Assembly: GCA_041177245.1 (NCBI GenBank)
Contig: JBEDBL010000003.1
Coordinates: 1 to 35,236, forward strand
Direction: 5' to 3'
DNA from: Verrucomicrobiota bacterium
Lineage (GTDB): Bacteria; Verrucomicrobiota; Verrucomicrobiia; Chthoniobacterales; JACTMZ01
Length of the DNA: 35,236 nt
Translations under genes and position numbers: made by a program
In this document: positions 1-35,236 of the stretch, piece by piece
How positions within the stretch are numbered: position 1 is the stretch's first letter
Layout of the letters: the number at the start of each line of letters is the position of its first letter
Notes under the pieces: generated by a model
What the model was told of the DNA's origin: nothing
What the model saw: only the letters and a program-made list of their open reading frames with translations
Database searches by the model: none

Positions 1-127
1 ACAGAGCGTTGATTTGTTCGCCGCGCGAAAAGGTCACGATACCCAAGGCGAACGCGCCCGCGCCGATGACGGCGAGCCATCCGAGCAGCACGGGCAACGA
101 TAAGCGACGGGCGGGTGATTCGTTCAT
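1..127 (-). CDS. cstA: Carbon starvation protein A / peptide transporter, N-terminal part (runs off window start)
   Basis: Not in the ORF track. Translated by hand from ATG at 127: MNESPARRLSLPVLLGWLAVIGAGAFALGIVTFSRGEQINAL. GAFALG...RGEQINAL matches the N-terminus of E. coli CstA as I recall it. Confidence 0.8.
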   Translation of the reverse strand, partial: MNESPARRLSLPVLLGWLAVIGAGAFALGIVTFSRGEQINAL

Positions 128-164
128 GGGCCGTGACCAGAACTAATCCGCTGGGCGCCCGGGG

Positions 165-887
165 TCAAACCGCGCCGAGATAAGCCTCGCGCACGCGCGG
201 GTTGGAGAGCAGTTCGGACGCCAGGCCTTCGAGAACAAGGTTGCCGGTTTCAAGCAGGCAGGCGCGGTGGGCGAGACGCAGCGCCATGTTGGCGTTCTGT
301 TCGACGAGAAGGACCGTGGTGCCTTGCTCGTTGAGCCGGCGGATCACGCCGAAAATTTCCTGCACGAGCTTTGGAGCGAGTCCCATCGAAGGTTCGTCGA
401 GGAGAAGGATTTTCGCCTCGCTCATCAGCGCGCGCCCGACGGCGAGCATCTGCTGTTCGCCGCCGCTCAGGGTGCCGGCCATCTGCGTGGAGCGTTCGCG
501 CAGGCGCGGGAAAATATCCATGACCATGTCCAGATCGCGTGTGCGTCCCGCTTTGTCGCGCCGGATCCAGGCGCCGAGCTGGAGGTTTTCCATCACGGTG
601 AGTCCGCCGAAGATGCCGCGTCCTTCCGGAACATGGGCCATGCCGAGCCGCAAGATACGATCGGGCGTGAGTCCGCGGAGATCGCGTCCCTGCAGGGCGA
701 CCGATCCCTCGTAGGGCAGCATACCGGAGAGAGCGCGCAGCGTGGTGGTTTTGCCCGCACCGTTCGCGCCGACCAAAGCGAGGATTTCGCCGCGCTCGAC
801 ATGAAAAGTGATTCCTTTGACCGCGCGGATGTCGCCGTAGCGAACGACGAGATTTTCCACGCGCAGCAGCGTCTCACCCATGGTCAT
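165..887 (-). CDS. livF: Branched-chain amino acid ABC transporter ATP-binding protein
   Basis: Walker A GANGAGKTT, HVPEGRGIF, LSGGEQQMLA signature, LLLDEPSMGLAP, C-terminal EAYLG. Start is 887 or 881. Confidence 0.93.
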   Translation of the reverse strand: MTMGETLLRVENLVVRYGDIRAVKGITFHVERGEILALVGANGAGKTTTLRALSGMLPYEGSVALQGRDLRGLTPDRILRLGMAHVPEGRGIFGGLTVMENLQLGAWIRRDKAGRTRDLDMVMDIFPRLRERSTQMAGTLSGGEQQMLAVGRALMSEAKILLLDEPSMGLAPKLVQEIFGVIRRLNEQGTTVLLVEQNANMALRLAHRACLLETGNLVLEGLASELLSNPRVREAYLGAV

Positions 888-1666
888 CCTCCGTTCCGAG
901 ATACGCCTCGATGACCTTGGGGTTGCCGCGCACCTCGTCGGCCGTGCCTTCGGCGATGGTGGCTCCGAAGTCGAGCACGGTGATGCGGTCGCAAAAGCTC
1001 ATGACCAGCTGCATGTGGTGCTCTATCAGCAGCATGGTGACCGAGAAGTGGTCGCGGAGCCATCCGAGGAATTCGACGAGCTTGAGCGTTTCCGCCGAAT
1101 TCATTCCCGCGGCCGGTTCGTCGAGCAGAAGCAGCGAGGGTTGCAGGGCCATGGCCCGCGCGATTTCCAGCCGGCTTACGAGCGCGCCGGCGTTGAGAGC
1201 CATAGGGCAAATCGCCGGCGCGCTCGTAAGCGACATCACCGAGCCCGAACTTTTCCAGCATGTCCGTGCAGCGGTCGATGGTTTCGCGTTCCGCGCGGCG
1301 GGCGGATGGCAGTTGCACCATTGCGCCGGGCCACGAGTAGCCCGCGTGCGCGTCGTGGGCGATGCGCACGTTGTCGAGCACGGTGAGGTCGCGGAAAAGT
1401 CGGATGTTCTGGAACGTGCGCGCAATACCTCCGCGGGCGATCGTGCTCGGCCGGTGCCCGGCGATCGACTTGCCGCGGAAAACGATGTCGCCGCTTGTCG
1501 GGGCGTAGATGCCGGTGATGACATTGAAGGCCGTTGTTTTTCCCGCGCCGTTCGGCCCGATGATGCCATGGGCGTGGCCGGGAGTCACATTGAGCGTGAG
1601 ATCGGACACGGCGGTCAATCCGCCGAAGCGCATGGTCACGCCGCGCACCTCGAGCAGCGGGCTCAC
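874..1666 (-). pseudogene. livG: Branched-chain amino acid ABC ATP-binding protein, frameshifted by a 16-bp insertion (true pseudogene or assembly artefact)
   Basis: GTG at 1666 overlaps the livM stop. The N-half (FGGLTAV, GPNGAGKTT, RTFQNIRLF, LPYGSQRR) is in ORF 884..2569 and the C-half (LEIARAMAL, LLLDEPAAGMN, IEHHM, EAYLG) is in ORF 874..1569. Removing 1176-1191 restores QRRLEIAR and a 777-nt frame. Confidence 0.88.
1174..1231. repeat. Perfect 19-bp inverted repeat at the livG frameshift
   Basis: gcttacgagcgcgccggcg (1174-1192) and cgccggcgcgctcgtaagc (1213-1231), with a 20-nt spacer. Confidence 0.95.
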
Positions 1667-2637
1667 TTTTTCTCCTCCTTGGCCGCGAATTCGCGGCGCG
1701 GGACGAACCAGGAAAATTCGCGCATGCCCATGATGCCGCGCGGACGGAAGAGCATGAGCAGGACGAGCATGAGCGGCAGAATGACCATGCGCCACGTCCC
1801 CAGCGGTTGGAGCACCTGCGCAAGGATGGTGAATGCGGCCGCGCCGAGGATCGATCCGCCGAGCGAACCGATGCCGCCGAGGTAAACCATGACGAGGATC
1901 TCGGTCGACTTGACGATGTCGAAGACGCCCGGATTGATGAATTGCAACTGGTGCGCGAAGAGCGCGCCGGCCACGCCGCCGAAGAACGAGGAGACAACGA
2001 ACGCGGCCAGCTTTGCCTTGCGCGTGTCCACGCCCATGGCGTTGGCGGCGATCTCGTCCTCTCGCACCGCGACGATCCCGCGGCCGAAGCGCGAATAGAC
2101 GAGATTGCGGATGGCCCAAAGGGTGAGAACCGTCCAGACCGCGGTCCAGAGCAGTGTCGTGTGGTTGCCGATGCCGAGGAATCCGCGCGGTCCGCCGACA
2201 TACGGGATGTTCTCGATACCGGACTTCACGATCATGAGGAAGGCGAGCGTGATGATCGCGAGGTAGTCGCCCCGGGTTTTGAACGAGAGCAACCCGAGGA
2301 GGAAGCCGACCGATCCTGCGAGCAATCCGCCGGCCAGCACGGCGAGAGGGAACATCCACAGCGGATCGCCCCAGCCCAGCCATTTCACCGAGACGCAGGC
2401 CGAGAGATACGCCCCGAGCGCCATGAAACCCGCGTGTCCGACGGAAAATTCGCCCATCCATCCGTTCACCAGATTGAGGCTGACGCAAAGGATGATGTTG
2501 ATGCCGAGAGTGATGAGGACGAACCGGATGTAATCGTCGACCAGTTTGAATTGCTCGATGGCTAAGCACGCACCCAGGCCGGCGAGCAAAAGCGCGACGA
2601 GCACGCCGCGCGGCGGGGGATGTTGCAGCCAGCGCAT
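1663..2637 (-). CDS. livM: Branched-chain amino acid ABC transporter permease
   Basis: SLNLVNGWMGEFSVGHAGFMALGAY, GDYLAIITLAF, AVREDEIAA, YLGGIGS, RPRGIMG. ATG at 2637 is coupled to the livH stop (TGATG); the ORF-track start at 3210 is an overextension. Confidence 0.92.
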   Translation of the reverse strand: MRWLQHPPPRGVLVALLLAGLGACLAIEQFKLVDDYIRFVLITLGINIILCVSLNLVNGWMGEFSVGHAGFMALGAYLSACVSVKWLGWGDPLWMFPLAVLAGGLLAGSVGFLLGLLSFKTRGDYLAIITLAFLMIVKSGIENIPYVGGPRGFLGIGNHTTLLWTAVWTVLTLWAIRNLVYSRFGRGIVAVREDEIAANAMGVDTRKAKLAAFVVSSFFGGVAGALFAHQLQFINPGVFDIVKSTEILVMVYLGGIGSLGGSILGAAAFTILAQVLQPLGTWRMVILPLMLVLLMLFRPRGIMGMREFSWFVPRREFAAKEEKK

Positions 2638-3512
2638 CAGACCTTTTGCACGACGGGACGCCCGAGCAACCCGTAGGGCTTGAAGATGAGGATGACGAGC
2701 AACAGCGAGTAGACCACGAGGTCGCGGTAGGTCGATGGCAGCACGGTCACCGTGAAAACTTCCACCGCGCCGAGCACGTAGGCGCCGAGCACCGCACCGC
2801 GCACGTTGCCGATGCCGCCGATGACTGCGGCGACGAATGCTTTCCATCCGACGAGCACGCCCATCGTTGCGCTGATCACCGGGTAAGCCGACGCGTAAAG
2901 CACGCCGGCCGCGCCGCCCAGGGCCGCACCGATGGCGAAGGTCATGGAGATGAGCGTATTCACCGGGATGCCCATCAGCGGGACGATCGCGCGATCCTGC
3001 GCGATGGCGCGCATGGCCATGCCGTAGCGCGTTTTGCGGATGAAGAAATCGAGCGCGAGCATCAAGCCGACCGACACGCCGATGATGAGAATCTGCAGCG
3101 AGGAAACGGTCAGCCCGGCGAACTGCCATGTGACCGGCTTGAACAGCTCCGGCATGCGTTGCGAGTAGGGGCTGAGGCTGAGCGTGGTGTTCTGGATGAT
3201 CAGCCCGCAACCGAGCGCGGTGATGATGGCCGAGACACGCGGGGCCCCGCGCAGCGGCCGGTAGGCCAACCGCTCGATGCAGACACCGAGCAGTGCGGTG
3301 GCCAGCATGACGATGATGAGCGCGGCGACGAACGGGGCCGGCACCGCGAGCAGCAGCAGGAAACAGAAGAACGAGCTGACCATGAACACGTCGCCGTGGG
3401 CGAAGTTGATCATGACCAGCACGCCATAGACCATGCTGTAACCCAGCGCGATGAGCGCGTAGATCGAACCGAGCTGGATCGCGTTGATCGCCTGCTGCGC
3501 GAAGTAATCCAT
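2637..3512 (-). CDS. livH: Branched-chain amino acid ABC transporter permease
   Basis: GSIYALIALGYSMVYG, INFAHGD, GMAMRAIAQD, KAFVAAVIGGIGN, KPYGLLG. Confidence 0.93.
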   Translation of the reverse strand: MDYFAQQAINAIQLGSIYALIALGYSMVYGVLVMINFAHGDVFMVSSFFCFLLLLAVPAPFVAALIIVMLATALLGVCIERLAYRPLRGAPRVSAIITALGCGLIIQNTTLSLSPYSQRMPELFKPVTWQFAGLTVSSLQILIIGVSVGLMLALDFFIRKTRYGMAMRAIAQDRAIVPLMGIPVNTLISMTFAIGAALGGAAGVLYASAYPVISATMGVLVGWKAFVAAVIGGIGNVRGAVLGAYVLGAVEVFTVTVLPSTYRDLVVYSLLLVILIFKPYGLLGRPVVQKV

Positions 3513-3529
3513 GCGCGCGGCTCAGGCGG

Positions 3530-4696
3530 TCACGGATTGGCGTTGGTCACCCACTGGAACGCGCCGTCCTTGATCTGCAGCACGACAGCGCTCTTGATCG
3601 GGTCGCCCGAACCGGGTTCGAAGCGGAAGTTGCCGGTCACGCCTTTGTACTCGAGGATTTTGGCCAGCGATTCGCGGACCGCCTCCCGGTCGTTTTTACC
3701 GCCTTCTTTGACCGCCTCGGCGACAAGGCCGCACGCATCGTAGGTGAGGGCGGCGACATCGTCGGGTGCCTGGCCGTATTTCGCGGTGTAGTCGGCGATG
3801 AATTTTTTGGCTTCGTCGGTCGCGATCTGTGTCGAGAAGTGGTTGCAGAAATAGGAGCCCTCGACGTCCGCGCCGCCGAGTTTGATGATCTCGGGCGAAC
3901 TCCACGCGTCGCTGCCGAGGAATGTCGCGGTGATGCCGAGACGGCGGGCCTGCTGCGCGATGAGCGGGACATCATTGTAGTAGGTTGGCAGGAAAATGAT
4001 TTCGGGGTTGGCGGCCTTGATATTGGTCAATTGCGCGGAGAAATCCTTGTCGCCGGTGGTGAACGTCTCGAATGCGACGACTTCGCCTCCGTTCGCGGTG
4101 AAGGTGTCCTTGAAAAGGGTGGCTTGGCCGAGCGGGGCCTCGGAGGAGACGTCGTAGAGCACGGCGGCTTTCTTCGCGCCGAGGTTGTTCAGGGCGAACT
4201 TGGCGAGGACGAGCGCCTGGAACGGGTCGGTGAAGCAGGCGCGGAAGACGTAGCGTTTGGGCGCGCCGGAGACGCTGTCGAGCGTGGTCTTGGGATTGGT
4301 CGACCATGGCGAGATCATGACGCACTTCAATGCTTCGGCGATTTCGCCGGCGGGAATGGCGCACGCGCTGGAGTTCGGACCGACCATGGCGACGACTTCC
4401 TGGCTGGAGATGAGTTGCTGCGCCACCGAGGCGGCTTGGTCGGCTTTGGCGCCGTTGTCGCGCACGACGAGTTCGACCTTCTGCTTCTTGCCCTCGGCCA
4501 GCGGAATGCCGCCTTCGGCATTGACCTTGTCGAAGAACATCTCGGCCGCGTTTTTGCTCGAGGCGCCGACAGCGGGAATGTCGCCGGTCATTTCGATGTT
4601 CATGCCGACTTTCACGGCGTCCGATTTTTTGGGGCCGCAGCCCGCGATGGATACGGCGGCCAGGGCGATGAATAGGAGGCGCGAGGGTGTAGACAT
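3530..4696 (-). CDS. livK: Branched-chain amino acid ABC substrate-binding lipoprotein (LivJ/LivK family)
   Basis: Lipobox IAGC, YVFRACFTDPFQ, GDKDFSAQLTNIK, AALTYDA, GVTG; first gene of the liv operon. Confidence 0.88.
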   Translation of the reverse strand: MSTPSRLLFIALAAVSIAGCGPKKSDAVKVGMNIEMTGDIPAVGASSKNAAEMFFDKVNAEGGIPLAEGKKQKVELVVRDNGAKADQAASVAQQLISSQEVVAMVGPNSSACAIPAGEIAEALKCVMISPWSTNPKTTLDSVSGAPKRYVFRACFTDPFQALVLAKFALNNLGAKKAAVLYDVSSEAPLGQATLFKDTFTANGGEVVAFETFTTGDKDFSAQLTNIKAANPEIIFLPTYYNDVPLIAQQARRLGITATFLGSDAWSSPEIIKLGGADVEGSYFCNHFSTQIATDEAKKFIADYTAKYGQAPDDVAALTYDACGLVAEAVKEGGKNDREAVRESLAKILEYKGVTGNFRFEPGSGDPIKSAVVLQIKDGAFQWVTNANP

Positions 4697-4748
4697 GCAG
4701 GCTGTTTAGGGGTCGCTCTGCGGCCCGGCAAGCGGATTCGGCCCGGAT

Positions 4749-5222
4749 CTAGAGCGGCGGGGTGAGAAGCCGCACTTTCGGGTCCAGTGCGCGCCTGTCT
4801 TTGAAAATGTTCGGCGCCGCGGTCGAGATGACACTGCATCCGGTGAGGAGGAACTCGGGGTAAAAACGGTTGCTCGCCGGCTCGTAAACTTGGCCGCCGG
4901 TGAAGCGTCCCTCGAGGCGGTATTCGTAGTTGTTATCCGTGCCGAGCGTGCCGGCCTCGCGGTCGGGCGCGAATTTTGTGTCCTCGTTCATCATGACGAG
5001 TTGCGAGGACTTCCACGGTTGGCCCGGTTTGCGCACCCAGCCCCACATTTTGTAGTCCTTTTTGTAATAGCGGCGGCCGATGTAGTAGCTGCCCGGTGCT
5101 TCTTGGGCGATGGCGGCGGCGATGCTCGGGCTCACGCCGCCCGTGGTGGTGGTAGTTTCGCAACCGGTCAGCGGTAGCAGGACGCTGGCAAGGAGGAGAA
5201 GGAGAAAACAGTTCGGGCGCAC
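4749..5222 (-). CDS. Hypothetical lipoprotein
   Basis: GTG start, hydrophobic signal ending in lipobox LTGC, Thr/Gly linker, aromatic-rich domain (YYIGRRYY, WGWVR, VYEP). Fills the gap between livK and rlmN. Confidence 0.72.
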   Translation of the reverse strand: MRPNCFLLLLLASVLLPLTGCETTTTTGGVSPSIAAAIAQEAPGSYYIGRRYYKKDYKMWGWVRKPGQPWKSSQLVMMNEDTKFAPDREAGTLGTDNNYEYRLEGRFTGGQVYEPASNRFYPEFLLTGCSVISTAAPNIFKDRRALDPKVRLLTPPL

Positions 5223-5302
5223 CGTGCCAAGCTAAATGGACCCCGGCGGCGGTCAAGACTGCGCGGCTGGCATCGGGTCGCGCGGCATGGCATCTTGGCC
5301 CT

Positions 5303-6376
5303 GTGATTTCGTTGCTCGGAGAAACGCTGGATTCGCTCGCCGGTTCGCTCGGTGCGATGGGCCACAAGCCTTACCGCGCGCGCCAGATCATGGAATGGAT
5401 CCACGAGAAACGCGTCGGTGACTTCGCGTCGATGACCGACCTGCCCGCGGAATTGCGGGCGCAGTTGGTGGAGAAATACCCGCCCGCGCAACTCGAGCAG
5501 GTGCGCATGAGCGGATCGAAGGACACGACACGCAAATTTTTGTTCCGCCTGCCCGACGGACAGTTCATCGAGAGTGTCTTCATCCCGGCCTCGCCCGCGC
5601 TTTACGGGGAAACATCCGACCGCAGGACGCTTTGCGTTTCCACGCAAGTCGGCTGCGCCTACGGGTGCAAATTCTGTGCGAGCGGATTGCGCGGATGGAA
5701 ACGAAACCTCTCGGCGGGCGAAATCACCGCGCAGGTCATGCATGTGGAACAGACCACCGGCGAACGCGTGGACAACATCGTGTTCATGGGCATGGGCGAA
5801 CCGCTGGCCAACTGGAAAAATCTTTCCGTGGCCATCGAGATCCTCAACGCGCCGTGGGGCTTCGAGATCGGCGCGCGTCACATCACGGTCTCGACCAGCG
5901 GCCTTGTCCCGCAGATCCGCGAACTGGCCGAGCATCCCGTGCCGGTGCGGTTGGCTATTTCGTTGCACGGCGCGACCGACGAGGTGCGCGAGCAGATCAT
6001 GCCGGTGAACAAAAAGTATCCGCTCGAAGAACTTTTCGACGCGTGCGCTTACTTCACCTCGCGGCGCAAACAGAAGCTCGGCTTCGAATACATCCTCATT
6101 GCGGGCATCAATGACTCGCCCGAGCAGGCGCGTCTGCTCGCCGCCCACTCGCGGCGGCTCGATGCCAAGGTGAACCTCATCCCCTACAACACGGTCGAGG
6201 GACTTCCCTGGGAACGCCCGAGCGAGGCGCGCCAGCAGGAATTTGTCCGCGCCGTGCGCTCAGGCGGGGTCGTCGCCACCATCCGCCGCGAAAAAGGCCA
6301 CGACATCGACGCGGCCTGCGGACAACTGCGCCTGCGGGTCGAAGACGAACTCGCGGCTGCCGGGTCTCAGGCCTGA
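5303..6376 (+). CDS. rlmN: 23S rRNA A2503/tRNA A37 C2-methyltransferase (radical SAM)
   Basis: CVSTQVGCAYGCKFCASG (CxxxCxxC), FMGMGEP, TVSTSG, LAISLH, NLIPYN, DIDAACGQL. Confidence 0.95.
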   Translation: MISLLGETLDSLAGSLGAMGHKPYRARQIMEWIHEKRVGDFASMTDLPAELRAQLVEKYPPAQLEQVRMSGSKDTTRKFLFRLPDGQFIESVFIPASPALYGETSDRRTLCVSTQVGCAYGCKFCASGLRGWKRNLSAGEITAQVMHVEQTTGERVDNIVFMGMGEPLANWKNLSVAIEILNAPWGFEIGARHITVSTSGLVPQIRELAEHPVPVRLAISLHGATDEVREQIMPVNKKYPLEELFDACAYFTSRRKQKLGFEYILIAGINDSPEQARLLAAHSRRLDAKVNLIPYNTVEGLPWERPSEARQQEFVRAVRSGGVVATIRREKGHDIDAACGQLRLRVEDELAAAGSQA

Positions 6377-6386
6377 TTTCGGGAAC

Positions 6387-7460
6387 TCATGCGATATCGG
6401 CCGGGACAAAACGGCCGCTGCGGATATCGCCTTCCTTGTAGCGTCCGTCCTCGAAAAGCCGGACGTGGCGGAAAACAACCGAGACGGTGTTGCCGGGTTG
6501 CAAGCGCAAGCGGCGCAAATTTTCGCGGGTGATTTCGGCATCGAAGGGTTCGTGCGTTCGCACGCGCTCGAGTGAGACACGCGCGTAGTTGCCCGCGGAG
6601 AAAATGTGCAGCACCCGAGCTTGCAAAGCATACTCATGCTCGCCGGCGCCGGCGGTTTCGATTTCCACGTCATGCGGACGCACATAAAGCACGCCTTTGC
6701 TGTCGTCGGATGGAGCAGCCAGACCGGCGCGGAAGCGGTTCACATTACCGAGAAATTCGATGACGAACGGTGATGCTGGTTTGTCGTAAACGTCCTGCGG
6801 CGCGCCGATCTGCTCGATGCGGCCCTCGTTGAGGACCACGACTTCGTCGGCCAGTTCAAGCGCTTCCTCCTGATCGTGCGTGACGAAGATCGTGGTGATT
6901 CCGATTTCCTCCTGGAACACGCGCAGCCAGCGGCGCAAGTCTTTGCGCACCTTGGCGTCGAGCGCGCCGAAGGGTTCATCGAGCAGCAAAACCTTGGGAT
7001 CGACGGCCAGTGCACGGGCCAGCGCGATACGTTGGCGCTGTCCGCCGGAGAGCTGCGGCGGAAACCGGTTCTCGAGGCCTTCGAGTTGCACGAGCTTGAG
7101 CAATTCGGCCACACGTTTGGCCGCATCGGTGCGCGACGGGCGCAAACGGCGCGGACGCACATCGAGTCCGAAGGTGATGTTGCGGAAGACGGTCAGATGG
7201 CGGAACAGCGCGTAGTGCTGGAAAACGAATCCCACCTTGCGCTTGCCTGCCGGTTCGTCGGTGACTTCCTTTCCGTCGAAGTTCACGCGGCCCGAATCGG
7301 GGAACTCGAGGCCGGCGATGATGCGCAGGAGCGTGGTCTTGCCGGAACCGGATGGTCCGAGCAAAGCGATGAGTTTACCCGAGGGCACGGTGAGATTGAC
7401 GTCGTGAAGGGCGGGGAAACGACCGAACTTTTTGTAGATGCGTTGGACCTCTATTTTCAT
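6387..7460 (-). CDS. cysA: Sulfate/thiosulfate ABC transporter ATP-binding protein
   Basis: [63 protein letters not shown]-like tail. ATG at 7460 overlaps the cysW stop (ATGA). Confidence 0.94.
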
Positions 7461-8374
7461 GGTTCTTTGGATGCGATGACGAGTTGCGCGTCGGCCCGGA
7501 ATTGGCCGTGGGAAAGCGATTCGACGACGGTCTTCACCGCCAGCGTGACCAGTGCGAGCAGGGCGAGCAGCGCGGCGAAGGCGAAAGCGGCGGTGAACTG
7601 GTATTCGTTGTAAAGAATCTCGATGTGCAAGGGCACAGTGTTCGTCTGGCCGCGGATGTGGCCGGAAACGACGGAGACCGCGCCGAATTCCCCCATGCTG
7701 CGCGCGTTGCAGAGGATGATCCCGTAGATCAGCGCCCATTTCACGCGAGGCAGTGTGACGCGCCAGAAGGTGCGCCATCCGTTGGCTCCCAGCGTGGCTG
7801 CCGCGTATTCCTCGTCATTCCCCTGCGCCTGCATGAGCGGGATCAATTCGCGCGCTACGAAAGGAAAGGTGACAAACACCGTGGCCAGCACGATCCCGGG
7901 CAAGGCGAAGATGATTTTGATGTCATGCTCCATGAGCCACGGACCGAACCACCCCTGACGTCCGCAAAGCAGCACGTAGACGAGTCCCGCGACAACCGGT
8001 GAAACGGCAAAGGGAAGATCGATCAGCGTGATTAGCAGGCTCTTGCCGCGGAAATCGAATTTTGTCACCGCCCATGCGGCGGCCAGACCGAAGATCGTGT
8101 TGAGGGGCACGGCGATGGCCGCGACGATGAGGGTGAGTTTGATCGCATGCCAACCCGCCGGATCCTCGAACGATGCGATGAAGAGTTGCCATCCTTTCTC
8201 CAATGCGCCGTGGAAGACGGCGACGAGCGGGATGAAAAGAAAGAGCACCAGAAATCCGAGCCCGAGGCCGCCGATGATGAGTTTTGCGATCCACGGTTCG
8301 GGCAGCACGCGGTTCTGCGGCGCGACCGATTCGTAGCTGCGCCGCACGGTGCGCAATGGCGTCGCCGCACCCAT
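7457..8374 (-). CDS. cysW: Sulfate ABC transporter permease
   Basis: [57 protein letters not shown]. Confidence 0.94.
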
Positions 8375-9201
8375 CAGAGCACACCTCCCGAGCTACGCCG
8401 TGCGGCCCACCACTGTAGCGAGTTGATGCCGAGCAGCAGGACAAACGATACAACCAGCATGACCACGGCAAGTGCCGTGGCCCCCGCGTAATCGTATTGC
8501 TCGAGCTTGATCACGATGAGCAGCGGCGTGATTTCGCTGATCATGGGCATATTGCCGGCGATGAATATGACCGAGCCGTATTCGCCGATGGCACGGGCGA
8601 AAGCCATGGCCACTCCGGTGAGGATGGATGGAAAGAGCACGGGAAAGACCACGCGGTGGACAGTCTGCCACCAAGTCGCACCGAGGCTGGCCGCCGCTTC
8701 TTCGAGTTCGCGCTCCGCCTGCTCGAGCACCGGTTGCACCGTGCGCACGACGAAAGGTAATCCGATGAAAACCAACGCGACAAAAATGCCGGCGGGAGTG
8801 AAAGCAACGCGGATGCCGAGCTCGCCGAACCAACGCCCGATCCAACCTTCCGGCGCATAAAGCGTGGCCAGCGCGATTCCCGCTACTGCCGTGGGTAGCG
8901 CGAATGGCAAGTCGACCATCGAATCGACCAGTTTTTTTCCGGGAAACTCGTAACGAACGAGCATCCACGCCACAACCACCCCGAAGATCCCATTTACCAG
9001 CGCGGCGAGGAGGGACAGGCCGAAGGTGACACGATACGACGCCAGCGCGCGCGGCGAAGTGGCCACTTCCCAGAACTCGGCCGGACCGAGAGAGAACGCT
9101 TTGAAAAATGTCGCGGAAAGCGGTAGCAGCACGATCAACCCCAAGTAGAGCAGCGTGAAACCGAGAGTGAGCCCGAAACCGGGAAGGACGCGACGGCTCA
9201 T
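8374..9201 (-). CDS. cysT: Sulfate ABC transporter permease
   Basis: [63 protein letters not shown]. Confidence 0.94.
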
Positions 9202-10019
9202 CAGATGTCATTTCCTACCGAAAGCATTGCGCGGTAGCGGCCAAGGATGGCGACAAGTGCCGTCAGGTGCGCATGGACTTGTTTCTCGAAATCTGCCGCC
9301 GCGGGCGTTTCGAAGACAATCTCGAAGGGCCGCGGCTCGATTTGACCGGCGGAAAGAATGCCCTCGTATCCCTCGACGATGATTCCGTCGTGTGCGCGGA
9401 ATCCGTCGATGACCGGCTCGCTATTCAGCGGCAGATGCCGCGAAGCGTCAGCCAGAGCGGGAGCAAGAAGCTCCTTGCTGATCGTTGACCCGCGAACGAA
9501 CCCGTAAAGTCCGTCGCTCGTGTCGTCGGCGTGCAGCGACACAATCCCGTGAAAATGCCGTGCGGCGATTTCATTTTCGAGCAGCGCGATCTCCGGTTCG
9601 TGCGACCCCCGCCAGAAATGGCGGTTCAGATCCTCGCCGCGGCGCGAGTGGCGCGTGCCATCCTCGTAGCCCGTAGGATTGCACAGCGGATAAAGATGGA
9701 TTTCATGCCCGCGGAATAGCTCCGGTTCGCGGCGGGAAAGTTTCGCCAGTTCGAGCAAAGCCTGCGCGCCTTGCGGTTCATCGCCGTGGATCGTGGCGAA
9801 GAACCCGAGACGAATGGTGGCGTTGCCGTCCGCAGCGCCGCGCAGCGTGAAACGGTGCAACTCGTAGCCCGCGTCCCCGGCAATAAAACCGCCAAGGCTG
9901 CCCGATTCGAGGAGCCCGGTTTCAACGCTCTCCCAGAACGGGCGGAGCATCTGCTCGGCGCATGGCGCTTGACTCATCTCTGCGGAATGACGTTCCGCGA
10001 ATCGGTGGTTGGCGTTCAT
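9201..10019 (-). CDS. M14-family zinc metallocarboxypeptidase / AstE-MpaA-like amidohydrolase
   Basis: Zinc ligands IHGDEP (HxxE) and SLHAD, plus NPTGY, DLNRHF and catalytic-type FETP. Its stop overlaps the cysT start. Confidence 0.82.
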   Translation of the reverse strand: MNANHRFAERHSAEMSQAPCAEQMLRPFWESVETGLLESGSLGGFIAGDAGYELHRFTLRGAADGNATIRLGFFATIHGDEPQGAQALLELAKLSRREPELFRGHEIHLYPLCNPTGYEDGTRHSRRGEDLNRHFWRGSHEPEIALLENEIAARHFHGIVSLHADDTSDGLYGFVRGSTISKELLAPALADASRHLPLNSEPVIDGFRAHDGIIVEGYEGILSAGQIEPRPFEIVFETPAAADFEKQVHAHLTALVAILGRYRAMLSVGNDI

Positions 10020-10076
10020 TTGATGGGACGAGAGGTGCTGTCTTGGTTTTGTCGTTGCGTGCTGTTAGACTGTAAG

Positions 10077-10158
10077 TGGTTTGCCGCGCGGCTGCCGGTT
10101 CAGGCCTGCGACCCTCGCACGGAGCGGACCCGCGCCGGACGACACGCGCGGCAAACCA
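10077..10158 (-). repeat. Intercistronic stem-loop (14-bp perfect inverted repeat) just after sbp
   Basis: tggtttgccgcgcg (10077-10090) pairs with cgcgcggcaaacca (10145-10158). An internal hairpin TGCGA-GGG-TCGCA lies on the transcribed strand. Confidence 0.75.
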
Positions 10159-10164
10159 AATTGT

Positions 10165-11181
10165 TCAAGGGGCGTAGATCTGGTCGAACACGCCTCCGTC
10201 GTTGAAGTGTTTCTTCTGCGCTTTCTGCCAGCCGCCGAATTTCTCGATGCTGACAAGCTTGAGCGGCTTGAAGGTGTCCGAGTATTTTTTCGCCGCCGCC
10301 GGATCGATCGGGCGGTAGAAGTGCTTGCCTGCAAGGTCTTGGCCCGTCGGCGTGTAGAGGAATTCGAGGTAAGCCTGCGCCACCTCGCGCGTTCCTTTTT
10401 TGTCGACCACCGAGTCGACAACGGCCACCGGTGGCTCGGCCAAAATGCTGAGCGACGGGTAAACGATCTCGTATTGGCCGGGATAAAGCTTCTTGATCAG
10501 GTAGGCCTCGTTCTCCCACGAAAGGAAAACATCGCCGATCCTCCGCTGCGTGAACGTGGTCGTCGATCCCCGCGCACCCGTGTCGAGCACCGGCACGTTT
10601 TTGTAAAGCTTGGTGACGAACTCCTTTACCTTGGCCTCGTCACCGCCGTTCTTCTCGAGCGCATATGCGTAGGCCGCGAGATAATTCCAACGCGCGCCTC
10701 CGGATGTTTTCGGATTCGGGGTGATGACGGAGACTCCGTCGCGGACCAGATCATCCCAGTCCTTGATACCCAGCGGGTTACCTTTGCGCACCACGAACAC
10801 GATCGTGGAGGTGTAGGGCGAGCTGTTGTGCGGCAGACGCGACTGCCAAGTTTTGGCCAGCAGGCCTGCGTTGGCGATGATGTCGATGTCGTAAGCTAGG
10901 GCCAGCGTCACCACGTCGGCTTCGAGTCCGTCGATGACCGAACGGGCCTGCTTGCCTGAACCGCCGTGCGACTGTTCAAAGCTGACTGATTGACCGCTTT
11001 TCTGCTCCCAGTATTGGGCGAAAGCTCGGTTGTAGTCCGTGTAGAATTCGCGCGTCGGATCATACGACACGTTCAGGATGGTATTCGCGCGTGCCCGCGG
11101 GGCGAGCAGCACGAACAATACGGCAAGGAGCAGCGCGGCGAAGAGGCGCGCGGCCGATCCGGTGATTGATGATGTATTCAT
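10165..11181 (-). CDS. sbp: Sulfate-binding periplasmic protein
   Basis: Signal peptide ending ARA, then [54 protein letters not shown]. Likely start is ATG at 11181. Confidence 0.94.
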
Positions 11182-11215
11182 GATATTTAGGGTTTTTGTG
11201 GTTTTGGTATTTTGG

Positions 11216-12811
11216 TCAGAAGGACAGTTGCACCTGCGTTGTGATGGCGTTGTTGTCGGGAGCATTTGCCCCGTCGGGCGCACCCCCGAGGAAGCTGGTG
11301 TAGTCGTATTGCAACGTGAGCTTGAGGTTCTCGTTGAGTATCCAGTTCAGCGCGGCGCCGAAGGTCGTCGACTGGCGTGCCCAGATGCTGGGATCCGAGT
11401 AGCCTGCTGCGAAGATGCCGTCGTCCACCGTGAGTTGCCCCGCGCGTGCAGCCACTTGCAGGGCGCCCCATCCGCCCGTCGAAGGACTGAACGGGCGATT
11501 GGGTTTGATCGCGCGAAACGAGTTCTTCTCGCCCGTCAGCATGTAGGACGCCGCAACTTGCCAAGCGAAGTTGGTGAAGTTTTCGGTGGTGGTGCTGGTG
11601 TTGGTGGCAGTGGACGTGGTGTTGAAGGTCCCCACGGTCTTGCCGTTCTTGTCTTTCACGCTCGTCGACTTGGAAACCTTCCCGGTCGTCGCTCCGGTCA
11701 CGCCCGCGGTGGACCAAGCGGCTTCAGCGTAGAGTCCGAACGGACCCCAGAAATAGGTCAGATTCGGGACGAACCGCACCTGCTCACCGGGGTTGGCCTG
11801 CGTCGCGTTGATCGTGCCGTTGTTGTAGGTGAAGAACTGCTGTTGGTTGGCTGTGCCGTAACGACCGAGGCCGTTGAGTTGCGGCGCATAGGTGACGCCC
11901 GCGCTGACAGTGAGTTCTCTGAGCGGTTCCCAGTCGGTGCGTGCGAACGGAGTGAGTGCCAGGCGACCTTGGAACTCTTTCGTGTTCTGCCCACCCGAAG
12001 ACAAATCGGAACTGCCCCCGTCGGGCTCGCCGTTGACCAAGCTGGCCCAGTATTGCGCCACGCCTCCGTAGACGTTGCCGTGCAACATCGCACCGATGGA
12101 ACGGTTGGGCGCCAGATACGTGGTGGTGATCAGATCTGTGAACCAACGGGCGTTGGCCGATTGCCAGCGCTCGATTCCGATGGGACTTTTCATTTTGCCC
12201 ACGCGCAGCTGCAGCCAATCCCACGCCTTCGCATTCACCCATGCGTCTTGAACCGTGACGGTGTTGGCTGGTGCGGTGTTCGTCACCCATAGCCCGGACG
12301 AAAGAAGATCGACTTGGAAAAGGAAGTCGAAGTTCCTTGCCACGGTTCCATCGGCGATGAGTCGTGCGCGGCGCATCAGGAAAGTGGATGTGTCATCAGG
12401 CGACTCGATGAAGAAGCGTCCCTGCGGTTGCAGCAAAGCTCCGAGATGGAACTTGTAGGCGTCTCCTTCCTCGACCGTGACCACTTGGTCGTAGCTCTGG
12501 CCGTCCGGACCCGTGACGATACGCGTCTCGGTGCGTTCCGGACTGGCCAAGCGGAAACCGCGCTGGTCCAGCGTGATAACGGGTGATTTCTCCAGTTTGT
12601 CCCGCAACGCGTCGTTGACCGTCGGTCGCGCCTCGAGAGCGGCGACTTTCGACTGCAACGCGTCGAGTTGAACTTTCAACTCGGCGAGACTTTGCGCCCC
12701 TGCGCCGGGCGTTGTGATGACCGAGACCAATCCTGCCACGAGTGGCAGGGCCACGCGCGAACCCCTCGGTAGCGATCCGCGCACGGACTGTATCATTACT
12801 GATAAAGTCAT
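11216..12811 (-). CDS. OprO/OprP-family anion-selective outer-membrane porin
   Basis: Signal peptide, coiled-coil N-terminus ([19 protein letters not shown]), [46 protein letters not shown]-terminal QVQLSF. AGGA lies upstream of the ATG. Confidence 0.85.
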
Positions 12812-12880
12812 GATTATTCCTTTCTTTGTGTTTTGTTTTCATTGATTCCGTGCGAAGGATCAGGCGAGGTTCTCGGTTAT

Positions 12881-12905
12881 AATCTTGACCAAGTCAATAA
12901 AGATT
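12881..12905. promoter_or_regulatory. Putative Rrf2-family (CymR/IscR-like) operator upstream of the sulfate operon
   Basis: 25-bp AATCTTGACCAAGTCAATAAAGATT with inverted ends AATCTT/AAGATT, in an AT-rich patch about 70 nt upstream of the porin start. Length and TTGAC core resemble IscR type-1 and CymR boxes. Confidence 0.5.
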
Positions 12906-13039
12906 TAATGCACGCACAAAAAAAGTTCATACGAGCCGTTAGGGGGCAAAAGCGGTCCCTAGGGAGGAGTTTCCCCTTGATCGAACGGAGTCTCTGTGTG
13001 GCGCCGGCTTTGGATCAATTCGACGCTGCGGAACTTTCG

Positions 13040-13423
13040 CCTGCGCTCGATGTGGCGATCGACTCAGGACAGCGCCACCGATGCCGAGGAATGGTTGCAT
13101 CGTGTGGAAAAATTGCGTGATCCAAGCCACGGGAGGTTTTTGAGTCCTGCGGCTTGCCGTGAACTGGGCGAAGCAGCGGCCTCGATGTGTTGCAGTGTGA
13201 GACGCGTCCCTTCAAACAGCCGGACCTCGAATGGTATTTCCGCACGGCAGGAACATCCGAGAGCAACCGCGCGGAAGTGCGCAAACTTGTCGCCCAAGCT
13301 CCCGACGAGGCCCATCGTGCGTTGGGCCTTACCGAGGAGGACGGAAAAGTCGTCTGGTGGTGGCCGAGATTGACTCTGCTGACCCGACGTCCTGAGGTTG
13401 CCAAAAGCGCCCTCCAAACGTAA
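13040..13423 (+). pseudogene. Decayed class I SAM-dependent methyltransferase (YcgJ-like C-terminal half)
   Basis: EEWLHRVEKLRDPSH is in one frame and QPDLEWYF...GKVVWWWPRLTL in the next, joined by an apparent 1-nt loss near 13178-13180 (would read EAAGLDVLQC). An ALDVA motif-I-like remnant lies just upstream in another frame. Boundaries are approximate. Confidence 0.55.
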
Positions 13424-13434
13424 CAATCCAGGAT

Positions 13435-14682
13435 ATGTCCACCGTTCTCGAGACGCCCGATGCTGCCGCCCGCACCCGTGCCGCCGAGGCTGAAGCGCGC
13501 CGCAAAGGGGAACTTCTCGGCGAGACCGTGACGCTCAACATGGGTCCGTCCCACCCGTCGACCCATGGTGTGCTGCGCATCGTGCTCGAGTTGGACGGCG
13601 AGATCATCACCAAGGCGGACGCGGACATCGGCTATCTGCACCGCGGCGACGAGAAGATCGCGGAGAACATGCAATACAACCAGTTCGTGCCCTACACGGA
13701 CCGGCTCGATTACCTCGCGCCCCTGGCCAACAACGTGGCTTACGCGCTGGCCGTGGAAAAACTGATGGGCTGGACGCTGCCGCCGCGCGGCCAAGCCATC
13801 CGCGTGATCTGCTGCGAGCTGGCGCGCATTTCCTCGCACCTGCTCGGCATCGGGGCTTACGCGATGGACATCGGCGCGATGTCCGTCTTTCTCTACACGT
13901 TCAAACACCGCGAGGTGGTTTACAATCTGACCGAGCAACTCACCGGTGCGCGTTTCACCACATCCTATACGCGGGTCGGCGGGATGACGCGCGATATCCC
14001 TCCCGGCTTCGAGCATCAGGTGCGCAATTTCATCAACGACCTGCTGCCGAGTCTCGCCGAGGTCGACAAACTGCTCACCCGCAATCCGATCTGGCTCGAC
14101 CGCACGAAAAACGTCGGCGTGATCAGCGGAGCCGATGCGATCGCCTACGGGCTCACCGGTCCCAACCTGCGAGGCTCCGGCGTGGATCACGATTTGCGCA
14201 AGGTCCACCCCTATCTCGGCTACGAGCAATACGATTTCGACGTGCCCATCGGTTCGGTGGGGGACTGCTTTGACCGCTACCTTGTGCGCATGGAGGAAAT
14301 GCGGCAGAGCGCACGGATTCTCACGCAGGCATTGGACAAACTTCCGTCGGGCCCGATCTGTGTCGAGGATCCGAAAAATATTTTGCCGAAGAAAACCGAC
14401 GTGATGACAAAGATGGAGGAACTCATCCACCAGTTCATCATCACCACGCAGGGCATCGATGCGCCGGTCGGCGAGGTTTACTTCGGGGCCGAGAACCCGA
14501 AGGGCGAACTTGGTTTTTACATTTGCAGCAAGGGCGGCGGCGTGCCGTATCGTTTGAAGATCCGCGCGCCCAGCTTCGCCAACCTCAGCATCATGCCGTC
14601 ACTCCTGCCCGGTCACTATGTGAGCGATGTTTCTGCCATCCTCGGAAGCATCGACTTCGTGATGGGCGAGTGTGACCGGTAG
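13435..14682 (+). CDS. nuoD: NADH-quinone oxidoreductase subunit D
   Basis: NMGPSHPSTHGVLR, IGYLHRG, DRLDY, ENPKGELG, RAPSF, C-terminal GSIDFVMGECDR. Confidence 0.95.
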   Translation: MSTVLETPDAAARTRAAEAEARRKGELLGETVTLNMGPSHPSTHGVLRIVLELDGEIITKADADIGYLHRGDEKIAENMQYNQFVPYTDRLDYLAPLANNVAYALAVEKLMGWTLPPRGQAIRVICCELARISSHLLGIGAYAMDIGAMSVFLYTFKHREVVYNLTEQLTGARFTTSYTRVGGMTRDIPPGFEHQVRNFINDLLPSLAEVDKLLTRNPIWLDRTKNVGVISGADAIAYGLTGPNLRGSGVDHDLRKVHPYLGYEQYDFDVPIGSVGDCFDRYLVRMEEMRQSARILTQALDKLPSGPICVEDPKNILPKKTDVMTKMEELIHQFIITTQGIDAPVGEVYFGAENPKGELGFYICSKGGGVPYRLKIRAPSFANLSIMPSLLPGHYVSDVSAILGSIDFVMGECDR

Positions 14683-14694
14683 CGGTTTTTGAAT

Positions 14695-14791
14695 AACCGC
14701 AGAGGGCGCAGAGAGCATAGAGGGGTTCTGAAATATTCCCTCCGGCTTCGGGGTGGATTTCTCCTCTGCGGACTCGGCGTCCGGTGAGGTT
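14695..14791. repeat. Degenerate palindromic intergenic element between convergent nuoD and infA
   Basis: Left arm aaccgcagagggcgcagagagcatagagg (14695-14723) and right arm cctctgcggactcggcgtccggtgaggtt (14763-14791) have 20 of 29 positions complementary, with an internal 9-nt gcagag periodicity. Confidence 0.5.
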
Positions 14792-14797
14792 TCCTTC

Positions 14798-15016
14798 TTA
14801 CCTCTCGCGGTAAGTGATCCGCGCCTTGGTCAGGTCGTAGGGGGAGATTTCGATCTGCACTTTGTCGCCCGGAACAATGCGGACGAAGTGCTTGCGCATT
14901 TTGCCGCCGATGTGCGCGAGCACCACGGTGCCGTTGGTCAACTTGACGCGGAACATTGTGCCGGGAAGCACTTCAACAACGACGCCTTCGGCGGGAATGG
15001 ACTCTTCTTTGGCCAT
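14798..15016 (-). CDS. infA: Translation initiation factor IF-1
   Basis: 72 aa: [26 protein letters not shown]...[33 protein letters not shown]. Confidence 0.97.
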
Positions 15017-15039
15017 GGAGTCCGAGCAGTGAATCCTGC

Positions 15040-16122
15040 TTACGGCTCGAAATCAACCCACTTGACCAAAGAAGCGAGCCGCGGGATGCCGCCGTTGTGC
15101 CAAGTCCAATGCGGATCCTGCATGCTTCCGATGGGGCAAAACCTCGATGGACGCAACGCGGCGAAGCGGTCGGCGAGGTCCTCGGTGCAGGGACAAAGCC
15201 CGACCGCGCCGATATGCGCGGCGGCCGGACCGATCGAGTTGACGAAATCTTCGGGTAACGGTTTGACGAAAATGACGCGATTGAGCGGCGAGGCGGGAAA
15301 CCAAGAGTCCTCTTCGTAGACGACGGTCCAATCGAGATTCGCTCCGCCCTCCCACAGCGCGACGCGCAAATCGCCGGCCGCACGGAAGCGGTAAGCGGCG
15401 CGCAGATTGGCGATCTCCGCTTTTTCCGCCACGTTGAGCGGACCGCGTGCATGCGAGCGGTTGAAGCGCTCCATGGACGACGCCAGTTTTTCAGCATATT
15501 CGCGGGCGAAACCCGGTTGTATCTCCCGCACATAAAAAACCTGCGGCGAAAGACACCCTTGCTGGTCGTAGAGCGAGGCATCGCGCGCTGCCCCGTCGCA
15601 TGATGCGAACGCCGGGTCATCCCACACGATGCCCAAGCTGGCCCTGTGTCCGTGGCCGACAAAGACCTGCGAGGGTGACACCAACCCACGGAAATGCGCG
15701 ATGGTTTCGTCCGATCCGTAGACGATCACCGCTTCGGCTTGCGCCAACCAAGCAGAAGGCAAATCTTCCGCGGTTTCGACGGTGCTGCGCATGGCGTCGG
15801 GCAAGCCGGCGAGAAATTCATCCACCTCGATGATGCCGCCACGCGGGAGTTTGACCAGATTGCGGCTGCCGAGGAGGAGCCCGCCGATCAACGATTGCAG
15901 CGCGGCATGCGGCGTGTTGCCGCTGACCACATGCAGGATGGTCGCCGGTGCGACCGCTTTGGTCTTGGATTTTCCGTGGTCGACCCACCGATCGAGCGCA
16001 TCGGCGTTACCTAATTCGGACCGGACCCAAGCGAGTAAATCTTCCGGTGCGGTCGGGCCGAGCAGCGCGCGGAACGGCTCCGCAGCTTCGGCGACGGCGC
16101 TGGCGCGGCCGGACGTGTTCAT
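15040..16122 (-). CDS. LuxC-like acyl-CoA reductase
   Basis: [32 protein letters not shown], catalytic-type [33 protein letters not shown] at 16122 is coupled to the upstream stop (ATGA). Confidence 0.82.
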
Positions 16123-17126
16123 CGCAGCCATTCGTCCGCAGCGCGAGAGCATCCGCGGGGCAGGGCCGAGGGATCGCGCCCGAGCAACTGGAAAGCCTCG
16201 CCGCCTTTGACCGCGAGATCCTGCGTCCTGATGCCGACCACCGATCCGACATTGGCCGCATCATAGATCAGAAGTATTCCCGTTTCGCCGTCGGCGACTT
16301 CCCGCAGCGTGACCGGATCGGCGACCACGGCGCGCGCCCAAGGTGGACCGTGGTGCAAGCCTTGCGGCCCGCGCGCGTAGAATTGCGAACTCAGCTCGGT
16401 CATGCCGTATTCATTGTAGATGTCATCCGGCGATATGCCGAGCCTGTCTCCGAACATGTCGTAAAGATCCCCGCGCGAAACATTGCGCCCGCTGCCTTTG
16501 TATCCGCCGGTTTCCATGGCGGTCGAACCGCCGGGCAACGTCAGCGTGAGATGACTTGTTTCCATCCGCTCGAACAAATTGAGAAATCCGAGTGCTGTGC
16601 CGAGCAAGCAGACCGGTTGATCGATGGACTTCAATCGTTCGATATCGATGACCCCGGCGGCAGCGATGAAGTTGTCGCGCGGCGCGAGGGTGCCGAGCAT
16701 GTGGCTTAGCGAGGAATGAGGGGATTCGTCGGGATGGGGTGCGATGACGAGGAACGGTCCGGCCGGCATATTCGCCCGACGCCACCCCTCCCGCACGACG
16801 GCTTCGTAAATTTCCAGCGTGCGGAAATGATGCTGTCCGAATCCCTCGCCGGTCGTCCCGCTGGTGCGGAAAGTTTTGACGGTATCATCGGCCGAAAAGC
16901 TGCGCAGGTCGGCATGCTTGAAGGCCGACTGCGGAACACAGGGCACATCTCGCCAGAGATCCGGTGTCTCCCCGACGCCCGATTGGCCGCAAAAAAGTCG
17001 GTAAGCGGAGTTGTTGCGGTATTGGAACGCGTGCAACCGGAGAACAGTTTCAGCGAAGTCCGCCGGGCGGTTCCCCTCGATCCACGCGAGAACCTGTGCC
17101 TCCAGATCGACGGCGGAATGTGACAT
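16119..17126 (-). CDS. LuxE-like acyl-protein synthetase (ANL-type)
   Basis: FQYRNN..YR, FRTSGTTG, METGGYKG, NEYGMTELSSQFY, TQDL, LLGR, C-terminal PRGCS (LuxE acylated-Cys motif). Likely start is ATG at 17126. Confidence 0.85.
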   Translation of the reverse strand: MSHSAVDLEAQVLAWIEGNRPADFAETVLRLHAFQYRNNSAYRLFCGQSGVGETPDLWRDVPCVPQSAFKHADLRSFSADDTVKTFRTSGTTGEGFGQHHFRTLEIYEAVVREGWRRANMPAGPFLVIAPHPDESPHSSLSHMLGTLAPRDNFIAAAGVIDIERLKSIDQPVCLLGTALGFLNLFERMETSHLTLTLPGGSTAMETGGYKGSGRNVSRGDLYDMFGDRLGISPDDIYNEYGMTELSSQFYARGPQGLHHGPPWARAVVADPVTLREVADGETGILLIYDAANVGSVVGIRTQDLAVKGGEAFQLLGRDPSALPRGCSRAADEWLR

Positions 17127-17209
17127 GGCGCTATCCTGCCATTCCCAGACGGCCGGCAAACCTCATTTTCTCCTCGCGCCCGCGGCGCGGTGCGGCAAAT
17201 CCTTGGATT

Positions 17210-20035
17210 GTGCGTTTCTGCGCGGTCATTTTTTGTCTCTCCATCGCGGTCCTGACCCCGGGCCTGCGTGCCGCCGGAGAACCCGCGGCCCCGGCAGCCG
17301 AGGCCGGCACGGCGCGCGACATCATTTTCCGCGCCGACACGGCCTACAACAACAAGCGCTACGAGGAAGCAACGGCCGGATACCGCAGGTTTCTCCAAGA
17401 CTTCGGAGCATCCTCGGAGGCTTTGCCATTTCTTCCGCATGTCCGCTACAACCTCGCGGCTTCACTGATGCAGTCGCAGAAATACGAGGATGCGCTCGAG
17501 GCGATCGAAGATGCCGGAAAAATCAAGGACATCGGTGCAAAGGAGAAGGAAGACCTCGCATTCTGGAGGGCCATTGCGCTCATGCAGACCGAAAGCTACG
17601 AGGAGGCGACGAAAGCATTGTCCGAATTCCGGGACGCTTTCCCTAAATCGGGACGCCGTCGGGACTCGGAGCTGCTTACAGGGAGTTCTCTGCTTGCCGG
17701 AGGAAAGCTCGAGGAAGCGGCAAAGGTTTTCAACGACATCCGCAAACTCCACGGGCATCCGCACGCCGGCCGCGCCACCGTGCTCGAGTTGCATTGCCTC
17801 ATCGAAACCGGAAAGGACAATGAGGCTTTGGCCTTGCTCGCCGAAGTCGGGCCGGAAATGGATTCGAAAATCAGCCAGCTTGCCACATTCCAGACCTTGG
17901 CTTTGTCGCTCGGCGGAAAATTGCTCGACGAGGACCGGCCTCGCGATGCCATCAGGGCACTGCAGAACATCTGGCCGCGCGAGCGTCTCTTGGCGCATCA
18001 AAAGCACAAGCTAGAAGAGGTTAAAACGAATCTCGCAAACATCGAGCGTCTCCCGAAACCGGACGTTTTCGCGCGCGCGCAGCAGAAGCAGTTGTTGCGC
18101 GAGGTGGAGAAAGAGCTGGCCAATCTGGAAAAAATCCCTTCCTTCGACGCATCGGTCCGTTTCCGTCTGGCCACCGCTTTCCACCGTCAGGACCGCTATC
18201 GCGAATGCGCCATGTTGCTCGACGATATGCTCCGCCAGATGGAACCAAACGATGTCGTCGAAAAAGCATCGCTAAGCGCGCTGCAAAGCTGGATGGCTAT
18301 CGAGCGCTATGACAAGGCCATCGAGGCCTCGACGGTTTTTGAAGAGCATTTCCCGTCATCGAAAAGCCTGCCACTGGTGCTTTACCTGCGCGGAACTGCC
18401 CAGCAGAAATCCGACAAATACGAAGATGCCATTGCGACATTCTCGGCCCTGCGCGAGAAATTTGGCGATTCCGAGCAGGCCCCGCGCGCCTTTTTCATGA
18501 CGGGCTTCACGCAGTTGTTGGCCGAACGCAACGAAGACGCCGCGGAGACATTCCGGCAATTCCAGGAAAAATATCCCCAGCACGATCTCTCCGAAGCCGC
18601 CAACTACTGGCGGGGGTCGGCTTTTGCTTTTGCCAAAAAATTTCCCGAGGCCCGAGAGGTTTTGGGTGCGCACGCTGCAAAGTTTTCCGAGGGGACTCTG
18701 GGTGCCTCCGCCATGTTCCGCCGGGCCTACTGCGCCCAGTCGATGAAGGATTACGCGCAGGCCGAGACCGAGCTCAGGGAGTTTCTGGGAAAATTTCCCG
18801 AGGCGGAAGAGAGCGCCGAGGCCCGCCTCATGCTCGGCGATGCGCTACTCGCTCAGGGCAAATCCGACGAGGGCAAACAGATCTACGCCTCGGTCCCCGC
18901 GGGCGCGGGACACCGGCACGAAGAGGCGCAGTTCAAGATCGCAAAAGTGCTCAAGCTTGAAGAGGACTTCGACGGCCTGAGGGCGCTCATGCGGAAATAC
19001 CTCGATCTCTATCCACAGAGCCCCATGGCGGCCGAGGCGCTCTATCACATGGGACAGTCTTGGCGCCAGCAGGAGCAGCCCGATAAAGCGGCGGCGGAAT
19101 ATTGGAAGGCCATCGGGCAATTCGGCAACGACCCGGATGCTGACTCCGTCGAGCAACTCTTCCTTGCCCTCGGGAAATATTACAAAAGCGAGTCGGAGCG
19201 GAACGATTATCTCGCCCGACTCCGCAGCTTGCGCGACGGGGCAACCGGCAAGGGCGAAAAGGTGCTTGTCGTGCGGGCTATTTGGGCCTTGGCGCAAGCT
19301 GTCAAAAAATCGGACCCGCCATTGAGTTCCGCCCTCCTCCGAGAGGCTTCCGCTTTGCTCAAGCCGGAGGAGACGAGCCCTTTGATTATCGCCGACTGCG
19401 CCGAGGCGTTGCTGTCATCGTCCGCAGACAACACCAACCCCGGAGATTCCGCGGAGCGCCGGGCCAAAGCCGCGCAACTTTACCGTGACTTGCTCAAGTG
19501 GCACCCTCGTGCCGCGCAGAAAGACAAAGCTCTTGCTGCGTTGGCCAAAGTTTCGCTCGGGGCGGGCGAGAAGGAAGTTGCGCTGGACTACTACAGACGT
19601 CTTGAGCAGGACACGCCATGGTCGCCGCTTGTCGGAGACGCTCTCATGACCCGCGCGGGCATCGAATTGGAGGCCGGACACAGCGAGCAAGCTGCGGATG
19701 CCTACAACCGTCTGCTCGCCGCAAACAGCGTGCAGGGCAAGCTCAAGGCGCAGGCTCTCCTGGCTCTCGGTGACATCGCGATGAGCAGGAACGAACCGAA
19801 ACTGGCCGTTCCATACTACCAGCGGATCTATATCCTTTACGGCAAGTGGCGGGAGACAGTCGCGCAGGCTTACCTGCGCAGCGGCGAGGCTTTCGAGCAA
19901 CTCAATGACACCGAGGCTGCGCGCAAAACGTACGAGGAACTGGCCAACAGCGAGGATTTGGGCTCCTTGCCGCAGGCGCAGACCGCGCGCGAGAAACTCA
20001 AAAAATTCACCCCCAAGGAACAGGCGCCGTCGTGA
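17210..20035 (+). CDS. Large secreted tetratricopeptide-repeat protein (BamD/CpoB-like TPR arrays)
   Basis: GTG at 17210 gives the signal peptide MRFCAVIFCLSIAVLTPGLRA, followed by many TPR units ending F/YP.S (e.g. EEHFPSS, EKYPQH, DLYPQSP). The ORF-track start at 16964 overlaps luxE and is unlikely. Confidence 0.85.
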   Translation: MRFCAVIFCLSIAVLTPGLRAAGEPAAPAAEAGTARDIIFRADTAYNNKRYEEATAGYRRFLQDFGASSEALPFLPHVRYNLAASLMQSQKYEDALEAIEDAGKIKDIGAKEKEDLAFWRAIALMQTESYEEATKALSEFRDAFPKSGRRRDSELLTGSSLLAGGKLEEAAKVFNDIRKLHGHPHAGRATVLELHCLIETGKDNEALALLAEVGPEMDSKISQLATFQTLALSLGGKLLDEDRPRDAIRALQNIWPRERLLAHQKHKLEEVKTNLANIERLPKPDVFARAQQKQLLREVEKELANLEKIPSFDASVRFRLATAFHRQDRYRECAMLLDDMLRQMEPNDVVEKASLSALQSWMAIERYDKAIEASTVFEEHFPSSKSLPLVLYLRGTAQQKSDKYEDAIATFSALREKFGDSEQAPRAFFMTGFTQLLAERNEDAAETFRQFQEKYPQHDLSEAANYWRGSAFAFAKKFPEAREVLGAHAAKFSEGTLGASAMFRRAYCAQSMKDYAQAETELREFLGKFPEAEESAEARLMLGDALLAQGKSDEGKQIYASVPAGAGHRHEEAQFKIAKVLKLEEDFDGLRALMRKYLDLYPQSPMAAEALYHMGQSWRQQEQPDKAAAEYWKAIGQFGNDPDADSVEQLFLALGKYYKSESERNDYLARLRSLRDGATGKGEKVLVVRAIWALAQAVKKSDPPLSSALLREASALLKPEETSPLIIADCAEALLSSSADNTNPGDSAERRAKAAQLYRDLLKWHPRAAQKDKALAALAKVSLGAGEKEVALDYYRRLEQDTPWSPLVGDALMTRAGIELEAGHSEQAADAYNRLLAANSVQGKLKAQALLALGDIAMSRNEPKLAVPYYQRIYILYGKWRETVAQAYLRSGEAFEQLNDTEAARKTYEELANSEDLGSLPQAQTAREKLKKFTPKEQAPS

Positions 20036-20940
20036 AAAAGACTTTCCCGCTGTTTTTCCTCGCCGCGACTGTTTGCGCGCAGGACGTCATCCATTACACG
20101 GACGGCACCATGCGGACCAACAAGATTGCCGCGGCGGAAGGAGCGATGCTCCGCATCGTCATTCCTTCGCCCGTGCCCGGCCAACCCGGAGGCTCGACGC
20201 TGATCCCGCGAGCGGGCATATCGAAAATTATTTTCGGACCCGATGCGGTGCTCGATGCCGTTGCCGCGCAACCGCTGCCCGGTTCGGTCGCGTCCTCCCG
20301 CTCCCGCTGGCAGAGTCTCCAGCCCTTGCTGGGCACGCCCGAATCTCGCGCCGCTGAAGCGGGATGTCTGCTCGGGGAGATACTTCTGCAAGCGGAGGAT
20401 CCCGCCAAGCATGAGGAGGCCATGGCAATTTTCACGGAAGTCGAAAAAGGTGCTTGGAAGCTCGAGGATCGCCAGCGCGCCGCGCGAGGCCGGCTCGGCG
20501 TCATGATCAAGCAAGGAAAACTCGACGAGGCGTCCCAACAAGCGGAGGAAATGGAACGAACGGCTGCCGATCCTGAACTTGTCATCGACACAAGATTGTT
20601 GCTCGCTCGTGCGAGATCGGAGGAACTCAAAAAACTCCTCAAAGATAATCCTCGGTGGAGCGAAGATCCGCCGGTGATCATGGGACGAGCACGGCTTCTG
20701 AACGAGGGTTTGGATTATGCCCTTTATCCCTTCCTTTTTTACGGGACAAAGCACCGGCAGGCCGCGCAGGGACTCTGGACGGCGCATGAGCTGTACGCTG
20801 CCTGCGACGAGGACGAACGCGCCCGTGAAACTTTGCAAGATATCGTGGAAATCTATCCCGATACCTCTTTTGCGGCGGATGCGAAAGCCGCCTTGGCCGA
20901 GACGCCCGGCAAGCAAAGCAAGGTCCAAGCCGATGAATAA
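20032..20940 (+). CDS. Secreted protein with small N-terminal beta domain and C-terminal TPR-like helices
   Basis: GTGA overlap with the upstream gene, signal peptide ending VCA, QDVIHYTDG start, helical repeats, and C-terminal ARETLQDIVEIYPDTSFA. Confidence 0.75.
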   Translation: MKKTFPLFFLAATVCAQDVIHYTDGTMRTNKIAAAEGAMLRIVIPSPVPGQPGGSTLIPRAGISKIIFGPDAVLDAVAAQPLPGSVASSRSRWQSLQPLLGTPESRAAEAGCLLGEILLQAEDPAKHEEAMAIFTEVEKGAWKLEDRQRAARGRLGVMIKQGKLDEASQQAEEMERTAADPELVIDTRLLLARARSEELKKLLKDNPRWSEDPPVIMGRARLLNEGLDYALYPFLFYGTKHRQAAQGLWTAHELYAACDEDERARETLQDIVEIYPDTSFAADAKAALAETPGKQSKVQADE

Positions 20941-20986
20941 GGACCCCATGCACCTTGTTGCCGGTGCTTCCAGCTTTGCCGTGCCA

Positions 20987-21002
20987 CGCGCGATATCGCG
21001 CG
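20987..21002. repeat. Perfect 16-bp palindrome in the intergenic region before exbB
   Basis: cgcgcgatatcgcgcg is its own reverse complement. Confidence 0.6.
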
Positions 21003-21075
21003 AATTTCTTCCCGCGGCCCGACTTGGCAGGCTTGCGGTTGTCTGTTAGCGAAAAACATATCCACTGCAGCACCT

Positions 21076-21915
21076 ATGAACATCCTCACCACCAAACCCC
21101 GTCCTTCGGACAAAATCCCGAGCTTTGGAAAAGGCATCCTTCCACTCCTGCTCGCCGCGTTTGCTTTCGCGTTCGTTTTCAGCCCCTGCAACGCGAGCGC
21201 CATGGGCGTGGCATCAGACAAGAGCCTCCTGGATCTCTACAAAGAGGGAGGGCCCATCATGCACCTGATCGCGCTTTGCTCCGTGGCGGTCAGTTCGCTC
21301 GGTTGCTACTGCTTCCTTATGTTCCGCAAAGCAAAAATGATGCCCCCCGATCTCGTTGCCGAGTTGGACGGTTTGATGACGCAGCGCGATTTGCAGACGG
21401 CTTACCAGGTCTGCAAGGCCAAGCCATGCGTTCTCACCACCATCCTTTCGGGTGCGTTGACCAAGGCCAATTTCGAGCGGGACATGTTCAACAAGACCTC
21501 GATGGAGAACTCGGTCGCCGACGACTGTTTCCGCGAGGAGAGCAAAATGATGGTGGTGGTGAACTACCTCAACACCTTTGCCGTGCTGGCGCCTATGATC
21601 GGATTGCTCGGCACGGTGAGCGGCATGATCACGAGCTTCAGCGCGCTGACGGCAGGCAAAGCGGAGGCCACCGACCTGGCCAAGGGCATCGGAGAGGCAC
21701 TCATCGCGACAGGCGGCGGTCTGCTTCTGGCGATCCCAGCGATGTTTCTCTATTTCTTCTTCCGTGGTTTGTTGACTTCGAACATGGCGGACATCCACAA
21801 GGCTCTATCGCACATGCTCGACCTCTTCACGGGCGAGGCGCACGGGAATCCGCCTTCCGCCGCGCAACCCGAGGTTTACGCGGCCGAAGATTACCAGGAG
21901 CCTGCTACCGAGTAA
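21076..21915 (+). CDS. exbB: MotA/TolQ/ExbB proton-channel protein
   Basis: EGGPIM first TM entry, LAPMIGLLGTVSGMI, LAKGIGEALIATGGGL, AIPA; N-terminal signal-like extension. Confidence 0.9.
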   Translation: MNILTTKPRPSDKIPSFGKGILPLLLAAFAFAFVFSPCNASAMGVASDKSLLDLYKEGGPIMHLIALCSVAVSSLGCYCFLMFRKAKMMPPDLVAELDGLMTQRDLQTAYQVCKAKPCVLTTILSGALTKANFERDMFNKTSMENSVADDCFREESKMMVVVNYLNTFAVLAPMIGLLGTVSGMITSFSALTAGKAEATDLAKGIGEALIATGGGLLLAIPAMFLYFFFRGLLTSNMADIHKALSHMLDLFTGEAHGNPPSAAQPEVYAAEDYQEPATE

Positions 21916-21921
21916 GACAAG

Positions 21922-22344
21922 ATGTCCGAAGGACGCCGCCGCATTCGCCGGGTAGCACACGAGGAGGTGGGTTTGCAGATTGCACCCATGATCGACGTTA
22001 CCCTGTTGCTCCTCTTTTTCTTCATGTTGGCGGGCAAAATTACCAAAGCGGAGAAGATGATGGACATCAAAGTCCCCGTGGCGGCCACCGGGAAAATACC
22101 GGAAGATGAAGGAAACCGCGACATCGTCAACATCGACAGCCAAGGGCAGTTGTTCAGCGGCAGCAAGCCAATGACAACCAAAGAACTCTCCGTGCACCTC
22201 AAGCAGAGATTCAAAGATTATCCGCCGCTCAAACTCTACGTGCGCGCGGACGCCGGGACTCCCGGCAAAAGAATCAAAGAAATCATGGCCATGGCCAGCG
22301 AGGCCGGTGCGATCGAAGTCATCTTCGGGGTGATACAAAAATGA
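21922..22344 (+). CDS. exbD: ExbD/TolR family protein 1
   Basis: IAPMIDVTLLLLFFFM with the conserved TM Asp; periplasmic VRAD motif. Confidence 0.9.
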   Translation: MSEGRRRIRRVAHEEVGLQIAPMIDVTLLLLFFFMLAGKITKAEKMMDIKVPVAATGKIPEDEGNRDIVNIDSQGQLFSGSKPMTTKELSVHLKQRFKDYPPLKLYVRADAGTPGKRIKEIMAMASEAGAIEVIFGVIQK

Positions 22345-22781
22345 GGCGTATCGAGCATCCCCAGATCGAGTTGCAGATTGCCCCGATGATCGACGTCTGC
22401 TTCCTGCTGCTCTTTTTCTACATTCTCACTTCAAAGCCGGTGAAACCGGAGGCGGATGTCTCCATGACCTTGCCCGGAACCGTGGCGCAAGAGCAGTCGC
22501 TCGACATTCCCGATGAGCAAAGGGTCGCCATCCAAGACAACGGGCAGATTGTCCTCAATGACCTTCCGCTCGACAAAGCCGACAGCAAAGATCTTCCGGC
22601 TCTGCTCGCCACCCTGAAGCGGTTCAAAGAGTCGACCGACGCCAACAAAAGCCAGGCTCTGGTCACCGTCGATGTCGCCGACCGTGCGGTGCACCAGCGT
22701 GTGATTGACGTCCTCAATGCCTGCGCCCAGGCCGGCATACAGGGAGTCACTTTTGCCGGTCCATCGGGAGAAGAAGAATGA
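22341..22781 (+). CDS. exbD: ExbD/TolR family protein 2
   Basis: IAPMIDVCFLLLFFYI with the conserved TM Asp; VIDVLNAC..AGI; ATGA overlap with the previous gene. Confidence 0.9.
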   Translation: MRRIEHPQIELQIAPMIDVCFLLLFFYILTSKPVKPEADVSMTLPGTVAQEQSLDIPDEQRVAIQDNGQIVLNDLPLDKADSKDLPALLATLKRFKESTDANKSQALVTVDVADRAVHQRVIDVLNACAQAGIQGVTFAGPSGEEE

Positions 22782-23884
22782 CAACTTCGCTCGAGGAAAC
22801 ACCGCCCGCGCAGAAAAGCCGCCTGAGGAGGATCATCATCATGGTGATACTCGCGAGCATCGCCATCCATATCGTGGCAGGCATCGTGGCCGGGGTGGTC
22901 ATTGTTGCGCGCTACTTCGCGGAGCCGCCCGCGGAGTTCAAGGCGGTCAAAGATATCAGGATACCCGCGCAGGATCGGGAGCACCGCATGAACATGGCGG
23001 CATACGAGGGGGGAGCTGCCAAACCCGCTTTCACCGATAAAATGGCGTCCACAAGGCCGACGGATTTTGCGCTCCCTGACATTCCGCAAATGCCGATGGA
23101 TGCGGTGACAGAGTTTGACCCGAACGGGGTCGTGGCCGATCAAATCGCCGGTATCGGGAGCGGGTCGGGAATGGGATCGGGGTTCGGATCTGGCACTGGA
23201 GGCGGCGGTAAGGGAGGTTCCGCGGTCAACTTCTTCGGCATTTCCGACACGGCCACGCGAGTTGTTATCGTGGTTGACGTATCGGACACGATGTTCGACC
23301 GGCAACCGGGAAAATTTGATGCGGTCAGGCAGGAGGCGATGAAACTGGTGAAAGGACTGGGGATCAACACCCTGTTCGATTTGATCATCTACGAGGGCGG
23401 ATCAGTCGCCATGTTTCCCGAAGTGCAGCCGGCCACGGAGGCAAATAAGCAGAAAGCAGTGGAATGGATCCAAAAAGTGGACGGAGGTGGCGACAAGCGC
23501 GGCGCTTCCTACCGCGGCACCTACAGCAAAATGGGCACCGGTCTCTACGAGGGCGGCGGCACGCGCACCGACACGGCTCTCAAGCAGGCGCTTTTGCTGC
23601 GCCCGAGCACGATATTTCTGATCACCGACGGCGAGATGAGCCGCTTGGGTGGAGCGGCAGGAGCTCAAGATGAAAAAGACGGCGAAAGGCAAGGTTCCGG
23701 AATCAGCGAAGAGGAACTCCTGGATATTGTCGAAGAGGGACAAAAGAAGCTCGAGGAACCGGCTCGTATCCACGTGGTTCACTTTCTCACCAAGGCGGCG
23801 CGTTCGGAGGAGGAGAAAGTTTTGAGGACGATCGCGCGCCGTAATGACGGACGCTTCAAGCAGGTCAAGGCTGAGGATTACTGA
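22778..23884 (+). CDS. Single-pass membrane protein with TonB/TolA-like anchor, Pro/Gly linker and C-terminal vWA domain
   Basis: TM helix with S27-I-A-I-H31, Pro-containing then Gly/Ser-rich linker, vWA motifs VVIVVDVSDTM, GGTRTDTAL and IFLITDG; ATGA overlap. Confidence 0.8.
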   Translation: MTTSLEETPPAQKSRLRRIIIMVILASIAIHIVAGIVAGVVIVARYFAEPPAEFKAVKDIRIPAQDREHRMNMAAYEGGAAKPAFTDKMASTRPTDFALPDIPQMPMDAVTEFDPNGVVADQIAGIGSGSGMGSGFGSGTGGGGKGGSAVNFFGISDTATRVVIVVDVSDTMFDRQPGKFDAVRQEAMKLVKGLGINTLFDLIIYEGGSVAMFPEVQPATEANKQKAVEWIQKVDGGGDKRGASYRGTYSKMGTGLYEGGGTRTDTALKQALLLRPSTIFLITDGEMSRLGGAAGAQDEKDGERQGSGISEEELLDIVEEGQKKLEEPARIHVVHFLTKAARSEEEKVLRTIARRNDGRFKQVKAEDY

Positions 23885-23943
23885 CGCCGTCCCTCGGAAC
23901 TTACTGCTCGCCGATCGGGCTTCCGGGGCCTAGAAATTCGCCA

Positions 23944-24666
23944 ATGGTGGAAATCTTGGAGAAACTTCTCCTCCTGCAGGAGCGCGACCAGAAATTGCAG
24001 GCGTTTCTCCACGAGATCAACGGGGTGCCTGGCGAAAAAGCCTCCCTGCAGAAAGAGCTGGATGCCGCGCAGCGCACTCTGGAGAACGACAAGGCCCGCG
24101 CCACGCAGATCGAAGTGGAGCGCAAGCGGCTTGAAGTCGAGGCCGACGGCAAGCGCGCGCAGATCGCGAAATACCAGACCCAGCAGCTGGAAACGCGCAA
24201 GAACGAGGAATATTCCGCTTTGAAACACGAGATCGAGCGGGCCGAAAAAGACATCACAGCCATCGAGGACCGCGAACTCGAACTCATGCAGGAGCTCGAA
24301 GATCTCAAGCCGCTCATCGCGGCGGCCGACCAGAAATACAGCTCCGAGAAAAGCCGCGTGGCCGTGCTGATGAAAACCGCCGACGAAAAAGTCGGCGTGT
24401 TGCAGGGCCGGGCCGACGAGCTGAAAGTGGAACGCGACGCCGTCGCCGCGGAAGTCCGGGCGGGGGACGAGGATCTGTTCGAACTCTACGAAAAGCTTTT
24501 CCGCTCAAAAGCCGGTCGCGCCATTGTCCCTCTCGAGGGCAACCATTGCTCGGGTTGCCACATGACGGTGACACCCGCGACCCTGCGTGATGCCAAAGTC
24601 GGCTCCAGCGTCGTCTCCTGCGAGCAGTGCGGACGGATCGTCTACGTGCTGCCGGAGTATGCTTAG
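23944..24666 (+). CDS. Coiled-coil protein with C4-type zinc ribbon (DUF164 / CT398 / HP0958-like)
   Basis: Long coiled coil with NEEYSALKHEI, ending in CSGCH...CEQCGRIVY. Confidence 0.85.
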   Translation: MVEILEKLLLLQERDQKLQAFLHEINGVPGEKASLQKELDAAQRTLENDKARATQIEVERKRLEVEADGKRAQIAKYQTQQLETRKNEEYSALKHEIERAEKDITAIEDRELELMQELEDLKPLIAAADQKYSSEKSRVAVLMKTADEKVGVLQGRADELKVERDAVAAEVRAGDEDLFELYEKLFRSKAGRAIVPLEGNHCSGCHMTVTPATLRDAKVGSSVVSCEQCGRIVYVLPEYA

Positions 24667-24669
24667 AAA

Positions 24670-26547
24670 TTAGTGCCCGTTGGAGCCGTTTGCACCGGCA
24701 CCTCGCGGCTCGAATTCCTCGCGGAACTTCCCGACGAAACTCTGCGTCGGCCAAGAGCAGGCCTCCCCGAAGGCGCACACCGTCCGCCCGGCGATGTTGT
24801 CCGCAATGCCAACGAGTTGCTTGGCGTCGGTCGGTTTTATGTCGCCGTGGAGCATGCGCGTGGTCACTTTGGACATCCACAAACTGCCTTCGCGGCAAGG
24901 TGTGCATTGGCCGCAGCTTTCGTGCGCGTAGAAATCGTTGATGTTGTTGAGAACCCAGAGCATGTCGCGCGAATCGTCGAGGATCATGACACCGGCGCTG
25001 CCGATCATGGATCCCGCCAGGGCGAGCGAGTTGGCGTCCATGACGACGTCCATCAAACCGACCTCGACCGTTGTCTCGGCGCCGTCGGGCCCTTTACGCT
25101 TCATTTTGAATGTTTCGCCGGCGCGCAAAACTTTCGCCGAACTTCCGCCGGGGATGATCGCTTTGAGTTTGCGTCCCGGCTTCATCCCGCCGCAAAGGTC
25201 GATCAACTGGCCGACTGTGACCTGTCCGCATCCCAGTTCGTAGAAATCGGGGTTCTGCACGTCGCCGCTGATGCAAAGCGTGCGCGTGCCACCGTCTCCC
25301 GGCGAACCGAGTTTGGCGAATTCGGCGCCGCCCATGGCGATGATGTGTTTCACGTGGCAGAGGGTTTCCACGTTGTTGACGATGGTCGGACAGTTGTAGA
25401 GGCCGAATACCGCGGGGAAATAAGGCGGCTTGATGCGGGGGTAGGGACGTTTGCCTTCGAGCGATTCGAGCAGGCTCGTCTCCTCGCCGCAAATATAGGC
25501 GCCTGCGCCCTGGTGCACATAGATGTCGCAATCGAAGCCGGAGCCGAGGACGTTTTTGCCGATGAGTCCGCGCTCGCGTGCTTCGGCGATGGCCTTGGTG
25601 ACGATGCGTGCTGCTTCGGGGAATTCGCACCGGATGTAGATGTAGCTGAGGTGCACATTGAGCGCCCAGGCGGCGATCATCATGCCTTCGAGCAACTGGT
25701 GCGGGTCCTCGTGCAGGATGTAGCGGTCTTTGAAAGTGCCCGGCTCCGACTCGTCGCCGTTGACTACGAGATAATGCGGCTTTCCGTCCTCGCGTTTGAT
25801 GAAACTCCACTTCACGCCGCATGGGAATCCGGCGCCGCCGCGGCCGCGCAAGTTCGAGGCTTTAACTTCGGCCACGATGTCGTCCGGCTTCATCTGCAGC
25901 GCCTTTTTCAGAGACTCGTATCCGCCGTGGCGCACGTAGCAATCGATCGAGGTATCGTAGTCCTCGCGCCCGACGTTCCGGAGGATCAGCCTCCGTTCCG
26001 AGGAATGCGGCGCGCGGACCGTTTTACGGTAGCCTGTATCACGCCCGAGCAACGATGCCGCGTCGTCCGGTGCGATGCGTTCATGGAGATCGTCGCCGAC
26101 CATGGCCACGGGCGCGCTGCCGCAGCTGGCCAGACACTCGACGAATTCGATGGTGCAGCTTCCGTCTGAAGCGGTGAACTCGTGCGCGTGGTCGTCGTGT
26201 CCGCCGTTCCCGCCAGCCGCGCGGCAAAGGTTTTTGTGCAGCTCGTAGGACCCCGCCATGGCGCAGGAGAGCGTGCGGCAGACGCGGATGACTTTTTTTC
26301 CGGGGGGCGTCTGGCGGAACCACGGATAGAAGGTGACCAGCTCGAGGATGTTGATCGGCTCGAGCTCGAGACGCCGCGCGATCCAGTCGACGCCGCTGTC
26401 GTCCACGTAGCCGAAATGGTTCTGCCAGAGGTGGAGCAGGGGGAGGGAGGCGCTTCTTTTGGAGACGGGATAGTGGGTGACCGCCTCGTCGATGGCGGCC
26501 AGAAGCCCTTGTGGCAGGTTGTCGGCTTGGCGGGACGCGTTGGTCAT
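24670..26547 (-). CDS. nuoF: Fused NADH-quinone oxidoreductase subunits E and F (NuoE-NuoF)
   Basis: NuoE part: SASLPLLH, VTFY, CRTLSC, CLASC. NuoF part: LRGRGGAGF, NGDESEPGTFKD, GAGAYICGEETSLLESLEG, CGQCTPCREG, VCAFG. One continuous frame; likely start is ATG at 26547. Confidence 0.92.
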   Translation of the reverse strand: MTNASRQADNLPQGLLAAIDEAVTHYPVSKRSASLPLLHLWQNHFGYVDDSGVDWIARRLELEPINILELVTFYPWFRQTPPGKKVIRVCRTLSCAMAGSYELHKNLCRAAGGNGGHDDHAHEFTASDGSCTIEFVECLASCGSAPVAMVGDDLHERIAPDDAASLLGRDTGYRKTVRAPHSSERRLILRNVGREDYDTSIDCYVRHGGYESLKKALQMKPDDIVAEVKASNLRGRGGAGFPCGVKWSFIKREDGKPHYLVVNGDESEPGTFKDRYILHEDPHQLLEGMMIAAWALNVHLSYIYIRCEFPEAARIVTKAIAEARERGLIGKNVLGSGFDCDIYVHQGAGAYICGEETSLLESLEGKRPYPRIKPPYFPAVFGLYNCPTIVNNVETLCHVKHIIAMGGAEFAKLGSPGDGGTRTLCISGDVQNPDFYELGCGQVTVGQLIDLCGGMKPGRKLKAIIPGGSSAKVLRAGETFKMKRKGPDGAETTVEVGLMDVVMDANSLALAGSMIGSAGVMILDDSRDMLWVLNNINDFYAHESCGQCTPCREGSLWMSKVTTRMLHGDIKPTDAKQLVGIADNIAGRTVCAFGEACSWPTQSFVGKFREEFEPRGAGANGSNGH

Positions 26548-26674
26548 GAACGGCAATTAGTCCTTCAAGGATACGCCCTCTTCAAGAAAAACGATGCTTT
26601 GGCCGGTCCTGCCGCACTTGCCAGCCCTCGGAGGGTCTGCGAGAATACTAGGGAACGAAAGAAATGATCCAACT

Positions 26675-26974
26675 ATGAGCGAAAAGACATCACACGAACC
26701 GAAAGATAAATTCCAGAGCGGCAAAACGCACGCCGCAGAAGCTGCCCGTGAGTTCCGCGAAGCCGCGACGGCCAAGGCACAAGATCTCCGCGAGACGCTC
26801 ACCGAGCGTGCCGGCGAATACCGCGACCGCGCCAACCGCGCATGGTCTGATACCACCGTGCGTGCGCGCAGCCTTCAGGAGGACGGCGAAGACTATATCC
26901 GCGAGAATCCCCTGCAGGCCGTCGGAGTTGCGCTGGCTGCGGGATTTGTCCTCGGCTTGATCCTGCGTCGCTGA
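26675..26974 (+). CDS. ElaB/YqjD/DUF883 family tail-anchored protein
   Basis: Charged helical body ending YIRENPLQAVGVALAAGFVLGLILRR; likely start is ATG at 26675. Confidence 0.88.
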   Translation: MSEKTSHEPKDKFQSGKTHAAEAAREFREAATAKAQDLRETLTERAGEYRDRANRAWSDTTVRARSLQEDGEDYIRENPLQAVGVALAAGFVLGLILRR

Positions 26975-26985
26975 CCGGACACAAG

Positions 26986-27390
26986 ATGCATCCGTCACTC
27001 GGCGCGGACCGACCGGCGGCGCCGGAGCCGCCCGGGCTCTCCGCCGCGGCCTCCGAGTTTTCGTCGTCGGCTGTCCGTTTCTTGCGCGCATTGACCGGAC
27101 TGTTCGGTCTTGAGATGCGCGAGTCGGGATGGCAAGCGCTGGTTCTTACAGCTTTGGCGCTCGGTCTTCTGCTCGCGCTTGTCTTCGGTTACATTTTTCT
27201 CCTGCTGGCTGCGGGGCTGGCCGTCGTCAAAGCTTTCGGGGCCGGATTGATTCCCACGCTCCTCATGCTCGGTTTGCTGCACGTTTTTGCGGCCATTGTG
27301 CTGGTTCTGGTGCTGCGCTCGCGCGTCAAACGCCCGCTTTTCCCGGGGACACGCGAAGCTGTGCGGCGCGAGGTGGAACGTCTCTCATGA
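26986..27390 (+). CDS. YqjE-like two-TM membrane protein ('phage holin' 3_6 family)
   Basis: LFGLEMRE, two long hydrophobic segments, FPGTREAVRRE tail; lies directly after the DUF883 gene as in yqjDEK. Confidence 0.7.
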   Translation: MHPSLGADRPAAPEPPGLSAAASEFSSSAVRFLRALTGLFGLEMRESGWQALVLTALALGLLLALVFGYIFLLLAAGLAVVKAFGAGLIPTLLMLGLLHVFAAIVLVLVLRSRVKRPLFPGTREAVRREVERLS

Positions 27391-27719
27391 ACCGGGAGGA
27401 TTACCTGCGCGAACTCGAGTCCGCCGGCCATGAACTCCGGCGGAGCGGAAGGAATTTTGCCTCCGCGGCCAACCCCGTCAACCAGCTGCGTCATGGCGTG
27501 GCGCACGAGTGGAAGTGGTGGTTGCCTGGCGCTTCGGTTGCCGGGTTCGCCCTCGCGCGCATTTTGCGCCGCCCGCCGTTGAAATCGAGCATCGGCAAGC
27601 AAGATGCCGCAAAAACGGGTGCCGCTTTCTGGGTCCCAACCTTGATCAAGTTGCTTCCGACCGTCACGGCGCAGTTGGTTCCGCTTTTTTTGAGTTTGCG
27701 CTCGGGGCGCAAGCCGTAG
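27387..27719 (+). CDS. YqjK-like small membrane-associated protein
   Basis: ATGA-coupled start MNREDYLRELESAGHEL, central WKWWLPGASVAGFALAR segment; third gene of the triad. Confidence 0.55.
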   Translation: MNREDYLRELESAGHELRRSGRNFASAANPVNQLRHGVAHEWKWWLPGASVAGFALARILRRPPLKSSIGKQDAAKTGAAFWVPTLIKLLPTVTAQLVPLFLSLRSGRKP

Positions 27720-27737
27720 AAATCTTCCCGTTCCGTC

Positions 27738-28868
27738 GTGTCTGCCGTCCCCGAACATTCTGCCGTCGAAGTCGTCGAGGATCACTCTTCCGCCGTCCAT
27801 GCCCTCCACCATGTGGATCAATACCTTGCCATCGGCAAGGAGTCGGGCGCTTCGGATATCCATCTGACCGTGAACCTGCGGCCCACTTGGCGCCGCTTCG
27901 GAACGCTTGAACCCATCTGGTTGCAGGCGGACAAACTCAGTGCGGCGGATACCGAGAGGCTCGCCATGGGTTTCCTCGATGACGCGCAGAAAAAACTCCT
28001 GGAGGAGCGGGGCGATGTCGATTTTGCATACACCAACTCCGAGGGTCGATACCGCACGAGCGTGGTGCGTCATCGCCTCGGCTACGATCTTGTTTTCCGC
28101 ATCATCCAGACCAATGTCCGCACGATGGATGATCTCGGTCTGCCGCCCCAACTGAAGCTTCTCACGCAATACCAGAACGGCTTGGTGCTGGTCACCGGTT
28201 CGGTCGGAAGCGGCAAAAGCACGACTTTGGCCTCGTTGGTGGAGGAAGTGAACCGGACGCGTCACGAACACATCATCACTCTCGAAGACCCCATCGAGTA
28301 TCTCTTCACCCCGCAGGGCTGCCAGGTGAACCAGCGCGAGGTGCACACGCACACCGAGTCGTTCGGCGCGGCGCTGCGCGGGGCTTTGCGCGAAGACCCG
28401 GATGTCATCATGGTGGGCGAAATGCGCGACCTCGAGACGATCTCGCTGGCCATCACGGCGTCGGAGACGGGCCACCTTGTGCTCGGCACGCTGCACACGG
28501 CGAACGCCGCCCGAACGCTCGACCGTTTGCTCGACGTGTTTCCGGTCGACCAACGAGAGCAGATTCGCATCATGGTGAGCGAATCTTTGCGCGGAATCAT
28601 CTCGCAGCAACTTGTCCCGCGAGCCGACGGAATGGGTCGCGCTCTGGCCATCGAAATCCTCGTGAATACCCCGGCCGTGGCGAACGTTATCCGCGAGGCG
28701 AAGACTTTCATGTTGCCGGGTATCATCCAGACCGGGAAGAAAATGGGAATGAAGCTGATGGATGATTCGTTAGCCGAACTTTTTGGAGCAGGTCTCATTT
28801 CCGGAGACGAGGCCGTCGCGCGCGCCGAACAAAAACCCGCCATGAAACAACTTTGCGGGGTCGCCTGA
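27738..28868 (+). CDS. pilT: PilT/PilU family type IV pilus ATPase 1
   Basis: ASDIHL, GSVGSGKST, EDPIE, ALREDPDVIMVGEMRD, GTLHT, AVANVIRE. Confidence 0.88.
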   Translation: MSAVPEHSAVEVVEDHSSAVHALHHVDQYLAIGKESGASDIHLTVNLRPTWRRFGTLEPIWLQADKLSAADTERLAMGFLDDAQKKLLEERGDVDFAYTNSEGRYRTSVVRHRLGYDLVFRIIQTNVRTMDDLGLPPQLKLLTQYQNGLVLVTGSVGSGKSTTLASLVEEVNRTRHEHIITLEDPIEYLFTPQGCQVNQREVHTHTESFGAALRGALREDPDVIMVGEMRDLETISLAITASETGHLVLGTLHTANAARTLDRLLDVFPVDQREQIRIMVSESLRGIISQQLVPRADGMGRALAIEILVNTPAVANVIREAKTFMLPGIIQTGKKMGMKLMDDSLAELFGAGLISGDEAVARAEQKPAMKQLCGVA

Positions 28869-28872
28869 TCCC

Positions 28873-29970
28873 ATGTCTCGAATCGACCAACTTTTCGAGG
28901 TTTTGATCAACGCGCGCGCGTCCGATCTTCACTTGGCCGAGGGGCAGCCTCCGAAGATTCGCCGGCACGGCGATGTGATCGCCATCCGTGAGGAATTGCT
29001 GACTGCGGACGAGATGAATTACATGCTCAGCGAGATCTGCACGCCGAAAAACTGGGAACGATTCCAGGCCAAGGGTGACCTCGATTTCGCCTACGAGATG
29101 AACGAGGACAGCCGCTTCCGCTGCAACTACTTCAAGCAGGTGCACGGGCTTGGCGCGGTCTTCCGTCTGATCCCGACGCGCATCGCCACGATCGACGAAC
29201 TTGGTCTTCCGCCGGTCATCAAGGAATTCGGTCACCTGCGCGGCGGGCTTGTTCTTGTCACCGGTCCGACGGGATCGGGCAAAAGTACTTCGCTGGCCGC
29301 GCTCATCGACTATATCAACAGCAATTTTTCGCGCCACATCGTGACGATCGAGGAACCGATCGAGTTCGTGCACTCGAACAAAAACAGCATCATCACCCAG
29401 CGCGAGGTTCCGGAGCATTCCACGACCTTTCCCGCCGGGCTGAAAGCCGCGCTCCGCGAGGACAGCGACATCGTGCTCGTCGGCGAGATGCGCGATCTGG
29501 AAACCATCTCGCTGGCGCTGACCGCCGCCGAAACCGGTTTGCTCGTGTTCGGAACGTTGCACACGAACAACGCGCGCAAAACAGTCGACCGTATGATCGA
29601 TGTGTTTCCTTCCGACCAGCAGGCGCAGGTTCGCACCATGCTCGCAGCCTCGCTGCGCGGGGTGGTCGCGCAGCTCCTCCTCAAGCGGCATGACGGCGGC
29701 GGCCGCATAGCGGTGAATGAAATCCTCGTGGTCAACAGCGCGGTGGCGGCGATCATCCGCGAAGGTGCCACGCAAAAACTGCAGGATGCAATCGTGGGTG
29801 GAAAGTCTCAGGGTATGCAGTTCATGGACGATGCGATTTGGGCCCAGCTTCAGCAGGGCCGCGTCTCGCCCCACGAGGCTTTCATGAAGGCCATCGACAA
29901 GAGCCGCTTCAAGGCCTTCCTGCCGGAGGAGGAAGCGCAGTTGGCCAATTCGGCCGGGGCTGCCGCGTAG
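28873..29970 (+). CDS. pilT: PilT/PilU family type IV pilus ATPase 2
   Basis: ASDLHL, RFRCNYF, GPTGSGKST, EEPIE, ALREDSDIVLVGEMRD, GTLHT, AVAAIIRE. Confidence 0.9.
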   Translation: MSRIDQLFEVLINARASDLHLAEGQPPKIRRHGDVIAIREELLTADEMNYMLSEICTPKNWERFQAKGDLDFAYEMNEDSRFRCNYFKQVHGLGAVFRLIPTRIATIDELGLPPVIKEFGHLRGGLVLVTGPTGSGKSTSLAALIDYINSNFSRHIVTIEEPIEFVHSNKNSIITQREVPEHSTTFPAGLKAALREDSDIVLVGEMRDLETISLALTAAETGLLVFGTLHTNNARKTVDRMIDVFPSDQQAQVRTMLAASLRGVVAQLLLKRHDGGGRIAVNEILVVNSAVAAIIREGATQKLQDAIVGGKSQGMQFMDDAIWAQLQQGRVSPHEAFMKAIDKSRFKAFLPEEEAQLANSAGAAA

Positions 29971-30045
29971 CTCTGCTTTTCGTCCCTTGCCGCGGGCGCT
30001 CCGGCCCGATATTTGTTGCCGCCCGCAGGAATTCGTCTGCATCGC

Positions 30046-32250
30046 ATGAAACCGACTGTCCCCGCCGAAGAACTGGCGGCCTTTCTCGAGGCCCGGCACG
30101 GCGATCCGTTCCACACCCTCGGCATGCGGTGCGTGCGGGATTTCACGGTCGTGCGAGTTTTCCGCCCGGACTGCGCCTCAGTCCAAGTGGTGGATGCCAC
30201 CAACCGTGCCCGCGTCTTTGCGGCGGCGAAAATCCACGCGGACGGATTTTTCGAGGCGGTGCTTCCCAAGGGGAGCAGCGAGTTTCCCTACCTGCTGAAG
30301 CTGAGGAGCCACGGCGGTGACGAGTGGGAGCAACGCGACCCTTATTCTTTCAGGCGCGTTCTCGGTGAAATGGACGTTCACCTTTATGCCGAGGGCAACC
30401 ATTGGGACATCTACCGGAAATTGGGCGCCCACTTGTGCGCGGTGGAAGGTGTGACCGGTGTCAGCTTCAGCGTGTGGGCGCCGAATGCTCAGCGCGTTAG
30501 CGTGGTGAGCGATTTCAACAACTGGGACGGCCGTGTGCACGTAATGCGCAAGTTGCTCGGCAGCGGCATCTGGGAAATTTTCATACCCGGCATAGAGGAG
30601 GGTGCGCATTACAAATTCGAAATCAAAGGGTGCCACGGGGATGTTGTCCTCAAAAGCGATCCATTCGCGTTCTACGGCCAGCATGGATTGCAGACGGCTT
30701 CCATCGTTTACGACCTCGACCGCTTCCAATGGTCGGACGGGGGATGGATGGAATACCGCGCCAAGCAGGCATGGCACAAAAAGCCGGTCAGCATCTACGA
30801 GGTTCACCTCGGTTCATGGCAACGCATGGCGGAAGACAACAACCGCCCCCTCAGCTACATCGAGCTTTCGCACCGCCTGATTCCCTACTGCCTCGAGATG
30901 GGATTCACCCACATCGAACTCATGCCGGTGGCCGAGCATCCGTTCGACGGTTCATGGGGATACCAGGTAGCGGGCTATTACGCGCCGACGAGCCGGTTCG
31001 GCAACCCCGACGAGTTCCGTCATTTCGTCGACAATTGCCACAAAGCCGGTATCGGCGTGATCCTCGATTGGGTGCCGGCGCATTTCCCGAAAGACGCACA
31101 CGGGTTGGCGAATTTCGACGGCACACACCTTTACGAGCATTCTGATCCGCGTCAGGGCGAACATCGCGACTGGGGAACCTACATTTTCAACTACGGGCGC
31201 AACGAAGTGCGGAATTTCCTCATCGCCAACGCGCTTTTCTGGTTCGAGCAATACCACATCGACGGCGTGCGGGTGGATGCGGTCGCGTCGATGCTTTACC
31301 TCGACTACTCGCGCGAGGGCGGGCAGTGGGTGCCCAACTGCTACGGAGGACGGGAAAACCTGGAAGCAATTTATTTCCTCAAGCGTTTCAACGAACTGAG
31401 CTACGAGCGTTTCCCCGGGATCATCACCATCGCTGAGGAGTCGACGGCTTGGCCGGGTGTCTCGCGTCCGACGTATCTCGGCGGGCTCGGCTTCGGCTTC
31501 AAGTGGAACATGGGATGGATGCACGACTTCCTCCACTACATGAGCCTCGACCCGATTTACCGGCGCTATCACCAGGGCAGCATCACCTTCTCGCTGCTCT
31601 ACGCGTTCCATGAGCATTTCATCCTCGTGCTCAGCCACGACGAGGTGGTGCACGGCAAGGGGGCTTTGCTCGGCAAAATGCCCGGCGACATGTGGCAGAA
31701 GTTCGCCAACCTGCGCATGCTCTATGGTCTCATGTGGGCCCACCCCGGGAAAAAACTTTTGTTCCAAGGCGGCGAATTCGGCCAGTGGGACGAATGGCGT
31801 TACAACCAGAGCCTTGACTGGCACCTCACTCAGTTTCCGCATCATGCCGGCCTTTCCCGCCTCGTTCAGCACCTCAACGACATCTACAAAAATTATCCAG
31901 CCTTCTACGAATTGGATGACACCGACGCGGGCTTCGAGTGGATCGATTTCCATGACTCGGACAACAGCGTGGTCGCCTTCCTGCGCCGCTCGGTCAGTGG
32001 ACAGAGTATTTTGTTTGTCATGAATGCCACACCTGTGGTCCGAGGGGGCTACCGGATTGGCGTGCCGTCTGCCGGTTTTTATCGGGAAATCCTCAACACG
32101 GACGCCGAAACCTATGGCGGCAGCAACGTGGGCAACCGCGGCGGCCTAACTTCAGAGGCCACCCCTTGGCAGGGCCGTGAGCACTCGATCATGGTTGAAC
32201 TTCCTCCGCTGGGTTTGGTGGGCTTTGTGCTCGAGGGAGAGAAATTATAA
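30046..32250 (+). CDS. glgB: 1,4-alpha-glucan branching enzyme
   Basis: [50 protein letters not shown]; likely start is ATG at 30046. Confidence 0.97.
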
Positions 32251-32266
32251 GGCTGGATTTCTCCTG

Positions 32267-32294
32267 TTGACTTCCCCTGTTCCCGTGGTAAACC
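32267..32294 (+). promoter_or_regulatory. Possible sigma70-type promoter of the pilin gene
   Basis: TTGACT (32267-32272), 16 nt, then TAAACC preceded by TGG (extended -10-like). The -10 match is weak. Confidence 0.3.
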
Positions 32295-32307
32295 TTGAGT
32301 GCCTTTT

Positions 32308-32925
32308 ATGAAAAAGCCAAAAGCCTCCCTGCTCGCCTTCACCCTCATTGAATTGCTGGTGGTTATCTCCATCATCGCCATCCTCGCCGCGCTCGCTATT
32401 CCTTCGATTACTGGTGCCTTGGCTCGCGGTCAACAGACCCAAACACTGGCCAACATGAGACAGTTATTTACAGCAACCACCACAATGACTCTTGATGCTA
32501 AGAGCACTGGGGATACCAACATAGGATTCCCGGGCGAGTTGCCAAACCCAACTTGGGCCGGTTGGGTAGCCGCCATGGTTCCAGCTTACATTAGCACTAA
32601 CGACATGGCTAAATATCTCAGCGCTCCAGGCATATCAGTTACAACCAACTCTGATTTTGCTACATTGCAGCCTGGAGTTGCTAAATCTGGCAGGGCTATC
32701 ATTTTGTACAAAGTCGTGAGCACCAATCCTGGCACCACGGTTATGTTTACTTCTTCCAACTTTACGAACGCTCAAACTCTTACAACTCCATTATCGCCTG
32801 ACTCGTTACCCTATGGAGACAAGGGTTTCATAGTTTATCGCAAGGACAACACCTGTAATGTATTCCAAAAAGGCCAATCTACCAATGCAGGACTCATAGG
32901 TGACTTTGCCGAAGTCCAAAATTAA
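32308..32925 (+). CDS. Type IV pilin / pseudopilin with prepilin N-terminal cleavage-methylation domain
   Basis: Basic leader MKKPK, then A-FTLIELLVVISIIAILAALAIP (Glu5 present), followed by ARG...ANMRQL helix; variable AT-rich C-terminal domain. Confidence 0.88.
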   Translation: MKKPKASLLAFTLIELLVVISIIAILAALAIPSITGALARGQQTQTLANMRQLFTATTTMTLDAKSTGDTNIGFPGELPNPTWAGWVAAMVPAYISTNDMAKYLSAPGISVTTNSDFATLQPGVAKSGRAIILYKVVSTNPGTTVMFTSSNFTNAQTLTTPLSPDSLPYGDKGFIVYRKDNTCNVFQKGQSTNAGLIGDFAEVQN

Positions 32926-32937
32926 CTCAGTTTACTC

Positions 32938-33546
32938 CTAACAAGCTCCAAGTTCAGCGACCGCATCTAAGATGCGGTCGCTTGTTTTTTGGTAGATGTC
33001 TCGCTTCGAGATCTCTTCGGGTGGAAATTGAAGAGGTTTTCCAACCACGACAGAGATTGTCGCGCGTCGTGGGAATTTTCGGTTCCTTGGGAAGGCCTCA
33101 AAAGATCCGAAAATGCGCATCGGCGCCACGGGTGCACCAGTTTTTGCCACGATCATGCCGACTCCGGGTTGGGCCGCTTGGAGTCTGCCGTCGGCGCTGC
33201 GGGTGCCTTCCGGAAAAACCAAGATCGCTCCACCCGTGCGCACCACGCGGATAGCGGCCATCAGGGCGCTGCGGTCCGCATTTTTCTGATCCACCGGGAT
33301 GACATTGAGATCGGGAAAAACCGGTCCGACCACGGGCCAATCGAGGAGTGACTTGCGGGCGAGGTAGTGGATGGCGCGCTTGCAGGCTACACCCACCAGC
33401 GGGGGATCGAAGAAACTGCAATGATTCGCCGCAATGATGCACGGACCCTCCTCGATCATGTTCTCGGCACCGATCACTCGATAGCTGAAGAACGTTTTGG
33501 CGATGGCCTTGCTCAGCGAGTAACCGAGCAAATACCAGAAAGTCAT
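32938..33546 (-). CDS. plsC: 1-acyl-sn-glycerol-3-phosphate acyltransferase
   Basis: NHCSFFD (HxxxxD), LARKSL, VFPEGTRS. ATG at 33546 overlaps the cmk stop (33561 is an alternative start). Confidence 0.9.
   Translation of the reverse strand: MTFWYLLGYSLSKAIAKTFFSYRVIGAENMIEEGPCIIAANHCSFFDPPLVGVACKRAIHYLARKSLLDWPVVGPVFPDLNVIPVDQKNADRSALMAAIRVVRTGGAILVFPEGTRSADGRLQAAQPGVGMIVAKTGAPVAPMRIFGSFEAFPRNRKFPRRATISVVVGKPLQFPPEEISKRDIYQKTSDRILDAVAELGAC
32956..32990 (+). terminator. Intrinsic terminator of the pilin gene, embedded in the plsC coding end
   Basis: AGCGACCGCATC-TAA-GATGCGGTCGCT (12-bp perfect stem) followed by TGTTTTTT, 30 nt after the pilin stop. Confidence 0.7.
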
Positions 33547-34226
33547 CCTTTGCTGCTGCATAAAGCGGCCGAAAGACCTTGCGCGCGCAGTCTTTCGAGC
33601 ATGGCGCTGACCACTCCCTCGATGTCGAGGGCGGAGCTGTCGATGACCGTAGCTCCGGTTGCCACAGTTAACGGGTCCGTGCTGCGTGTGGAGTCGAGCA
33701 TGTCGCGCTTGGCAATTTCCTCGTTCTGGCCCTGATTGCGCCGCCGGCGTTGCCGGACCTGGGGGTGGGCATCGATGTAGAATTTGTAGGGCGATTCCGG
33801 AAACACAGCGGAACCGATATCGCGGCCTTCGATCACCGTCTGTCTGCCCTGCGCGTGCGCGCGGATGGCGGCCGAGAGAATGTAGCGGACGGCGGGCACT
33901 GCCGACACGGGCGAGACGTTGGCGTTCACCTCCGGATCGCGCAGATGCGCCCGCGCATCCTCTCCGTCGATTTTCGGATAGTGTTCGTTGCCTTGGTGCG
34001 CGACTTGGATTTTCGCGTTGCCGGCGGCTGTCGCCACCGTCGCAGGTTCGCGGCAATCGATGCCTTGCTTCAAGCAGCACCAAGTCATGGCGCGGTAGAG
34101 GTCACCCGAATTGAGAAAACGGTAACACAGGCGCTTGGCCAGTTCCCGTGCCACGGTGCTTTTGCCCGAGGCGGCGGGGCCGTCGATGGCGATGATGACC
34201 GTCTCCGGATGGGCGGCTTTATGCAT
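33543..34226 (-). CDS. cmk: Cytidylate kinase
   Basis: IAIDGPAASGKSTVA, NSGDLYRA, IEGRDIGSAVFP, RDMLDSTR, IDSS; start ATG at 34226 overlaps the aroA end. Confidence 0.93.
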   Translation of the reverse strand: MHKAAHPETVIIAIDGPAASGKSTVARELAKRLCYRFLNSGDLYRAMTWCCLKQGIDCREPATVATAAGNAKIQVAHQGNEHYPKIDGEDARAHLRDPEVNANVSPVSAVPAVRYILSAAIRAHAQGRQTVIEGRDIGSAVFPESPYKFYIDAHPQVRQRRRRNQGQNEEIAKRDMLDSTRSTDPLTVATGATVIDSSALDIEGVVSAMLERLRAQGLSAALCSSKG

Positions 34227-35236
34227 GGGCGATTTCCTCCATTTGTTGCGAGAATCCGGGGTAAGAAGTTTCGACACATTCCGTGCCGCTGATGACGGTT
34301 TCCCCGGAGGCGAACAAGCCGGCAACGGCGAAAGCCATGGCAATGCGATGGTCGTGGTGACTCTCGAGGCGCGTGCCATGGAGTGGTGCACCTCCATTGA
34401 TCACCATGCCATCTTCTTTTTCCAAAATATCAGCGCCCATCTTCTTCAGATGTTGTACCACGACCGCCAACCGGTCCGACTCCTTGACCCGCAACTCACC
34501 CGCGTCTTTGATGACTGTCGTGCCTTGCGCCAGCGCCGCGGCGACGGCCAGCACGGGTATCTCGTCGATGACATTGGGGATTTCCGCGCCTTCGATAGTT
34601 GTGGCGGACAGGTTGCCTCCCTCGACCTCGACCCGGCCGGCCGGCTCGCCGGATTCCGAGCCTCTCGGACTTGTTTTGATCTTTGCTCCCATTCTTTCCA
34701 GAACCTTGATGACGCCGGCCCGGGTGGGATTGAGTCCAAGGTTCTCGATGACCAACCGGCAACCTGGCTTTGCCGCAGAGGCGACCAACCAGAAGGCGGC
34801 GCTGGAAATATCACCTGGCACGTCGAAGTCCCGTGGCTGCGGGAGCCTTCCGCCCCGCACCGAAATACGGTCGCCGTCGATTTCGACCGGAACCCCAAAA
34901 TGGGCGAGCATGCGCTCGGTGTGGTCGCGGGTCTGGACCGGTTGAATGACGGTAGTTTGCCCGACCGCGAGCAGGCCGGCGAGAAGAACTGCACTTTTCA
35001 CCTGAGCGCTCGGCACTGGCAGCGTGTATTCGATGGCCTCGAGTTGCGGATTTCCCTCGATGACCAGCGGAGGTTTCCCGTCCTGCGCATCCGTCGAGAG
35101 TTTTGCGCCCATGCGTGCAAGGGGCTCCATGATTCGCTTCATCGGACGGCGCGAAAGAGATGCATCGCCGATGAGTCGCGAGCGAAAAGGCTGGGCGGCG
35201 AGCAGACCCGACATGAGGCGCATCGTCGTTCCGGAG
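34219..35236 (-). CDS. aroA: 3-phosphoshikimate 1-carboxyvinyltransferase (5' part outside window)
   Basis: SGTTMRL at the window edge, GDASLSRRPM, SAQVKSA, RDHTERML, DISSAAF, NPTR, IDEIP, RVKESDR, DHRIAM, SYPGF. Confidence 0.96.
   Translation of the reverse strand, partial: SGTTMRLMSGLLAAQPFRSRLIGDASLSRRPMKRIMEPLARMGAKLSTDAQDGKPPLVIEGNPQLEAIEYTLPVPSAQVKSAVLLAGLLAVGQTTVIQPVQTRDHTERMLAHFGVPVEIDGDRISVRGGRLPQPRDFDVPGDISSAAFWLVASAAKPGCRLVIENLGLNPTRAGVIKVLERMGAKIKTSPRGSESGEPAGRVEVEGGNLSATTIEGAEIPNVIDEIPVLAVAAALAQGTTVIKDAGELRVKESDRLAVVVQHLKKMGADILEKEDGMVINGGAPLHGTRLESHHDHRIAMAFAVAGLFASGETVISGTECVETSYPGFSQQMEEIAHA

Follow-up and report, generated by a model that had tools for sequence, protein, structure and literature searches.

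The six co-oriented, closely packed genes at positions 17210-23884 (+ strand) of the analysed DNA, arranged in the order TPR1-TPR2-ExbB-ExbD1-ExbD2-vWA, probably belong, at about three chances in four, to the motor-driven vWA force transducers, a type of system proposed in 2025 for PVC bacteria (Williams-Jones et al. 2025, Mol Biol Evol 42:msaf138, PMC12204202). The window, which is the whole stretch of 35,236 nucleotides, covers positions 1-35,236 of contig JBEDBL010000003.1 (assembly GCA_041177245.1) from a freshwater Verrucomicrobiota bacterium (Chthoniobacterales; JACTMZ01), the source genome being a MAG that is 86% complete. The preliminary description of this DNA had reported six such genes, including one ExbB and two ExbD proteins that retain the transmembrane (TM) Asp, and both observations were confirmed. 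The features of the cluster are as follows.

17210..20035, + strand: TPR1, 941 aa from a GTG at 17210, secreted TPR solenoid with a signal-peptide-like N-terminus
20032..20940, + strand: TPR2, 302 aa, secreted, TPR-like
20987..21002, + strand: perfect palindrome, rich in GC, with a T-rich tail behind it, terminator-like
21076..21915, + strand: ExbB, 279 aa, ExbB/TolQ-like proton-channel subunit (PF01618, E 6.3e-24)
21922..22344, + strand: ExbD1, 140 aa, ExbD/TolR-like, TM Asp kept (PF02472, E 2.7e-20)
22341..22781, + strand: ExbD2, 146 aa, second ExbD/TolR-like protein, TM Asp kept, conserved insertion (PF02472, E 1.9e-17)
22778..23884, + strand: vWA protein, 368 aa, membrane-anchored candidate force transducer with anchor helix, linker and C-terminal vWA head
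22832..22912, + strand: anchor helix of the vWA protein, residues 19-45, with Ser27-x3-His31
23255..23881, + strand: vWA domain, residues 160-368, with MIDAS residues Asp167, Ser169, Thr171, Thr262 and Asp284

Overlaps of 4 nt join TPR1 to TPR2, ExbD1 to ExbD2 and ExbD2 to the vWA gene, ExbB and ExbD1 are 6 nt apart, and 135 nt separate TPR2 from ExbB, which agrees with the earlier statement that most of the genes overlap or lie a few nucleotides apart. The palindrome is located inside the 135-nt gap and is possibly an internal terminator or a regulatory site. This reading is weak because 12 such sites were counted in total, against 10.2 +/- 3.7 in shuffled sequence. The absence of TonB_C, TonB-dependent receptor, TolB and Pal domains from the window, also noted at the outset, was borne out among the ORFs scanned (10 around the operon and 41 chosen outside it, at least 130 aa).

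The ExbB protein bears an additional N-terminal hydrophobic segment, and its stretches GTVxG and EALxAT..AIPA align with those of E. coli ExbB and TolQ. Compared with PDB sequences, it reached 43 bits with ExbB and 41 bits with TolQ. Its scores against the NCBIfam equivalog profiles were 63 bits for TolQ (cut-off 221) and 54 bits for ExbB (cut-off 206). In the cluster, the TolR profile reached 41 bits against a cut-off of 127, and the TolQ, ExbB, TolR and ExbD cut-offs were all missed by far. In ExbD1, the Asp of the 'APMIDV' motif falls in the same alignment column as that of E. coli ExbD and TolR, and an equivalent TM Asp is present in all 18 verrucomicrobial ExbD1 and ExbD2 proteins aligned with these two references. 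The orthologues of ExbD1 across the phylum are 29-55% identical, while ExbD1 and ExbD2 share 26%; the orthologues of ExbD2 are 41-60% identical, with a cross-identity of 19-25% to ExbD1 proteins, and the two orthologue groups are distinct. Therefore, the duplication that gave rise to ExbD1 and ExbD2 is older than the part of the phylum sampled here. The ExbB phylogeny suggested in the preliminary description placed 18 vWA-linked ExbB proteins, the one studied here included, in a single group (UFboot/aLRT 100/99), and this group is present in every one of 200 bootstrap trees. Outside this clade, E. coli TolQ and ExbB group with eight ExbB proteins accompanied by a single ExbD.

The vWA protein is built like TonB and TolA and holds the gene position of TonB. 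In its anchor helix, Ser27 and His31 are invariant in 13/13 close homologues, and among the phylum proteins the His is kept in 19/21 and the Ser in 14/21. The same Ser-x3-His spacing occurs in E. coli TonB ('SVCIH', S16 and H20) and TolA ('SAVLH'). The SHLS motif is retained at only two of its four positions, with Ala38 and Ile42 in place of the Leu and the second Ser. In the model of the whole protein, whose mean pLDDT is 61.8, the helix comprising residues 10-48 was predicted with a pLDDT of about 80; the linker (residues 53-152) has a pLDDT below 50 and is predicted to be disordered, and it contains strongly conserved motifs and a Gly-rich stretch. The assignment of the head as a vWA domain is based on its predicted fold and the MIDAS motif, the Pfam VWA scores being under the curated gathering cut-offs. 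A Foldseek comparison with the PDB gave 228 matches at E<=1e-3, and all among the matches listed were vWA domains, headed by those of ITIH4/ITIH1 (E 7e-9), BatB (3ibs, E 4e-7) and integrin I domains. The MIDAS residues D167, S/T169, S/T171 and D284 are present in 21/21 proteins and T262 in 16/21.

These features correspond to the kind of protein described by Williams-Jones et al. (PMC12204202), in which SHLS-type vWA force transducers are found beside TolQR-like motors of PVC bacteria, with Tichowtungia aerotolerans as the seed locus. Such transducers have one TM helix at the N-terminus, which bears the SHLS motif and the motor-docking His, then a linker that is disordered or rich in proline and contains a 'motor box', and finally a vWA fold at the C-terminus; in this proposal, which is based on synteny and AF3 models, the anchor helix is expected to bind the motor where TonB and TolA do. 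The single-TM Ser-x3-His anchor, a linker predicted to be disordered, the vWA-fold head and the adjoining ExbB-ExbD-ExbD motor are all present in the cluster studied here. The interpretation given in the preliminary description thus stands in part: a motor distinct from Ton and Tol is supported by the ExbB clade, the missed equivalog cut-offs and the Ser-x3-His protein in the TonB position, but the machine can no longer be called undescribed, as the same arrangement was already set out in that 2025 paper.

TPR1 gave Pfam matches to TPR_6 (E 8.5e-31), TPR_16, YfiO and others, and it scored 202 bits across seven stretches against TIGR02795 tol_pal_ybgF (cut-off 90). Judged from these profile matches, it is an array of about seven CpoB/YbgF-like TPR modules. 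The alignments with homologues from three loci (L013, L014 and L025) begin at residue 1-2, and proteins of about 880-1050 aa occupy the TPR1 position across the phylum. TPR2 has no match in Pfam and matches the YbgF C-terminal profile weakly (E 5.5e-4). Its model (pLDDT 90.1, pTM 0.83) combines a five-strand beta domain (residues 18-67) with a TPR-like helical solenoid (residues 72-290), and the structural matches of this model are weak and include TPR proteins only (BamD, PilF, LapB and LGN). The signal peptides of TPR2 homologues end in the type Ala-x-Ala|Gln-Asp and the Cys is not conserved; therefore, TPR2 is probably a soluble periplasmic protein. The proteins at the TPR2 position in distant loci also give weak TPR matches. 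Both TPR proteins are linked to the motor and the transducer by synteny only.

The survey of gene neighbourhoods proposed at the start found the six-gene order in 20/25 related loci retrieved with the vWA protein, and the core of the cluster is kept across Verrucomicrobiota. TPR1, motor and vWA genes co-occur in 17/20 phylum-wide 14-kb loci, which together with the conserved order places the cluster far from chance, and an ExbD2-like gene lies immediately upstream of the vWA gene in 22/29 phylum loci. Among 401 Verrucomicrobiota genomes, 105 contain a match to the vWA profile, and these represent 62 of 185 genera. Several family members are without a nearby motor gene (L037, L041, L043, L045, L047 and L049 in the 29-locus set, and L074 and L079 in the 20-locus set), and L074 is also without the His. 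Separate histories were found for three parts of the cassette, namely the TPR pair, the motor trio and the transducer. Moreover, an identically ordered cassette (TPR1, second TPR-like gene, ExbB, ExbD1, ExbD2, transducer) in which a PA14-like head replaces the vWA domain was found in 4/4 verrucomicrobial loci examined. These sister transducers share the anchor His and linker motifs with the vWA protein (H31, F54, P103, G141 and F153-G154 are invariant in the alignment) and differ in the C-terminal head, for which the Pfam PA14 score is above the cut-off in two of the four cassette-linked proteins. The exchange of heads and the separate histories of the three parts show that the cassette is modular, and the head therefore likely binds a variable ligand.

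The cluster might instead be an ordinary accessory of a Ton or Tol system, in which ExbB-ExbD-ExbD works via a conventional TonB or TolA from another locus and merely has the vWA and TPR genes as neighbours. Such an arrangement is very improbable. The genome does contain three TonB_C-like matches, two of them above the cut-off, as well as a PD40 propeller and OmpA-domain pair resembling TolB-Pal on another contig (C105), and TPR1 carries CpoB/YbgF-like modules. However, two of the three TonB_C-like matches adjoin an ExbB-ExbD pair of their own (contigs C29 and C33), the 86%-complete genome yielded no Plug domain, and the separate clade of vWA-linked ExbB proteins, the widely missed equivalog cut-offs and the phylum-wide presence of a Ser-x3-His vWA protein in the TonB position all speak for a dedicated motor. 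The preliminary description had staked its reading on a conserved gene order and on a motor that does not work through a conventional TonB or TolA; the order is conserved, and the two TonB/TolA-like proteins of this genome each lie next to an ExbB-ExbD pair of their own. Since the TolB-like/Pal-like pair and TonB-like proteins are encoded elsewhere in the genome, some cross-talk with Ton/Tol-like parts may occur.

Membrane-anchored vWA proteins and TPR proteins also occur together in Bat (Bacteroides aerotolerance) operons, and the Foldseek top matches include, besides BatB, an 'aerotolerance-related membrane protein' (4jdu). That a Bat-like envelope operon stands beside a motor by chance is nevertheless extremely improbable, because the vWA linkage to ExbB-ExbD-ExbD is kept phylum-wide, the His-bearing anchor helix is of the TonB/TolA type, the vWA fold match is generic, and no gene for a MoxR-type ATPase or a DUF58 protein was detected by Pfam scans of the window ORFs. 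The motor of Myxococcus, AglRQS, consists of one TolQ-like and two TolR-like subunits, a count that agrees with the one found here. A gliding or adhesion motor of the Agl-Glt type, driving a surface adhesin system, has an outside chance. A possible gliding role is suggested in PMC12204202, and CglB, a vWA adhesin, acts in Myxococcus gliding; according to the abstract of PMC9946355, however, CglB is an outer-membrane lipoprotein, whereas the present vWA protein has its anchor in the inner membrane.

For the motor-driven vWA transducer, the following mode of action may be proposed by analogy with Ton and Tol. An ExbB pentamer would surround a heterodimer of the old paralogues ExbD1 and ExbD2, both of which keep the proton-binding Asp, and proton flow would turn this motor. 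The vWA protein would dock on the outer side of the motor by means of its anchor helix, in which the TonB/TolA-type Ser27-x3-His31 motif is observed, and its putatively disordered linker would span the periplasm. The integrin-like head, which carries the MIDAS site, could bind a partner via a metal ion, while TPR1 and TPR2 may be part of this machine as scaffolds or adaptors in the periplasm. With the motor turned by protons, the arm docked and the head bound, the motor would exert its pull on the partner held by the head.

A plausible role, at slightly less than even odds, is that the machine captures or imports a large ligand (for example a glycan or glycoprotein) located at the surface or in the periplasm; the swap for a PA14-like head in all four loci examined and the lack of a detected Plug domain in the 86%-complete genome are in line with it. 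Tol-like envelope tethering or division-linked envelope work is rather unlikely, surface movement or adhesion is improbable, and some other function takes the remaining probability. It may be suggested, tentatively and with more doubt than confidence, that in Verrucomicrobiota the TPR-TPR-ExbB-ExbD-ExbD-transducer cassette forms a modular 'grappling' machine powered by protons, with one conserved anchor-linker arm, exchangeable vWA and PA14-like heads and a dedicated heteromeric motor, which pulls in large substrates (glycans, glycoproteins) in lineages without TonB-dependent receptors and whose TPR pair, motor trio and transducer are swapped as separate parts between relatives.

For a long time, to our knowledge, no systems other than Ton and Tol were known through which inner-membrane energy is sent to the diderm outer envelope by pulling. 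If the proposed reading is true, a third transducer family with adhesion-type heads would widen this principle, and vWA transducers could explain how PVC bacteria deal with large substrates or keep their envelope intact when TonB-dependent receptors are lacking. The window adds no new kind of system; it provides a clean, well-conserved example from a freshwater Chthoniobacterales member, with defined residues for mutation (His31, the MIDAS residues Asp167, Ser169 and Asp284, and the Asp of each ExbD).

Compared with Ton, the cluster has in common an ExbB/ExbD-family motor with the TM Asp and a transducer that takes the gene position of TonB and has a long flexible linker behind its Ser-x3-His anchor; it differs in a transducer without TonB_C, two ExbD paralogues, ExbB/ExbD scores under the equivalog cut-offs and a genome in which no Plug domain was found, and it was not assigned to the Ton systems. 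With Tol-Pal/CpoB, judged by the E. coli operon, it shares the motor family, the anchor motif and an adjoining gene for a CpoB/YbgF-type periplasmic TPR protein. In contrast to Tol-Pal, its head is a predicted vWA domain, not TolA domain III, and the TolB-like and Pal-like genes lie on a different contig; with TolQ and TolR scores of 63 against 221 and 41 against 127 bits, and the CpoB-like TPR as the only specific common feature, membership in Tol-Pal was also rejected, as was membership in the Bat operons on the MoxR and DUF58 scans of the window ORFs. Unlike CpoB itself, TPR1 packs about seven CpoB-like modules into one chain of 941 aa. The likeness to AglRQS-Glt is confined to the subunit count of one plus two, the vWA protein here being anchored in the inner membrane. 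Closest are the vWA force transducer systems of PMC12204202, from which the present cluster differs in having two TPR genes where the text of that paper mentions one, in a TPR1 resolved as a CpoB/YbgF-like array, and in keeping the Ser and His alone of the SHLS motif.

The operon lies at 17210-23884 and, as the preliminary description had it, is built of six genes on the + strand. These genes and their neighbours are as follows.

Genes of the operon and its surroundings
13435-14682, + strand: lone NuoD-like gene (Complex1_49kDa)
15040-17159, - strand: LuxC-like acyl-CoA reductase and LuxE-like acyl-protein synthetase, a pair directly upstream of the operon
17210-20035, + strand: TPR1, 941 aa, many TPR Pfam matches, TIGR02795 in 7 stretches
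20032-20940, + strand: TPR2, 302 aa, no Pfam match, TPR-like predicted fold
21076-21915, + strand: ExbB, 279 aa, PF01618 (E 6e-24)
21922-22344, + strand: ExbD1, 140 aa, PF02472
22341-22781, + strand: ExbD2, 146 aa, PF02472
22778-23884, + strand: vWA protein, 368 aa, vWA fold with MIDAS motif
23944-24666, + strand: CdsZ/CT398-like coiled-coil and zinc-ribbon protein, next gene downstream of the operon
24670-26556, - strand: fused NuoE-NuoF-like gene, 628 aa, downstream of the zinc-ribbon gene

Three of the operon junctions are 4-nt overlaps, one is a 6-nt gap, and TPR2 and ExbB are spaced by 135 nt; promoter and terminator scans returned counts no higher than in shuffled sequence. The source genome measures 2.79 Mb in 283 contigs and is 86% complete, the window being its contig C3. 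The nearest relatives of the window, by protein and by DNA, carry the label Chthoniobacterales, phylum Verrucomicrobiota, and the DNA runs that contain the stretch are freshwater metagenomes. Elsewhere in the window, the NuoD-like and NuoE-NuoF-like genes are separate from one another and from other nuo genes, and 4 kb beyond the operon, on its downstream side, there are two adjoining T2SSE-family ATPase genes (27738-29970, + strand, 376 and 365 aa) that Pfam family alone marks as PilT/PilU-like. The interval 32001-33000 has a G+C content of 0.50, against about 0.60 elsewhere, and spans a 208-aa ORF (32299-32925) with no Pfam match.

The protein encoded by the last gene of the operon has a TonB/TolA-like build. 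Its AlphaFold model (mean pLDDT 61.8) is composed of a long helix (10-48), a disordered stretch (53-152) that carries motifs conserved phylum-wide, and a folded domain (160-368). In 13 homologues the single TM helix always carries Ser27 and His31, and the same Ser-x3-His spacing is present in E. coli TonB and TolA (K-12 record); the remaining two positions of SHLS, the motif of the published transducer anchor helix, are occupied by Ala38 and Ile42. In a phylum-wide set of 21 vWA proteins, His is retained in 19 and Ser in 14, and the two proteins lacking His come from an orphan gene with the motor absent nearby (L074) and from a rearranged locus (L086). The folded domain is identified as vWA by 228 PDB matches at E<=1e-3 (top: inter-alpha-inhibitor heavy chains, BatB and integrin I domains); the Pfam VWA models scored under their cut-offs, and the A1 profile gave a single weak match against the PDB. 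The metal-binding MIDAS positions Asp167, Ser/Thr169, Ser/Thr171 and Asp284 are kept in 21/21 sequences, and Thr262 in 16/21. When the vWA profile was compared with 1.84 billion cluster representatives, 2604 proteins matched at E<=1e-3, 449 at E<=1e-10 and 83 at E<=1e-30. In the ESM Atlas, all clusters returned were unnamed or vWA-named, one from Planctomycetota and most from Verrucomicrobiota. In one 805-aa representative, P0183, the match to the anchor and linker of the profile (417-556, E 9e-37) is preceded by SAM and Ser/Thr kinase domains.

The motor genes are recognisable members of the ExbB and ExbD families, and sequence stretches common to E. coli ExbB and TolQ are kept in the operon ExbB. 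Its PDB search scores, 43 bits for ExbB and 41 bits for TolQ, do not permit assignment to either, and the NCBIfam equivalog scores for TolQ, ExbB, TolR and ExbD are all far under the cut-offs. The membrane Asp is retained in ExbD1, in ExbD2 and in 16/16 other aligned verrucomicrobial ExbD1/ExbD2 proteins. The two ExbD proteins are 26% identical to each other; orthologues across the phylum share 29-55% (ExbD1) or 41-60% (ExbD2) identity, and crosswise values are 19-25%. Judged by sequence, the two genes go back to an old duplication, and ExbD1 and ExbD2 probably form a heterodimer. The source genome contains six MotA/ExbB-family genes and three TonB_C-like matches. Two of the TonB_C-like proteins, on contigs C29 and C33, have Ser-x3-His anchors and each adjoins an ExbB-ExbD pair of its own, and C105 bears a TolB-Pal lookalike in which an OmpA-domain gene comes after a PD40 propeller gene. 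Neither Plug nor TolB_N domains were found in this 86%-complete genome.

The relationship of the operon ExbB to its paralogues was examined in a maximum likelihood tree of 52 proteins. It included all six ExbB-family proteins of the source genome, another 17 vWA-linked proteins, taken from 14-kb loci in other genomes (18 vWA-linked in total), the paralogues of five other genomes and, as references, E. coli TolQ, ExbB and MotA. For the paralogues, loci were returned for 30 of 42 matches and five duplicate loci were dropped; at least one of the 12 matches without a locus, the vWA-linked ExbB of genome G243, entered through its 14-kb locus L076. A branch with 100/99 support, recovered in 200/200 bootstrap trees, separates off the 18 vWA-linked proteins, in a sampling that is not independent because most vWA-linked rows were obtained via the vWA gene. 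E. coli TolQ and ExbB are instead placed among eight single-ExbD proteins. In the comparison against Ton and Tol that the preliminary description had proposed, the vWA-linked ExbB proteins stand separate from E. coli TolQ and ExbB. Apart from the 12 locus-less matches, every returned ExbB paralogue of the six genomes that lacks a vWA neighbour fell outside the vWA-linked clade. Near this clade the tree also places the ExbB of a second ExbB-ExbD-ExbD cluster of the source genome, on contig C4 (L070:7372-10396). The gene after that cluster encodes a 368-aa protein (P0127), which may be another non-TonB transducer; its N-terminal TM segment lacks Ser-x3-His, its linker is a long (Thr-Pro)n stretch, and no Pfam family matches its C-terminal domain.

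Both proteins at the head of the operon are of the TPR type. TPR1 begins with a signal-peptide-like segment, and the NCBIfam model of Tol-Pal YbgF/CpoB matches it in seven separate stretches with 202 bits (cut-off 90); for this reason it is described as some seven CpoB-like TPR modules in a row. As a tandem array of CpoB/YbgF-like modules, TPR1 is a concrete tie to Tol-Pal biology. In Tol-Pal, CpoB acts with TolA. TPR2 has no Pfam match, and its model, computed with 17 homologues (pLDDT 90.1), consists of a five-strand beta domain and a TPR-like solenoid whose PDB matches are weak and to generic TPR proteins. The homologues have signal peptides ending in Ala-x-Ala before Gln/Asp-Asp, and Cys is not conserved; TPR2 is read as a soluble periplasmic protein. 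A complex prediction of vWA protein residues 50-368 with mature TPR2 (19-302), run without controls, scored 0.00 in both runs and speaks neither for nor against contact.

The preliminary description had called for a survey of the neighbourhood in related genomes, and this revealed a conserved cassette. A pattern scan with the vWA alignment, taking one genome per species, yielded 25 loci, and the full order TPR1-TPR2-ExbB-ExbD1-ExbD2-vWA is present in 20 of them. The others are a locus with five of the six genes, interrupted by a contig end (L028), an ExbD2-vWA pair on a 1.2-kb contig (L024), a motor with vWA gene and no TPR match (L026), and a partial vWA-like match only (L033); L034 was rejected as a chance match. 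The CdsZ/CT398-like zinc-ribbon gene lies 3' of the operon in 17/25 scan loci, in some cases with a 1.2-kb insert in between. The phylum-wide loci lack it; therefore, this gene was rejected as a part of the system, and its position is probably local synteny only.

At the level of the phylum, the vWA profile was run against 401 sampled Verrucomicrobiota genomes and matched 105, which represent 62 of 185 genera. Among 29 short loci from this search, 22 have an ExbD2-like gene immediately before the vWA gene; one of the remaining loci has another order and six have no motor gene within 1.5 kb. In a hand-picked set of 20 loci of about 14 kb, which included three previously known atypical ones, a large TPR protein, motor genes and a vWA gene occur together in 17. 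The six-gene order is clean in 13 of these 17, the variants being L077, L086, L088 and L090, and the cassette is missing from L074, L075 and L079. A clade with longer vWA proteins (437-472 aa) has two extra co-oriented genes after the transducer in five loci (L078, L080, L084, L087 and L089), one encoding a protein of about 165-200 aa with no Pfam match and the other a PEGA-domain protein of 556-776 aa, and these may be further parts or partners. A complete genome of another genus, G210, has no vWA gene (profile match absent); at L169 (G210:C1:638000-657000), ExbB-ExbD-ExbD is followed by about 1 kb without a convincing ORF, after which come genes for a TPR protein (1101 aa) and a TPR-like protein (347 aa), so that the cassette parts are alike and their order is different.

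Since the identities among the scan loci looked mosaic, trees were built for 22 loci. The tree of the motor trio splits the window together with loci L010, L027, L031 and L076 from the other 17 loci (aLRT 100), and in the TPR1 and vWA trees the window and L010 fall within the group of 17. Forcing the motor clade, which was named post hoc from the motor tree among quick trees, was rejected by the AU test on the vWA columns (delta lnL 146, p-AU 3.5e-6) and on the TPR1 columns (delta lnL 616, p-AU 1.2e-9). The cassette is modular, and the conflicting trees of the TPR genes, motor trio and vWA gene (window versus L010-L032, L073 and L076) point to an exchange of parts between relatives.

Modularity extends to the head of the transducer. 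In eleven cluster representatives the match to the vWA profile is confined to the anchor and linker (positions ~1-150), and seven of the eleven have PA14 matches in the C-terminal half, three above the cut-off. With one PA14-like protein, P0170, as the query, 103 of 401 genomes gave matches at E<=1e-10, a count that includes cross-matches to vWA proteins via the common N-terminus. Thirty loci were returned, of which three hold vWA proteins; ExbD genes lie directly upstream in 4 of the 27 others. In 4/4 of these ExbD-linked loci (L157-L160, in genomes G300, G099, G239 and G092, with proteins P0170, P0190, P0194 and P0278), inspected at about 14 kb, the PA14-like protein takes the transducer position of the same cassette, that is, the slot directly after ExbD2. 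The order is a large TPR protein, a second gene (TPR matches in 3/3 tested), ExbB, ExbD1, ExbD2 and the PA14-like gene; G300, of the same order as the source genome, has no vWA profile match. His31, Phe54, Pro103 and a Gly-rich/Phe-Gly stretch are invariant across vWA- and PA14-headed proteins. The head of the transducer can be exchanged, vWA versus PA14-like. Further PA14-headed copies are solitary or in tandem pairs (L129, L132, L142, L150). A literature search for 'PA14 domain' with 'ExbD' found nothing relevant.

Proteins with an SHLS-bearing TM helix, a disordered linker with a 'motor box' and a C-terminal vWA domain are among those described by Williams-Jones et al. (2025; Mol Biol Evol 42:msaf138, PMC12204202), which makes the operon a further example of a kind already published and defined computationally. 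The same paper names Proteobacteria, Planctomycetes, Verrucomicrobia, Bacteroidetes and Rhodothermaeota as phyla with such proteins (PMC12204202). In substance the interpretation of the preliminary description holds; its view of the machine as undescribed does not.

As to the role of the cassette, capture or import of a large ligand is the likeliest, at a probability of roughly 40%, because vWA and PA14-like heads, which replace one another, are both ligand-binding modules and because a receptor Plug domain is not detectable in the 86%-complete genome. A Tol-like role in the envelope is the less probable alternative, kept alive by the CpoB-like modules of TPR1, and a role in gliding or adhesion would be quite improbable. 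In Akkermansia, mul1A (amuc_0544) is termed a 'mucin transport gene' (PMC12570417) and the mucin-utilisation locus MUL1 is said to resemble the Sus system (PMC13174399), in passages that do not name the genes of the locus. In published AF3 models the transducer helix is docked on the motor via the conserved His (PMC12204202). If the cassette worked as Ton and Tol do, protons flowing through ExbB5-ExbD1/ExbD2 would turn the motor, the vWA protein would dock on it by its helix, and the linker would pass the force to whatever the MIDAS site holds.

Follow-up and report, generated by a model that had tools for sequence, protein, structure and literature searches.

The locus and its genes

The window, i.e. 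the whole 35,236-nucleotide stretch of DNA analyzed, comes from the genome (86% complete) of a freshwater member of the Chthoniobacterales (Verrucomicrobiota). An open reading frame at 22778-23884 on its forward strand encodes a vWA protein of 368 residues, P0001, whose gene is the last of an operon with the order TPR-TPR-ExbB-ExbD-ExbD-vWA, as follows.

16964..20035, + strand: large TPR protein, first gene of the cluster; open reading frame of 1023 residues; Pfam TPR_6, TPR_16 and YfiO
20032..20940, + strand: 302-residue protein with a signal-peptide-like N terminus; 4-base overlap with the stop of the large TPR gene
21076..21915, + strand: ExbB/TolQ/MotA-family motor subunit, 279 residues (PF01618, 84.6 bits)
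21922..22344, + strand: ExbD/TolR paralog 1 (ExbD1), 140 residues, TM motif PMIDV (PF02472, 73.2 bits)
22341..22781, + strand: ExbD/TolR paralog 2 (ExbD2), 146 residues, TM motif PMIDV (PF02472, 64 bits)
22778..23884, + strand: vWA protein P0001, inner-membrane-anchored, 368 residues

The large TPR protein has CpoB/YbgF-like repeats (TIGR02795, 201 bits over seven stretches), and the real start of its gene probably lies downstream of 16964, at a signal-peptide-like stretch. The 302-residue protein gave no Pfam match, and has a weak YbgF-like match at its C terminus (E 5.5e-4). The ExbB subunit is one of six MotA_ExbB matches genome-wide; D25 of ExbD1 and D18 of ExbD2 are each unchanged in 15 of 15 orthologs. 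The initial annotation had placed the vWA gene where tonB or tolA is usually found, after exbD/tolR, and this placement holds: the gene follows two ExbD genes, with ATGA start/stop overlaps at both the ExbD1/ExbD2 and the ExbD2/vWA junctions, so that translation of ExbD2 is coupled to that of ExbD1, and translation of the vWA gene to that of ExbD2.

Of 17 Chthoniobacterales loci, 16 have the six-gene order and the seventeenth is a 1.2-kb contig; the large TPR gene upstream of the vWA gene and the gene for the 302-residue protein are likewise each kept in 16 of the 17. The same order is seen again in a Victivallales MAG (locus L081). A family-profile search finds one copy of the P0001 family in the genome; P0272, which is also of 368 residues and is encoded after the C4 motor, was considered as a same-genome paralog, but was rejected given this single-copy result, and has no Pfam match. 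Promoter and terminator scans of 16500-24800 gave counts equal to shuffle expectation. The metatranscriptome X20 yielded two short contigs, at 21209-21398 (ExbB) and 21788-21959 (ExbB/ExbD1 junction), which may reflect DNA carry-over, with no real coverage of the vWA gene; a second RNA run, X21, gave nothing.

The membrane helix and linker of P0001

The features within P0001 are as follows.

22832..22918, + strand: TM helix, about residues 19-47 (hydrophobic stretch; AF2 helix 10-47, pLDDT 84-97)
22856..22870, + strand: S27-x3-H31 motif (S27, AGC, 22856-22858; H31, CAT, 22868-22870)
22919..23218, + strand: periplasmic linker, residues 48-147 (~100 residues, from the end of the helix to the start of the vWA fold's first strand)
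23219..23881, + strand: vWA domain, residues 148-368 (profile against PDB sequences; Foldseek against the PDB)
23276..23290, + strand: MIDAS D167-V-S169-D-T171 (aligned with DxSGS in ITIH4/ITIH1)
23561..23563, + strand: T262 of a GGGT motif, putative MIDAS Thr (from motif and fold position)
23627..23629, + strand: D284 of a TDGE motif, MIDAS Asp (aligned with TDGD in ITIH4/ITIH1)

The N-terminal TM helix with its S27-x3-H31 motif, first described in the initial annotation, is thus present with both codons inside the hydrophobic stretch, and the motif proves to be conserved. S27 and H31 are shared by all 26 orthologs (57-85% identity), in which the intervening residues 28-30 vary. Further afield, a TM-like segment holds a His in 120 of 150 distant representatives, 90 of these having Ser at -4; at least nine representatives have Gln or Asn in place of the expected TM His, a few helices lack all of these residues, and in a 63-sequence alignment Ser and His are each less than 90% conserved. 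The Leu and Ser that complete the full SHLS motif would, by the TonB spacing (His+7, His+11), fall at A38 and V42 in P0001, so neither is evident. In the published class of vWA transducers considered below, the SHLS motif is described as present in 'many' members (PMC12204202). Only 18 residues precede the helix, including the positive charges K13, R15, R17 and R18; from these charges, and from the SAM or kinase domains at the N termini of some relatives, an N-in/C-out topology is predicted.

The linker begins with a conserved juxtamembrane block (F54, I60, R61, H69, R70, M71 and N72 in 26 orthologs), of which F54 is kept by 90% or more of the 63 sequences. The Pro-containing, Gly-rich spacer previously proposed was recovered, with Pro at nine positions (50, 51, 63, 83, 94, 100, 103, 106 and 115) and a disordered Gly-rich run at residues 126-147 (AF2 pLDDT <50 for 127-143). 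Across the linker, pLDDT ranges from 42 to 81, and the model has short helices at residues 66-79 and 115-127. The AF2 monomer model has no β-strand in the linker, the juxtamembrane block being modeled with pLDDT 65-81, so a motor box in this region is putative.

The vWA domain and its MIDAS residues

Assignment of the C-terminal region as a vWA domain depends on family-level and structural comparisons. With the single protein, Pfam matches fall under the curated cut-offs (VWA_3, 24.1 bits versus 27; VWA, 20.4 versus 23.8), and phmmer against PDB sequences finds nothing at E <= 0.01. The 63-sequence profile, by contrast, retrieves from the PDB sequences the vWA domain of ITIH4 at E 9.7e-13 and that of ITIH1 at E 6.4e-10. 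In the AF2 model (mean pLDDT 80.9), most 10-residue blocks of the vWA stretch have pLDDT 81-98, with an insert at ~290-310 at 51-64. Foldseek matches this model to ITIH4 and ITIH1, to BatB and to numerous further vWA structures (best E 4.7e-10); 215 matches reach E <= 0.001, and those listed are vWA-domain structures throughout. ITIH1 and ITIH4 (PDB 6fpy, 9c4f) are the closest solved vWA domains by both profile and fold, though they are secreted eukaryotic proteins with only 12-19% identity to P0001.

In the alignment, the family DvSdS block corresponds to the DxSGS block of ITIH4/ITIH1, and the family sDGe block to their TDGD. No variation is seen at D167, S169, T262 or D284 among the 26 orthologs, and position 171 is always Thr or Ser. 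D167, S169 and D284 are also unchanged in every one of the 63 sequences; T262 is missing from a subgroup of distant relatives. The vWA fold with MIDAS residues reported in the initial annotation is therefore borne out by these comparisons, and both SxxxH and MIDAS prove to be conserved in orthologs. P0001 appears to have a complete MIDAS set (D167, S169, T171, T262 and D284), forming a predicted metal site. The accompanying suggestion, that force is delivered via a metal-dependent MIDAS clamp instead of by β-strand pairing, is compatible with the invariance of these residues; it does not feature in the text of PMC12204202, where neither 'MIDAS' nor 'metal' occurs.

Distribution and linkage to ExbD2

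Of 401 genomes sampled from the phylum, 113 combine the vWA family with the ExbD2-type paralog, nine and eight encode one without the other, and 271 lack both; these counts are to be read with the E-value threshold defining the ExbD2 type having been picked post hoc and with related genomes being non-independent. The 29 best loci of the phylum scan comprise nine with an ExbD gene within 1.5 kb and 20 without, as judged by HMMs. For 16 of these 20, Pfam identified neighbors that are of housekeeping type or uncharacterized, with no MotA_ExbB or ExbD; locus L027 is likewise unlinked to motor genes. One ExbD paralog thus tracks the vWA family even with the genes unlinked, an observation that is new here.

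These data bear on whether P0001 could be a BatA/BatB-like membrane vWA protein that is unrelated to the motor, in which case the adjacency of the genes would be local to the Chthoniobacterales and the Ser/His pair would serve another function, e.g. oligomerization. BatA/BatB are membrane-anchored bacterial vWA proteins, and BatB (PDB 3ibs) and a Bacteroides fragilis aerotolerance-related membrane protein (PDB 4jdu) figure in the top structural matches to P0001; that 20 of the 29 best loci do not adjoin motor genes is also in keeping with such a relationship. However, the co-occurrence with the ExbD2 type holds even where the genes are unlinked, and the motor-TPR-vWA neighborhood is seen again, rearranged, in distant lineages. 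Further, there is no match to the Bat N-terminal family, MoxR or DUF58 on P0001 or its operon partners, and the SxxxH-containing anchor of P0001 differs from that of BatA/BatB. A Bat-like role separate from the motor is hence very improbable.

Comparison with TonB, TolA, and related systems

Like TonB, P0001 has a single N-in TM helix with S-x3-H and a periplasmic linker that is long and contains Pro, and its gene comes after exbD; it differs in having a vWA/MIDAS head and in its system having two different ExbD subunits. Such a head would not be expected to pair with a TonB box through β-strands. PF03544 (TonB_C) has no match on P0001 and three matches elsewhere in the genome. The two full-length TonB_C proteins of the same genome have S-x3-H (VSLLAH) in their TM helices, also a new observation, and both of their genes adjoin ExbB genes of their own, with ExbD confirmed at C33 only. 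TonB_C is present in 317 of the 401 genomes, some of them in families where vWA is rare or absent (35/35 versus 6/35 in family f10; 17/18 versus 0/18 in f29), and most genomes encoding the vWA family also encode TonB_C proteins.

With TolA (in the TolQ-TolR-TolA system with CpoB/YbgF) P0001 shares the same anchor logic, together with the presence of CpoB-like TPR proteins in its cluster, and the TolA C-terminal domain has no Pfam/NCBIfam match on P0001. TolB_N has no match in the genome, the sole OmpA/Pal-like match of which is on another contig. The P0001 system might conceivably replace Tol-Pal, although the genome that lacks a TolB_N match is 86% complete.

A class of vWA force transducers sharing this operon arrangement was put forward on genomic grounds in June 2025 (PMC12204202, section 8). 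As there described, its members and P0001 have in common a single Ser/His TM helix, a disordered linker, a domain II of ~100 residues and a C-terminal vWA domain; the gene layouts match, save that the P0001 operon has two TPR-region genes versus one. The class rests on prediction, with deletion phenotypes stated as none reported, and includes an AF3 model of relatives in which the TM His lies at the TonB/TolA site of the motor. In that work, the class arose from species without discernible TonB or TolA, unlike the genome encoding P0001, which has TonB_C proteins; its text contains no occurrence of Chthoniobacter, MIDAS, metal, PA14, or kinase. P0001 is accordingly a further member of a class already predicted, to which the locus adds a clean and strongly conserved example. 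Thus, the proposal in the initial annotation of a new energy transducer stands in part, in that a TonB/TolA-like transducer is the best supported reading, whereas the claim of novelty is superseded by the 2025 publication.

A precedent of a different type comes from Agl-Glt gliding in Myxococcus, where a TolQR-type motor is reported to be functionally linked to the vWA/MIDAS adhesin CglB (PMC9946355). CglB is, however, according to the abstract an outer-membrane lipoprotein, whereas P0001 is an inner-membrane, SxxxH-anchored arm.

Proposed mechanism

A TonB/TolA-like transducer is the reading of P0001 with the best support, which comes from conservation of the SxxxH helix, from the operon, from the joint occurrence with one ExbD paralog and from the N-in/C-out topology. 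P0001 is probably a periplasmic arm with a vWA/MIDAS head that is driven by the ExbB-ExbD1/ExbD2 motor. The helix would lie in the inner membrane with its N terminus inside, and may present Ser27/His31 on the face used by TonB/TolA for docking on the rim of the ExbB/TolQ pentamer. The motor would comprise ExbB and an ExbD1/ExbD2 heterodimer, as encoded just upstream. The juxtamembrane block of the linker is a candidate 'motor box', which might contact the periplasmic domains of ExbD, and the remainder of the linker, being flexible and Pro/Gly-rich, would be long enough to cross the periplasm. At the other end, the MIDAS head may use a bound divalent cation to grip an acidic side chain of a partner in the envelope; the likeliest partner would be either of the secreted TPR proteins that the operon encodes, or something recruited by them. 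Protons passing through the motor would then cause the partner to be pulled or remodeled.

With respect to function, surface adhesion or gliding has been suggested for the class (PMC12204202). The presence of CpoB-like TPR proteins in the operon leads us to lean towards a role in envelope maintenance that may be Tol-like.

It may instead be that P0001 is a static tether or assembly subunit that anchors the TPR scaffold or the motor, by analogy with the peptidoglycan-binding domains that anchor stators, with SxxxH serving assembly without cyclic force. vWA domains are common as stable protein-protein adaptors, and there are loci where TPR genes adjoin the vWA gene without intervening motor genes (TPR-TPR-vWA at L071; TPR-TPR-ExbD2-vWA at L077). 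A static role is considered unlikely, in that the TM Asp is kept in both ExbD paralogs, as it would be in a functioning motor that is driven by protons and has an output to serve, and the operon has no other candidate output protein.

Relatives with other heads or cytoplasmic domains

Some relatives of P0001 have a PA14 domain in place of the vWA head, and others have added SAM or Ser/Thr kinase domains, variations that are reported here for the first time. The Ser/Thr kinase (P0198, P0217) and SAM (P0182, P0185, P0194) domains are N-terminal to the same TM helix, and these proteins retain both the helix and the juxtamembrane block of P0001. The full-length kinase-fused loci (L079, L080 and L082) are, in three of three cases, directly upstream of a TPR-unknown-ExbB-ExbD(-ExbD) cluster. 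At L129, the one locus of a PA14-headed relative that was examined, motor and TPR genes are absent to a distance of 6 kb.

The kinase- and SAM-fused relatives would suit signaling at least as well as pulling. P0001 could on this basis be a signaling receptor, the TM helix, linker and head of which sense an envelope or surface ligand via the MIDAS and relay this across the membrane, with the motor and TPR proteins setting or reading its state. Both the cytoplasmic domains of these relatives and the position of all three full-length kinase-fused loci next to the TPR/motor cluster are in accord with such a role. P0001 itself, however, has no cytoplasmic output domain, given the 18 residues before its helix, and its operon has neither a response regulator nor a kinase gene, making it improbable that P0001 is primarily a receptor. 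The kinase-fused forms are, moreover, still tied to motor genes, so signaling may supplement motor coupling rather than replace it.

A more general, though doubtful, proposal is that the SxxxH helix and juxtamembrane block constitute a portable motor-coupled arm to which varied parts are joined, with the TPR-motor-arm assembly acting as a proton-powered mechanosensor. The periplasmic head of such an arm could be vWA/MIDAS or PA14, with a cytoplasmic Ser/Thr kinase or SAM domain in some lineages; the motor would tug on an envelope or surface ligand via the head, and the load would be signaled to the cytoplasm. To our knowledge, a motor-coupled mechanosensor arm of this architecture is undescribed for 5:2 motors.

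If the coupling of P0001 to ExbB/ExbD motors is correct, proton-driven periplasmic force transduction would extend beyond TonB and TolA to the use of metal-dependent, adhesion-type heads, with an unexplored envelope function in the Verrucomicrobiota and other phyla. Relatives occur in Cerasicoccus arenae KCTC 12870, C. frondis NBRC 105381 and C. maritimus NBRC 105382, strains that, being cultured, put the class within reach of bench work.

Anchor helix and vWA head of P0001 in an ExbB/ExbD operon

The ORF encoding P0001 follows five genes on the same strand, in a genome assigned to a freshwater (habitat from labels) Chthoniobacterales bacterium, Verrucomicrobiota.

Features of the operon (window positions)
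16964-20035, + strand, large TPR protein with CpoB/YbgF-like repeats (TIGR02795, 201 bits)
20032-20940, + strand, secreted-looking 302-residue protein
21076-21915, + strand, ExbB
21922-22344, + strand, ExbD1
22341-22781, + strand, ExbD2, differing from ExbD1
22778-23884, + strand, P0001, a real ORF encoding 368 residues
22856-22858, + strand, Ser27 codon AGC, within the TM helix
22868-22870, + strand, His31 codon CAT, within the TM helix

ATGA overlaps join ExbD1 to ExbD2 and ExbD2 to the vWA gene, in agreement with the position after exbD/tolR described in the initial annotation, and the TM Asp is retained in 15/15 orthologues of each ExbD paralogue. RNA contigs on this operon cover ExbB and the ExbB/ExbD1 junction only; promoter and terminator scans gave counts at chance level. 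At its annotated length the TPR ORF overlaps a 346-residue ORF on the - strand (16119-17159) by ~200 bases, and translation of the TPR gene probably begins further 3', close to a sequence resembling a signal peptide.

The N-terminal TM helix with S27-x-x-x-H31 and the MIDAS-like vWA fold, both claimed previously, were borne out. P0001 has a single hydrophobic helix (approximately residues 19-47) holding Ser27 and His31. In an AlphaFold2 model (63-sequence alignment, mean pLDDT 80.9), residues 10-47 form one long predicted helix, residues 48-147 are poorly ordered and include two short helices (66-79 and 115-127) and a Gly-rich run (127-143) of pLDDT <50, and residues 148-368 form a confident alpha/beta domain. 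The last of these has the vWA fold: a search with the family profile matched vWA domains in ITIH4 (E 9.7e-13) and ITIH1, D167-V-S169-D-T171 aligning with their DxSGS block and the TDGE block around D284 with their TDGD block; T262 lies in a GGGT motif. With the single sequence, Pfam VWA matches were all sub-threshold and phmmer against PDB sequences gave no match. Foldseek with the model retrieved ITIH4, ITIH1, BatB and many further vWA structures (best E 4.7e-10), and one alternative reading is that P0001 is a Bat-like protein acting independently of a motor.

Conservation and relation to a published class

Both motifs are conserved: S27, H31, D167, S169, T262 and D284 are invariant in 26 orthologues (57-85% identity), among which residues 28-30 differ and position 171 holds either T or S. 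In the 63-sequence alignment D167, S169 and D284 are invariant (63/63), and Ser27, His31 and T262 are each below 90%. The vWA family is large: of 1.84 billion representatives searched, 1405 proteins match at E <= 1e-3, and 308 of them reach E <= 1e-10. A His is present in a TM-like segment in 120 of the best 150; four residues before it these have Ser (90 sequences), Thr (8), Val (8), Ala (7) or a different residue (7). About 15 of the other 30 are N-terminally truncated fragments; at least nine of the remainder have Gln (P0133, P0150, P0166, P0186, P0205, P0216, P0221) or Asn (P0207, P0242) at the position expected for His, and a few lack all three residues. Asn is tolerated as a replacement for His20 of TonB. 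In most sequences of the Gln/Asn subgroup the MIDAS Thr of the GGGT motif is missing as well.

P0001 is a new member of a class already predicted computationally and published in 2025 (PMC12204202; Mol Biol Evol 2025;42(6):msaf138), so that the initial proposal of a possible new energy transducer is partly supported: the transducer reading is well founded, the novelty is not. The accessible text of that paper describes vWA proteins tethered to the inner membrane by an SHLS-type helix, which also have a disordered region that includes a motor box, a ~100-residue domain II and a C-terminal vWA domain. It presents AF3 models in which the His occupies the motor site used by TonB/TolA, and states that no phenotypes are known; within it MIDAS, metal, PA14, kinase and Chthoniobacter have zero occurrences. 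A search of literature from 2023 on vWA/TonB/TolQ force transducers found no further paper on the class. The present analysis adds evidence on co-occurrence of vWA and ExbD2-type genes, and domain-swapped relatives.

Co-occurrence and linkage with motor genes

Profile matches place the vWA family in 122 of the 401 genomes scanned in the phylum (73/185 genera), with up to five copies per genome and one in the source genome. ExbD2-type proteins, defined by the ExbD2 profile A5 at E <= 1e-25, a threshold set after cognate and non-cognate scores had been viewed and selecting 1/6 motor loci of the source genome, are present in 121/401. Both occur in 113 genomes, the vWA family alone in 9, ExbD2-type alone in 8 and neither in 271, an association that the Fisher p-value overstates because related genomes are not independent. 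TonB_C, used as a control, is present in 317/401 genomes, among them members of families in which vWA is scarce or absent (TonB_C versus vWA: f10, 35/35 versus 6/35; f11, 31/31 versus 3/31; f13, 5/5 versus 0/5; f29, 17/18 versus 0/18); the vWA/ExbD2-type association is therefore specific, and the vWA system is found alongside TonB, not in its place. The association persists where the genes are on separate contigs or megabases apart, e.g. in genomes G249 and G309.

The six-gene order is complete in 16/17 Chthoniobacterales loci, the 17th being a 1.2-kb contig holding just ExbD2 and the vWA gene; a Victivallales locus (L081) also has the canonical order. Linkage of vWA and motor genes is nevertheless far from universal. 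Among the 29 best loci (±1.5 kb), ExbD is directly upstream in 8, downstream in 1 and not detected by HMMs in 20; in 16 of these 20, Pfam showed housekeeping-type or uncharacterised neighbours, with no MotA_ExbB and no ExbD. At locus L027, too, the vWA gene is unlinked to motor genes. Fifteen further loci comprise one with the full order, one TPR-TPR-ExbD2-vWA, one TPR-TPR-vWA, one ExbD2-vWA at a contig edge, two with ExbB-ExbD 2.4-3.2 kb upstream of the vWA gene, one (L078) reduced to a C-terminal fragment by the edge of its contig, and eight with no TPR/motor genes within reach. That P0001 is a static tether is a second alternative.

In a Chthoniobacterales-labelled MAG (L071:2478-7705) the vWA gene comes straight after two TPR genes and no motor gene intervenes, and in a Spartobacteria-labelled MAG (L077:2377-7615) two TPR genes are followed by ExbD2 alone and then the vWA gene. 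From these orders, the TPR-vWA link may be tighter than the motor-vWA link.

Domain-swapped relatives and proposed mechanism

The P0001-type helix and juxtamembrane block recur in several other architectures. In P0178, P0180, P0191, P0214, P0243 and P0246 both are kept and PA14, a carbohydrate-binding type domain, replaces vWA; the only PA14 locus fetched (L129:6001-7227) does not adjoin motor genes, and the MAG it comes from contains a linked vWA gene as well (L067). In P0182, P0185 and P0194 the SxxxH helix and vWA are preceded by a cytoplasmic SAM (sterile alpha motif) domain; P0198 has an additional N-terminal Ser/Thr kinase (helix motif A-x3-H), and P0217 has both kinase and SAM domains. 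Ser/Thr-kinase-TM(AxxxH)-vWA fusions of ~800-840 residues occur in three Verrucomicrobiota MAGs (L079:5983-14354, L080, L082); all three full-length kinase-fused loci lie directly upstream of a TPR-unknown-ExbB-ExbD(-ExbD) cluster (TPR ~950 residues, unknown ~400 residues). The accessible text of PMC12204202 makes no mention of a kinase wired to a motor/vWA system in this way.

That cytoplasmic-type domains lie N-terminal of the helix favours an N-in, head-out topology; it also brings in the alternative that P0001 is a signalling receptor. On its sequence features, conservation, fold, operon and co-occurrence, we infer that P0001 is probably a TonB/TolA-like arm that docks on ExbB, extends a linker across the periplasm and grips a partner through its MIDAS site. 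The helix would dock on the ExbB rim via Ser27 and His31, a conserved block (53-72), a putative motor box, may contact the ExbD1/ExbD2 periplasmic domains, and the flexible linker would span the periplasm. The MIDAS site, if metal-bound, would grip an acidic residue of the partner, for which the co-encoded TPR proteins are the first candidates; delivery of force by such a clamp is a hypothesis put forward in the initial annotation.

Other motors and flanking genes

The source genome has six MotA/ExbB loci and three TonB_C matches. The two full-length TonB_C-bearing proteins adjoin their own ExbB genes (contigs C33 and C29; ExbD confirmed at C33 only), and both have S-x3-H (VSLLAH) in the TM helix; the P0001 motif is therefore that used by the organism's own TonBs.

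A second motor cluster (L029:4307-9659, i.e. C4:21043-26395 of source genome G000) has the order TPR (766 residues), ExbB (L029:6635-7543), probable ExbD (7553-8044), ExbD (8085-8504, PF02472) and P0272. The last (368 residues) has an N-terminal TM helix lacking SxxxH, an extended (Thr-Pro)n linker and, at the C-terminus, a domain without a Pfam match, and looks like another TonB-like arm with a head of that kind.

Directly 3' of the vWA gene, 23944-24666 (+) encodes a CdsZ/CT398-like coiled-coil and C4 zinc-ribbon protein (PF24481 and PF02591; NF047363 at 96.9 bits, below cut-off), kept there in 14/17 Chthoniobacterales loci, six with a ~1.2-kb insertion between. Further downstream, tandem ORFs (27738-28868 and 28873-29970, +) resemble, by eye only, PilT-type twitching-motility ATPases, with a Walker-A GSGKST.
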